In this document: piece by piece, positions 1 through 64,000 of the stretch
Layout of the letters: each line of letters opens with the position of its first letter
Numbering within the stretch: the first letter of the stretch is position 1
Assembly: GCA_040954595.2 (NCBI GenBank)
Contig: CM082582.2
Coordinates: forward strand, 2,030,303 to 2,094,302
Source: Balanoglossus misakiensis
Lineage: Eukaryota > Animalia > Hemichordata
Reading direction: 5' to 3'
DNA length: 64,000 nucleotides
Translations under genes and position numbers: made by a program
The notes under the pieces: generated by a model
The model's database searches: none
What the model was told of the DNA's origin: nothing
The model's input: only the letters and a program-made list of their open reading frames with translations

Positions 1-2704
1 CCCATGATTTTTTTCAAAATCGACGAAATTTTGAGATTTTGCAAAATCTCAAAATTTCGTCGATTTTGAAAGAAATCATGGGTTCTTGCAAAATCTCAAA
101 ATTTCGTCGATTTTGAAAAAAATCATGGGTTCGTTGAATTTTGAAAAAAAAAAACATGGATGAAAATCATCAAAAAATGACAAATTTTCGACTTTGCAAA
201 ATCTCAAAATTTCGTCGATTTTGGAAAAAATCATGGGTTCGTCGATTTTTGCAAAAAATCATGGGTGAAAATCATCAAAAAATGACAAATTTTCGACTTT
301 GCAAAATCTCAAAATTTCGTCGAATTTGAAAAAAATCATGGGTTCTTGCAAAATCTCAAAATTTCGTCGATTTTGAAAACAATCATGGGTTCGTTGAATT
401 GTGAAAAAAAACCTGGATGAAAATCATCAAAAAATGACAAATTTTCGACTTTGCAAAATCTCAAAATTTCGTCGATTTTGAAAAAAAATCATGGGTTCGT
501 CGATTTTTGAAAAAAAAAAATGGGTGAAAATCATCAAAATGACCAATGTTCGACTTTGCAAATCTCAAAATTTCGTCGATTTTTGAAAAAAAAATCATGG
601 GCTATAGCTCATGAAAATCATCAACAAATGTCAAATTTTCAACTTTGCGAAATCTCAAAATATCGTCGATTTTTGAAAAAAAACATGGGTTCGTCGATTT
701 TTGAAAAAAAAATCATGGGCTATAGCTCATGAAAATCATCAACAAATGTCAAATTTTCAACTTTGCGAAATCTCAAAATTTCGTCGATTTTGAAAAAAAT
801 TATGGGTTCGTCGATTTTTGAAAAAAATCATGGGTGAAAATCATCAAAAAATGACAAATTTTCGACTGCAAAATCCCAAAATTTCGTCGATTTCGAAAAA
901 AATCATGGGTTCGTCGATTTTTGAAAAAAAAACATGGGTGAAAATCATCAAAAAATTACAAATTTTCGACTGCAAAATCTCAAAATTTGGTCGATTTTTG
1001 AAAAAAATCATGGTGAAAATCATCAAAAAATGACAAATTTTTGATTTTGCAAAATCTCAAAATTTCGTCGATTTTGAAAAAAATTATGGGTTCGTCGATT
1101 TTTGAAAAAAAACATGGGTGAATTTTCGACTTTGCAAAATCTCAAAATTTCGTCGATTTTGAAAAAAATCATGGGTTCGTCAATTTTTGAAAAAAATCAT
1201 GGGTGAAAATCATCAAAAAATGACAAATTTTCGACTGCAAAATCTCAAAATTTCGTCGATTTCGAAAAAAATCATGGGTTCGTCGATATTTGAAAAAAAA
1301 CATGGGTGAATTTTCGACTTTGCAAAATCTCAAAATTTCGTCGATTTTGAAAAAAATTATGGGTTCGTCGATTTTTGAAAAAAAACATGGGTGAAAATCA
1401 TCAAAAAATTACAAATTTTCGACTTTGCAAAATCTTAAAATTTTGTCGATTTTTGAAAAAAAATCATGGGTTCGTCGATTTTTTAGAAAAACATGGGTGA
1501 AAATCATCAAAAATTTACAAATTTTCGACTGCAAAATCTCAAAATTTCGTCGATTTTTGAAAAAAAAATCATGGGTGAAAATCATCAAAAAAATGACAAA
1601 TTTTTGATTTTGCAAAATCTCAAAATTTCGTCGATTTTGAAAAAAAATCACGGGTTCGTCGATTTTTTAAAAAAACATGAGTGAAAACCATCAAAAAATG
1701 ACAAATTTAAGACTGCAAAATCTCAAAATTTCGTCGATTTTGAAAAAAATCATGGGTTCGTTGATTTTTTAAAAAAACATGGGTGAAAATCATCAAAAAT
1801 TTACAAATTTTCGACTGCAAAATCTCAAAATTTCGTCGATTTTTGAAAAAAAAATCATGGGTGAAAATCCTCAAAAAAACGACAAATTTTTGATTTTGCA
1901 AAATTTCAAAATTTCGTCGATTTTGAAAAAAAATCATGGGTTCGTCGATTTTTGAAAAAAAAAATGGGTGAAAATCATCAAAATGACCAATGTTCGACTT
2001 TGCAAATCTCAAAATTTCGTCGATTTTTGAAAAAAAAATCATGGGCTATAGCTCATGAAAATCATCAACAAATGTCAAATTTTCAACTTTGCGAAATCTC
2101 AAAATATCGTCGATTTTTGAAAAAAAAATCATGGGCTATAGCTCATGAAAATCATCAACAAATGTCAAATTTTCAACTTTGCGAAATCTCAAAATATCGT
2201 CGATTTTTGAAAAAAAAAACATGGGTTCGTCGATTTTTGAAAAAAAAATCATGGGCTATAGCTCATGAAAATCATCAACAAATGTCAAATTTTCAACTTT
2301 GCGAAATCTCAAAATTTCGTCGATTTTGAAAAAAATTATGGGTTCGTCAATTTTTGAAAAAAATCATGGGTGAAAATCATCAAAAAATGACAAATTTTCG
2401 ACTGCAAAATCTCAAAATTTCGTCGATTTCGAAAAAAATCATGGGTTCGTCGATTTTTGAAAAAAAAACATGGGTGAAAATCATCAAAAAATTACAAATT
2501 TTCGACTGCAAAATCTCAAAATTTGGTCGATTTTTGAAAAAAATCATGGTGAAAATCATCAAAAAATGACAAATTTTTGATTTTGCAAAATCTCAAAATT
2601 TCGTCGATTTTGAAAAAAATTATGGGTTCGTCGATATTTGAAAAAAAACATGGGTGAATTTTCGACTTTGCAAAATCTCAAAATTTCGTCGATTTTGAAA
2701 AAAA
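1..2704. repeat. A/T-tract-rich satellite array, part 1 (modular, ~105-bp basic unit)
   Basis: Shuffled modules GCAAAATCTCAAAATTTCGTCGATTTTGAAAAAAA, TCATGGGTTCGTCGATTTTTGAAAAAA and ATGGGTGAAAATCATCAAAAAATGACAAATTTTCGAC. The array runs off the window start. Confidence 0.95.
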
Positions 2705-4303
2705 TAGCGTCAAGGACACTGTGGTCCCATTTGAGGATTATGCGGAAACAGTGACACAGGTTTACAGGTGACATTGCAAGCAGATCTGCAAGCAGCAATA
2801 TCGGGCCCAAGCCAACATAGCACATAGCAACATAGCAATAAGCATATCTGCTCTGGATGCCAAGATATGATAAAGTAGGTCAAAGGTCACCTGAGGTCAT
2901 GCAAAATTTGGGCAAGAAATCTTGACCCTATACTGGTCCAGGTTCAACAAAAACAAAACCTATAGAACTATTGGTTAGCCTGGAATTAGGTATGCACATA
3001 ATTAATGAGATATGCAGGTGTCACAGGTGACCCCCAATTTTGGCTTTTCAATTTTAGTCCCAACCCTCCAAACGCCAAGTCTGTACCTGCTCTGGATGCC
3101 AAGATATGATAAAGTAGGTCAAAGGTCACCTGAGGTCATGCAAAATTTGGGCAAGAAATTTTGACCTTATACTGGTCTATGTTCAACAAAAACCAAACCT
3201 ATAGCCCTATTGGTTAGCCTGGAATTAGGTATGCACATAATTAATGAGATATGCAGGTGTCACAGGTGACCCCCCAATTTTGGCTTTTCAATTTTAGTCC
3301 CAACCCTCCGAAGGCCAAGTCTGTACCTGCTCTGGATGCCAAGAAATGGTAAAGTAGGTCAAAGGTCACCTGAAGTCATGCAAAATTTGGGCAAGAAATT
3401 TTGACCCTATACTGGTCCATGTTCAACAAAAACCAAATCTATAGCCCTATTGGTTAGCCTGGAATTAGGTATGCACATAATAAATGAGATATGCAGGTGT
3501 CACAGGTGACCAATATTTTGGCTTTTCAATTTTAGTCCCAACCCTCCAAACGCCAAGTCTGTACCTGCTCTGGATGCCGAGATATAGGAAAGTAGGTCAA
3601 AGGTCACCTGAGGTCACCCAAAATTTGGGCAAGAAATTTTGACCCTATACTGGTCCATGTCCCACAAGAACGAAACCTCTAGCCCTATTAGTTAGCCCGG
3701 AATTAGGTATGCACATAATTAATGTGTTAAGCAGGTGTTACAGGTGAGCCCAAAATTTTGCCTTTTATTTTGGCCCCATTGTGCTCACTGGCCAATAGAC
3801 AGTCATTGTACAGGACTATTGCACAGACCAGAATTCCACAATAAGACGTGGACATAGCTTAACCATAGTGGTATAAGTAAAGGTATAAATTTAATAAAAA
3901 GACTAAAAAATTCATAAAAAATAAAACATCGATGGCATTAACTTAACACTTACAGGTCGATGTGAGGTTGACATATGGTACATGCATACCAATTTTTAAA
4001 GCAATCTGACGAGTAGTTGTTGACTTTCAGAGTTTTGATAAATTTCACATTTTTCCAGCTAATTTGCATATTTTTGGGCCTGGCAACTTCGTTTGGACAA
4101 ACTCCCATCTACAGCCCAGCCTACACCTACACACGAAATATTGAGGTGATACGCGCAGCGGTTTTTAAGTTTTTGATGTGGACGGACATACAGACATACA
4201 TCCATCCATACATCCATACATCCATACATACATCCATACATACCTACAGACGCAACCGATCCCATAAGGTCCCATGGTATATAAGCCTATACCAATGGGA
4301 CCT
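2705..4303 (+). mobile_element. Non-autonomous Helentron/DINE-1(HINE)-like element inserted in the satellite
   Basis: Sits inside an A-run of the satellite (GATTTTGAAAAAAA | element | AAAAATCATGGG). It has a 5' subterminal GGTCCCATT (2723-2731) inverted to 3' AATGGGACC (4294-4302), a 3' hairpin at 4268-4302, a (CATA/CATC)n microsatellite at ~4185-4250 and central tandem repeats. This layout matches described DINE-1/HINE elements. Confidence 0.7.
2846..3780. repeat. ~239-bp central tandem repeat, about 4 copies
   Basis: The unit CTGCTCTGGATGCC...AAAGTAGGTCAAAGGTCACCTGAGGTCA... recurs, with the first AGGTCA at 2877, 3116, 3356 and 3594. Confidence 0.95.
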
Positions 4304-7300
4304 AAAAATCATGGGTTCGTTGATTTTTTAAAAAAACATGGGTGAAAATCATCAAAAATTTACACATTTTCGACTGCAAAATTTCAAAATTTCGTCGATT
4401 TTGAAAAAAAATCATGGGTTCGTCGATTTTTGAAAAAAAAAATGGGTGAAAATCATCAAAATGACCAATGTTCGACTTTGCAAATCTCAAAATTTCGTCG
4501 ATTTTTGAAAAAAAAATCATGGGCTATAGCTCATGAAAATCATCAACAAATGTCAAATTTTCAACTTTGCGAAATCTCAAAATATCGTCGATTTTTGAAA
4601 AAAAAAACATGGGTTCGTCGATTTTTGAAAAAAAAATCATGGGCTATAGCTCATGAAAATCATCAACAAATGTCAAATTTTCAACTTTGCGAAATCTCAA
4701 AATTTCGTCGATTTTGAAAAAAATTATGGGTTCGTCAATTTTTGAAAAAAATCATGGGTGAAAATCATCAAAAAATGACAAATTTTCGACTGCAAAATCT
4801 CAAAATTTCGTCGATTTTGAAAAAAATCATGGGTTCGTTGATTTTTAAAAAAAAAAAATGGGTGAAAATCATCAAAATGACCAATGTTCGACTTTGCAAA
4901 TCTCAAAATTTCGTCGATTTTTGAAAAAAAAATCATGGGCTATAGCTCATGAAAATCATCAACAAATGTCAAATTTTCAACTTTGCGAAATCTCAAAATA
5001 TCGTCGATTTTTGAAAAAAAAAACATGGGTTCGTCGATTTTTGAAAAAAAAATCATGGGCTATAGCTCATGAAAATCATCAACAAATGTCAAATTTTCAA
5101 CTTTGCGAAATCTCAAAATTTCGTCGATTTTGAAAAAAATTATGGGTTCGTCAATTTTTGAAAAAAATCATGGGTGAAAATCATCAAAAAATGACAAATT
5201 TTCGACTGCAAAATCTCAAAATTTCGTCGATTTCGAAAAAATCATGGGTTCGTCGATTTTTGAAAAAAAAACATGGGTGAAAATCATCAAAAAATTACAA
5301 ATTTTCGACTGCAAAATCTCAAAATTTGGTCGATTTTTGAAAAAAATCATGGTGAAAGTCATCAAAAAATGACAAATTTTTGATTTTGCAAAATCTCAAA
5401 ATTTCGTCGATTTTGAAAAAAATTATGGGTTCGTTGATATTTGAAAAAAAACATGGGTGAATTTTCGACTTTGCAAAATCTCAAAATTTCGTCGATTTTG
5501 AAAAAAATCATGGGTTCGTTGATTTTTTAAAAAAACATGGGTGAAAATCATCAAAAATTTACAAATTTTCGACTGCAAAATTTCAAAATTTCGTCGATTT
5601 TGAAAAAAAATCATGGGTTCGTTGATTTTTTAAAAAAAACATGGGTGAAAATCATCAAAAAATGAAAAATTTTTGACTTTGCAAAACCTCAAAATTTCGT
5701 CGATTTTGAAAAAAATTATGGGTTCGTCGATTTTTGAAAAAAAATCATGGGTGAAAATCATCAAAAAATGACAAATTTTCGATTTTGCAAAATCTCAAAA
5801 ATTCGTCGATTTTGAAAAAAAATCATGGGTTGGTCGATTGTTTAAAAAAAACATGGGTGAAAATCAACAAAATGACAAATTTTCGACTGCAAAATCTCAA
5901 AATTTCGTCGATTTTTGAAAAAAAAATCATTAGCTATAGCTCATGAAAATCATCAACAAATGTCAAATTTTCAACTTTGCGAAATCTCAAAATATCGTCG
6001 ATTTTTGAAAAAAAACATGGGTTCGTCGATTTTTGAAAAAAAACATGGGTGAAAATCATCAAAAAATGACAAATTTTCGACTTTGCAAAATCTCAAAATT
6101 TCGTCGATTTTGAAAAAAATTATGGGTTCGTCGATTTTTGAAAAAAATCATGGGTGAAAATCATCAAAAAATGACAAATTTTCGACTTTGCAAAATCTCA
6201 AAATTTCGTCGAATTTTGAAAAAAAACATGGGTTCGTCGATTTTTGAAAAAAAACATGGGTGAAAATCATCAAAAAATGACAAATTTTCGACTTTGCAAA
6301 ATCTCAAAATTTCGTCGATTTTGAAAAAAATTATGGGTTCGTCGATTTTTGAAAAAAATCATGGGTGAAAATCATCAAAAAATGACAAATTTTCGACTTT
6401 GCAAAATCTCAAAATTTCGTCGAATTTTGAAAAAAAATTATGGGTTCGTTGATTTTTGAAAAAAAACATGGGTGAAAATCATCAAAAAATTACAAATTTT
6501 CGACTTTGCAAAATCTTAAAATTTCGTCGATTTTGAAAAAAAATCATGGGTTCGTTGATTTTTTTAAAAAAAACATGGGTGAAAATCATCAAAAAATGAA
6601 AAATTTTCGACTTTGCAAAACCTCAAAATTTCGTCGATTTTGAAAAAAATTATGGGTTCGTCGATTTTTGAAAAAAAATCATGGGTGAAAATCATCAAAA
6701 AATGACAAATTTTCGATTTTGCAAAATCTCAAAAATTCGTCGATTTTGAAAAAAAATCATGGGTTCGTCGATTGTTTAAAAAAAACATGGGTGAAAATCA
6801 ACAAAATGACAAATTTTCGACTGCAAAATCTCAAAATTTCGTCGATTTTTGAAAAAAAAATCATTAGCTATAGCTCATGAAAATCATCAACAAATGTCAA
6901 ATTTTCAACTTTGCGAAATCTCAAAATATCGTCGATTTTTGAAAAAAAACATGGGTTCGTCGATTTTTGAAAAAAAACATGGGTGAAAATCATCAAAAAA
7001 TGACAAATTTTCGACTTTGCAAAATCTCAAAATTTCGTCGATTTTGAAAAAAAATATGGGTTCGTCGATTTTTGAAAAAAATCATGGGTGAAAATCATCA
7101 AAAAATGACAAATTTTCGACTTTGCAAAATCTCAAAATTTCGTCGAATTTTGAAAAAAAATTATGGGTTCGTTGATTTTTGAAAAAAAACATGGGTGAAA
7201 ATCATCAAAAAATTACAAATTTTCGACTTTGCAAAATCTTAAAATTTTGTCGATTTTTGAAAAAAAATCATGGGTTCGTCGATTTTTGAAAAAAAAACAT

Positions 7301-7609
7301 GGGTGAAAATCATCAAAAAATGAAACATTTTAGACTGCAAAATCTCAAAATTTCGTCGATTTTGAAAAAAAATTATGGGTTCGTCGACTTTTAAAAAAAA
7401 ATCATGGGTGAAAATCATCAAAAAATGACAAATTTTCGAGTTTGCAAAATCTCAAAATTTCGTAGATTTTTGAAAAAAATCATGGGTGAAAATCATCAAA
7501 AAATGAAAAATTTTCGACTTTGCAAAATCTCAAAATTTCGTCGATTTTGAAAAAAATCATGGGTTCGTCGATTTTTGAAAAAAAAACATCGGTGAAAATC
7601 ATCAAAAAA
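4304..7609. repeat. A/T-tract-rich satellite array, part 2
   Basis: Same modules as 1-2704. The period is ~105 bp at 6046-6460, and the array ends abruptly at ~7609. Confidence 0.95.
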
Positions 7610-8595
7610 CATAGGTACTTGACTCAGAGTAAACAAGATTGTGTAATTGATACATGTCAGAACGAGATAGAGATATCACGCGCTAAGTTCATGTTTAAGA
7701 AATATTAAGATGACGTGTTCCTTTTATGACATAATACTTGACTAACGTATTAATAAGAGGTGGTGAAATTTGATATCACATTATTATCACCGGAGATCCG
7801 TGACGGGAGTCAACGAGCATGGATAGAGTCGTGTAATTCTTACGTGTGACCAGTAATAAACCAGAACTATTTGTGTTACTCGGAAAACTTGTTGTAAGTC
7901 TCGTTATGCCTCTCGTTAAGTTTACGATATGCCGGGTACCTCTCTCTGGCTCTATGAATATGTTGGGTGGAGAAGGAGAGGGAGAGAATTTACACTCTCA
8001 CCCTTCGGACGTGGCTGATTCCCCAAAGAAGCCCCGATGAGGTAAACGTCCGAAGGATGGCGGGCGTAACAAAACTACAGTGTTCGCAACATGACCTCAG
8101 GTCCGCCGCAGGTTTTGCATGTTACAGCAGAAAACATCTCCGTCAGACCACTAAAAGTAATACCTTTAGGACATAAATTATTTATCTTGAAAGATATTGC
8201 TGTATGCAAATTTCATCTCCGGATTGCTATCGGCGAATCATACCGAGGCTGTCGTCGCTATAGTTGGGACCGACAGTCGAGACCCACATTGTATTGTAAG
8301 GAAAGTTTTAGACGCAACTTAATCAAAGCAGGTATAGTTAGCAGAGCAGATTAAGTTAGCAGAGGAGTGTCGGTATCGTCCACCGTAAACAGGTGTATTC
8401 CTATCGGATTTCAAGCGACAGTCAATTCCACTGGTCATCGATGTTTTTCTCCAGGGTGTTTGAAATACGTCTGTTCGATAGAGTCGTTGTTCCAAAATAT
8501 GCATGGATGCACGGAATGCGACCACATCTGGTTGTTGACAACAAACTAAGGTAGATTATGACTATAATCCCAACTGTCTCCTGTGTGACACACTC

Positions 8596-10492
8596 CTGTT
8601 GTGATTATTGCTGGAATAGGCAATGTTTTAATCTGCCTGCAAAGACTCGTGTGACAAAGATTGTCGGCCAGTCAACATCACCAACGATATTAACAATATA
8701 AAATAAATAAAATTTCAACGATTCAACTTCTTTTCTAGCTTCCTATCTGGATAGTTTGTTTTTTTTTTACTCTAAAGATCGCCTTTCTACCAGGCCACGT
8801 GGCAAGAGACGTTTTCAACTTCTACTATGATCGATGCGAGAGTACTATAGTATTCTCATATACACAGACAAAGGCCACCAAAATAAGAGAATCATTTGGT
8901 CAAATGGTAGAGGGCGCAAAAACAGATATTTCAAATGACAAAATTTTCCGATAAACGTGTTTAATCAAATCAAACTGTGCTCAATGGTATGCTTGCAAAA
9001 ATTGAATACAAATGAAACAAAACACAGCAACTGCCATGAACAAGAAGTTTATTCATGTCAAAATTCAATTTTTTTGAATCATTGATTTCAATTATCAGCT
9101 GAAAACTAAAATTAGATTGTCATCTTGAACAGTATAAAATCAGCGAGCCATTAGACATTAAGTACCCAGCATACTAAAATAAAACCATGTAAACATGCAC
9201 AATTAGATAATCAAATAATTTTTATTTATTCACCATGATGTTTTTAATGTATGTCAAGTCAAAGTACTTGAAGTTATGGACGATCAATTAAAATAGAAAA
9301 CTGTAATTTTAATGGCTGGGTAATGTATCCAATTTCTGCCCAATATATGAAATTTCCGAGTTAGCAACTGAAGAATTCGTGGGGAAAATAGTTACGTGAT
9401 GTGTAACAGAATTCACTTGGAAGTAAGGAGTTTTTGTAAAATCAACATGCATATTACAATTTATTTGTAAAAACTTGATTGGCAATGGAAAATTGGCGTT
9501 TAAATATATAGTACTTCAAGATGAACAGATAAAATATAAGTTATTACAGATGTCATTTTACGACAACAAGGAATGGTAAATCGTTCTTTAATATCTTTAA
9601 AGATGCCAGGTCAAAGGTCACCTTTGCAAATTCAACCACTGGTACCATAGCCATTTCAAATGTAGCCAAAAGTGCGCCACCACTTTCTTCAAACATACTG
9701 AAACCATCTACAGGTTACCGTAGTCCTATATCTCTTGGCATCCATGGCAGTTTAGCTAGTCATGAGCTGGCAAGGGGTGACCTGTAAGCTTTAAACTCTG
9801 GCTTCGGTAATGTCGACTCTGGCTCTGGCATATACTTGCAGGTCCATATGACCTTGGGGTGAACATGGTCATGAAGAAATAAATAGAATCTGTTTGGTGC
9901 ATTGTCAACTTCATTTTATAGTTTCAAAAAAATACAATATGATGAGTAATATTGTTGTTGTTTTCAAAGAGACTCACCACACACTTTAGTAAATCAATGA
10001 CTTGAAAAAGTTTTGAGGACTATCATTTGTCTGAATCTCGGACCGCGAGGCACATACTACCTTAAATAGTTTCACTCGCAGCTTCTTGTGGGCAGTTTCT
10101 CCTTGCGTACCTGTACAGACACACCAGGAGGCCGTTCCCGATGAACAACTCAACCCACATGAAAACATTCAAGCGTCTGGTCACACCCATTTCCGTCAAA
10201 CAAGAACATGAATGAAACTGCGGAGGAAGAGAACGGGAGAGTGCCCATTAACCCTGTAATGACCAATCATTTACTGGAACAAGGTTCAGGATGTACGATC
10301 ACTGGAGTTGAAAATAAGGTCATGGATTTGAAAATTATTTTGAGTTATGAAATTGAAAATACATATTTTTCATTGTGGATTCTCCGACATAAATATTATC
10401 AAAAACAATAAGGGTTGTCTTTTTAATTTATGACATATAACGCCATGAATCTAGCCCATTAATACAAAGGCAATACTAAAACACATTTCGGG
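8596..10492. repeat. ~1.9-kb unclassified dispersed repeat, copy 1
   Basis: Near-identical direct copy at 31537-33430, from CTGTTGTGATTATTGCTGG to ACACATTTCGGG. The short ORFs 9986-10168 and 32925-33107 are identical. Confidence 0.9.
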
Positions 10493-10912
10493 TGCAACGA
10501 GCTAAAGTTCATAATATCCTTTGTGACAAAATTGTAACTTATGCTAATGTCTCGTTTCAGTTCAAAGATCAAACGCAGTGCATTGTGATAAGCAATTTTC
10601 AGATTTGACATGCATTTGGTGTTATAGTTACACCACACATTCATACAATACATACTGTACAGGAAACTCTTAAAGAGCGTACATTTCACACGTTGTGAAC
10701 AATGACTAAATCTACGTATGAGCATATTGGCTCTAGCGTACACACAACGAAGTTGTCTTTGAATGTCCGCATTGTCATCACCAGAGGAAGACACAATATA
10801 ACCAAGGTACTTCTTAGTATCCACAAAGTTTAGACTTTTACCATAAAGATACACATTTGGGACTCTAACTGGGTTCCATGACTTTGGAAAAATTGCCATA
10901 CATTCGGTTTTT
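10493..10912 (-). pseudogene. Non-LTR retrotransposon (LINE) ORF2 fragment, RT thumb/C-terminal region
   Basis: KTECM...FVDTKKYLGYIVSS..DDNADIQRQLRCVYARANMLIRRFSHCSQRVKCTLFKS...AYHNALR is typical of the LINE RT C-terminal region. It is truncated at both ends and the clade is not assigned. Confidence 0.8.
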
Positions 10913-11966
10913 ATGAGTGCATATGCAAGTTTTAACCAGATAAATAATAGAGCTTTGCCGCAAGCGATTATGGCCGCCACCGTGGGAAAATGCAAGAAAC
11001 AATGAAAATGTTGCATTTCCGGTTGTGAAACTTCATAAACAAAACATGATCTCATCCACTTGAGCTCATGGAAGTAAATGTACACCACTGAGACATCAGA
11101 TTTTCATTTTTCATTGCAATATTGCGCTTTTTTTAAAATTGCAGGAATTTTCGTTTTTCTTTAATTTTTGGCCATTTTGTCATAAATAAGTGTTGAGCTT
11201 GATATATTATCATGAAATAGCATTTAATAGACATAATTAAAAGCATATATGAGATTATTTAAAACTTTAATTTTTTATCCAGTTACAGCTTACGTGCCTT
11301 TAATTATATCATCCAACCACTGGCGCCCGTCAACATTTGATAGATCACTCGTTATCCATTTGTTACTAAGCGACCTCGATCGTTGCCAAGACTACTATCT
11401 TTCAGCTCAGCAGGACTTGCTCGACTGTCCCCGTGCGTTGTATTTTAGATCGACGCCCTGGTCTCCCGGCTAAGATTGTCAATATATACGCCGCATGTTG
11501 CCAGCCAGGGCCCCGACTGACATTCCCTCTGAATATACACACCCCTCTATTGAAAATGGAACATTCCTGCAAGCAAAGCATGTTGTACTTGCTTACATCA
11601 GCTGTAGTGACTTGTGTAGACCCCCAGCGCGCGGCCTCTACTGTTTGTATATGGTCTGTCACAGTCCCCGGGAGTAACTGTCATGACAGAAATCGGTTTG
11701 TCAACGGCAAAACGGAGATAAGGTGTTTTTTCCGAATATAGAATATTCAATTCTGTTTGATTCGGTCATGCCCAAAGTGTGCGTAGCTGTCGTCCTCTGA
11801 CAACGCTCCCTCATATTTCATGCGGAGAACTTAAGTAGGTTCAAGCCAAGTTTTAATAGTTGGGCTAAGGTCTTCCCTGATAAGTGTTGAAATGTTTGGG
11901 GTGTTACTGTCCGGGCTGTAACGACTTGGGTCGTGGAAAATGGGGGCTGAAACGACTGGGGCCGAA

Positions 11967-12022
11967 AGGGTCAGAGTGCCGGAACGACCTGTTTAAACAT
12001 GTCGTTCCAGCACTATGACCCT
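11967..12022. repeat. 56-bp palindrome centred on TTTAAA
   Basis: Arms AGGGTCAGAGTGCCGGAACGACCTGTTT and AAACATGTCGTTCCAGCACTATGACCCT are 28 bp with 3 mismatches. Confidence 0.85.
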
Positions 12023-13370
12023 AAAGTGTTACCTAAGATAGTGTCCAGCGTCTAGCCGTTATTGAAATTATAGACCCTGCAGCGAGACTGAGCATGATTT
12101 GTTGTTGTCATGAAACTCATCTCGTACTCCAGTCACTTTCATACAAAACGGCTATGAGTGTCCAATGGTCTTTGTTGAGACTGTTTGACATTGAATGGCA
12201 TTGACCTCGCGGGAGGATATCCTTCATGAATACAATGCAGGATATAATTTACATTGGCTAAGGGCTTTGAGGTGCACCAAATTAGTAATTTAGACACACC
12301 TTAATTATTACATGCCACCCCAAACTTTTTTAAAGCAAGAAACAAAATTGCAGTGCTTTTCCAATGACGCTTTTTAAAATGTAGAATCAGATTGTTTTCT
12401 TGTCGCTCAGGTGTCCAAAATAAATATAGCTGTGATCAATTCCTACTTAAAGCAAACAAAAGTAAATTGAGTTGAATGGGCACGTCCGGCCCATATTTGA
12501 CCCATTTCACATTTTTTCTTTCTTAGGCTGCATTCACAAACACCTCTGGAGGGGGGGGGGGGGGAATTCATCTTTTACCGCTAATTTTCACATGCCCCCC
12601 CCCCCCTTTCACAACCCGAAATATTTTGAAATCCCCCTTCCCAACTGCCAAAATTTTGAAATCCCCCCATTTTCTTTCACAGAGCAAAACTCATAACTCT
12701 GCTCAAGCGCTCCCATGAAAAGAATTTGAAACTGATGTTTCCCCTCATCAGTGGGTATTAAAACTGAACATTGTTTTTATTTTTTAAGTATTTTGTATGA
12801 TTATAATTAAAAAATATACAACTTAGCTAAAATGCTTAGATGAGTTAATCAGATTTTCAAAGTCCACCTAAAAGATCATTTAATCTTTCCAGGGTGCGGT
12901 TTATGTTGGAGATAGTATCAGTTAGGCTATTTCTCAGAAAATCAATGAACGATCTGCGGACACCCCGAATAATATGTTACCACAACGCTAGCCAGGAAGC
13001 ACATGGGACATTTCACAATGAGGCAGTGAACACTGGGGGGGACCAGACTGACACGTTAACCAATCAGGGAGCTGTATGGTGAATAAATACATATTAATAA
13101 GACCTAACCTACAAGGTCCTGCATAATGAGGCAGTGAACACTGGAGGACCAGACCTACACATTAACCAATCAGGGAGCTGTAAAGTGAATAATGCATTGT
13201 AATAAGACCTAACCTACAAGGTCTGGTGAATAATACATAGTAATAAGACCTAACATATAAGGTCCCTCCAATCAGCGAGCCGCAAGTGGACCTTAGAGAA
13301 GTGGATAAACCAATCAGAACATGTAATACGTGTGCATAGGACCTGTAATGTAGGTCATTTTGAAACAGGA

Positions 13371-13908
13371 CTAGTTCACCATGACCAACCACATGACCCA
13401 GGAAATCGATCTGCTCATAACCCACATACACTTAGTTGGTCTCGCTGTTAACTTTGCCTTTCGTAGTCTGCTCATCAAATCTGTAATTGTCTTGATATGT
13501 TCTTCCCATGATGCAGTGTGGATCAGTATGTGATCGATATAGTTGTCTACGTTCTTCATATCTCTTAACAATCTTCTCATAATTCTGCTAAAAGTCGCAG
13601 CACTATTTACAAGTCCGAAAGGCATTTTGATAAATTGGTATAGCCCATCATGCGTGATAAATGCCGTCAATTGTTTATAATTATCAGTCAACGGGACTTG
13701 CCAATATTCTTTGCTGAGATCTACTTTAGTGAAATAGTGATCCTTGGATAACTTAGCAAAAAGCAAAAAGCTCACTCAGGTCTGGTGTAGGCTCTGCATC
13801 AAACACTGTTATGCGATTGAGCTTTCTCATGTCAACACAACAACGATTGGACCCATCAGATTTCTTCACCGTTCCAGTGGAACAGCATATGGACTCTCTG
13901 AAGGTTCA
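13371..13908 (-). pseudogene. Duplicated Gypsy RT fragment (frameshifted)
   Basis: Copy of 15256-15795, with motifs KVDLSKEYWQ, MPFGLVNSAATF and NYIDH and extra 1-bp deletions. Confidence 0.9.
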
Positions 13909-15255
13909 ACCTAAAGTGTTACCTAAGATAGTGTCCAGCGTCTAGCCGTTATTGAAATTATAGACCCTGCAGCGAGACTGAGCATGATTTGTTGTTGTCA
14001 TGAAACTCATCTCGTACTCCAGTCACTTTCATACAAAACGGCTATGAGTGTCCAATGGTCTTTGTTGAGACTGTTTGACATTGAATGGCATTGACCTCGC
14101 GGGAGGATATCCTTCATGAATACAATGCAGGATATAATTTACATTGGCTAAGGGCTTTGAGGTGCACCAAATTAGTAATTTAGACACACCTTAATTATTA
14201 CATGCCACCCCAAACTTTTTTAAAGCAAGAAACAAAATTGCAGTGCTTTTCCAATGACGCTTTTTAAAATGTAGAATCAGATTGTTTTCTTGTCGCTCAG
14301 GTGTCCAAAATAAATATAGCTGTGATCAATTCCTACTTAAAGCAAACAAAAGTAAATTGAGTTGAATGGGCACGTCCGGCCCATATTTGACCCATTTCAC
14401 ATTTTTTCTTTCTTAGGCTGCATTCACAAACACCTCTGGAGGGGGGGGGGAATTCATCTTTTACCGCTAATTTTCACATGCCCCCCCCCCCTTTCACAAC
14501 CCGAAATATTTTGAAATCCCCCTTCCGAACTGCCAAAATTTTGAAATCCCCCCATTTTCTTTCACAGAGCAAAACTCATAACTCTGCTCAAGCGCTCCCA
14601 TGAAAAGAATTTGAAACTGATGTTTCCCCTCATCAGTGGGTATTAAAACTGAACATTGTTTTTATTTTTTAAGTATTTTGTATGATTATAATTAAAAAAT
14701 ATACAACTTAGCTAAAATGCTTAGATGAGTTAATCAGATTTTCAAAGTCCACCTAAAAGATCATTTAATCTTTCCAGGGTGCGGTTTATGTTGGAGATAG
14801 TATCAGTTAGGCTATTTCTCAGAAAATCAATGAACGATCTGCGGACACCCCGAATAATATGTTACCACAACGCTAGCCAGGAAGCACATGGGACATTTCA
14901 CAATGAGGCAGTGAACACTGGGGGGGACCAGACTGACACGTTAACCAATCAGGGAGCTGTATGGTGAATAAATACATATTAATAAGACCTAACCTACAAG
15001 GTCCTGCATAATGAGGCAGTGAACACTGGAGGACCAGACCTACACATTAACCAATCAGGGAGCTGTAAAGTGAATAATGCATTGTAATAAGACCTAACCT
15101 ACAAGGTCTGGTGAATAATACATAGTAATAAGACCTAACACATAAGGTCCCTCCAATCAGCGAGCCGCAAGTGGACCTTAGAGAAGTGGATAAACCAATC
15201 AGAACATGTAATACGTGTGCATAGGACCTGTAATGTAGGTCATTTTGAAACAGGA

Positions 15256-15661
15256 CTAGTTCACCATGACCAACCACATGACCCAGGAAATCGATCTGCT
15301 CATAACCCACATAACACTTAGTTGGTCTCGCTGTTAACTTTGCCTTTCGTAGTCTGCTCATCAAATCTGTAATTGTCTTGATATGTTCTTCCCATGATGC
15401 AGTGTGGATCAGTATGTGATCGATATAGTTGTCTACGTTCTTCATATCTCTTAACAATCTTCTCATAATTCTGCTAAAAGTCGCAGCACTATTTACAAGT
15501 CCGAAAGGCATTTTGATAAATTGGTATAGCCCATCATGCGTGATAAATGCCGTCAATTGTTTAGAATTATCAGTCAACGGGACTTGCCAATATTCTTTGC
15601 TGAGATCTACTTTAGTGAAATAGTGATCCTTGGATAACTTAGCAAAAAGCAAAAAGCTCAC
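15256..15661 (-). pseudogene. Gypsy reverse transcriptase, C-terminal part (inactive, truncated)
   Basis: Motifs DLSKEYWQVPL, TAF.T..GLYQF..MPFGL.NS.ATF and FLGHVV are present. Catalytic YxDD reads YIDH. A 7-bp duplication (GCAAAAA x2, ~15642-15655) frameshifts it from the upstream ORF, and homology ends after LGHVVGHGEL. Confidence 0.9.
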
Positions 15662-17459
15662 TCAGGTCTGGTGTAGGCTCTGCATCAAACACTGTTATGC
15701 GATTGAGCTTTCTCATGTCAACACAACAACGATTGGACCCATCAGATTTCTTCACCGTTACCAGTGGAACAGCATATGGACTCTCTGAAGGTTCAGCTAC
15801 TCCCATCTTAATCATCGTTTTGACTTCATCTTTCACTGCTTCACGGAGTGCATGAGGGATGGGGTATGGCCTACTGCATACTGGTGTTGGATCCATCAAC
15901 TTGATGTCATGGAAACCCAGGTTGGTCTTACCACGAATATCAGTTAACATATCTTTGTAATTGATCAGCAACCTCCTCACCACTTGCTTCTGTATGTCTG
16001 ACAAGTTGTCACATACATTCACATCTGCAGCAAATTCTTTCTGCTTGAATGCAGGAACCCGCAGTAAGTCATCGTTTACTTTAACCCCTGTGTTCTCTTG
16101 TACTTCTGAAGATTCATAACTCTGCTCATCTATCACAGATACACACACAATCTCAAGAAGTCCAGCTGATACTTCATCTAGCTGATCAGTTCTTCGATAG
16201 TACCTCTTCAACAGGTTGGCATGGAATGTTTTCACCCTATGACCAAAGTCAATCTTGTAATCCATATTGCTCACTTTCTCCACCACTGGAAAAGGACCCT
16301 TCCAGTGCATAAGTAGTTTATTATGGTCAGTAGGTAGTAGCAATAACACCTCGTCACCTTTGTTGAACTTCCTCCATTTGGCCTTTCTATTGTAGTAGGA
16401 CTTGTATTTGCCTTGTGATATCTTCAGTTCTTGTCTTGCTAAATCGCATGCCTTCTTTAATTTCTTTTGAAGATCAAGGATGTATTGATAAGTCGTTTTG
16501 GTTTCTGGTTCACTGATCTCTCCAGTCCATAGTTCTTTCAATATAGCCATTGGACCACGCACACTCCTCCCATAAAGTAACTCAAACGGAGAGAATCCTG
16601 TGCTCGATTGAGGCGTTTCTCTGTAGGCAAATAGTAAAGCATTCAGATAACGATCCCAATATGTTGGACGTTCCTCACACATCTTCCTGAGCATGAGTTT
16701 CAATGTACCATTGAACCGTTCCACTAGACCATTGAATGCTGGGTGGTATGGGGTGGTAGTCATCTGCTTTATAGACAAAAGCCGGCTGACCTCACGCATC
16801 ACATCTGATGTAAATTGAGTTCCTTGATCTGTCAGAATTTCACGTGGACACCCCCCCACTCTTGAGTAGATGTCCAGGAGCGCCTCTGCAACAGTCTTGG
16901 TATCAATGTTAGTCAATGCAACAGCCTCCGGATAGCGTGTTGCATAATCAACAACAGTAAGTATGTACCTATTCTTGCGTTCAGTGCATGGATGAATAGG
17001 GCCAACCAGGTCTACTGCAATACGTAGGAAAGGGATATCTATTAGTGGCATACTTCCAAGTGGTACCTTGGTCACCCGTCCCTTTGGTTGTGTCCGTTGA
17101 CATGAATCACAGGACTGACAGTAACGGGAAACATCTGATGTTAGCCCAGGCCAAACGAAGTTGCTGAGGATCTTGTCTGTGGTCTTGTGAGTTCCGTGGT
17201 GACCACCCAGCACCGATTCATGGGCTAGTCTCATCACCTGGTTACGATACACTCTGGGAACCACCACCTGTAACAGCTTTTCACCAAATTGGACCATTGG
17301 CGAATTGAACTCTCTGTACAGGATCCCATCTTTCATGATGAACTTCAACCTACCTCCATTCCTAGTCACTTTCTCGTCACCCAAAATTGCCTTCTCACGT
17401 AGTTTGTCAAGAGTGGAGTCTTCTTCTTGAGCTTGTTGAAGCTTCCCTGGCATCACCAC
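15639..17459 (-). CDS. Gypsy (Gmr1) pol: integrase (HHCC, rve DDE, GPF) followed by the start of RT
   Basis: Motifs AHES..GGHHG, CQSCDSCQ, AVDLVGP, ILTDQGTQF, NGLVERFN and WKGPF, then PY.IP, PSESPYA.P..V.K.DGS.R.CVD.RKLN (RT N-terminus). Confidence 0.92.
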   Translation of the reverse strand: MVMPGKLQQAQEEDSTLDKLREKAILGDEKVTRNGGRLKFIMKDGILYREFNSPMVQFGEKLLQVVVPRVYRNQVMRLAHESVLGGHHGTHKTTDKILSNFVWPGLTSDVSRYCQSCDSCQRTQPKGRVTKVPLGSMPLIDIPFLRIAVDLVGPIHPCTERKNRYILTVVDYATRYPEAVALTNIDTKTVAEALLDIYSRVGGCPREILTDQGTQFTSDVMREVSRLLSIKQMTTTPYHPAFNGLVERFNGTLKLMLRKMCEERPTYWDRYLNALLFAYRETPQSSTGFSPFELLYGRSVRGPMAILKELWTGEISEPETKTTYQYILDLQKKLKKACDLARQELKISQGKYKSYYNRKAKWRKFNKGDEVLLLLPTDHNKLLMHWKGPFPVVEKVSNMDYKIDFGHRVKTFHANLLKRYYRRTDQLDEVSAGLLEIVCVSVIDEQSYESSEVQENTGVKVNDDLLRVPAFKQKEFAADVNVCDNLSDIQKQVVRRLLINYKDMLTDIRGKTNLGFHDIKLMDPTPVCSRPYPIPHALREAVKDEVKTMIKMGVAEPSESPYAVPLVTVKKSDGSNRCCVDMRKLNRITVFDAEPTPDLSELFAFC

Positions 17460-17471
17460 TTCACCAACAGC

Positions 17472-18654
17472 TTAAGGTACTTTAAGCTCTCTGATTGGTT
17501 TTTGGTTGGCTATCTTCTGGGCTCTGGTCTCCACAGCATTTGCTAAACCTGGTACCTGTCCAACAGTTGTACACAGTCTACATGTCGGCAATGGTTCCTG
17601 CCATGTAGTATCAGGATTCGAAGGGTCAGATACACCATCAATGTTGCCCAGTATTAAATCATACACATGGTTCATCATGCACAGTGCAGTAACATCACCA
17701 ACAAAGTAAGGGGTATCAACTTTTATTGAGGCTACAGGTACTCTTCTAATAGTCCCATCTATCAGAACACACGTCCTGTACTCACCAGTCAGCTGACTAC
17801 TTGACACCAGACTTCTTCGAACTACCACGCTACTACACCCACTATCACGCAAAACGCTAACCAGCTTACCATCGACCAATCCCTTCATTACCGGCATCTT
17901 CTTCACTCCATGGGCACTACAAGCAGCACTCATCACTGGGAGCTTATGACCACATGGTAACACGAACTCCTTATTCAGTGTTGCATCTGTTTTATCTATT
18001 TCCATTGCTACCACCATACATGCATAACCAGTGTCTAGTCCCCTGGGCTGTTGACGGTTGCCCCAATGTGTACATTCTTGTTTAGGTGGATAGTTTCTAT
18101 CTTCTTCAGTTAACAATACCGCCGTCTTATGCATCTTTGGCTTACTTCTACAATCTTTGGCCATATGACCACCTTTACCACATACGAAGCACGTACCTTT
18201 AAAAACATGGGAACCATTGGTTTTGTTATTAAACTTCTTTACTTGATTTGGATATACAGCAGGCTTGGTATTTGCTGTCGGCTGGCTCCTTGGATTATTC
18301 TTGGCATTACTTGGCAGTTTCCACCACCCTCGGGCATCTAAGTATTTTGAGGCAGTAGATACCATCTCTTGGACATTCTCTGGCCGTCGCTCTCTAATGA
18401 ACATTGCCATGTCTCTGGAACATACTCCAATAAACTGCTCTCGAAGTAACAGATCTGTAAGCCCATTGTACGTCTTTGGAGTACCAGCCAGTTCTACCCA
18501 TCTGCCCAAATAGTCACCAATACGGTCCATAAACTTTTGAGCACTTTCATCATAATGTGGCATACACGAACGGAACTTGTCATGAAAACTCTCCTCACTT
18601 AACTGGTAAGCCCTCAATAACTCTGGTTTCAATTCATCATAATTATTTGCAGAC
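17472..18654 (-). CDS. Gypsy gag C-terminal part (SCAN-like capsid region, CCHC knuckle) and aspartic protease
   Basis: Motifs LLRAYQLSEESFHDKFR, LLLREQFI, CFVCGKGGHMAKDC, LRDSG and YDLILGN. The TAA at 17472-17474 is in frame with the pol ORF, so it is probably a nonsense mutation in a single gag-pol. Confidence 0.9.
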
Positions 18655-18660
18655 GCTGCA

Positions 18661-18710
18661 TATGGAAAGCCACAGCTGTCTTAAGTCCATTGTTACCATT
18701 ATACGACGCT
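18661..18710 (+). repeat. Left TIR (50 bp)
   Basis: TATGGAAAGCCACAGCTGTCTTAAGTCCATTGTTACCATTATACGACGCT is the exact reverse complement of 29252-29301. Confidence 0.97.
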
Positions 18711-19555
18711 CATACATCTTTATACAATGTGCATTCATCATTATACGATGCTCATACATCATTATACGCTGTTCGTACATCATTATACGACACTCGTACA
18801 TCATTATACAATGTGCATATATCATTATACGATGGGCATACAACATTATATGCTGGTCGTACATCTTTATACAACGCTCATACATGATTATACGCTGCTT
18901 GTACATCATTATACGACACTCGTACATCATTATACAATGTGCATATATCATTATATGCTGGTCGTACATCATTATACGACGCTCATACATCATTATACGC
19001 TGCTCGTACATCATTATACAACACTCGTACATCATTATACAACACTCGTTCATCATTATACAATGTGCATATATCATTATACGATGTGCATACAACATTA
19101 TATGCTGGTCGTACATCTTTATACAATGTGCATACAACATTATACGCTGGTCGTACTTCATTATACGATGCTCATACATCACTATACAATGTGCGATCAG
19201 TATACGCTGTGCATACATCATAAAATGATGCTCATACATCATTATACAATGTACATACATCATTATACACTGCCCATACATCATTGTACGCTGTGCATAC
19301 AACATTATACGCTGGTCGTACATCATTATACGACGCTCATACATCATTATACAATGTGCATACGCCATCATACGCTGTGCATACATCATTATACGTCGCT
19401 TATTCACCATGATACTATGTGCATACATCATTATGCGCTGTGCATACATTTTTATACGACGCTCATACATCATTATACAATGTTCATACAACATTATATG
19501 CTGGTCGTACATCATTATATGCTGATCATGCACCATGATATGATGCTTGTTCATT
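18697..19555. repeat. Left subterminal 21-bp minisatellite (~40 units)
   Basis: Unit of about CATACATCATTATAC plus a variable 6 nt (GACGCT/AATGTG/GCTGTG/GATGCT). Confidence 0.95.
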
Positions 19556-19629
19556 ACATTACAGCAGAGACACCTTTATTGCAGGCTGTTTGTTAACTGG
19601 TTCCTAACAGTGTATTTACGATAGAGGGC

Positions 19630-21072
19630 ATGTATTCTGATCAGCTGTTTCTATCGGCCATTTTGGATGTCAAGTATTTGATTTGTAAGTCTTCACAATT
19701 TGGCAAAATGGCATCGTCTCCTATGTCCACCATACTGCAGCGACTGAATTTGAGCAACCTTACTGGAGTGTTTGAAAGGGAGAGGATCACTCCAGATATT
19801 GTTGGTAAGCTATCCAGCTGGGAAATGGAGTCCCTTGGAGTGGTTAATCCTGGAGACAGAATGGCTTTGAGCGTGACCTGTACCACCTATGGGATGCAAG
19901 TTCCACCTAAGGTTTGGGAAAGTGGGGGTGCACCACAGTTCATCATTCCAAAAGATATCCTGGAGAACCATTTAGATGAGGATTTTAGCATCTCTGAAAT
20001 AGCATCAATGATAGGAGTTTCACAAAGTACCATTTACAGAAGAATGCGACAATATGGTCTTAGCAAGATGGACTTCACAGATATATCTGAAAGTAACCTA
20101 GATTCATATGTCATCGAATTGGCACGAGAGTTCCCATACTGTGGAGAGAGAATGCTAACTCACATTTTGAAGAATAGAGCAGGCATTAAAGTCCAGCGGA
20201 TGCGCCTCCGTGACAGTCTTCACAGAATTGACTCAGATGGTGTAGATGCAAGACGAAGGGGTCGTTTACATCGCAGAATATACAATGTTAAAGGACCAAA
20301 TCACTTGTGGCACATTGACACAAACCACAAGTTGATTAGGTGGCATTTTGTGGTAATTGGCGGTATTGATGGTTTTAGCCGTCTGCCAGTCATGCTTCAA
20401 TGTCGGGACAACAACAAGTCAGCTACTCTGTTACAGTGTTTCAAAAGTGCTGTAGGCGAATATGGCGTTCCAAGTAGGGTGCGCTCCGATCAGGGCATGG
20501 AGAATGTTGGCATAGCAGACTACATGATATTAAGCCGTGGGCCTAATAGGGGAAGCATGATCACAGGGAAAAGCGTACACAATCAAAGAATTGAGAGGCT
20601 GTGGAAAGATGTTTTTGAAGGTGTTCTTGCGTTATATTACCAGTTATTTTATTTTATGGAGGAGAAGGGTATTTTAGATATACTGAAGCCAAGCCATATA
20701 GCTGCACTTCACCATGTGTATTTATCTAGAATAAATCATAAATTAAAAATATGGAATAACGCATGGGCCAATCACAGAATGAGGACGACAAGAACATCAC
20801 CTCTGCGCTTATGGGTTTCCGGTCAGTTGCAGAACCCAGTTGGGATTGAGTTAGCTGCTGATGAAGTCACAGAATATGGCGTTACTGGCGTGATTCGTGA
20901 GGATGCTGATGAAGCAGATTCGAGACCTGTGATCGATGCACCATCATTTGAGTTAAATGAAGCCTGTACGGAAGAACTATATCGCACCATTCCACAAACA
21001 TGGACATCCAATAACTATGGTATTGAGAGGTACCTAGATGCACTATCCATAATTAATCATCACCATGATTAA
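19630..21072 (+). CDS. DDE transposase (IS3EU-like) with N-terminal SAM-like domain and HTH; intact, single exon; likely start ATG 19708 (454 aa)
   Basis: SAM-like region at 19723-19881 and [29 protein letters not shown]. The catalytic triad lies in [19 protein letters not shown] and NQRIERLW. There are no stops or frameshifts. Confidence 0.92.
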
Positions 21073-21501
21073 TTCTGTTCGTTCTAGACTTAGAGCGGCA
21101 ATAGCTGTGATTTTGAACATTTTTTGGCACTAATAACACAGGAAATGTTTTATTAAAAATAAAAATCAGAGAAAACAGATCGATAGTTCAGTACAATTAT
21201 TGCTGCTTTAACATATGGAGCACTTAGAAAACAAACAGATACAATGTATCATTTGACAATGCATGTTTATTCAAAGAAAACATACACAACTTCTCGACAA
21301 CAATGAGTTTTACTAGCCAAATCCTCAAGGTCAAAACGAAATGACAACAACACCGGCGCCGCCGATAACACCAAGTCACATGAATGAAAAAAACAGCTGA
21401 TCACTGGAAAGCAGGTCATGAACGGGAAATTTTAGATTTCTATCGTTTTCACTGCTTATTTCGGCGATTCCTAACGTAAACAGTCGAAGCATGTATGATA
21501 A

Positions 21502-21587
21502 AGGGGTTATTACACGAATTTTGGTCGATAATGCGACGCATTCTCGAATACGACGCGTTATCGACCAAAATTCATGTAATAACCCCT
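21502..21587. repeat. 86-bp hairpin between the convergent genes
   Basis: 42-bp arms AGGGGTTATTACACGAATTTTGGTCGATAATGCGACGCATTC and GAATACGACGCGTTATCGACCAAAATTCATGTAATAACCCCT, with 4 mismatches and a 2-nt spacer. Confidence 0.9.
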
Positions 21588-21746
21588 AATTATAAAAATG
21601 AAACAGTAATTGTTAACGTTTGTCAGTTGGAACTTGTAACTTATACATGTAGTATAAAGCAACTAAACATATACCCCCAGTACTCAAATGGTTGCCATAT
21701 TATGTATCCAATGCATAGAAGGAAATCAAACCATACAGGCACCATG

Positions 21747-22006
21747 TCATACTCTACCAAAATGTCTAGTGGTAAATGCATAATCATACATCTCATGCAT
21801 CCTATCTACTGACAATAGGTCATGCTCAAGAGTGGGTCTCGGTAGCTTCAATAAATTGATGCAAGTATCTGACGTTGGAATAAAAGATATTTCATATGGA
21901 ATAAATTCAATACTTGGTGCAGTTCCAAACCCTAACACTGGTTCTTGCTCTGTTCCCGTTGTAAAGACAAGTACATCTTCAAGTGTGACTGATCCTCTTC
22001 TATTAC
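21747..22006 (-). CDS. HECT gene exon 8 (C-lobe, catalytic Cys at 21861-21863)
   Basis: TLEDVLVFTTG.EQEPVLGF...PTSDTCINLLKLP...FGRV*, with the conserved Phe at -4. Confidence 0.9.
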
Positions 22007-25000
22007 CTTTTAGAGAAAAATATGCATTGTTGTCATGAATCATGCAGTTGACCATACATTGCCATAAGGGACCGTTCAGTTTTTACGGCTGGGGGGGGGG
22101 GAGGCAAGTTTGTGTCACCGGTTTTCAAAATCAGGCCGACCCCCCCTTCACCCAGGACCAAAAATTGATGACCCCCCCTTTGACAGACCCAAAAATATGA
22201 TGACCCCCCCCCCCCCCACGGCCAAAACATTCGCCGTCCTGATCCTATGTACACTGTATGCAATAAAGGGAATGAGGCTCCTCACACCTCAATTCTAAAG
22301 TATTATTGAAGTATATAGTATATCGTTGCAACAAAGAAATCTATGAACAAATTAAAATGAGAAGTCACTACAATAGTTGCTAGAATTGGTAAAACAAGAA
22401 AAGTGGCGGCGGTGGGCGTGGGAGGGGGTGTCCCCCTCCCACATAAGAAAATTTTGTAAAATTAGGTGCTCAAAGTTGCATTTTAATGAACTCAAAAACA
22501 AATTAACTCAATGTTAGGGAGGACAAATTTTAATTTTGCCACTCCATTCAAAGTAAGCATCGGGGGTGGGGTGGCAATTTAGACTCTGCCCTGGTACACT
22601 AGACAAACCAGCAAAAAATGAAATGTGGCGGAGAATGAAGGGGGTGGGTGGGTTAGAAAATTTTGTAAAAAAAGGGGCGCGAAACTGCAATTTTGTGGAC
22701 TCAAATGCAAAAGTTCGGTGGCAAAAGTATGTGACCCCCCTAAACGTTTAAAAAAAACAGATGACCCCCCCCCCCTTTTGGACTTCAAAATTTGAGTGAC
22801 CCCCCCCCCCCCCTGGATTTTGCCCCCCCCCCCCCCCCCCGGCCGTAAAAACTGAACGGTCCCTAAACCATGAAAGTTATATTTTAACCCATTGATATAG
22901 CCAAGACATTACTTACTTGCAACTTCACGAAGATATTTGTTGAATACTGCATATACTTGGCCTTCATATCTTCTATCATTAGAACCATTCTCACTGAACG
23001 ATGGTGTTAGCATTGCCTTTAGCCTTGGCAAAGTGAGTTTTGAGGATGTATTTTCACGCAGAAGATGCTGGAATGTAGGCAGCTCTATACACATCTGTAT
23101 TAAGTAATATATAGTGTGTAATATATGTGTATTAATACACTTCTCTTGTAGACACACAAAAAACATGACAATGGAAGCAAACCATATACAATGTAATAAA
23201 GTTCATGTTTATGTTCTCAGTCTGACAATAATATAGAGAGACTTCAATATGAACACTGATTACAATCACCCCACAAAAGCACTAGAGATTGTATTTAGTA
23301 CTCCCATTGTGATATACATGTATTGTGACAGTATACTACTACCGGTAGTAGTGTTGTTTAAAATTCCAGTACTATAATGTTTTTTTAATGAATTCTGACC
23401 AAGACATGAATGGAAAAGTTGGCTAAGTAATATCAGATACATGTAGATAAGGTATGCAATACCTCAGTTTGTAGTTTCAACACTTTGTTAAAAGGTGATT
23501 TTTGACCGTGTATGAAGTGAGTTATTTACATCTGTCCTATATCTTATATGGACCAAACCAAAATTTTACCAAAATACAAGAAATTATGGTGGAAATCAGT
23601 TTATGAATAAGCCAATTACTACCAGTTAAAATGCATGGACTGATGCTAAAAAGTGATTGTTCTATACATTACATATGTTAACAGTGTACATGTTCATAGA
23701 ATCCTACCCTATATTTATTAAACTATGAAACTATTCCATTCTTTTTAATATCCAAATTACCCTAATTAAAATAAACCAATGTGCATAAAAAATAATCAAA
23801 TCTTGTATTTGTTGCATTTGTCTTTTTTTTATATTCTAAGCAAGATTTTCGTACTGACAGACATCCATGACATAAGACATGGTGGCTATTAACCACTAAA
23901 GCTGTTATAACTCAATAATCTATAAATAGTTGTTTAAACTCACCTTATGTATCCCTAATTTGTTTAGGCCTTCCTTTAATTTCTCCAGACATGGATTTAA
24001 TGACACTAAGCCTGTAGAGAACAGCTCTGATAAGACATCGGCACCTAGGAATTGAGGCAATACTCCATTCTGCAATATGCTCACAGCTATAAGAATCAAT
24101 AATTTAAGTTACATTTTGAAGAGCTCCTGTGTGAGTTGCGAGAAGTTCAGTCTAACGAGTCATATAACATGACCCCATGTGTATGTCTTGATTGGCATTC
24201 GTGAACTATTTAACATGCAATTTGTCCACACAATACTCGTAGATAAGCATTAGTCATGCATATTCCATGTTTGAATGGGTTTTGGCATTGGCATGAATCA
24301 ACTTCGAACCAAAGAAAGTTTAGAAAGAACTCCCGTGTTCTGAGGGAATCGCAATAGTGAAAGCAATTTGATCCACAGTATTAAAATTTACAATACAAAC
24401 AGAAAACCCTACACAACCCCTACATGTGCATAATCCCAGAATACCAATAAGTATACCAGCTAACAGCTGAAAATTGGCTAATTTAGGTTTGTCTTATTGA
24501 AATTTCTAGAGCTATCAGTGGAGCAGCTAATAAATTGCAATTTATTATGCAAATTAGATAATTAATATGCACTGGTGTCAACCAAAAAGTATAATCAGAT
24601 CTTCGCATTTTCCAAATGCATCTGTGTATCAAGTTTCATTGGAATCTGTTGAACGGTGCATGAGATATCAATGGAACAGCTAAGAATTGGCTAAGAATGT
24701 AGTAAAAGTAAAAAAGGATGTCCATATGAACATGCCAGAACAAAAAATATCTTACCTAAGATCTGACCAACAGTCACGTAATCATCACAGAGGTGGTCTT
24801 TTAAGCCATTGTCAAAATATTTCTCTTTCAATATCCTTAACATTGAATTCAAAAATTCTTTACGTGGACCGCCATAGTCCTTTGCTCTCTGTGTGAAATT
24901 AATAATATAAATATTGATGTTAGTATATGGTAATAGATTAATCATTTTAAGGCAATAAAAATCCATTCAAACAAATGTTTTTCTTTATTTCAAATTACCT

Positions 25001-28000
25001 CTCCATAAAAGTCTACTTCAAGCGTTGTTCGTAGTTGCCGTATAGACAAGGCAGACATTTCATCAAAACCAGTTGATGAAAGGCACAGTCTGTCAACGCT
25101 AATCACAGTTGTATCGCCTTCGTCACACTGATCCATTGCTTTGATTTCCAGAGCTCTACCAATGATCATTTTAGCTTGATAGTACCGGAGAATCTCCACA
25201 GGGTTTTCTATACTATGCTCCTTACAGTAATCAACAGTTTCTATAACAATAGCTTCCACTTTCCTCTTTTCTGCATCATCTCCCACTTCATCTTCTTCAT
25301 CGACCACCTACAATGGGCAAAACAAGATTAATAATTTAACATAAGTTAGGAAATGTCTATATACCATATTTGGTCCAACAAAGATCAATAATGATATACA
25401 ATCTGTCAATGTATATAAAAATGACTGCCCATATATTTTCCTTCTTTTAAACTGGACTGATTAGGGAGTTTGTGTACATTTTCTGTACCTTTTTGGCAGA
25501 CATCCGTGCATATTAATTTTCACCTAAAATTGCTTTTTTGAGACCACAAAAATATGTAATGGCACATGTAACAAAATTAACAAAAAACAACATTTTCAAC
25601 TTGATTTTTTTACAATTTACCAGTTAGTGGCCCAAAAAAAGGAAACTCAAGGAAAACAAATAATTAAACACTTACAAAATTGTCTCGCTCCATTTCCACA
25701 TTTATATCAGAATTGGTCTGATTTTCATCAGATACAGCAGTAGCTGTAATATAATCATTCCTGAAAGAAAGAAGATGGTCCTCTTTTCAGTGTCATATTC
25801 TCTATGTTATTATTAAATTATATGTAGAAACGTCCATAAGATTATATGTCACAGAAACAGACGACTAGAACTTGGGTGCTTCCATTGTGGCAAGAATTTT
25901 AAAAGAAATTCATTTGTGCCCACATATACAGATCTGGAATTTCCGTCTGTGAACCAAAATTCACGCACCAATCGCCATTACCAAGCACACCTGATTCATA
26001 CGGGACAACGAAGCGCCCCAAAACGCCTCACAACTTGTACAATGGCCCCTTTTTGAACTTTATGCGAGGAAGGCGCAGCCATCTTGAATCTCGCTCGCAC
26101 ACTAGCTATACAGTGCATTATGGGTAAAAATCATGTTTATCAAGAAAGGATAAAAATAGGAAAATCTACCCCCCTTCAACCTATTTAATTTTACTGTACT
26201 ACACACTATATTTTAGACTACACTAACAAATGAGTATAATCCCAGTTATAATGCAAAAAGTTAGTTCAGTGAATTAGCATGAACTGAAATTGCTCAGGTG
26301 TTGCAATGATATTGCACCATCTGGACAATGTTGATTGTCATTATATTTACAACTGTTCTTGTATTTACATTTTCTGATGGAATAAATTTCATTCATCATA
26401 TGCAAATTAAATGGCAACATAACCAAATCAAATAAGATTATGTATTTTATTATGATGCCATGGGAACATGCACAGAAAGTGAAAGGCCAGAAACTGGCTC
26501 AAGTCAGCAGGTCACAGGAATTTGAAATTGTTATTGTTGAAAGAAATATACAAGCCAAAACAAAATTATGCTGGAGGTTCCTGACTTCTGCCTGACTTCA
26601 GGAGCATAGCTGTATCAATGTGCCAAATGTAATTGAAAATGGTATTAATACTTACACATGTACCGGTACATGATCAGCAACCTCACTCATAGATTCAACA
26701 GCTGCCTATAAAATGAAATAATATTGGAAGTAAGCTACATATCATAAACTATGTATGTACAGTGTATTATCACAAGCACCAAAACTGACCAAAATGTTCA
26801 CCAAAACTAGATGCTAGCATATACATGCATGTATCCCCCAACCCATTGCTCATTTGCATATATCAGAATATGAATCTAGAGCAGATGCTTTTGGGTAAAT
26901 ATTGGTAAATACTGACTTACAAAGACAACATTAATTCTAACATGTTGGTTATGTTCATCCCTACAATACAAACATGAATGAACACACCAAAATAGTTTGA
27001 GAGAATGAGTTGTTTTCACCAAAAATACACGAGTATTCCAAATTTTCTTTTCTCATTGCTCACAGTTGCAATTTCTTTCTTGATGATAACGAGTTATCAA
27101 TCGTTTTTTCACAAAATGTTCATAGTCCCCCCCCTCCACCCACCCAGATTTTCAAATTAGAAAAAAACATACATAAATAAATATTAAACATGGGGTTGGG
27201 CTTATTGTTATTGTTAAGTTTGGTGTTTATATGCATGCAATGTAAAACCCCCGTATTCTTGGGTTGCACGACGCAATGTTACCATGGATAAGATTCGAAT
27301 TAGCGGCCATTTTTGCAAAATATACTGACAACACCAGTAAGATCGAACGTTATTAGGCGCAGTGTCTGCCAGTGACGTCACGTGCAAGCCAAGAATTTCT
27401 AAACTACTGTTATATGTTCACACTTACCCCTACATCTTCATCTGAATCAGATAAACATTTACATGTCCACATGTGATCACGTAATTCCCGTACATCAATA
27501 AGTTGATTGCACCCTTGGCACTTTTCTGTAACACTTGACGAAATTCCAATGGATGATATTGGCTTTGTTGACAGGTTTCGTTGTATAGGCCTCAAATAAA
27601 TCTTAGACTGTGAGCCTAAATTAGCCTTCAGATCAGGTATTGACCAGTCACAGCTTATTACAGACAGATTACGTGAGTTAGGTTGACACTGCAGTAGTTC
27701 AAATCCACCGGCATCTTTCAATTGAGAATATCCAGCCATATCATTGTCATCATCTTTCGCAGATGACAAGGTATCCAAGAACTCCCCCTGAGAACACGAA
27801 GCATCAAATTTGATCTTTTTTGGCCCTAACCCAGCACGATGTAAAACTTGACGTTCGGCAGATGTTGGAACTTTAAAGGCATGCCTGTCCGACAAACAAA
27901 CAAAATTTCCTGTCCATGTACGCTTCGGTTGATTGACCGTGCCACTCCGGCGCGTGCCTGTCCTAGGTCTACATCCCCTTGGTGCCATTCTCGGGTTAAA

Positions 28001-28255
28001 AAGCACACTTCTTTCTTCTCGAACAGCGCTGGCCATACTGTCATTCCTGGTAGTAGACTCACCGGTTCCGATCGTACTTATACTTGTAGCCGTTTTACAC
28101 AGGTCACGGATGCGAACGCGATCCCCCAATGTTGAAACTCCCAGTCTAGTTAATTCACCATCAGTCATGGAAAGAACCGTTGAAGGATCCACTCGTTCGT
28201 CTAGGAAACGCTGTAAGAGCGCTGGAAGTTCGAGCTTAGTCAAGATACTTTCCAT
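21747..28255 (-). CDS. Transposon-borne 8-exon gene, 661 aa: SAM-like, Ubl-like, C2HC zinc finger, acidic linker, HECT E3 ubiquitin ligase (G2E3-like family)
   Basis: Exons 28255-27428, 26705-26656, 25760-25676, 25307-24999, 24888-24756, 24086-23944, 23094-22917 and 22006-21747. All introns are GT-AG and phases 0,2,0,0,1,0,1 are compatible, giving 1986 nt with no internal stop. HECT motifs are VDFYGE|RAKDYGGPRKEF, LKEGLNKLG, VLVFTTG...P..GF and PTSDTCINLLKLP, with terminal FGRV. Confidence 0.85.
22068..22863. mobile_element. PIF/Harbinger-type MITE in HECT intron 7
   Basis: TIR GGGACCGTTCAGTTTTTACGGC / GCCGTAAAAACTGAACGGTCCC followed by G/C tracts. TAA flanks both ends (22065-22067 and 22864-22866). 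Confidence 0.85.
22917..23094 (-). CDS. HECT gene exon 7
   Basis: MCIELPTFQHLL...PSFSENGSNDRRYE...YLREVA, with TACAG acceptor and GTAAGT donor. Confidence 0.85.
23944..24086 (-). CDS. HECT gene exon 6 (not in the ORF track)
   Basis: AVSILQNGVLPQFLGADVLSELFSTGLVSLNPCLEKLKEGLNKLGIHK, with TTATAG acceptor and GTGAG donor. Confidence 0.85.
24756..24888 (-). CDS. HECT gene exon 5
   Basis: RAKDYGGPRKEFL...VGQIL, with CACAG acceptor and GTAAG donor. Confidence 0.88.
24999..25307 (-). CDS. HECT gene exon 4
   Basis: VVDEEDE...LEVDFYGE, with TTGTAG acceptor and GTAAT donor. Confidence 0.85.
25676..25760 (-). CDS. HECT gene exon 3 (85 nt)
   Basis: TTTCTTTCAG acceptor and GTAAG donor; phase 2 to 0, complementing exon 2. 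Confidence 0.65.
26656..26705 (-). CDS. HECT gene exon 2 (50 nt)
   Basis: TTTCATTTTATAG acceptor and GTAAG donor; phase 0 to 2. Confidence 0.65.
27428..28255 (-). CDS. HECT gene exon 1 (SAM-like, Ubl-like, C2HC finger)
   Basis: ATG at 28255 with an in-frame stop upstream. Motifs MESILTKLEL...LGVSTLGDRVRI, FVCL...AGLG.KKI.F...GGFELL...IYLRPIQ and CQGC-x11-H-x3-C. Donor GGG|GTAAGT. Confidence 0.85.
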
Positions 28256-28417
28256 TCTGACTGGGTCAAACACTCAGATCATAAACAAATATGGCGCATG
28301 TTACGTATTTAAGTATGTTGCGCCCTCTTTGACAGAATTGCGGTTAGGCATAGCATATCATAATGACATGTCCGCATAGTATAAAGCCAAACGCGCGCCG
28401 TATGTTGAACGGGCATA

Positions 28418-29265
28418 GTATCATGGTGAATGAGCGACGTATAATGATGTATGCACAGCGTATAATGATGTATGCACATTGTATAAAGGTGTATGAGCGT
28501 CGTATAATGATGTATGGGCAATGTATAATGATTTATTCACAGCGTATAATGATGTATGCACATTGTATAAAGGCGAATGAGCATCGTATAATGATGTATG
28601 GGCAATGTATAATGATGTATTCACAGCGTATAATGATGTATGCACATTGTATAAAGGTGTATGAGCGTCGTATAATGATGTATGGGCAATGTATAATGAT
28701 TTATTCACAGCGTATAATGATGTATGCACATTGTATAAAGGCGAATGAGCGTCGTATAATGATGTATGCACATTGTATAAAGGTGTATGAGCGTCGTATA
28801 ATGATGTATGGGCAATGTATAATGATGTATTCACAGCGTATAATGATGTATGCACATTGTATAAAGGTGTATGAGCGTCGTATAATGATGTATGGGCAAT
28901 GTATAATGATGTATTCACAGCGTATAATGATGTATGCACATTGTATAAAGGCGAATGAGCGTCGTATAATGATGTATGGGCAATGTATAATGATGTATTC
29001 ACAGCGTATAATGATGTATGCACATTGTATAAAGGCGAATGAGCATCGTATAATGATGTATGCACATTGTATAAAGGTGTATGAGCGTCGTATAATGATG
29101 TATGGGCAATGTATAATGATTTATTCACAGCGTATAATGATGTATGCACATTGTATAAAGGTGTATGAGCGTCGTATAATGATGTATGGGCAATGTATAA
29201 TGATGTATGCACATTGTATAAATATGTATGAGCTTCGTATAATGATGTATAAGCGTCGTATAATG
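28418..29265. repeat. Right subterminal 21-bp minisatellite (~40 units), inverted relative to the left
   Basis: Unit of about GTATAATGATGTATG plus 6 nt, with a recurring 84-bp four-unit pattern. Confidence 0.95.
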
Positions 29266-29301
29266 GTAACAATGGACTTAAGACAGCTGTGGCTTTCCAT
29301 A
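29252..29301 (-). repeat. Right TIR (50 bp)
   Basis: Exact reverse complement of 18661-18710. Confidence 0.97.
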
Positions 29302-29730
29302 GCTGCAGGCATTTGGTTGTATGTGGATACATCCTTACCTTGTAACAATATGCACTGAGATTCACCCCCAGTCATCTTTTCCCACTTCTGAGCAGTGGCG
29401 TAGCGCTGAAAACGTTGAAGGTACGCATCCATATCATCAACATCCTCACGAAAACCCTGTAGTCTCGGAGCACGCGCTTTGGCCAAATTATTTTCAGTAA
29501 CCTGCTGTTCTGTATTTTCCCCTTTCAATTTTAATTCTTGTAAGTGAATTTGCATTTTCAGTATCTCTCTCTCATGTTCCTCGCGCCGCCTATTATCTTC
29601 TCTCTGCTCCTCTCTCTCAGTAGCCCTAAGATCCCTCTGTCTAATTTGTTCCTCTCTAACATAATCTTTTAAAGCAGTCCCTTCCAACCCAAATTTTCTC
29701 CCTATCTTAGATATTCTTTCTGCATATATG
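29302..29730 (-). CDS. Gypsy (Gmr1) gag N-terminal part
   Basis: KIGRKFGLEGTALKDYV, a coiled coil, then PRLQGFREDVDDMDAYLQRFQRYA. It joins in frame to 18654 across the TSD (YNQMPAA|SANNYDELKPELL). No clear ATG was found. Confidence 0.85.
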
Positions 29731-30006
29731 CTTTGCTGTATCGCGATTTACAACCCCCAGTTTGACAACCCCTAGCAGTACAGGGCATTCAGCACAAGTC
29801 AACACAGCCAAACGCACGACGCAAACCAACACGGCCCATATTATATAGCAGGAAACCACAAGCGCACATACAGTAACAGTACCAGCCTACAGACCCAGCA
29901 CCGTCTTCACAATTTGCAGAATCTCTACCTATCAAAACCATGGTCTCCACTATATGGCAACAATTTATGATAGTATACAAACAAATGCACAACAAAACGA
30001 TAAAAC

Positions 30007-30023
30007 TCCCGGACGAGCCCCCA
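30007..30023 (-). promoter_or_regulatory. Primer-binding site, tRNA-Pro
   Basis: Minus-strand TGGGGGCTCGTCCGGGA is complementary to the tRNA-Pro 3' end and lies 2 nt downstream of the LTR terminal CA. Confidence 0.92.
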
Positions 30024-30025
30024 AA

Positions 30026-31322
30026 TGTCAGAGGTGGAGGGCACCCCTCTGATTCCAGGATAAATATTGAGCTGCTCTCAGTGCCAAGGAGTAAACATCC
30101 GTGGATAAGGTATGGGGAGAAACTACACAAACCAGTGCGGATACAATAATACAGTTGATTTAATTTAAATCAATTAAATAATATAAAGATAATACTAGGA
30201 ATATAATTTTTGTGCACAATATGCACAATATCAAATGTCTCTGTCCTAACCAATTTAGCAGGTACAGGTATGCTGATACAATTGGTCATACAATACAATG
30301 GGTTACTTAATATATTACATAAATGAATATATTCACAATATCACTATAGTTTATTGTCTATTGCATATTGTCTAAACAATGGTAAGTGTCACTTAGCTGT
30401 ATATAACATTCATAGTAAACAATCATGATTCAACCACAATATGGGATGGAGTCCTGTATAGATGAACGATGTAGCGACGATCCACATTACACATACAATC
30501 TGTGATACACCATGTTTTCTACCACTTGTAGTCCTCCAGTAGTCAAGTAAACACACTGAAGACTGACTTGTTAGATGCAAGTCTTGGGTTAAATGGCTGA
30601 ATGAAAAATCAACAAACATTGACTGAAATGTCCACCTTAGCAACTGTTCACAAATGAATACTGACGTTTCTCAATAATAATTATCAGAAATTTGGACTAG
30701 TTAAAGCGTCATGATTACATGTGATACCATGGAAAATTATGCTTTAACTATGACCGTCCTATTACTTACAAATTGTCGAATTTGACATAAATATCCATAA
30801 AATATAAATTTAAGTTATAGTAAATAAATAAACAAATACATTACTTACACGAGAATTCTTCACCACACTTCATGCTCAGCAATACCGGGTCTATAGGATG
30901 GTTCCACAGAACTCTGCTTGGAGCAATTTCCAGCCACACCACATACGACCATGCCAGCCACGCCAATCGCCCGACCACACCGGTTTGCACTGAATAAGCA
31001 CAATTCTGCTTTCTAGAAGTACTGAATTTACTTCCACTCGAATTGCAGAAACAGTGGTCCTGAGAGCACTAATGCGCGCTACAGCATTACATGGACACAG
31101 CAAGGTATGGTGCAATATTTCCCCTAGTATTTCTACTCACTGAGCAGGGAGACCCGACTTGTTGCTCCCTTCAAGACCTAAATTGAAGTGTGCTCTCTTA
31201 CTACACGAAACTTAGCTAACGAAGCCCTATTCATTAACATGACAATACACGGTGTCACTACACCTGAAATTATGCGGGCACCTGGGTTTCCACTGACTCC
31301 AGTACTACCTAATTATATGACA
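30026..31322 (-). repeat. 5' LTR (~1.3 kb)
   Basis: Bounded by TGTCA...TGACA. The inner end is fixed by the PBS. The outer end is supported by homology to 8262-8286 starting exactly at 31323. No second LTR is available to confirm it. Confidence 0.75.
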
Positions 31323-31536
31323 AGTTGGGACCGACAGTCGAGACCCATACAGCATTACAATCAACAAATAGTAAAACAAATAAAAAAGTAAACAAAAAAC
31401 AGGAAAACATTTTAAAAATACAAATAAAATTATGAAACTACTAAAAAAACAAAACAAAAACAAAAACAACACAAAAACACAAAACAACAAGCGAGGTCAA
31501 TAAAGATTAACGCTTACAAAGATAGAAACAGTAAGA

Positions 31537-33430
31537 CTGTTGTGATTATTGCTGGAATAGGCAATGTTTTAATCTACCTGCAAATACTGGTGTGACAAAG
31601 ATTGTCGGCCAGTCAACATCACCAACGATATTAACAATATAAAAATAAATAAAATTTCAACGATTCAACTTCTTTTCTAGCTTCCTATCTGGATAGTTTG
31701 TTTTATTTTACTCTAAAGATCACCTTTCTTCTAGGCCACGTGGCAAGAGACGTTTTCAACTTCTACTATCATCGATGCGAGAGTACTATAGTATTCTCAT
31801 ATACACGGACAAAGGCCACCAAAATAAGAGAATCATTTGGTCAAATGGTAGAGGGCGCAAAAACAGATATTTCAAATGACAAAATTTTCCGATAAACGTG
31901 TTTAATCAAATCAAACTGTGCTCAATGGTATTCTTGCAAAAATTGAATACACATGAAACAAAATACAGCAACTGCCATGAACAACAAGTTTATTCATGAC
32001 AAAATTCAATTTTTTTAATTAGTGATTTCCATTATCAGCTGAAAACTAAAATTAGATTGTCATCTTGAACAGTATAAAATCAGCGAGCAATTAGACATTA
32101 AGTACCCAGCATACTAAAATAAAACCATGTAAACATGCACAATTAGATAATCAAAGATTTTTATTTATTCACCATGATGTTTTTAATTTATGTCAAATCA
32201 AAGTACTTGAAGTTATGGAAGATCAATTAAAATAGAAAACTGTAATTTTAATGGCTCGGTAATGTATCCAATTTCTGCCCAATATATGAAATTTCCGAGT
32301 CAGCAACTGAAGAATTCGTGGGGAAAATATTTACGTGATGTGTAACAGAATTCACTTTGAAGTAAGGAGTTTTTGTAAAATCAACATGCATATTACAATT
32401 TATTTGTAAAAATTGATTGGCAATGGAAAATTGGCGTTTAAATATATAGTACTTCAAGATGAACAGATAAAATATAAGTTATTACAGATGTCATTTTACG
32501 ACAACAAGGAATGTTCAATCGTTCTTTAATATCTTTAATGATGCCAGGTCAAATGTCACCTTTGCAAATTCAACCACTGGTACCATAGCCATTTCAAATG
32601 TAGCCAAAAGTGCGCCACCACTTTCTTCAAACATACTGAAACCATCTACAGGTTACTGTAGTCCTATATCTCTTGGCATCCATGGCAGTTTAGCTAGACA
32701 TGAGCTGGCAAGGGGTGACCTGCAAGCTTTGAACTCTGGCTTCGGTAATGTCGACTCTGGCTCTGGCATATACTTGCAGGTCCATATGACCTTGGGGTGA
32801 ACATGGTCATGAAGAAATAAATAGAATATGTTTGGTACATTGTCAACTTCATTTTAAACTTTCAAAAAAATAACAATATGGTGAGTAATGTTTTTGTTGT
32901 TTTCAAAGAGACTCACCATACACTTTAGTAAATCAAAGACTTGAAAAAGTTTTGAGGACTATCATTTGTCTGAATCTCGGACCGCGAGGCACATACTACC
33001 TTAAATAGTTTCACTCGCAGCTTCTTGTGGGCAGTTTCTCCTTGCGTACCTGTACAGACACACCAGGAGGCCGTTCCCGATGAACAACTCAACCCACATG
33101 AAAACATTCAAGCGTCTGGTCACACCCATTTCCGTCAAACAAGAACATGAATGAAACTGCGGAGGAAGAGAACAGGAGAGTGCCCATTAACCCTGTAATG
33201 GCCAATCATTTACTGGCACAAGGTTCCGGATGTACGATCACTGGAGTTGAAAATAAGGTCATGGATTTGAAAATCATTTTGAGTTATGAAATTGAAATAC
33301 ATATTTTTCATTGTGGATTCTCCGACATAAATATTATCAAAATCAATAAGGATTGGCTTTTTAATTTATGACATATAACGCCATGAATCTAGCCCATTAA
33401 TACAAAGGCAATACTTAAACACATTTCGGG
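31537..33430. repeat. ~1.9-kb unclassified dispersed repeat, copy 2
   Basis: Direct copy of 8596-10492 with scattered substitutions. Confidence 0.9.
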
Positions 33431-33513
33431 GTAGCGTTATGACAACTTGAAGAAAGTATGAATACAAACTTTCTAAAGTAATATTTTAAAGGTTGGCGTA
33501 TTGCTTAGCATAA

Positions 33514-34035
33514 TCATTTTTCCGTTTGCTGTGACATTTGTCTCCCTGTGAGAGTTTAAGTAAATGTAGAGTCACGCAGATTAGGCAACATCAATATCCC
33601 ATACGTAATTCAGTGTGTTTTGTTCGCGTTTTTGGTTTTCATTTAGAAAATGAACAAAGGACTTTCCTATCATTGACCAACACTCGTATGAATACATCCA
33701 AATTACCCAACTTTAATTTTCCTTAAAGAATTGGTCAGCTCTGCGAATATATTTCACCTGACCACTTCCTTTGCTAAGGAAGAGTGTTGTTTATGTAATA
33801 ATATTTTTATAATATTTATAACTTATGTAGCACATTAAATCTCAACGTGCTTTAAGTTGTCCCATGGTCATTTGAGCTAGGATGTTGGACCTAAATATTC
33901 CATTCAACTCCCTGGGGAGCAAACAACATCTCACCATCATTAGAAATGCCAAATTACAGTGCTTTTGGCCACGTATTAACCTGGGGATTTACAGTTAACT
34001 TTAAATACACACGCATATGCATTTAATCCCCATGT
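33514..34035. repeat. Paralog of the satellite lead-in (37618-38130), ending in a partial 195-bp monomer
   Basis: Shared sequence from TCATTTTTCCGTTTGCTGTGACATTTG through CACCATCATTAG.AATG.CAAATTACAGTGCTTTTGGCC to GCATTTAATCCCCATGT. Confidence 0.85.
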
Positions 34036-34036
34036 G

Positions 34037-34379
34037 AGGGACAAAGTCTCTCTCTCGCTGCCCTTTTTCCCATATTATATTTGATAAGAGACACCGTTTG
34101 TTATTCTACATGTGGATATATAGCGAATGAACGTTCAACCACACACAACTTCCATCCCTCTTATAGACAGGAGAGTGAAAAACTCGCCAAAATGAATAAT
34201 CGTTCTTTACCATTTATTCATTTTGGGCGAGTTTTTACTCTCATATCGTACAAACGAGACGGAAGTTGTGTGTGATCGAATGTTGATTCACCATATATCC
34301 ACATGTAGAATAACATCAATGGCGTCTTGTATCATACATAATTAATTGAAAAAAGGCAGCGATGAGAGACTTCGCCCCT
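34037..34379. mobile_element. Fold-back (fully palindromic) MITE-like element, ~340 bp
   Basis: Paired blocks TCGCTGCC/GGCAGCGA, TGTTATTCTACATGTGGATATAT/ATATATCCACATGTAGAATAACA, CACACACAACTTCC/GGAAGTTGTGTGTG and AAAAACTCGCC.AAAATGAATAA/TTATTCATTTTGGGCGAGTTTTT. Confidence 0.8.
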
Positions 34380-34449
34380 TTAAACAATTGGTCAGCTCTG
34401 CGAATATAGTTCACCTGACCACTTCCTTTGCTAAGTAAGAGTGTTGTTT

Positions 34450-34808
34450 ATGTAATAATATCAATATAATATTTATTACTTATATAGCACATTATGCAAT
34501 AAATCTCAATGTGCTGCTTTGAAGTGTTTCCCATGGTAATTTGACCTAGGTCGTTGGACCTAAAATATTCCATTCCACTCCATGGGGAGCAAACAACAGC
34601 TCACATGTGCAGCTTTTATATCAGCAAAGCAGACCTATACATACACATTACAATATCCGATCCACCAAATGACCCTTTTCTTATAGGCGGGGAGAGGCAA
34701 GGAGATGTAAATTGCCTTGCCAGAGGACACAACACCACAACCATGCCAGGGATCAAACTCTTGATTCTTTGATTATGGGTCTGATGCTCTAACCACTGGA
34801 CTATGACA
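34450..34808 (-). mobile_element. tRNA-derived SINE (decayed); partial copies at ~33795-33930 and ~37895-38028
   Basis: The minus-strand head has an A-box-like TAGTCCAGTGG and a B-box-like GAGTTTGATCCC, then TTGTGTCCTCTGGCAAGGCA, a conserved body and an AT-rich tail. Confidence 0.7.
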
Positions 34809-35583
34809 TTAATTTAAGGCCATCGCTTTCGTCAATTCCCCTGCGCTCCCCCTGGTAGTTTACGTCCAGTCCCTTACTTGTAATTGTCTTTGTTTGGCAA
34901 CTGCAGGCCAAAAAGTTTTACTACCATGAATAAATCTACCCTAATCGATTATTCATAAAAGTGCAACGTTTTTTTTGGAACTACTGTCGACATTGTAAAA
35001 ACCCCAGGTAGTAACTTGGGGGTGAAAAAAGGCAACTCTCAGTAGCTCCTGGGAACAGTTCAATTTCATGGTCATATCATTAAATGTGCTGGTCCAGTGA
35101 AAAAAAATGGGTCTCATGAACGTTCCCGAATTCATGACTCATCGCCAAGGTCCTTGGAATGAAGCACATTTTAAAACAGGCAACTGGTCTGGTCTTTTGC
35201 TTTGTCAACTTTCGACAAGCTTTAGCCGTGCATGCCCTGTAAGTCACAATGCACATTAGACATCAACATTACTTTAGAACATGGTGAATTTCACACAGTG
35301 TGTAGGTTATATTATTGACTGCTACAATATTTTCAGTGTTTGGGTGTAAAATGAACCCAGGTAGCTGGCAGTTGAAACACTACTGAACAAACAGTTTCAT
35401 GTCAATGTAATCCAGACATTATCACTGAAGAGGTGTGAACGAGCGAAGACATTCAGGAGGCTCCTCTGTGCAAACACTGCCCTTGGCTACCAGCTGTGAA
35501 GTGATATGATAGAATTGTACCACATCAACTAGCAAGGCCCTGCACTGTAAGATGTTAAGTGTTATTTTTTGTGTGTTTTATTT

Positions 35584-35960
35584 GGTCCCATTTGTATAGG
35601 TATATACAGTGGGACCTTATGGATTTGGTTGCGTCTGTATGTATGTATGGACATATGGACGGATAGATGGATGTATGTCCGTACACATCAAAAACTTGAA
35701 AACCGTTGCGCCAATAACCTCGATATTTGGTGTGTAGATGCATGCTAGGCTGTAGATGGGAGTTTGTTCAAACGAAGTTGTCATTGCCAAAAATATATAC
35801 AAATTAGCTGGGAAAACCTTAATTTGGTCAAAACTCAGAAACTCGACAAGTCCTGGTCATATTGATTTGAAAAAATGGTATGATAGTACCTTATATTAGC
35901 CTCACACATTTCTGTATGTTTTAAGCTAATAGTGTGAATTTTCTACTTGTTATGCATTTT
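35584..35960 (-). mobile_element. 3' part of a HINE/DINE-1-like element related to 2705-4303
   Basis: Terminal hairpin GGTCCCA..TGTATA..TATACAGTGGGACC (35584-35616), a (TATG/GATG)n tract and reverse-strand homology to ~3900-4303, with a T-rich flank. Confidence 0.7.
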
Positions 35961-36594
35961 TTTGTCTTTTTCCACATTTTTGGTAAAAAATCAACTTTTC
36001 TGGAATTGATCAGCCGACTTCTGTGAAATTTACTATGGAGCTTCATATAGGTGATCTGAGTTACATGATGGATACCAACGTAAAACCACATATTGCCACC
36101 AGTCAAATATGTTGAAAACAGTGTCATATTTGCTACCGAAACAGATCCTACTGTATCCTTTAACACCCCATTAGGGAACATGTATTCAAAGCATAGTAAG
36201 TTTCCACAGGGGGAAAAATACATGCAGTAAATGTCACAGTGCATTGTTAACAATGCATAAATTAGATAATTAAGTCAAAGGCTGACATTTCTCACTGTGT
36301 GTGACCAGGGTATCATTTTAAACACAGACTGGACTTTGAGTATTGTGTCCAATGGAAAAAATACATCAGCATCTACGTCTGCAAAAAAGGTGTCAGAACT
36401 GACATATCTTATCATGTATGCCATCGAACTCAAATGATAAAATCTTCCTTTCATGTGACCTGTCTGGTTAAAGTTTACTGCCAACATTTCACCATGCTTT
36501 ACCCACCCAAGACACAGTGTGTCAAATCCAATATTTGGTTCAATGAATGAACCATGAAAGTTTCCGAATTGGTACTACCCGAAAACGTCACATC

Positions 36595-36930
36595 AAGCTA
36601 AATTTGGAATTTGGATGGGGTGGGGAGGTAAAGCTTATCTAACATATAGTCGTTTAGATTTAACACTATGCCTGTGAGTTACATGTTAATATTTTCTGCA
36701 TGTCTGTCGCGTACAATGCGTCGGTGCGCAAAAATGATCACAGGTACTATTCAGAAGAATTCCGCTGATTCATGATGACTATGTGCATGGAAAAACCCTG
36801 ATTATGATCTAACTGATAAACAATAGCATGATATTAATAAAATATACACATTAACCAATGAATGAACCATCATGAAGATTGTGCCCTAACACTTATTTAA
36901 GCTTTTATCACTATTATACCTTTGTCATTA
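36595..36930. repeat. Dispersed repeat, direct copy at ~54687-54970
   Basis: Shares AAGCTAAATTTGGAATTTGGATGGGGTGGGGAGG, TTTTCTGCATGTCTGTCGCGTACAATG and CACATTAACCAATGAA. Confidence 0.8.
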
Positions 36931-38029
36931 CTAAAGATATGAACAGCCCTGTACACCAAAGCTATCACCATATTTGTTAACCTTTATTACACCATTCATA
37001 TGAAACCATTCACCATCATCAACCTCTATTATATTCATTGTTTTGCCCATTATAATCTGTGTACCCTCAATTTTACCACAAACCATCACCACATCAGTTA
37101 ACTGTTTATTAAACACTTCCACATGTGTTGCCCATTATTATACCATTGAAATTTGTAAATCGATCATTATACCTATCATACAAGCAATTGCTGATTGCTG
37201 TTAACCCTTGTGTACCACAAGCCATTATCATGAAATAGGCAACATGAATTTCACATAACACAGTTTGTCAGCTCTGAAAATGAAGTTATCATGATCATTA
37301 TCTATGCTAATTAAAAGTGTACGTGGCAAATTGACCTTAGCAGGCGCTGCCTTATTAAGCTCAAAGTCAGAGTATAAATAAATGTACAGGCGTGTAAATT
37401 AGACAACATCAATATAACGCAGATAACACAGTTTGTCAACTCTGAGAATATTGTTCTCAGGACCATTTCCTATGCTTAATTAAAGTGTTGTGTATGTGGT
37501 ACAGTTTGGATTCCTTGTCAGATTTCCTATAACACAGGTCGTGAGCCCCGAAAAGTACCATAACACAATTCTCATGAACATTTTCCATGATCAATAAAAG
37601 TGTTGTGTGTAGCATAGTCATTTTTCCGTTTGCTGTGACATTTGTCTCCCTGTGAGAGTTTAAGTAAATGTGGAAACACGCAAATTAGGCAACACCAATA
37701 TCCCGTACATAATTCAGTGTGTTTTGTTCGCATTTTTGGTTGCCATTTTGAAAATGAACAAAGGACTTTCCATTGACCAACACCCGTATGAATACGTCCA
37801 AATTACCCAACTTTAATATTCCTTAAATAATTGGTCAGCTCTGCAAATATTTTTCACCTGACCACTTCCTTAGCTAGGTAAGAGTGTTGTTTATGTAATA
37901 ATATTAATATAATATTTATAACTTATGTAGCACATTAAATCTCAACATGCTTTAAAGTTGTCCCATGGTCATTTGACCTAGGTCGTTGGACCTAAACATT
38001 CCATTCAACTCCCTGGGGAGTACAGCTCA

Positions 38030-41000
38030 CCATCATTAGCAATGTCAAATTACAGTGCTTTTGGCCACATATCAACCTGGGGATTTACAGACAACTTAAA
38101 ATCCCCCTCAGCATGCATTTAATCCCCATGTCAAAGTGCAGAGCTTGCATCACCATCTACCCCTTACAGTACTTATGGCCATGTATTAACCTAGGGATTT
38201 ACAGTCAACATTAAATACCCATGCATATATTAACCTGGGAATTTACATTCAACATTAAATACCCATGCACATGCATTAAATACGTATGCCAAAGCGCAGA
38301 GCTTGGATCACCATCTACACTGATGCATCATTAGGCTTGCTACGCCATTTCCCCTAATGCAAAGAATCACATTCAATGTCACCATTGTATTAGCTATGTC
38401 AAATTTCAGTGCTTTTGGACTTGTATTAACCCAGGGATTTTCAGTCAACTTTTAATCCCCATATGCATTTAATACCCATGTCAAAGTGAAGTGTTTGCAT
38501 CACTATCTACCGGGATGCATCATCAAGCTTGCATCGCCATTTACCCTGATGCAAAGAATCAGATTCAGTGTCACAATTTCATTAGCAATGTAAAATAAAA
38601 TTGCTTTTTGCCAAGTATTAACCTGGGGATTTACAGACAACTTTAAATACCCATGTATATACATTTAGTACCTATATCAAAATGCTTAGCTTGCATCACC
38701 ATCTACTCAGATGGATCATTAGGCTTGCTACGCCATTTCCCATAATGCAAAGGATCAGATTCAATGTCACCCTTACATTAGCAATTTTAAATTACAGTGC
38801 TTTTGGAGATGTATTAACCTGGGAATTTACATTCAACATTAAATACCCAAGCACATGCATTAAATACCTATGTCAAAATGCATAGCTTGCATCACCGTCT
38901 ACTCCATTGCATCATTAAGCTTGCTTTGCCATTTGCCCTAATGCGGAGAATTACATTCAATGTCAACATCGCATTAGCAATGTCAAATTACAGTGCTTTT
39001 GGACGCGTATTAATCCAGGGATTTGTAATCAACTTGAAATCCCCATATGCATTTAATGCCCATGTCAAAGTGAAGTGTTTGCATCACTATCTACCATGAT
39101 GCATCATCAAGCTTGCATCGCCATTTACCCTGATGCAAAGAATCGGATTCAATGTCATCGTTGCATTAGCAATGTCAAATAAAATTGCTTTTGGCTACGT
39201 ATTAACCTAGGGATTTACAATCAATTTTAAATCCCCATATGCATTATATTCCAAGTCAATGTGAAGGGCTTGAAACACCATCTACCCTGATGCATCTTCA
39301 AGCTTGCTTCACCATTTACCCATATTCAATGTAACCTTTGCATTAGTAATTTTAAATTACAGCGCTTTTAGCCATGTATTAACCTCGGGATTTAGAGTCA
39401 ACTGTAAATATCAATGCGTATGCATTAAATACCCATGTCATAGTGCAGTGTTTCCATCACTGTTGACCCCAATACATCATCAAGCATGCTTCACAATATG
39501 CCCTGATGCAAAGAATCAGATTCAGTGTCACCATTTCATTAGCAATGTCAAATTATAGAGCTTATGGCCATGTATTAACCTGGGGATTTACAGACAACTT
39601 TAAATACCCATGTATATACATTTAGTACCTATGTCAAAATGCTTAGCTTGCATCACCATCTACTCAGATGGATCATTAGGCTTGCTACGCCATTTCCCAT
39701 AATGCAAAGAATCAGATTCAATGTCACCCTTACATTAGCAATTTTAAATTACAGTGCTTTTGGAGATGTATTAACCTGGGAATTTACATTCAACATTAAA
39801 TACCCATGCACATGCATTAAATACGTATGCCAAAGCGCAGAGCTTGGATCACCATCTACACTGATGCATCATTAGGCTTGCTACGCCATTTCCCCTAATG
39901 CAAAGAATCACATTCAATGTCACCATTGTATTAGCTATGTCAAATTTCAGTGCTTTTGGACTTGTATTAACCCAGGGATTTTCAGTCAACTTTTAATCCC
40001 CATATGCATTTAATACCCATGTCAAAATGAAGTGTTTGCATCACTATCTACCGGGATGCATCATCAAGCTTGCATCGCCATTTACCCTGATGCAAAGAAT
40101 CAGATTCAGTGTCACCATTTCATTAGCAATGTAAAATAAAATTGCTTTTTGCCAAGTATTAACCTGGGGATTTACAGACAACTTTAAATACCCATGTATA
40201 TACATTTAGTACCTATATCAAAATGCTTAGCTTGCATCACCATCTACTCAGATGGATCATTAGGCTTGCTACGCCATTTCCCATAATGCAAAGGATCAGA
40301 TTCAATGTCACCCTTACATTAGCAATTTTAAATTACAGTGCTTTTGGAGATGTATTAACCTGGGAATTTACATTCAACATTAAATACCCAAGCACATGCA
40401 TTAAATACCTATGTCAAAATGCATAGCTTGCATCACCGTCTACTCCATTGCATCATTAAGCTTGCTTTGCCATTTGCCCTAACGCGGAGAATTACATTCA
40501 ATGTCAACATCGCATTAGCAATGTCAAATTACAGTGCTTTTGGACGCGTATTAATCCAGGGATTTGTAATCAACTTGAAATCCCCATATGCATTTAATGC
40601 CCATGTCAAAGTGAAGTGTTTGCATTACTATCTACCATGATGCATCATCAAGCTTGCATCGCCATTTACCCTGATGCAAAGAATCGGATTCAATGTCATC
40701 GTTGCATTAGCAATGTCAAATAAAATTGCTTTTGGCCACGTATTAACCTAGGGATTTACAATCAATTTTAAATCCCCATATGCATTATATTCCAAGTCAA
40801 TGTGAAGGGCTTGAAACACCATCTACCCTGATGCATCTTCAAGCTTGCTTCACCATTTACCCATATTCAATGTAACCTTTGCATTAGTAATTTTACATGG
40901 CTAAAAGCGCTGTAATTTAAAATTACTAATGCAAAGGTTACATTGAATATGGGTAAATGGTGAAGCAAGCTTGAAGATGCATCAGGGTAGCTGGTGTTTC

Positions 41001-44000
41001 AAGCCCTTCACATTGACATTGGAATATAATGCATATGGGGATTTAAAATTGATTGTAAATCCCTAGGTTAATACATGGCCAAAAGCACTGTAATTTAAAA
41101 TTGCTAATGCAATGGTGACATTGAATGTGATTCTTTGCATCAGGGCATATTGTGAAGCATGCTTGATGATGCATTAGGGTCAATAGTGATGGAAACACTG
41201 CACTATGACATGGGTATTTAATGCATACGCATTGATATTTACAGTTGACTCTTAATCCCGAGGTTAATACATGGCTAAAAGCACTGTAATTTAAAATTAC
41301 TAATGCAAAGGTTACATTGAATATGGGTAAATGGTGAAGCAAGCTTGAAGATGCATCAGGGTAGATTGTGTTTCAAGCCCTTCACATTGACATTGGAATA
41401 TAATGCATATGGGGATTTAAAATTGATTGTAAATCCCTAGGTTAATACGTGGCCAAAAGCAATTTTATTTGACATTGCTAATGCAACGATGACATTGAAT
41501 CCGATTCTTTGTATCAGGGTAAATGGCGATGCAAGCTTGATGATGCATCACGGTAGATAGTGATGCAAACACTTCACTTTGACATGGGCATTAAATGCAT
41601 ATGGGGATTTCAAGTTGATTACAAATCCCTGGGTTAATACGCGTCCAAAAGCACTGTAATTTGACATTGCTAATGCGATGTTAACATTGAATGTAATTCT
41701 CCGCATTAGGGCAAATGGTAAAGCAAGCTTAATGATGCAATGGAGTAGACGGTGATGCAAGCTATGCATTTTGACATAGGTATTTAATGCATGTGCGTGG
41801 GTATTTAATGTTGAATGTAAATTCCCAGGTTAATACATCTCCAAAAGCACTTTAATTTAAAATTGCTAACGTAAGGGTGACATTGAATCTGATTCTTTGC
41901 ATTATGGGAAATGGCGTAGCAAGCCTAATGATCCATCTGAGTAGATGGTGATGCAAGCTAAGCATTTTGACATAGGTACTAAATGTATATACATGGGTAT
42001 TTAAAGTTGTCTGTAAATCCCCAGGTTAATACATGGCCATAAGCTCTATAATTTGACATTGCTAATTTTAAATTACAGCGCTTTTAGCCATGTATTAACC
42101 TCGGGATTTAGAGTCAACTGTAAATATCAATGCGTATGCATTAAATACCCATGTCATAGTGCAGTGTTTCCATCACTGTTGACCCTAATACATCATCAAG
42201 CATGCTTCACAATATGCCCTGATGCAAAGAATCAGATTCAGTGTCACCATTTCATTAGCAATGTCAAATTATAGTGTTTATGGCCATGTATTCACCTGAG
42301 GATTTATAGTCAACATTAAATACACATGCATATGCATTAAATACCTATGTCAAAGTGCAGAGCTTGCATCACCATCTACTCTGATGCACTATTAGGATTG
42401 CTACGCCAGTTCCCCTAATGCAAAGAATCACATTCAATGTCACCATTGCATTAGCAATTTTAAATTACAGTGCTTTTGGCCATGTATTAACCTGGGTATT
42501 TACAATTAACTTTAAATCCCCATATGCGTTATATTCCAATGTCAATGTGAGGGGCTTAAAACACCATCTATCCTGATGCATCATCAAGCTTGCTTCACAA
42601 TTTACCCTAATGCAAAGAATCAGATTTAGTGTCACGGTAGCATTAGCAATGTCAAATTACAGTGCTTTTGGCCACTTATTAACCTGGGGATTTACAGTCA
42701 ACATTAAATACCCATGCATATGCATTAAATACGTATGTCAAAGTGCATAGCTTGCATCACCATATACTCCGATGCATCATTAAGCTTGCTTCGCAATTTG
42801 CCCTGATGCAAAGAATCAGATTAAATGACACCGTTGTATTAGCAATGTCAAATTACAGTGATTTTGGATTTGTATTAACCCAGGGATTTACAGTCAACAT
42901 TAAATACCCATGCACATGCATTAAATACCTATGTCAAAAAGCATAGCTTGGATCACCATCTACACTGATGCATCATTAGGCTTGCTACGCCGTTTCCCCT
43001 AATGCAAAGAATCACATGCAATGTCACCATTGTATTAGCTATGTCAAATTTCAGTGCTTTTGGACTTGTATTAACCCAGGGATTTTCAGTCAACTTTTAA
43101 TCCCCATATGCATTTAATACCCATGTCACAGTGAAGTGTTTGCATCACTATCTACCGGGATGCATCATCAAGCTTGCATCGCCATTTACCCTGATGCAAA
43201 GAATCAGATTCAGTGTCACCATTTCATTAGCAATGTCAAATTAAATTGCTTTTTGCCAAGTATTAACCTGGGGATTTACAGACAACTTTAAATACCCATG
43301 TATATACATTTAGTACCTATATCAAAATGCTTAGCTTGCATCACCATCTACTGAGATGGATCATTAGGCTTGCTACGCCATTTCCCATAATGCAAAGAAT
43401 CAGATTCAATGTCACCCTTACATTAGCAATTTTAAATTACAGTGCTTTTGGAGATGTATTAACCTAGGAATTTACATTCAACATTAAATACCCATGCACA
43501 TGCATTAAATACCTATGTCAAAATGCATAGCTTGCATCACCGTCTACTCCATTGCATCATTAAGCTTGCTTTGCCATTTGCCCTAATGCGGAGAATTACA
43601 TTCAATGTCAACATCGCATTAGCAATGTCAAATTACAGTGCTTTTGGACGCGTATTAACCCAGGGATTTGTAATCAACTTGAAATCCCCATATGCAATTT
43701 ATGCCCATGTCAAAGTGAAGTGTTTGCATCACTATCTACCGTGATGCATCATCAAGCTTGCATCGGCATTTACCCTGATACAAAGAATCGGATTCAATGT
43801 CATCGTTGCATTAGCAATGTCAAATAAAATTGCTTTTGGCCACGTATTAACCTAGGGATTTACAATCAATTTTAAATCCCCATATGCATTATATTCCAAT
43901 GTCAATGTGAAGGGCTTGAAACACCATCTACCCTGATGCATCTTCAAGCTTGCTTCACCATTTACCCATATTCAATGTAACCTTTGCATTAGTAATTTTA

Positions 44001-47000
44001 AATTACAGTGCTTTTAGCCATGTATTAACCTCGGGATTAAGAGTCAACTGTAAATATCAATGCGTATGCATTAAATACCCATGTCATAGTGCAGTGTTTC
44101 CATCACTATTGACCCTAATGCATCATCAAGCATGCTTCACAATATGCCCTGATGCAAAGAATCACATTCAATGTCACCATTGCATTAGCAATTTTAAATT
44201 ACAGTGCTTTTGGCCATGTATTAACCTAGGGATTTACAATCAATTTTAAATCCCCATATGCATTATATTCCAATGTCAATGTGAAGGGCTTGAAACACCA
44301 GCTACCCTGATGCATCTTCAAGCTTGCTTCACCATTTACCCATATTCAATGTAACCTTTGCATTAGTAATTTTAAATTACAGCGCTTTTAGCCATGTATA
44401 AACCTCGGGATTTAGAGTCAACTGTAAATATCAATGCGTATGCATTAAATACCCATGTCATAGTGCAGTGTTTCCATCACTATTGACCCTAATGCATCAT
44501 CAAGCATGCTTCACAATATGCCCTGATGCAAAGAATCAGATTCAGTGTCACCATTTCATTAGCAATGTCAAATTATAGTGTTTATGGCCATGTATTCACC
44601 TGAGGATTTATAGTCAACATTAAATACACATGCATATGCATTAAATACCTATGTCAAAGTGCAGAGCTTGCATCACCATCTACTCTGATGCACTATTAGG
44701 ATTGCTACGCCAGTTCCCCTAATGCAAAGAATCACATTCAATGTCACCATTGCATTAGCAATTTTAAATTACAGTGCTTTTGGCCATGTATTAACCTGGG
44801 TATTTACAATTAACTTTAAATCCCCATATGCGTTATATTCCAATGTCAATGTGAGGGGCTTAAAACACCATCTATCCTGATGCATCATCAAGCTTGCTTC
44901 ACAATTTACCCTAATGCAAAGAATCAGATTTAGTGTCACGGTAGCATTAGCAATGTCAAATTACAGTGCTTTTGGCCACGTATTAACCTGGGGATTTACA
45001 GTCAACATTAAATACCCATGCATATGCATTAAATACATATGTCAAAGTGCATAGCTTGCATCACCATATACTCCGATGCATCATAAGGCTTGCTTCGCAA
45101 TTTGCCCTGATGCAAAGAATCAGATTAAATGACACCGTTGTATTAGCAATGTCAAATTACAGTGATTTTGGATTTGTATTAACCCAGGGATTTACAGTCA
45201 ACATTAAATACCCATGCACATGCATTAAATACCTATGTCAAAAAGCATAGCTTGGATCACCATCTACACTGATGCATCATTAGGCTTGCTACGCCATTTC
45301 CCCTAATGCAAAGAATCACATTCAATGTCACCATTGTATTAGCTATGTCAAATTTCAGTGCTTTTGGACTTGTATTAACCCAGGGATTTTCAGTCAACTT
45401 TTAATCCCCATATGCATTTAATACCCATGTCACAGTGAAGTGTTTGCATCACTATCTACCGGGATGCATCATCAAGCTTGCATCGCCATTTACCCTGATG
45501 CAAAGAATCAGATTCAGTGTCACCATTTCATTAGCAATGTCAAATAAAATTGCTTTTTGCCAAGTATTAACCTGGGGATGTACAGACAACTTTAAATACC
45601 CATGTTTATACATTTAGTACCTATATCAAAATGCTTAGCTTGCATCACCATCTACTCAGATGGATCATTAGGCTTGCTACGCCATTTCCCATAATGCAAA
45701 GAATCAGATTCAATGTCACCCTTACATTAGCAATTTTAAATTACAGTGCTTTTGGAGATGTATTAACCTGGGAATTTACATTCAACATTAAATACCCATG
45801 CACATGCATTAAATACCTATGTCAAAATGCATAGCTTGCATCACCGTCTACTCCATTGCATCATTAAGCTTGCTTTGCCATTTGCCCTAATGCGGAGAAT
45901 TACATTCAATGTCAACATCGCATTAGCAATGTCAAATTACAGTGCTTTTGGACGCGTATTAACCCAGGGATTTGTAATCAACTTGAAATCCCCATATGCA
46001 TTTATTGCCCATGTCAAAGTGAAGTGTTTGCATCACTATCTACCGTGATGCATCATCAAGCTTGCATCGCCATTTACCCTGATACAAAGAATCGGATTCA
46101 ATGTCATCATTGCATTAGCAATGTCAAATAAAATTGCTTTTGGCCACGTATTAACCTAGGGATTTACAATCAATTTTAAATCCCCATATGCATTATATTC
46201 CAATGTCAATGTGAAGGGCTTGAAACACCATCTACCCTGATGCATCTTCAAGCTTGCTTCACCATTAACCCATATTCAATGTAACCTTTCCATTAGTAAT
46301 TTTAAATTACAGTGCTTTTAGCCATGTATTAACCTCGGGATTAAGAGTCAACTGTAAATATCAATGCGTATGCATTAAATACCCATGTCATAGTGCAGTG
46401 TTTCCATCACTATTGACCCTAATGCATCATCAAGCATGCTTCACAATATGCCCTGATGCAAAGAATCACATTCAATGTCACCATTGCATTAGCAATTTTA
46501 AATTACAGTGCTTTTGGCCATGTATTAACCTAGGGATTTACAATCAATTTTAAATCCCCATATGCATTATATTCCAATGTCAATGTGAAGGGCTTGAAAC
46601 ACCAGCTACCCTGATGCATCTTCAAGCTTGCTTCACCATTTACCCATATTCAATGTAACCTTTGCATTAGTAATTTTAAATTACAGCGCTTTTAGCCATG
46701 TATAAACCTCGGGATTTAGAGTCAACTGTAAATATCAATGCGTATGCATTAAATACCCATGTCATAGTGCAGTGTTTCCATCACTATTGACCCTAATGCA
46801 TCATCAAGCATGCTTCACAATATGCCCTGATGCAAAGAATCAGATTCAGTGTCACCATTTCATTAGCAATGTCAAATTATAGTGTTTATGGCCATGTATT
46901 CACCTGAGGATTTATAGTCAACATTAAATACACATGCATATGCATTAAATACCTATGTCAAAGTGCAGAGCTTGCATCACCATCTACTCTGATGCACTAT

Positions 47001-50000
47001 TAGGATTGCTACGCCAGTTCCCTTAATGCAAACAATCACATTCAATATCACCAATGCATTGGCAATTTTAAATTACAGTGCTTTTGGCCATGTATTAACC
47101 TGGGTATTTACAATTAACTTTAAATCCCCATATGCGTTATATTCCAATGTCAATGTGAGGGGCTTAAAACACCATCTATCCTGATGCATCATCAAGCTTG
47201 CTTCACAATTTACCCTAATGCAAAGAATCAGATTTAGTGTCACGGTAGCATTAGCAATGTCAAATTACAGTGCTTTTGGCCACTTATTAACCTGGGGATT
47301 TACAGTCAACATTAAATACCCATGCATATGCATTAAATACGTATGTCAAAGTGCATAGCTTGCATCACCATATACTCCGATGCATCATTAAGCTTGCTTC
47401 GCAATTTGCCCTGATGCAAAGAATCAGATTAAATGACACCGTTGTATTAGCAATGTCAAATTACAGTGCTTTTGGATTTGTATTAACCCAGGGATTTACA
47501 GCCAACATTAAATACCCATGCACATGCATTAAATACCTATGTCAAAAAGCATAGCTTGGATCACCATCTACACTGATGCATCATTAGGCTTGCTACGCCA
47601 TTTCCCCTAATGCAAAGAATCACATTCAATGTCACCATTGTATTAGCTATGTCAAATTTCAGTGCTTTTGGACTTGAATTAACCCAGGGATTTTCAGTCA
47701 ACTTTTAATCCCCATATGCATTTAATACCCATGTCACAGTGAAGTGTTTGCATCACTATCTACCGGGATGCATCATCAAGCTTGCATCGCCATTTACCCT
47801 GATGCAAAGAATCAGATTCAGTGTCACCATTTCATTAGCAATGTCAAATAAAATTGCTTTTTGCCAAGTATTAACCTGGGGATTTACAGACAACTTTAAA
47901 TACCCATGTATATACATTTAGTACCTATATCAAAATCCTTAGCTTGCATCACCATCTACTCAGATGGATCATTAGGCTTGCTACGCCATTTCCCATAATG
48001 CAAAGAATCAGATTCAATGTCACCCTTACATTAGCAATTTTAAATTACAGTGCTTTTGGAGATGTATTAACCTGGGAATTTACATTCAACATTAAATACC
48101 CATGCACATGCATTAAATACCTATGTCAAAATGCATAGCTTGCATCACCGTCTACTCCATTGCATCATTAAGCTTTCTTTGCCATTTGCCCTAATGCGGA
48201 GAATTACATTCAATGTCAACATCGCATTAGCAATGTCAAATTACAGTGCTTTTGGACGCGTATTAACCCAGGGATTTGTAATCAACTTGAAATCCCCATA
48301 TGCATTTAATGCCCATGTCAAAGTGAAGTGTTTGCATCACTATCTACCGCGATGCATCATCAAGCTTGCATCGCCATTTAAATATCAATGCGTATGCATT
48401 AAATACCCATGTCATAGTGCAGTGTTTCCATCACTATTGACCCTAATGCATCATCAAGCATGCTTCACAATATGCCCTGATGCAAAGAATCACATTCAAT
48501 GTCACCATTGCATTAGCAATTTTAAATTACAGTGCTTTTGGCCATGTATTAACCTAGGGATTTACAATCAATTTTAAATCCCCATATGCATTATATTCCA
48601 ATGTCAATGTGAAGGGCTTGAAACACCAGCTACCCTGATGCATCTTCAAGCTTGCTTCACCATTTACCCATATTCAATGTAACCTTTGCATTAGTAATTT
48701 TAAATTACAGCGCTTTTAGCCATGTATAAACCTCGGGATTTAGAGTCAACTGTAAATATCAATGCGTATGCATTAAATACCCATGTCATAGTGCAGTGTT
48801 TCCATCACTATTGACCCTAATGCATCATCAAGCATGCTTCACAATATGCCCTGATGCAAAGAATCAGATTCAGTGTCACCATTTCATTAGCAATGTCAAA
48901 TTATAGTGTTTATGGCCATGTATTCACCTGAGGATTTATAGTCAACATTAAATACACATGCATATGCATTAAATACCTATGTCAAAGTGCAGAGCTTGCA
49001 TCACCATCTACTCTGATGCACTATTAGGATTGCTACGCCAGTTCCCCTAATGCAAAGAATCACATTCAATATCACCATTGCATTAGCAATTTTAAATTAC
49101 AGTGCTTTTGGCCAGGTATTAACCTGGGTATTTACAATTAACTTTAAATCCCCATATGCGTTATATTCCAATGTCAATGTGAGGGGCTTAAAACACCATC
49201 TATCCTGATGCATCATCAAGCTTGCTTCACAATTTACCCTAATGCAAAGAATCAGATTTAGTGTCACGGTAGCATTAGCAATGTCAAATTACAGTGCTTT
49301 TGGCCACGTATTAACCTGGGGATTTACAGTCAACATTAAATACCCATGCATATGCATTAAATACGTATGTCAAAGTGCATAGCTTGCATCACCATATACT
49401 CCGATGCATCATTAAGCTTGCTTCGCAATTTGCCCTGATGCAAAGAATCAGATTCAGTGTCACCATTTCATTAGCAATGTCAAATAAAATTGCTTTTTGC
49501 CAAGTATTAACCTGGGGATTTACAGACAACTTTAAATACCCATGTATATACATTTAGTACCTATGTCAAAATGCTTAGCTTGCATCACCATCTACTGAGA
49601 TGGATCATTAGGCTTGCTACGCCATTTCCCATAATGCAAAGAATCAGATTCAATGTCACCCTTACATTAGCAATTTTTAATTACAGTGCTTTTGGAGATG
49701 TATTAACCTGGGAATTTACATTCAACATTAAATACCCATGCACATGCATTAAATACCTATGTCAAAATTCATAGCTTGCATCACCGTCTACTCCATTGCA
49801 TCATTAAGCTTGCTTTGCCATTTGCCCTAATGCGGAGAATTACATTCAATGTCAACATCGCATTAGCAATGTCAAATTACAGTGCTTTTGGACGCGTATT
49901 AACCAAGGGATTTGTAATCAACTTGAAATCCCCATATGCATTTAATGCCCATGTCAAAGTGAAGTGTTTGCATTACTATCTACCGTGATGCATCATCAAG

Positions 50001-53000
50001 CTTGCATCACCATTTACCCTGATGCAAAGAATCGGATTCAATGTCATCGTTGCATTAGCAATGTCAAATAAAATTGCTTTTGGCCACGTATTAACCTAGG
50101 GATTTACAATCAATTTTAAATCCCCATATGCATTATATTCCAATGTCAATGTGAAGGGCTTGAAACACCATCTACCCTGATGCATCTCCAAGCTTGCTTC
50201 ACCATATTCAATGTAACCTTTGCATTAGTAATTTTAAATTACAGCGCTTTTAGCCATGTATTAACCTCGGGATTGAGAGTCAACTGTAAATATCAATACG
50301 TATGCATTAAATACCCATGTCATAGTGCAGTATTTCCATCACTATTGACCCTAATGCATCATCAAGCATGCTTCACAATATGCCCTGATGCAAAGAATCA
50401 CATTCAATGTCACCATTGCATTAGCAATTTTAAATTACAGTGCTTTTGGCCATGTATTAACCTAGGGATTTACAATCAATTTTAAATCCCCATATGCATT
50501 ATATTCCAATGTCAATGTGAAGGGCTTGAAACACCAGCTACCCTGATGCATCTTCAAGCTTGCTTCACCATTTACCCATATTCAATGTAACCTTTGCATT
50601 AGTAATTTTAAATTACAGCGCTTTTAGCCATGTATAAACCTCGGGATTTAGAGTCAACTGTAAATATCAATGCGTATGCATTAAATACCCATGTCATAGT
50701 GCAGTGTTTCCATCACTATTGACCCTAATGCATCATCAAGCATGCTTCACAATATGCCCTGATGCAAAGAATCAGATTCAGTGTCACCATTTCATTAGCA
50801 ATGTCAAATTATAGTGCTTATGGCCATGTATTCACCTGAGGATTTATAGTCAACATTAAATACACATGCATATGCATTAAATACCTATGTCAAAGTGCAG
50901 AGCTTGCATCACCATCTACTCAGATGGATCATTAGGCTTGCTACGCCATTTCCCATAATGAAAAGAATCAGATTCAATGTCACCCTTGCATTAGCAATTT
51001 TAAATTACAGTGCTTTTGGCCACGTATTAACCTGGGAATTTACATTCAACATAAAATACCCATGCACATGCATTAAATACCTATGTCAAAATGCATAGCA
51101 TGCATCACCATCTACTCCATTGCATCATTAAGCTTGCTTTGCCATTTGCCCTAATGCAAAGAATTACATTCAATGTCAACATCGCATTAGCAATGTCAAA
51201 TTACAGTGCTTTTGGACGCGTATTAACCAAGGGATAGGTAATCAACTTGAAATCCCCATATGCATTTATGCCCATGTCAAAGTGAAGTGTTTGCATCACT
51301 ATCTTCCGTGATGCATCATCAAGCTTGCATCGCCATTTACCCTGATGCAAAGAATCGGATTCAATGTCATCGTTGCATTAGCAATGTCAAATAAAATTGC
51401 TTTTTGCCAAGTATTAACCTAGGGATTTACAATCAATTTTAAATCTCCATATGCATTATATTCCAATGTCAATTTGAAGGGCTTGAAACACCATCTACCC
51501 TGATGCATCTTCAAGCTTGCTTCACCATTTACCCATATTCAATGTAACCTTTGCATTAGTAATTTTAAATTACAGCGCTTTTAGCCATGTATTAACCTCG
51601 GGATTTAGAGTCAACTGTAAATATCAATGCGTATGCATTAAATACCCATGTCATAGTGCAGTGTTTCCATCACTATTGACCCTAATACATCATCAAGCAT
51701 GCTTCACAATATGCCCTGATGCAAAGAATCAGATTCAGTGTCACCATTTCATTAGCAATGTCAAATTATAGTGCTTATGGCCATGTATTAACCTGGGGAT
51801 TTACAGACAACTTTAAATACCCATGTATATACATTTAGTACCTATGTCAAAATGCTTAGCTTGCATCACCATCTACTCAGATGGATCATTAGGCTTGCTA
51901 CGCCATTTCCCCTAATGCAAAGAATCAGATTCAATGTCACCCTTACATTAGCAATTTTAAATTACAGTGCTTTTGGAGATGTATTAACCTGAGAATTTAC
52001 ATTCAACATTAAATACCCATGCACATGCATAATTACCTATGTCAAAATGCATAGCTTGCATCACCGTCTACTCCATTGCATCATTAAGCTTGCTTTGCCA
52101 TTTGCCCTAATGCGGAGAATTACATTCAATGTCAACATCGCATTAGCAATGTCAAATTACAGTGCTTTTGGATGTGTATTAACCCAGGGATTTGTAGTCA
52201 ACTTGAAATCCCCATATGCATTTAATACTCATGTCAAAGTAAAGTGTTTGCATCACTATCTACCGTGATGCATCATCAAGCTTGCATCGCCATTTATCCT
52301 GATGCAAAGAATCGGATTCAATGTCATCGTTCAATTAGCAATGTCAAATAAAATTGCTTTTGGCCATGTATTAACCTAGGGATTTACAATCAACTTTAAA
52401 TCCCCATATGCATTATATTCAAAAGTCAATGTGAAGGGCTTAAAACACCATCTATCCTGATGCATCATCACGTTTGCTTCACCATTTACCCATATTCAAT
52501 GTCACCCTTGCATTAGTAATTTTAAATAACTGCGCTTTTAGCCATGTATTAACCTCGGGATTTAGAGTCAACTGTAAATATCAATGCGTATGCATTAAAT
52601 GCCCATGTCATAGTGCAGTGTTTCCATCACTATTGATCCTAATGCATCATCAAGCATGCTTCACAATATGCCCTGATACAAAGAATCAGATTCAGTGTCA
52701 CCATTTCATTAGCAATATCAAATTATAGTGCTTATGGCCATGTATTAACCTGGGGATTTACAGACAACTTTAAATATCCATGTATATACATTTAATACCT
52801 ATGTCAAAATGCAGAGCTTGCATCACCATCTACTCAGATGCATCATTAAGCTTGCTTCACCATTTGCCCTGATGCAAAGAATCAGATTCAGTGTCACCAT
52901 TTCATTAGCAATGTCAAATTATAGTGCTTATGGCCATGTATTCACCTGAGGATTTATAGTCAACATTAAATATCCATGCATATGCATTAAATATGTATGT

Positions 53001-53960
53001 CAAAATGCATAGCTTGCATCACCATCTAGTCCAATGCATCATTAAGCTTGCTTAGCCATTTCCCCTAATGCAAAGAATTACATTCAATGTCACCATTTCA
53101 TTAGCAATGTCAAATTACATTGCTTTTGGACACGTATTAACCCAGGGATTTGTAATCAACTTGAAATCCCCATATCCATTTAAACCCATGTCAAAGTGAA
53201 CTGTTTGCATCACTATCTACCGTGATGCATCATCAAGCCTGCATCGCCATTTACCCTGAAGCATAGGATCAGATTCAATGTCACCATTGCATTAGCAATG
53301 TCAAATAAAATTGCTTTTGGCCACGTATTAACCTGAGGATTTACAGTCAACTTCAAATCCCCATATGCGTTATATTCCAATGTGAATGTGAAGGGCTTGT
53401 AACACCATCTGTCCTGATGCATCATTAAGCTTGCTTCGCCATTTACCCTGATGCATAGAATCAGATTCAATGTCACTGTTGCATTAGCAATGTCAAATAA
53501 AAGTTCTTTTGGCCATGTCTTAACCTAGGGATTTATAATCATCTTTAAATCCCCATATGCATTATATTCAAAAGTCAATGTGAAGGGCTTGAAACACCAT
53601 CTATCCTGATGCATCATCACGTTTGCTTCACCATTTACCCATATTCAATGTCACCCTTGCATTAGTAATTTAAAATTACAGTGGTTTTGGCCATGTATTA
53701 ACCTCGGGATTTAGAGTCAACTTTAGATATCAATGTGCATGCATTAAATACCCATGTCAAAGTGAAGTGTTTGCCTCACTATCTACCGGGCTGCATCATC
53801 AAGCTTGCATCACAATTTACCCTGATGCAAAGAATCAGATTCAATGTCATCGCTGCATTAGCAATGTCAAATAAAATTGCTTTTGGACACGTATTAACCC
53901 AGGGATTTTCAGTCAACTTTTAGTATCCCTGTATGCATTTTAAACCCCGGTGTCAAAGTT
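38030..53960. repeat. ~195-bp monomer satellite with higher-order repeats (957, 1541 and 2304 bp)
   Basis: Monomer spacing is 196 (38682 to 38878). Matching variant ORFs recur at 42743/45047/47351 and 43523/45827/48131 (2304), 38682/40223 (1541), and 38682/39639 and 51517/52474 (957). Confidence 0.95.
40894..42066 (-). repeat. Inverted segment within the 195-bp satellite
   Basis: Monomers are reverse-complemented between TTTTA|CATGGC (40895) and TTGCTAAT|TTTAAA (42066). Confidence 0.93.
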
Positions 53961-55639
53961 TAGTGATTACTTCTTTGCTATTTAAACATTACATTTTGAG
54001 TAAAGTGGGTGAAATGGGATTAAAGTTTATAGTGACATATCGAAAAGAATCTTATTCAATTCGTTCATTTCTGAAATATGATAATACGAATATGCGTGTT
54101 TTATTCGCCATACATGAACACCAATGAAAAGTTATGTTTCCAGCTTAGGTATCGGTGGATTTGAACCACCTGACATCAGAAGACGCCTCCAGAATACCTT
54201 TAATTTGGTTGCATAATTTTCATGTGAATGTTCATAATATAGCGAGTGATTAATCCCTATTTTTTTTTTTGGGGGGGGGGGGGGTGGGGGTGGGGGGGGG
54301 GAGTTCAAGTAGCATATCTTGCAGGCCAATTTGAAGCAATGTGTCATGTGGTTAAACTGAAAGAAATTAACCAATATAGTTTCAGCTCTTTTTGAAACAA
54401 GGTGTCATTTGGTTGAACAATGGGCTAGTCAAAATAGCATCTGCTAATTATGCACACAATAGTGTGATGGGTTAGTGGGTTAAATTTACTTTTACCTTAG
54501 CATTATATAACACACTATCGTGTACATAATCTCGCAGAGCTCATTCACAATTGTTTTAAAATAAAGCAAGATAACTACATGTATGATAACATATTTAATT
54601 TACGCGCCTAAAGGGCAGTTAAAAAACCTCATACCAATTACAAAAGAGGGAAAAAACTGTCCTCTCCTCCTCTCACCCCATGATCTAAGCTAAATTTGGA
54701 ATTTGGATGGGGTGGGGAGGTTAAGCTAACCTAACATTGTGCTAACATTTTCTGCATGTCTGTCGCGTACAATGTGTCGATGCGCGAATACAATCACGGG
54801 TACCGTTGCGAGAAATTCCACCGAATAACGATGCTGACGAGTATTATCTATCTGAGAAATAATAGCATGTTATTCATAAAATATTCACATTAACCAATGA
54901 AAGAACCAACATGATTATTAGACCCTGGACACTTATTTAACGATTTATCATTATTATACCTTTATCATCACCATCAATATTAAACACCCTTTTATACTTA
55001 ATATCACCATAAGCCATCACCACAATTATTAATCGTTATTATACCCTTGCACAATTGCTACCCTTATTAAACCTGACACAGTTATTACCATTATTATACC
55101 CCTCTCATTCATATACCCATTATAACCTGTGTACACAAGCCATCATCATATTATGAACCCGTTATTATACCTTTTTATACCAGTCACATTTGTTACCCTA
55201 TTACCATTATTATACCCTTCTCATTCATATACCCATTATAACCTGTGTACACAAGCCATCATCATATTATGAACCCGTTATTATACATTTTTTATACCAG
55301 TCACATTTGTTACCCTATTATCATTACCTTCATACAAGCAACCACTGTTACCCCTTTATAACCTGTGTACACTCCAATTTTACCATAAAACCATCATCAC
55401 ATTTTTAACCCTTTTATTAAACCAAATTCAAATTTGTTCACCGTTATTATACCATACATATTTCAGAACCTATTATCATACCCTGCACAAAGCCATTGCT
55501 GTTAACCTAATTTTAAAACAAGTAATCACTACCAATTATTAACCCGATTTATTGGACTATTAAGTTTTATATTACGATCACCTCGTTTTGTATGTCTATA
55601 TTACTCTAACTAATAATTTCGGTCAATAGGATATTATGT

Positions 55640-56290
55640 TGAAACTCCACTTCTCCATTCTTCCACTTCTCCATCCTTTAGGTTGATGCTCCATCCATCC
55701 ATCCATCAAAGTTTATATTAGTAGGTTGACTATGGTTGACACGCCGCTTCATCCATCCATCAAATTTTACGTTAGTAGGTTGATTATGGTGTTACCAGTG
55801 AGCCCTACAGGAAAAAAAGAGGAAAAAACAGAGAAAAAAACTCCACTTCTCCATCCTTCCACTTCTCCATCATTTAAGTTGACGCTCCGCGGCACCATCC
55901 ATCCATCAAAGTTTATATTTTAGTAGGTTGACTATGGTTGACGCTCCGCTCCATCCATCCATCCATCAAAGTTTATATTAGTAGGTTGACTATGGTTGAC
56001 ACTCCGCTCCATCCATCCATCAAAGTTTATATTAGTAGGTTGACTATGGTTGACGCTCCATCCATCCTCCATCAAAGTTTATATTAGTAGGTTGACTATG
56101 GTTGACACTCCGCTCTCTCCATCCATCAAATTTTACGTTAGTAGGTTGATTATGGTGTTACCATTGGGGCCTACAGGAAAAAAAAAGAAAAAAAAAGAGA
56201 AAAGAAAGAAGAGGAAAAAGAAAAAAAGAAAGAGAGAGAGAGAAGAAGAAGAGTACCGGTGGGACCTACAGAAAAAAAAAGAATGAAAGA
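55640..56290. repeat. (CCAT)n-containing ~50-60-bp minisatellite followed by a purine-rich tract
   Basis: CCATCCATCAAAGTTTATATTAGTAGGTTGACTATGGTTGAC is repeated, with an A/G tract at ~56176-56290. Confidence 0.85.
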
Positions 56291-57589
56291 ATTAAAAACA
56301 TGAAATCAATAAAATCAATGATAATGATAAGATTAATGTGGCAAGCTCGCCCAAACCAACATACTGCGGTGCAATTAAGGTGCAACCAACATTGGCTAGG
56401 TCAAAGCAGTTCCTATGGATACCAGAGAGTGCCAATGCTGTATCTGCTATGTAAATAGGAAAGCTGATCAAAGGTCACCAAGAGCTCACCCAAAATTGTC
56501 AACAATTTTTTCTTCCAAAATAATCAGCATAAAATGAAAAACAAGACTTCTGGCTCTATTGGTTAACCTGGTAATTAGGTGTTCCAGCCCTCAAAATTTG
56601 AAGGTTATCATTGGTCAAGAAATTCAGATTAAGTCCAATAGTAGAGCATGTTAATAAAAAATTCAACCTGTAACAATATAGGTAAGCTCAGCATTAGTTA
56701 TTCACATATTTAATAAGCTCAACATTGGTCCAGTGGATTCCAAATGTTACCAAAAAGCTAAGTCCCATACTTGTCCATATACATCAAAAACCAAACCTCT
56801 AGTGCTATTAGTCTAGGCGCCATAAGATATTCAGAAAAGAATACAGGTGCCAAACTTAGGACAAAGTTCAATGCCAATGTTATCAAAAAATTTGGGTTAT
56901 GTCCTGGCAGCAGTACTATTTGTGTGAAAAAAATCATCACCATTGTGCTTTTCAACAAGAGGCATATCCACGAATAATTAATGAGTAGGCCAGAAATAGG
57001 AAATCTTAGTTTTAAATCGTTGTTCAGAACATCCAATTTGACTCCAATAAGGTTTAACCAATCACAATTCACTTGAAAACTAGATTAGAAAAAGATTTTT
57101 GAAGTTTTTTAATGAGATTTTTAAAAAATCCATAAGGCACCAAAAGTCACATGACCACTAATGATATTTTTGTCAAACTTTCAATCGCACAGTAAATTAG
57201 ATCTTGATTGGCCCTGTAGATTATGAAAATTTCAACTTTTAAAGCTTATTAGAAAAGCCAATATGGCCGCCATGAAGAAGACAATTAAAACTAAAAGTAG
57301 CATTGGAGTGGCCAAAGCGGTTAGCATGGTTCCAACAGAAAGCAAAGGCTGTATCTGTTGTGGATGCCTAGAAATGGTAAAGTAAGCTAGAGGTGATGCA
57401 AAATGTGCCAACAAAATTTGATACCAAACTGATCAGTGTCCAACAAAAAGCAGACTTCTACGCTTTATTGGTTAACTTTAAATAGCTTATATACATAATT
57501 ATTGTGTTAAGGTTAATACATGTACTTCATTAGGTGTTCCGGTCCTCTAAATTTAACAGGTGTATATGCTGTGCATACCAAGTTTTGGA

Positions 57590-60500
57590 AATGTAGATCA
57601 AGGGTCATTGCCAAAATTATCAAAATACTTGGGTTATGTCCTGGCAGCAATAAAACTCATGTGAACAAAATCATGACTGTTGTGCTTTTTAAAAAGAGAC
57701 ATACCCAAGTAGATCAAGGGTCATTGCCAAAATTATCAAAATATTTGGGTTATGCCCTGGCAGCAGTAGTACTTGTGTGAACAAATCATGACTGTTGTGC
57801 TTTTAACAAGAGACATATCCAAGTAGATCAAGGGTCATTGCCAAAATTATCAAAATATTTGGGTTAAGTCCTGGCAGCAATAAAACTCATGTGAACACAA
57901 TCATGACTGTTATGCTTTTTAACAAGAGCCATATCCACATAAAATTAAGTTCTGGAATTACTGGGTCAAAGGACATGCGAGAGTTGCCAACAAATTGTTG
58001 GCAAAAATTAATTTGTTTGTTTTCAATGAGTAGGCTAGAAATAGGAAATCTTAGTTTTTAATCAGTGTTCAGAGAAATCCAATTTGGCTCCAATAAGGTG
58101 ACACCAATCACATTTCACTTGAAAACTTGATTAGAAAACGTCTGTTTGAATTTTTTATGAGTTTTTTTTCAAAATTCCAATAAGGCATTCAAAGTCACAT
58201 GGCTGCTAACGATATTATTGTCAAACTTTTAACTGCACAGTATGGATCAAAGAACATGTGAAAGTTGCCAAAATATGTAACGTATTCTAATCATATGGTG
58301 ACTCGTATCCATATAAAGAAATTGTGTGCTTTCAATGAGTAGGCTAGAAATAGGGAATTTTAGTTTTTAATCGGGGTTCAGAAAATCCAATTTAGCTCTG
58401 ATAAGGTTACACCAACCACAATTCACTTGAAAACTTTATTAGAAAAAGATTTTTTGTAATTTTTAATGAGATTTTTAAAAAATCTAATAAGGCACCCAAA
58501 GTCACATGACCACTAATGATATTTTTGTCAAACTTTCAACCCTACAGTAAACTACAATTTGATTGGCCCTGTAGTTTATGAAAATGTCAACTTTTAAAAG
58601 TTATTAGAAAATCCAATATGGCCGCCATGAAGAAGACAATTAGAGCTACAAGCAGCATTGGAGTGGCCAAAGTGGTTAGCATGGTTCCAACAGAAAGTGA
58701 AGGCTGTATCTGTTGTGGATGCCTAGAAATGGTAAAGTACGCCAGAGGTGATGCAAAATGTGCCAACAAAATTTGATACCAAACTGATCAGTGTCCAACA
58801 ACAAGCAGACTTCTACGCTTTATTGGTTAACTTTAAATAGCTTATATACATAATTATTGTGTTAAGGTTAATACATGTATTTCATTAGGTGTTCCGGTCC
58901 TCTAAATTTAAAAGCTGTATCTGCTGTGCATATCAAGTTTTGGAAATGTAGATCAAGGGTCATTGCCAAAATTATCAAAATATTTGGGTTATGTCCTGGC
59001 AGCAATAAAACTCATGTGAACAAAATCATGACTGCTGTGCTTTTTGACAAGAGACATACCCAAGTAGATCAAGGGTCATTGCAAAAATTATCAAAATATT
59101 TGGGTTATGCCCTGGCAGCAGTAGTACTTGTGTGAACAAATCATGACTGTTGTGCTTTTAACAAGAGACATATCCAAGTAGATCAAGGGTCATTGCCAAA
59201 ATTATCAAAATATTTGGGTTATGTCCTGACAGCAATAGAATTCATGTGAACACAATCATGACTGTTGTGCTTTTTAACAAGAGACATATCCAAGTAGATC
59301 AAGAGTCATTGCCAAAATTATCAAAATATTTGGGTTAAGTCCTGGCAGCAATAAAACTCATTTAAACACAATCATGACTGTTGTGCTTTTTAACAAGAGA
59401 CATATCCAAGTAGATCAAGGGTCATTGCCAAAATTATCAAAATATTTTGGTTATGTCCTGGCAGCAATAAAACTCATGTGAACACAATCATGACTGTTGT
59501 GCTTTTTATCAAGAGACATATCCAAGTAGATCAAGGGTCATGGCCAAAATTATAAAAATATTTGGGTTATGTCCTGGCAGCAATAAAACTCGTGTGAACA
59601 CAATCATGAATGTTGTGCTTTTTAACAAGAGACATATCCAAGTAGATCAAGGGTCATTGCCAAAATTATCAAAATATTTGGGTTATGTCTTGGCAGCAAT
59701 AGTAGTCACGTAAACAAAATCATGACTGTTGTGCTTTTTAACAAGAGACATATCCAAGTAGATCAAGGGTCATTGCCAAAATTATCAAAATATTTTGGTT
59801 ATGTCCTGGCAGCAATAAAACTCATGTGAACACAATAATGACTGTTGTGCTTTTTAACAAGAAACATATCAGAGTAGATCAAGGGTCATTGCCAAAATTA
59901 TCAAAATATTTGTGTTATGTCCTGACAGCAATAAAACTCGTGTGAACACAATCATGACTGTTGTGCTCTTTAACAAGAGACATATCAAAGAAGATCAAGG
60001 GTCATTGCCATAATTATCAAAATATTTGGGTTATGTCCTGGCAGCAATAAAACTCATGTGAACAAAATAATGACTGTTGTGCTTTTTAACAAGAGACATA
60101 TCCAAGTAGATCAAGAGTCATTGCCAAAATTATCAAAATATTTGGTATATGTCCTGGCAGCAATAAAACTCATGTGAGCACAATCATGACTGTTGTGCTT
60201 TTTATCAAGAGACATATCCAAGTAGATCAAGGGTCATTGCCAAAATTATCAAAATATTTGGGTTAAGTCATGGCAGCAATAGTAGTCACGTAAACAAAAT
60301 CATGACTGTTGTGCTTTTTAACAAGAGACATATCCAAGTAGATCAAGGGTCATGGCCAAAATTATCAAAATATTTGGGTTATGTCCTGGCAGCAATAAAA
60401 CTCGTGTGAACACAATCATGACTGTTGTGCTTTTTATCAAGAGACATATCCAAGTAGATCAAGGGTCATTGCCAAGATTATCAAAATATTTGGGTTAAGT

Positions 60501-63500
60501 CCTGGCAGCAATAGTAGTCACGTAAACAAAATCATGACTGTTGTGCTTTTTAACTAGAGACATATCCAAGTAGATCAAGGGTCATTTCCAAAATTATCAA
60601 AATATTTGGGTTATGTCATGTCAGCAATAAAACTCATGTAGATCAAGAGTCATTGCCAAAATTATCAAAATATTTGGTATATGTCCTGGCAGCAATAAAA
60701 TTCATGTTAACAAAATCATGACTGATGTGCTTTTTAACAAGAGCCATATCCAAGTAGATCAAGGGTCATTGCCAAAATTATCAAAATATTTGGGTTATGT
60801 CCTGGCAGCAATAAAACTCGTGTGAACACAATCATGACTGTTGTGCTTTTTAACAAGAGACATATCCAAGAAGATCAAGGGTCATTACCAAAATTATCAA
60901 AATATTTGGGTTATGTCCTGGCAGCAATAAAACTCATGTGAACACAATCATGACTGTTGTGCTTTTTATCAAGAGACATATCCAAGTAGATCAAGGGTCA
61001 TTGCCAAAATTATCAAAATATTTGGGTTATGTCCTGGCAGCAATAAAACTCATGTGAACAAAATAATGACTGTTGTGCTTTTTAACAAGAGACATATCCA
61101 AGTAGATCAAGAGTCATTGCCAAAATTATCAAAATATTTGGTACTGATGTGCTTTTTAACAAGAGCCATATCCACATAAAATTAAGTTCTGGAATTACTG
61201 GGTCAAAGGACATGCGAGAGTTGCCAACAAATTGTTGGCAAAAATTAATTTGTTTGTTTTCAATGAGTATGCTAGAAATAGGAAATCTTAGTTTTTAATC
61301 AGTGTTCAGAGAAATCCAATTTGGCTCCAATAAGGTGACACCAATCACATTTCACTTGAAAACTTGATTAGAAAACGTCTGTTTGAATTTTTTATGAGTT
61401 TTTTTTCAAAATTCCAATAAGGCATTCAAAGTCACATGGCTGCTAACGATATTATTGTCAAACTTTTAACTGCACAGTATGGATCAAAGAACATGTGAAA
61501 GTTGCCAAAATATGTAACGTATTCTAATCATATGGTGACTCGTATCCATATAAAGAAATTGTGTGCTTTCAATGAGTAGGCTAGAAATAGGGAATTTTAG
61601 TTTTTAATCGGGGTTCAGAAAATCCAATTTAGCTCTGATAAGGTTACACCAACCACAATTCACTTGAAAACTTTATTAGAAAAAGATTTTTTGTAATTTT
61701 TAATGAGATTTTTAAAAAATCTAATAAGGCACCCAAAGTCACATGACCACTAATGATATTTTTGTCAAACTTTCAACCCTACAGTAAACTACAATTTGAT
61801 TGGCCCTGTAGTTTATGAAAATGTCAACTTTTAAAAGTTATTAGAAAATCCAATATGGCCGCCATGAAGAAGACAATTAGAGCTACAAGCAGCATTGGAG
61901 TGGCCAAAGTGGTTAGCATGGTTCCAACAGAAAGTGAAGGCTGTATCTGTTGTGGATGCCTAGAAATGGTAAAGTACGCCAGAGGTGATGCAAAATGTGC
62001 CAACAAAATTTGATACCAAACTGATCAGTGTCCAACAACAAGCAGACTTCTACGCTTTATTGGTTAACTTTAAATAGCTTATATACATAATTATTGTGTT
62101 AAGGTTAATACATGTATTTCATTAGGTGTTCCGGTCCTCTAAATTTAAAAGCTGTATCTGCTGTGCATATCAAGTTTTGGAAATGTAGATCAAGGGTCAT
62201 TGCCAAAATTATCAAAATATTTGGGTTATGTCCTGGCAGCAATAAAACTCATGTGAACAAAATCATGACTGCTGTGCTTTTTGACAAGAGACATACCCAA
62301 GTAGATCAAGGGTCATTGCAAAAATTATCAAAATATTTGGGTTATGCCCTGGCAGCAGTAGTACTTGTGTGAACAAATCATGACTGTTGTGCTTTTAACA
62401 AGAGACATATCCAAGTAGATCAAGGGTCATTGCCAAAATTATCAAAATATTTGGGTTATGTCCTGACAGCAATAGAATTCATGTGAACACAATCATGACT
62501 GTTGTGCTTTTTAACAAGAGACATATCCAAGTAGATCAAGAGTCATTGCCAAAATTATCAAAATATTTGGGTTAAGTCCTGGCAGCAATAAAACTCATTT
62601 AAACACAATCATGACTGTTGTGCTTTTTAACAAGAGACATATCCAAGTAGATCAAGGGTCATTGCCAAAATTATCAAAATATTTTGGTTATGTCCTGGCA
62701 GCAATAAAACTCATGTGAACACAATCATGACTGTTGTGCTTTTTATCAAGAGACATATCCAAGTAGATCAAGGGTCATGGCCAAAATTATAAAAATATTT
62801 GGGTTATGTCCTGGCAGCAATAAAACTCGTGTGAACACAATCATGAATGTTGTGCTTTTTAACAAGAGACATATCCAAGTAGATCAAGGGTCATTGCCAA
62901 AATTATCAAAATATTTGGGTTATGTCTTGGCAGCAATAGTAGTCACGTAAACAAAATCATGACTGTTGTGCTTTTTAACAAGAGACATATCCAAGTAGAT
63001 CAAGGGTCATTGCCAAAATTATCAAAATATTTTGGTTATGTCCTGGCAGCAATAAAACTCATGTGAACACAATAATGACTGTTGTGCTTTTTAACAAGAA
63101 ACATATCAGAGTAGATCAAGGGTCATTGCCAAAATTATCAAAATATTTGTGTTATGTCCTGACAGCAATAAAACTCGTGTGAACACAATCATGACTGTTG
63201 TGCTCTTTAACAAGAGACATATCAAAGAAGATCAAGGGTCATTGCCATAATTATCAAAATATTTGGGTTATGTCCTGGCAGCAATAAAACTCATGTGAAC
63301 AAAATAATGACTGTTGTGCTTTTTAACAAGAGACATATCCAAGTAGATCAAGAGTCATTGCCAAAATTATCAAAATATTTGGTATATGTCCTGGCAGCAA
63401 TAAAACTCATGTGAGCACAATCATGACTGTTGTGCTTTTTATCAAGAGACATATCCAAGTAGATCAAGGGTCATTGCCAAAATTATCAAAATATTTGGGT

Positions 63501-64000
63501 TAAGTCATGGCAGCAATAGTAGTCACGTAAACAAAATCATGACTGTTGTGCTTTTTAACAAGAGACATATCCAAGTAGATCAAGGGTCATGGCCAAAATT
63601 ATCAAAATATTTGGGTTATGTCCTGGCAGCAATAAAACTCGTGTGAACACAATCATGACTGTTGTGCTTTTTATCAAGAGACATATCCAAGTAGATCAAG
63701 GGTCATTGCCAAGATTATCAAAATATTTGGGTTAAGTCCTGGCAGCAATAGTAGTCACGTAAACAAAATCATGACTGTTGTGCTTTTTAACTAGAGACAT
63801 ATCCAAGTAGATCAAGGGTCATTTCCAAAATTATCAAAATATTTGGGTTATGTCATGTCAGCAATAAAACTCATGTAGATCAAGAGTCATTGCCAAAATT
63901 ATCAAAATATTTGGTATATGTCCTGGCAGCAATAAAATTCATGTTAACAAAATCATGACTGATGTGCTTTTTAACAAGAGCCATATCCAAGTAGATCAAG
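57590..64000. repeat. 116-bp satellite blocks inside a macro-repeat (1355-bp then 3237-bp period)
   Basis: The unit GTAGATCAAGGGTCATTGCCAAAATTATC...CATATCCAA has a period of 116 (59178 to 59294). Spacer ORFs recur at 57232/58587/61824 and 57520/58875/62112. Confidence 0.95.

Follow-up and report, generated by a model that had tools for sequence, protein, structure and literature searches.

Reciprocal SAM domain faces in the transposase and HECT-type ligase of a two-gene IS3EU transposon from Balanoglossus misakiensis

A TRANSPOSON WITH ITS OWN LIGASE GENE

Two-gene DNA transposons usually divide DNA binding from catalysis. The element considered here may follow a different logic. It lies within 64,000 nucleotides of the hemichordate Balanoglossus misakiensis (contig CM082582.2, positions 2,030,303 to 2,094,302; this whole stretch is the window, and positions below are counted from its first letter). 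One of its genes encodes a transposase and the other a HECT-type ubiquitin ligase, and both proteins begin with a sterile alpha motif (SAM) domain. Does the element address its own ligase to its own transposase? A preliminary description proposed this because the two N-termini resemble each other. The proposal is kept here, but on other grounds: the two genes share a lineage and their SAM domains carry reciprocal binding faces, whereas the resemblance itself turned out to say little about pairing.

AN INTACT IS3EU ELEMENT

The stretch 18661..29301 is an intact 10.6 kb cut-and-paste transposon of the IS3EU/GingerRoot type with two genes. Its features, apart from the genes, are as follows.

18655..18660, no strand: left target-site duplication GCTGCA (end comparison and empty-site joint)
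18661..18710, + strand: left terminal inverted repeat, beginning with TATGG; its 50 nt match the right end exactly
18697..19547, + strand: left subterminal array, about 41 copies of a 21-bp unit (matches the right array in inverted orientation)
21502..21587, no strand: palindromic repeat of 86 bp between both genes (loose contig ends at 21489 and 21593)
22068..22863, no strand: nested non-autonomous element in ligase intron 7 (inverted ends, TAA flanking both sides)
28418..29265, - strand: right subterminal array, in multiples of the 21-bp unit (repeat analysis)
29252..29301, - strand: right terminal inverted repeat, identical to the left end over the first 50 nt
29302..29307, no strand: right target-site duplication GCTGCA (end comparison and empty-site joint)

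Contigs from two runs of one sample carry the empty site. They join 18654 to 29302, with six letters that fit either side. The ends, the duplication and this joint put transposase and ligase inside one element, as had been claimed. The terminal inverted repeats are of the TA..TA form (TAYGG..CCRTA), the target-site duplication is 6 bp (GCTGCA) and the IS3/integrase-type DDE core has no HHCC and places its first Asp, residue 199, within 100-300 residues of the start. Published descriptions of IS3EU/GingerRoot elements (Kojima and Bao, 2023, PMC10045372; Cerbin et al., 2019, PMC6839031) give the same ends, duplication and core. Set by eye beside the published supplement rows, the core motifs were close to those of IS3EU-1_SK, the nearest core. 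None of 68 candidate stretches from viral contigs (0/68) proved to be a relative.

The subterminal arrays are candidate transposase binding sites. Long open reading frames run across them, but these were rejected as genes because they are repeat artefacts. The 86-bp palindromic repeat is probably a small nested element outside the two-gene system, and the insertion in intron 7 is, we presume from its features, Harbinger/Tourist-like.

TWO PROTEINS THAT BEGIN WITH SAM DOMAINS

19723..21072, + strand: transposase open reading frame, 449 aa, single exon, with SAM, HTH and DDE core (D199/D256/E291)
19723..19881, + strand: transposase SAM domain (family profile, AlphaFold2)

Translation could alternatively begin at an in-frame ATG at 19708. 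The transposase core matches rva_4 in Pfam (E 5.6e-77), its fold matches IstA and intasomes, and the catalytic residues are kept among relatives (D199 and D256 in 89/89, E291 in 88/89). The N-terminus scores 22.7 bits against Pfam SAM_1, just below the cut-off of 23 (E 1.3e-4). AlphaFold2 places helices at residues 2-7, 11-19, 24-27, 32-37 and 43-53 (pLDDT 82-93), and the family profile retrieves the tankyrase-1 SAM with an E of 3e-4. A full SAM is present in 106 of 121 close transposases and has invariant residues across 89 sequences at 50-64% identity. Eight of ten listed coding differences between this copy and sequenced runs are synonymous.

The ligase gene is convergent to the transposase gene. 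An open eight-exon GT-AG model encodes 661 aa, and its layout agrees with annotated full-length proteins such as P0127.

28097..28255, - strand: ligase SAM domain (Pfam, profile, fold comparison)
27428..28255, - strand: exon 1, 276 aa; SAM (1-55), conserved helix and basic linker, ubiquitin-like domain (about 109-227), C2HC-type zinc finger (243-266)
26656..26705, - strand: exon 2, acidic linker (placed by its splice sites alone)
25676..25760, - strand: exon 3, acidic linker (placed by its splice sites alone)
24999..25307, - strand: exon 4, end of the acidic linker and start of HECT
24756..24888, - strand: exon 5, HECT N-lobe with DYGGPRKEF motif
23944..24086, - strand: exon 6, HECT N-lobe
22917..23094, - strand: exon 7, end of HECT N-lobe and hinge
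21747..22006, - strand: exon 8, HECT C-lobe, PTSDTC with Cys624 (codon 21863-21861), C-terminus HFGRV

We know of no host HECT ligase with a SAM-Ubl-C2HC zinc finger N-terminus. The ligase N-terminus reaches 24.5 bits against SAM_1 (cut-off 23), and its AlphaFold2 model matches the tankyrase-1 SAM with Z 9.4 and rmsd 2.2 over 59 aligned residues. For the ligase SAM the ESM Atlas returned generic SAM clusters only, all below 0.9. Both models have the same five-helix pattern over residues 2-53, and the early identification of both N-termini as SAM folds holds.

LIKENESS IS NOT THE EVIDENCE FOR PAIRING

The gapless alignment of 19723-19881 with 28255-28097 gives 19/53 identities (0.358), exactly as first reported; extended to 55 residues it gives 20/55, with an E of 1e-6 for a single comparison. 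However, any transposase-ligase cross pair of SAMs is 32% identical on average. The pair from this copy sits at the 73rd percentile of 106 x 95 cross pairs and ranks 48 of 95, and five cognate pairs fall between the 45th and 73rd percentiles. By sequence, then, cognate SAMs are not each other's best matches, and the human ANKS6 SAM is identical to the ligase SAM at 19/47 positions. The preliminary description also saw a shared SAM pattern ending in 'GDR'. Both domains are SAMs, but G44 with R/K46 occurs in 1/106 transposase SAMs vs 90/95 ligase SAMs, a count that makes 'GDR' a peculiarity of this transposase copy. Pairwise identity and 'GDR' were both rejected as signs of pairing, given the ordinary percentile, the ANKS6 match and the single occurrence.

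Nor is a common origin within the element established, because host SAMs score equally high on the ligase SAM profile (Bicc1 41.9, ANKS6 41.1 and tankyrase-1 38.4 bits) as transposase SAMs do (median 34.5, this copy 39.1).

RECIPROCAL BINDING FACES

What if the relevant signal lies in the surfaces rather than in overall similarity? SAM interface positions were taken from the TNKS2 SAM structure (PMC4980433), the register was set by alignment and faces were counted on sets made non-redundant at 70% identity (65 transposase and 64 ligase SAMs). A number of the mid-loop residues also contribute in part to the domain core. The mid-loop face (D/E25 and hydrophobic 26, corresponding to TNKS2 D902 and V903) is present in 61/65 transposase SAMs vs 10/64 ligase SAMs, and the end-helix face (large hydrophobic 43 and G44, TNKS2 Y920 and G921) in 63/64 ligase SAMs vs 0/65 transposase SAMs; because the sequences are related, neither these counts nor those from the trees below are independent events. 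Mean entropy over nine mid-loop positions is 0.79 bits in transposase SAMs vs 1.86 in ligase SAMs, with divergence alike in the two sets (mean internal identity 49% and 46%). The ligase family keeps its end-helix face as T-I-G-D-R-x-R while the mid-loop face varies, its region still being net acidic (mean -2.3).

A precedent exists in the ANKS6 SAM, which, according to PMC4105859, has a mid-loop face only, no usable end-helix face, and binds ANKS3. The reciprocal faces have the pattern of a one-way end-helix/mid-loop heterodimer of this type, and they therefore favour heterotypic SAM binding. That the two SAMs bind each other is, on sequence grounds, slightly the better bet. Alternatively, the transposase mid-loop face could pack on the transposase itself.

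ONE LINEAGE, WITH AN EXCEPTION

If the two SAMs work together, do their genes also stay together? In a tree of the transposase core built without the SAM, 33 SAM transposases and 31 with a helical N-terminus lie on opposite sides of one branch (100/100), the SAM rows having been gathered by similarity to this copy. The HECT C-lobes beside six SAM transposases (this copy, L003, L004, L006, L010 and L018) group with full-length ligases, five of six carrying a SAM, against 11 others (99/98). In addition, the SAM-transposase and SAM-ligase clusters have longest contigs of identical size in common (27569, 468268 and 30226). SAM-bearing transposase and SAM-bearing ligase genes travel jointly in one lineage.

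Beside helical transposases, at eight loci of seven families and on either strand, no SAM scored above 8.9 bits; in the control for this search held-out split SAMs scored at least 31 bits, 30/30 at each of four cuts. Of the ligase-like database proteins, 97 of 192 lack a SAM; since gene calling has visibly truncated many of them at the N-terminal end, this was not taken as loss. One distant family does not fit (L041, L042, L047 and L052). Its ligase strand holds an intron-split SAM with the end-helix motif intact (55 bits), yet its transposase begins with a helical domain and has no SAM. No right element end was found within these loci. The ligase end-helix face may have another partner, because this family keeps the face without a transposase SAM. 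The early expectation that the two SAMs co-occur is thus borne out for one lineage, but they are not always gained and lost together. This family, the seven families with neither SAM and a HECT about 90 residues short speak against obligate coupling.

Perhaps there is no contact between the two SAMs at all. The ligase end-helix face might engage a SAM protein of the host, such as tankyrase, Bicc1/ANKS or Polycomb, or else the ligase SAM itself, and the transposase SAM might serve another purpose, for instance contact with a host SAM or stabilisation of the transposase oligomer. The discordant family, the host SAMs that resemble the ligase SAM as much as the transposase SAM does and the cognate pairs without excess similarity are what this account would expect, and the acidic ligase mid-loop leaves self-association possible. 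However, it would then be coincidence that two genes of the same element have reciprocally lost SAM faces, and that the SAM-bearing genes share a lineage. We regard it as a serious but less probable alternative. On the preferred reading, this two-gene IS3EU transposon docks its own HECT-type ligase on its own transposase as a one-way pair, the ligase SAM contributing its end-helix face and the transposase SAM its mid-loop face; we put the probability of this reading at roughly 0.5.

A SHORTENED HECT DOMAIN

Even if the SAMs pair, does the docked protein act as a ligase? Like canonical HECT ligases (AREL1, E6AP, Rsp5/NEDD4) it has the GGP-x-x-EF N-lobe motif and the C-lobe catalytic Cys motif. 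The latter aligns to AREL1 and E6AP and is present in 8/8 proteins holding both motifs searched. Unlike them, the transposon HECT is about 85-95 residues shorter between both motifs. A canonical HECT N-lobe has about 250 residues and includes the E2 docking surface. Here the distance from the GGP motif to the Cys is 188-191 residues in 8/8 full-length relatives measured, and from the GGP motif to the C-lobe the sequence falls 83-93 residues short of E6AP and AREL1, making E2 recruitment and ligase activity uncertain. The exon 8 C-lobe scores 29 bits against Pfam HECT (cut-off 23.9), while exons 4-7 taken alone gave no Pfam HECT match.

With the SAMs paired, the protein might be a non-canonical module that acts as a scaffold or ubiquitin-binding helper of the transpososome, or that depends on an outside adaptor for E2 recruitment, and the transposase would not be marked for destruction. 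The shortening is common to all full-length relatives measured, it falls in the N-lobe, where the E2 docking surface sits according to PMC6063350, and only the C-lobe part matches Pfam. On the other hand, corals, molluscs and this copy all retain the Cys motif and a C-terminal aromatic residue, in keeping with selection on catalysis, and the zinc finger or Ubl could supply the E2 contact. This version is unlikely.

Least probable of all is a captured passenger HECT gene that has no present function and whose SAM likeness arose by chance copying of one gene start across the inverted ends, a step that the nearly mirror-spaced SAM coding starts (1062 and 1046 bp from the ends) would ease: it is already largely refuted by conservation, namely by convergent transposase and HECT genes recurring in 16/80 metagenome loci (the remainder being mostly short contigs), the invariant SAM residues and the mostly synonymous differences.

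HOW THE PAIR MIGHT HAVE ARISEN AND ACT

Under the docking model, the transposase SAM would have replaced an older helical N-terminal domain once, and would probably have been copied from a ligase-type SAM. It would then have lost its end-helix face and with it the ability to polymerise, leaving a docking site or cap. The docked ligase would act at transposase bound on the subterminal repeats. Its likeliest substrate would be the transposase itself, by turnover or by removal from the strand-transfer product, an option that takes about half of the odds left; proteins of host chromatin or repair would come next.

A broader version is less likely than not. It envisages a two-part machine in an animal DNA transposon lineage: a split, one-way SAM plug and socket derived from a polymerising SAM would direct the element's ligase to the element's transposase, while other IS3EU lineages would dock by the helical N-terminal module. 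Ubiquitination at the transpososome would then be programmed into transposition, the enzyme being a compact HECT without part of the usual E2-binding region.

If docking is real, the second gene of a DNA transposon is a ligase docked on the transposase, and self-regulation or transpososome disassembly would be the work of the element's own enzyme. The reciprocal faces name exact residues, so the claim is reducible to two 60-residue domains. The uncharacterised SAM-HECT genes annotated in multiple copies in corals, molluscs and hemichordates would then be explained as transposon parts, and the element would offer a naturally compact HECT together with a SAM pair that may be orthogonal.

RELATION TO KNOWN SYSTEMS

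A close parallel in architecture is the TET-carrying IS3EU of rust fungi (Kojima, 2025, PMC12730594). These elements have TAYGG..CCRTA ends, a 6-bp duplication and a second enzyme gene opposite the transposase, as here. However, that enzyme is an alpha-kinase; what they carry is a kinase plus a TET/JBP dioxygenase rather than a ligase, and the text consulted mentions no docking domain common to both proteins. Close parallels in binding are the ANKS3-ANKS6 heterodimer and the tankyrase/Bicc1 polymers (PMC4105859 and PMC4980433), whose SAMs are of the same subclass by profile and fold. In ANKS3-ANKS6, too, the end-helix face is usable in one SAM and the other has the mid-loop face only. Unlike the transposon proteins, these are host scaffolds and their binding was measured, whereas that of the transposon pair is predicted.

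The terms HECT, ubiquitin and sterile alpha motif do not occur in the searched portions of PMC10045372, PMC6839031 and their supplements. The literature searched, mainly at abstract level, yielded no HECT or SAM in IS3EU elements and no such SAM pairing, although Repbase Reports might describe them. Some Repbase IS3EU entries bear second-protein names (_2p).

The element and its insertion site

The element that encodes the two SAM domains spans 18661-29301 (10,641 bp) and belongs to an already known superfamily, IS3EU/GingerRoot. The features of that superfamily given in two descriptions (PMC10045372, PMC12730594) are those found here, and the core motifs of IS3EU-1_SK (PMC10045372 supplement) closely match the window transposase when compared by eye. 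Both extremities carry TATGG, the terminal 50 nt are identical between left and right ends, a 6-bp target-site duplication (GCTGCA) flanks the element on either side, and arrays of a 21-bp unit occupy approximately 850 bp inward of each end. The empty site is itself represented by contigs of two runs of one sample, in which 18654 is joined directly to 29302; this bears out both the ends and the 6-bp duplication. The insertion point is the gag-like frame of a Gypsy-type retrotransposon, which is thereby interrupted.

Features of the element
plus strand: transposase gene, single exon, 449 aa (SAM, helix-turn-helix, DDE core, in that order)
minus strand: ligase-like gene, eight GT-AG exons giving an open 661-aa frame
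22068-22863: nested repeat of about 800 bp in ligase intron 7, flanked by TAA and with inverted ends
21502-21587: nested 86-bp palindrome between the two genes

The transposase DDE core matches rva_4 (E 5.6e-77; catalytic D199, D256 and E291), and the best fold matches of the predicted model (pLDDT 84.8) are IstA and retroviral intasomes. Ligase exons 2 and 3 were modelled from splice sites alone; the other six align to annotated full-length proteins of a soft coral and two molluscs. Of the 10 listed coding differences that set the runs' contigs apart from the window, eight are synonymous. Exon 1 encodes a predicted SAM fold (Z 9.4 against tankyrase-1), a ubiquitin-like (Ubl) domain with middling scores (Z 7.6 and 7.2 against the TBK1 ULD, 6.9 against Ufm1) and a C2HC-type zinc finger. 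The protein ends in a HECT domain that has the Cys motif. Named relatives of the two proteins come from corals, bivalves and one hemichordate.

Two real SAM domains of ordinary similarity

The preliminary description had proposed that the two N-termini are homologous SAMs, on the basis of their identity and a shared GDR. Profile matches and predicted models bear out that both are SAM domains, and the ungapped alignment is real (20/55 identical). However, the similarity is ordinary for this SAM class, lying at the 73rd percentile of cross pairs. Identity between 106 transposase and 95 ligase SAMs averages 31.6 +/- 5.4%, and the window ligase SAM ranks only 48 of 95 for the window transposase SAM. 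Human ANKS6 is identical to the window ligase SAM at 19/47 positions, counted from the alignment. With the ligase SAM profile, host SAMs score 41.9 (Bicc1), 41.1 (ANKS6) and 38.4 bits (tankyrase-1), while the median for transposase SAMs is 34.5 bits; the transposase SAM profile gives ligase SAMs a median of 24.5 bits, the window copy 18.9 and tankyrase-1 23.1.

The shared GDR is no trait of the transposase family. The window transposase SAM is atypical at 19849-19872, where it reads P43-G44-D45-R46, and it is alone in this among the 106 transposase SAMs (G plus R in 1/106). It also has Ser at position 50, against Arg in 88 of 89 sequences. What does link the two families is Cys53 (103/106 transposase and 75/95 ligase SAMs), which is missing from the five solved SAMs compared.

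Co-occurrence among relatives

A metagenome search with the transposase alignment returned 80 loci, and in 16 of them a HECT gene is matched downstream of the transposase, on the other strand; most loci without a match are short contigs, and a match upstream of the transposase (L065) was left uncounted. The transposases either begin with a SAM or have a helical, amphipathic N-terminus (helical-type). In an unrooted core-only tree of a chosen subset, with SAM rows gathered by similarity to the window copy, one long branch (support 100/100) parts 33 SAM from 31 helical rows. In a HECT C-lobe tree (89 columns; six near-duplicate or short rows excluded), the C-lobes found beside SAM transposases, from the window and five loci (L003, L004, L006, L010, L018), fall together with six full-length ligases and apart from 11 C-lobes of helical-type loci (support 99/98). 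Five of the six have a SAM; the sixth, database protein P0211, starts later and none was detected. The contigs of the five loci stop before the ligase start, so that we infer their ligase SAM. Three exact matches in longest-contig size between SAM-transposase and SAM-ligase clusters, one involving two clusters of each, suggest that the two lie on the same contigs.

No SAM above 8.9 bits was found in eight loci, partly decayed copies, of seven helical-type families. Both ends and target duplications are present in five of the eight, and held-out SAMs cut in two, as a control, score at least 31 bits in every case. In L054, a partly decayed copy, the Ubl exon was also not found. The exception is the L041 family, in which a helical-type transposase is accompanied, in four copies, by a ligase-type SAM split by an intron. 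Its two parts lie on the ligase strand, would be spliced to the HECT, and score 55 bits once joined. No right end of this element lies within the loci examined. Therefore, the two SAMs are concordant in the lineage of the window element and in seven sister families, but discordant in one distant family.

L041:7994-21128 (also L033, L038, L039, L042, L047, L052) represents a larger IS3EU family of >13 kb with divergent Ubl and HECT and the intron-split SAM. Outside the SAM lineage, plus-strand ORF starts show that the transposases begin with a domain of ~80 residues that is helical, amphipathic and acidic, and the first exons of the minus-strand gene in L034, L046, L049, L058, L067 and L080 show that the ligases have a short amphipathic helix ahead of the Ubl. 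These could possibly be an alternative docking pair.

Reciprocal binding faces and a possible mechanism

SAM domains contact one another by an end-helix face on a mid-loop face. Interface residues were taken from tankyrase TNKS2 (PMC4980433) and carried over by alignment register, using sets non-redundant at 70%. Transposase SAMs hold a mid-loop pocket (E20, I22, D25, I26, L30, E/D34, L38), with D/E25 plus hydrophobic 26 in 61/65 against 10/64 ligase SAMs, where residues 25 and 26 are variable. Conversely, the end-helix key, hydrophobic 43 plus G44, occurs in 63/64 ligase SAMs (motif T-I-G-D-R-x-R) and in 0/65 transposase SAMs, which usually have N-R-S. In sequence terms, the faces of the two families are mirror images. 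According to PMC4105859, ANKS6 is monomeric and its end-helix face has no large hydrophobic residue, its mid-loop face binds the ANKS3 end-helix face, and polymer capping is expected. Transposase SAMs have this same pattern, a conserved mid-loop face without the end-helix key.

Reciprocal faces predict that the two SAMs bind. This is a prediction only, because the faces were mapped by sequence, the entropy contrast over all seven end-helix positions is small (2.10 versus 1.68), and in the L041 family the ligase-type SAM retains this end-helix motif although the transposase offers no SAM partner. Perhaps, then, each SAM has its own independent host partner. This is a tentative alternative, and, L041 aside, the mirror-image faces of the two families argue against it.

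The most likely scenario is that the ligase SAM plugs into the transposase SAM. Docking would deliver the HECT to transposase molecules sitting on the 21-bp arrays. Of the candidate substrates the transposase itself would be the simplest, for turnover or for clearing from the joined product; alternatively, factors of host chromatin or DNA repair close to the site of insertion might be modified. The original idea of a ligase addressed to its own transposase is partly supported and has become more precise. It now draws on the SAM folds, their concordance within the lineage and the reciprocal faces, no longer on identity or the GDR, and the discordant L041 family counts against it. The transposase SAM probably took the place of an older helical module in a single event, and was perhaps copied from the ligase start. 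SAM coding starts at mirror positions, 1062 and 1046 bp from the element ends. In the papers searched on this element, the genes it carries and HECTs of the G2E3 type, neither a HECT nor a SAM is mentioned for IS3EU elements.

The window HECT (21747-25307, minus strand) is 83-93 residues shorter from the GGP motif to the C-lobe than E6AP and AREL1. The HECT N-lobe bears the E2 docking surface (PMC6063350). Going by the size of the E2-binding subdomain, the absent part may be that subdomain. The shortened N-lobe region (about 85-95 residues) is common to all full-length ligase relatives measured, and the spacing from GGP to Cys motif is 188-191 residues in 8/8 proteins with both motifs. That the SAMs pair but the HECT works as a non-canonical module is an unlikely reading, and that the SAM likeness is a functionless copy is very improbable.

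Other repeats

The retrotransposon hosting the insertion covers approximately 15000-18660 and 29302-29750 (minus strand), with ORFs resembling gag, protease, integrase and reverse transcriptase; the integrase precedes the reverse transcriptase, and several frames are broken. At L072:4216-10187, a rearranged element end, the IS3EU left end has both a direct duplicate and a perfect inverted one of 962 bp, and these lie around two direct repeats of 1.3 kb. L049:13924-15701 (minus strand) has ORFs like those of a tyrosine-recombinase retroelement, nested in an IS3EU copy, which we take to resemble DIRS-type RNase H and recombinase. Finally, a satellite of 192-196-bp units occupies approximately 38170-55000 of the window; it shows higher-order periods, and an internal stretch at about 40891-42066 is inverted.

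Follow-up and report, generated by a model that had tools for sequence, protein, structure and literature searches.

Is a gene for a HECT-type ubiquitin ligase that lies inside a DNA transposon a working part of that transposon or passing cargo, and could its product still act as a ligase? The question is raised by a stretch of 64,000 nt from Balanoglossus misakiensis (GCA_040954595.2, contig CM082582.2, 2,030,303-2,094,302 of the forward strand), called the window here, in whose positions all coordinates are given. We found that the HECT gene lies entirely within a complete 10.6-kb IS3EU/GingerRoot cut-and-paste element (18661-29301), which has the following features besides the exons of that gene:

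18655..18660, + strand: left target-site duplication GCTGCA; the same 6 bp flank the right end
18661..18710, + strand: left terminal inverted repeat (TIR), starting with TATGG, 50 bp perfect
18697..19519, + strand: left subterminal array of 21-bp units, ~38 copies
19708..21072, + strand: IS3EU transposase, 454 aa, intronless, with SAM, HTH and a DD34E core (D204, D261, E296); Pfam rva_4 5.5e-77
22068..22863, no strand assigned: nested non-autonomous element of 796 bp with GGGACC..GGTCCC ends and a TAA duplication, in intron 7 of the HECT gene
28438..29250, - strand: subterminal array at the right end, with its 21-bp units in the opposite orientation to those on the left
29252..29301, - strand: right TIR, ending with CCATA
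29302..29307, + strand: right target-site duplication GCTGCA

The assignment to IS3EU/GingerRoot rests on the TA..TA termini with TIRs (TATGG..CCATA, 50-bp perfect), the 6-bp target-site duplication (GCTGCA on both flanks), the two encoded proteins, i.e. the transposase and the HECT protein, and an IS3/IS481-like DDE transposase without the HHCC finger (rva_4, HTH matches and D204/D261/E296). The empty site was seen in the DNA runs X1 and X2, with the joint 18654->29302 and 6 shared letters. The transposase agrees at all 93 columns that are conserved in at least 95% of 121 sequences, and its match to NCBIfam IS481 (5e-16) is below the cut-off of that family. No H2C2 family was found for it among the 25 families listed. 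An H2C2 family was detected in a neighbouring Gypsy ORF. The read depth in X1 is 140 over the transposase contigs and 146-161 over the HECT-gene contigs, with the Gypsy flanks at 1700-2000, and in X2 it is uneven (496 over the transposase vs 91-650 over the HECT-gene contigs). A very high depth was observed over the 796-bp nested element, which we take to be Harbinger-like. The 21-bp units of the left array are likely the binding sites of the transposase.

The HECT gene is convergent with the transposase on the + strand, and its eight exons are all on the - strand:

27428..28255, - strand: exon 1, aa 1-276, with SAM (1-60), a ubiquitin-like domain (~110-230) and a C2HC finger (C246, C249, H261, C265)
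26656..26705, - strand: exon 2, aa 277-293, linker, from splice signals and frame only
25676..25760, - strand: exon 3, aa 293-321, acidic linker, from splice signals and frame only
24999..25307, - strand: exon 4, aa 322-424, where the HECT N-lobe begins, from splice signals and homolog alignment
24756..24888, - strand: exon 5, aa 425-468, GGPRKEF motif
23944..24086, - strand: exon 6, aa 469-516, spanning the point of the likely missing ~90 canonical N-lobe residues
22917..23094, - strand: exon 7, aa 517-575, from splice signals and homolog alignment
21747..22006, - strand: exon 8, aa 576-661, with the C-lobe, Cys624, the -4 Phe and the stop; Pfam HECT 2e-06, above cut-off

The joined exons give 1986 nt, i.e. 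661 aa and a stop, with no internal stops and with GT..AG at 7/7 introns. An earlier note on this DNA had proposed such a frame of eight exons between the TIRs, and splice signals and colinearity with homologs bear it out. The joined protein can be aligned over its whole length with full-length homologs (43.6% identity over its residues 1-661 with homolog P0017). Among 66 homolog matches, 38 reach the C-terminus, 9 end elsewhere, and the others break off at residues 424 (11 matches), 468-469 (3), 514 (1) and 575-577 (4), which coincide with the positions of introns 4-7. Exons 2 and 3 are absent from the list of ORFs of at least 60 aa; both belong to the acidic linker, which is not conserved, and the frame is preserved if the two are skipped, so that the exon count is either 8 or 6.

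Related transposons of other animals carry the same pair of genes, which makes it likely that the ligase is a tool of the transposon itself. A transposase was found downstream in 16 of the 21 related HECT loci with at least 1.5 kb of downstream sequence (12/17 when counted by 95%-identity clusters), on the opposite strand in 16/16, and upstream in none of the 25 loci with at least 1.5 kb upstream. The five loci without a downstream transposase have HECT copies that are frameshifted or incomplete. Inverted arms surround both genes in three of the nine loci examined and no enclosing arms were seen in the other six; the automatic search, in which most contigs are too short, recovered no further element complete with two ends and a target duplication. 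In Desmophyllum pertusum the transposase and HECT proteins have consecutive accessions, with one contig for each pair (KAJ7386861/62 and KAJ7371302/01), and in Sinanodonta woodiana six HECT copies with 98.6-99.8% identity are on 4 contigs. The distances of the two genes correlate over 14 elements (Mantel rho 0.40, p 0.002), with rho 0.33 and p 0.07 when close pairs and short fragments are removed. The locus L058 is out of place in the distance matrix, which we attribute to a short overlap; its N-terminal ORF looks by eye like the L001/L010 type. No relatives of the transposase or the HECT gene were found in the viral contigs searched.

The dN/dS values between sister elements, a comparison proposed in the earlier note, are 0.30 (380 codons) and 0.23 (207 codons) for the HECT gene and 0.09 and 0.11 for the transposase, the saturated deep pairs (3/5 HECT pairs and 3/6 transposase pairs) being left out. 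The HECT gene in the sister elements is under purifying selection. All four HECT-exon differences in X1/X2 are synonymous, among the 40 of 154 sequence differences listed. These values, well under 1, bear on the reading that the gene is a recently captured host HECT gene travelling as a functionless passenger, i.e. Pack-type cargo. The gene does contain introns, and Selaginella GingerRoot elements are described as carrying host gene fragments (22/77; PMC6839031), but what we see here is a whole gene colinear with its homologs rather than a fragment in the sense of that paper, its place and orientation stay the same next to transposases with sequence differences of 30-70%, and its homologs are dispersed, near-identical, multi-copy genes. 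We regard this reading as largely refuted and very improbable. The gene is instead very probably a maintained accessory gene of the element, as the earlier note had held, a view upheld by the fixed convergent pairing, the three loci with enclosing TIR arms and the multi-copy dispersal.

The product of this gene is a shortened HECT-type protein and not a canonical HECT E3. Its domain order is SAM, ubiquitin-like domain, zinc finger and HECT, where the ubiquitin-like assignment rests on structural matches with Z 7-8; Foldseek with exon 1 gave no match at E <= 0.001, and the ESM Atlas matches are HECT or unnamed clusters only. The C-terminal bilobed fold is predicted by the model of the homolog P0007 (pLDDT 82.9), along with the Pfam HECT match above cut-off. 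The model matches the HECT domains of Smurf1 (Z 21.7, rmsd 3.3, 262 residues aligned), HUWE1 (Z 21.7) and UBR5 (Z 21.3). The joined protein has both the PTSDTC motif with Cys624, whose pattern PTxxTC aligns to the E6AP PTSHTC, and the Phe four residues from the C-terminus (..HFGRV*), in agreement with the earlier note. Of the 39 homologs that extend into the C-lobe, 38 keep the catalytic Cys, and almost every one has an aromatic residue close to the C-terminus. Of the intact HECT E3 ligase claimed in that note, the open frame and Cys624 stand, but the HECT domain is ~90 residues shorter than the canonical one across the family, and the window copy differs at 19 of 155 family-conserved columns, the highest number in the set (others 1-18). 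One difference is D622 vs N in 16 of 17 full-length homologs.

The shortening appears to fall in the N-lobe. A canonical HECT domain has ~350 residues including a small E2-binding N-lobe subdomain, whereas ~297 residues cover here what takes 374 in Smurf1. The median spacing from the motif to the Cys is 191 residues in 98 family proteins vs ~285 in AREL1, so that the canonical E2 site is likely absent. Three homologs match Pfam HECT position 156-157 of 306 at a point 64-69 residues past GPRKEF, and Pfam detected none of the five N-lobe fragments. The missing segment is likely the small E2-binding subdomain, and hence, even with Cys624 in place, the protein may not be an active ligase. One may ask whether it acts instead as a pseudo-ligase, or as a scaffold that binds ubiquitin, which cannot be charged and which aids transposition through contacts with ubiquitin or with repair factors. 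The family-wide loss of ~90 HECT residues would fit, as would the location of the E2 site in the small N-lobe subdomain (PMC3077247). We consider this distinctly unlikely, since the retention of the Cys together with the near-universal C-terminal aromatic residue is hard to explain without catalysis, and a precedent exists for an adaptor-anchored E2 (PDB 1zvd).

The N-terminal SAM domains suggest how the two proteins could work together. The SAMs of the transposase and the ligase are homologous (hhalign 97%, E 1e-10), and in 5/5 lineages the two genes either share SAM or both lack it, i.e. it is on both in the window element, the Desmophyllum pair and the L050 family, and on neither in the L001 and the L004/L010/L011 families, although the five lineages may represent only two clades and hence one event. 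SAM domains also form polymers with themselves, so that binding between these two is not a given. The transposase SAM in the window has a Ser where 98% of 50 sequences have an Arg. We predict, with moderate probability, that the HECT protein acts as a ligase docked on the transposase. The ligase SAM would bind the transposase SAM, the ligase would be carried with the transposase to the subterminal 21-bp arrays, and it would ubiquitylate the transposase complex or neighbouring proteins, and in this way time the disassembly of the complex or limit the transposase dose. With the usual subdomain for E2 binding likely gone, ubiquitin would have to reach such a ligase by another route, e.g. through an E2 that the ubiquitin-like domain or the zinc finger holds.

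An alternative is that the element aims its own ligase at host silencing or restriction proteins, with the transposase serving at most as a guide. Conservation and pairing would be equally well accounted for, and fungal members of IS3EU are described with genes for TET/JBP and alpha-kinase, the TET genes having been proposed to aid escape from silencing (PMC12730594). We hold this counter-defence to be rather improbable, as the transposase SAM, present and absent together with the ligase SAM, indicates the transposase as the partner, and domain searches found no recognisable separate substrate-binding module.

The docked-ligase reading can be extended to a two-protein machine of IS3EU, in which a HECT ligase of a new type that has lost the E2 subdomain, paired with the transposase through SAM and charged non-canonically, ubiquitylates the complex, and animal 'G2E3-like' HECTs are largely this gene and its domesticated descendants. 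Taken as a whole, this extension is unlikely. The earlier note had suggested that many 'G2E3-like' annotations are transposon genes, for which one name speaks, i.e. a G2/M phase-specific E3 ligase in one of 10 more distant clusters (Holothuria KAJ8050615.1); 'G2E3' does not occur among the listed source names of the closer homologs.

The earlier note mentions a second ORF in IS3EU elements, and two encoded proteins are in print (PMC8232023). The word 'HECT' is absent from the main text of PMC10045372, PMC6839031, PMC12730594, PMC11934779 and PMC8232023, and we found no report of a HECT-transposase pairing in the literature searched; Repbase Reports, which lie outside that search, may already name the domain. 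Our analysis shows what kind of domain the second gene encodes in a transposon superfamily that is widespread and little studied. In the genomes of molluscs, corals and echinoderms, transposon genes may stand behind dispersed 'HECT-type E3 ligase' annotations and behind some of those named 'G2E3', and a natural minimal HECT provides a test case for bypassing the E2-binding subdomain.

Compared with known IS3EU/GingerRoot elements, the window element has the same TAYGG..CCRTA ends, 6-bp duplication, DDE transposase without HHCC and two genes (as described in PMC10045372, PMC6839031, PMC12730594 and PMC8232023), and the second gene of fungal IS3EU, an alpha-kinase, is likewise described as opposite in orientation to the transposase; the difference is that the second gene here encodes SAM-UBL-ZnF-HECT and the transposase has an N-terminal SAM. 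With the HECT E3s Smurf1, HUWE1, UBR5, E6AP and AREL1 the family shares the bilobed fold, GGPRxE, PTxxTC and the -4 Phe, but where the HTC motif has His, the family has Asn and the window copy Asp, and the N-terminus is SAM-UBL-ZnF. G2E3 and the 'GL-Metazoa' class IV HECTs are similar by their description as highly divergent animal HECT domains, whereas G2E3 is described with three N-terminal RING/PHD-like fingers (PMC3673628) and we found one C2HC finger, a SAM and a UBL. The OTU/Ulp1 enzymes of Ginger1, Mutator and Helitron are also ubiquitin-system enzymes kept by DNA transposons, and their authors suggest that the ubiquitin pathway takes part in transposition (PMC2836005). Those enzymes take ubiquitin or SUMO off and, in Ginger1, are part of a fusion with the transposase, in contrast to the putative ubiquitin adder encoded here by a separate convergent gene. 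A putative ubiquitin writer joins the erasers already known from transposons, and the element, being compact, with two genes and intact ends, allows a direct test of the long-suggested role of ubiquitin in transposition.

The HECT-type gene is the element's own gene as our data indicate. The transposon and its transposase lie in the window as follows.

18661-29301, 10,641 bp: the element, bounded by a perfect 50-bp inverted repeat with a TATGG start
19708-21072, + strand: transposase ORF, 454 aa, DD34E, rva_4 match at 5.5e-77

GCTGCA is present at both flanks, and arrays of ~38 21-bp units, mutually inverted, lie just inside each end. The element sits within gag of a Gypsy-type LTR retrotransposon, identified by its SCAN, zinc knuckle and integrase matches. 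Contigs from X1 and X2, two DNA runs of a single sample that may be the one from which the window derives, connect 18654 to 29302 with six letters in common. This empty site lies in a high-copy retrotransposon, and hence the inserted unit is the TIR-bounded segment with both genes. The window transposase agrees with all 93 columns conserved in at least 95% of 121 aligned sequences, and the ends, duplication and transposase fit the IS3EU/GingerRoot descriptions in the available parts of PMC10045372 and PMC12730594.

A tandem 1.9-kb duplication (12020-13908 and 13910-15795, 99.5%) with part of the Gypsy reverse-transcriptase region is either real or an assembly artefact. A 1.9-kb direct repeat (8596-10492 and 31537-33430, 96.9%, 23 kb apart) encloses the entire Gypsy and IS3EU nest, and a satellite of 192/196-bp units with a higher-order pattern covers ~38170-54000, its block 40891-42066 being inverted.

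A metagenome scan using the HECT-family alignment as query returned 74 loci. The transposase lies downstream in 16 of the 21 loci with at least 1.5 kb there, always on the opposite strand (16/16); the count is 12/17 by cluster, and 12/17 and 9/13 loci at 2 kb and 3 kb, respectively. None was found upstream in the 25 loci with at least 1.5 kb on that side. The HECT copies are frameshifted or incomplete in the five loci without a downstream transposase. Both genes lie within inverted arms in three of nine loci examined (L001, L010 and L011), with TATGG ends where visible, and they have consecutive accessions at two loci in Desmophyllum. Sinanodonta carries six HECT-gene copies on four contigs (98.6-99.8% identity) and Hydractinia several at 99.7% identity or more, which is the pattern of a mobile gene. 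The dN/dS between sister elements is 0.30 and 0.23 for HECT, and 0.09 and 0.11 for the transposase. Among 40 listed of the 154 X1/X2 differences, 4/4 in the HECT exons are synonymous (p ~0.003 if neutral) and 4/7 in the transposase. The convergent pairing, the dispersed copies and HECT dN/dS values not near 1 bear out the earlier note, which had proposed a maintained accessory gene rather than decaying cargo and had named dN/dS as a check. We consider it highly improbable that the HECT gene is a passenger.

Eight - strand exons and seven GT..AG introns give a stop-free protein of 661 aa, the predicted gene product. Rejoining the exons reproduced the unbroken ORF that the earlier note had described inside the TIRs and convergent with the transposase, and the protein is colinear over residues 1-661 with hemichordate, coral and bivalve homologs (36-44% identity). 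Among 66 homologs, many of them read-through ORFs translated from genomic DNA, 38 are complete and nine end elsewhere, and for the others the match breaks at intron positions of the window gene, residue 424 (11), 468-469 (three), 514 (one) and 575-577 (four). On Logan contigs of 2.6-2.9 kb, the homologs P0016 and P0018 are each a full ORF, which would fit transcripts or copies that lack introns. Good splice signals flank exons 2 and 3, yet both exons lie within an unconserved linker, and their joint skipping preserves the frame.

A 796-bp non-autonomous element (22068-22863, TAA duplication, extremely high X1/X2 depth) sits in intron 7 and leaves the reading frame untouched. Between the 3' ends of both genes, a short palindromic repeat (~21490-21600, 16-bp perfect core arms at 21516 and 21573) has high depth and loose ends, which suggest another small mobile element. 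A second exon 7 variant in X1 (depth 66 of 213) differs at three synonymous sites, 23017, 23041 and 23059, and is either another copy or an allele. The Desmophyllum pertusum homologs P0232 and P0234 start like SAM-HECT proteins, and their annotation as 'Fibronectin type 3 and ankyrin repeat domains protein 1' is likely a mis-annotation.

We predicted the structure of exon 1 (pLDDT 85.3). Residues 1-60 are modelled as a SAM domain (tankyrase-1 SAM: Z 9.6, rmsd 2.2, 59 aligned), and ~110-230 as a putative ubiquitin-like domain on middling structure-match scores (TBK1: Z 7.9, rmsd 2.3, 79 aligned; also Ufm1 and the Get5 UBL), the matches being mostly titled, or presumed by us to be, ubiquitin-like. 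In the C2HC zinc finger, C246, C249 and C265 are invariant across 37 sequences and H261 nearly so. The model of the full-length homolog P0007 matches HECT domains with Z 21.7. The catalytic Cys, noticed earlier as retained, aligns to the E6AP motif and is kept by 38/39 homologs.

The HECT domain is short, a feature on which the earlier note had not remarked. In 98 family proteins, GPRKEF and the Cys lie a median of 191 residues apart (range 88-218; window, 193), whereas the spacing is ~285 residues in AREL1, counted from alignments, and 374 residues of Smurf1 are spanned by only 297 of the P0007 model. Position 156-157 of the 306 in the Pfam model falls 64-69 residues past the motif, and in the P0007 model helices 482-490 and 496-506 are joined by only ~5 residues. 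Canonical HECTs have the small N-lobe subdomain between the equivalent helices, and we infer its deletion in the transposon family. The E2 site sits in this subdomain, according to the available part of PMC3077247, so that ordinary E2 charging of the shortened HECT is doubtful. The window copy also deviates at 19/155 conserved columns, against 1-18 in the homologs; most of the changes are conservative, but one of them is Asp622, next to the Cys. Thus the 'intact HECT E3 ligase' of the earlier note stands for the open frame and the Cys, but not for a full-length, unaltered domain. That the protein is an uncharged scaffold seems unlikely to us.

Both proteins begin with SAM domains, and the window's two are 36% identical. 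They are homologous by profile comparison (97%, E 1e-10), with reciprocal profile scores of median 35-39 bits on the other gene's SAMs; Pfam SAM_1 gives the window's two 18-21 bits. The region is found in 109/121 close transposases. The window, the Desmophyllum pair and the L050 family carry it in both genes (the L050 ligase SAM taken from sister contigs). Neither gene of the L001 and L004/L010/L011 families has it, and both genes open with other sequence there. This concordance in 5/5 lineages is perhaps a single event. Transposase and HECT distances correlate with rho 0.40 (p 0.002, 14 elements), or 0.33 (p 0.07, 9 elements) once close pairs and short fragments are left out. The ligase SAM has a conserved basic GDRxRxR end helix. 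In the transposase SAM, the mid-loop has conserved acidic residues and the end helix is altered. By SAM chemistry, these charges would suit a head-to-tail ligase-transposase heterodimer. In the coral-type SAM-less subfamily (L001 3167-4720, L004 4934-6496, L010 4236-5783), the transposase has an extra N-terminal region of ~90 residues, and the HECT gene, which has no introns, opens with a short segment that looks helical; these two N-termini are candidates for an alternative docking pair.

We lean towards the following mechanism. The transposase would sit on the subterminal arrays, and the ligase would dock onto it via SAM-SAM contact and ubiquitylate it or proteins next to it, which would either time disassembly or limit dose; the ubiquitin would be supplied through the ubiquitin-like domain or the finger. 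A ligase aimed at host silencing factors, rather than at the transposase, to whose SAM its own is related, is a less probable alternative.

IS3EU elements encode two proteins, as cited in the accessible part of PMC8232023. We found no HECT gene in IS3EU in the literature searched, in the portions available, although Repbase may already name the domain, as the earlier note allowed. The suggestion that many G2E3-like annotations are transposon genes remains tentative: one of ten more distant clusters is named G2E3, but G2E3 has RING/PHD fingers that the window ligase lacks, and the name is absent among the source names shown for family homologs. The HECT family is large, since a profile of its C-terminal 205 positions matches 124 clusters at E <= 1e-30 and 643 at 1e-10, and it is possibly linked to the 'GL-Metazoa' family described in the available part of PMC3673628. 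Ubiquitin and SUMO proteases are known from Ginger1, Mutator and Helitron elements, as the available part of PMC2836005 describes.
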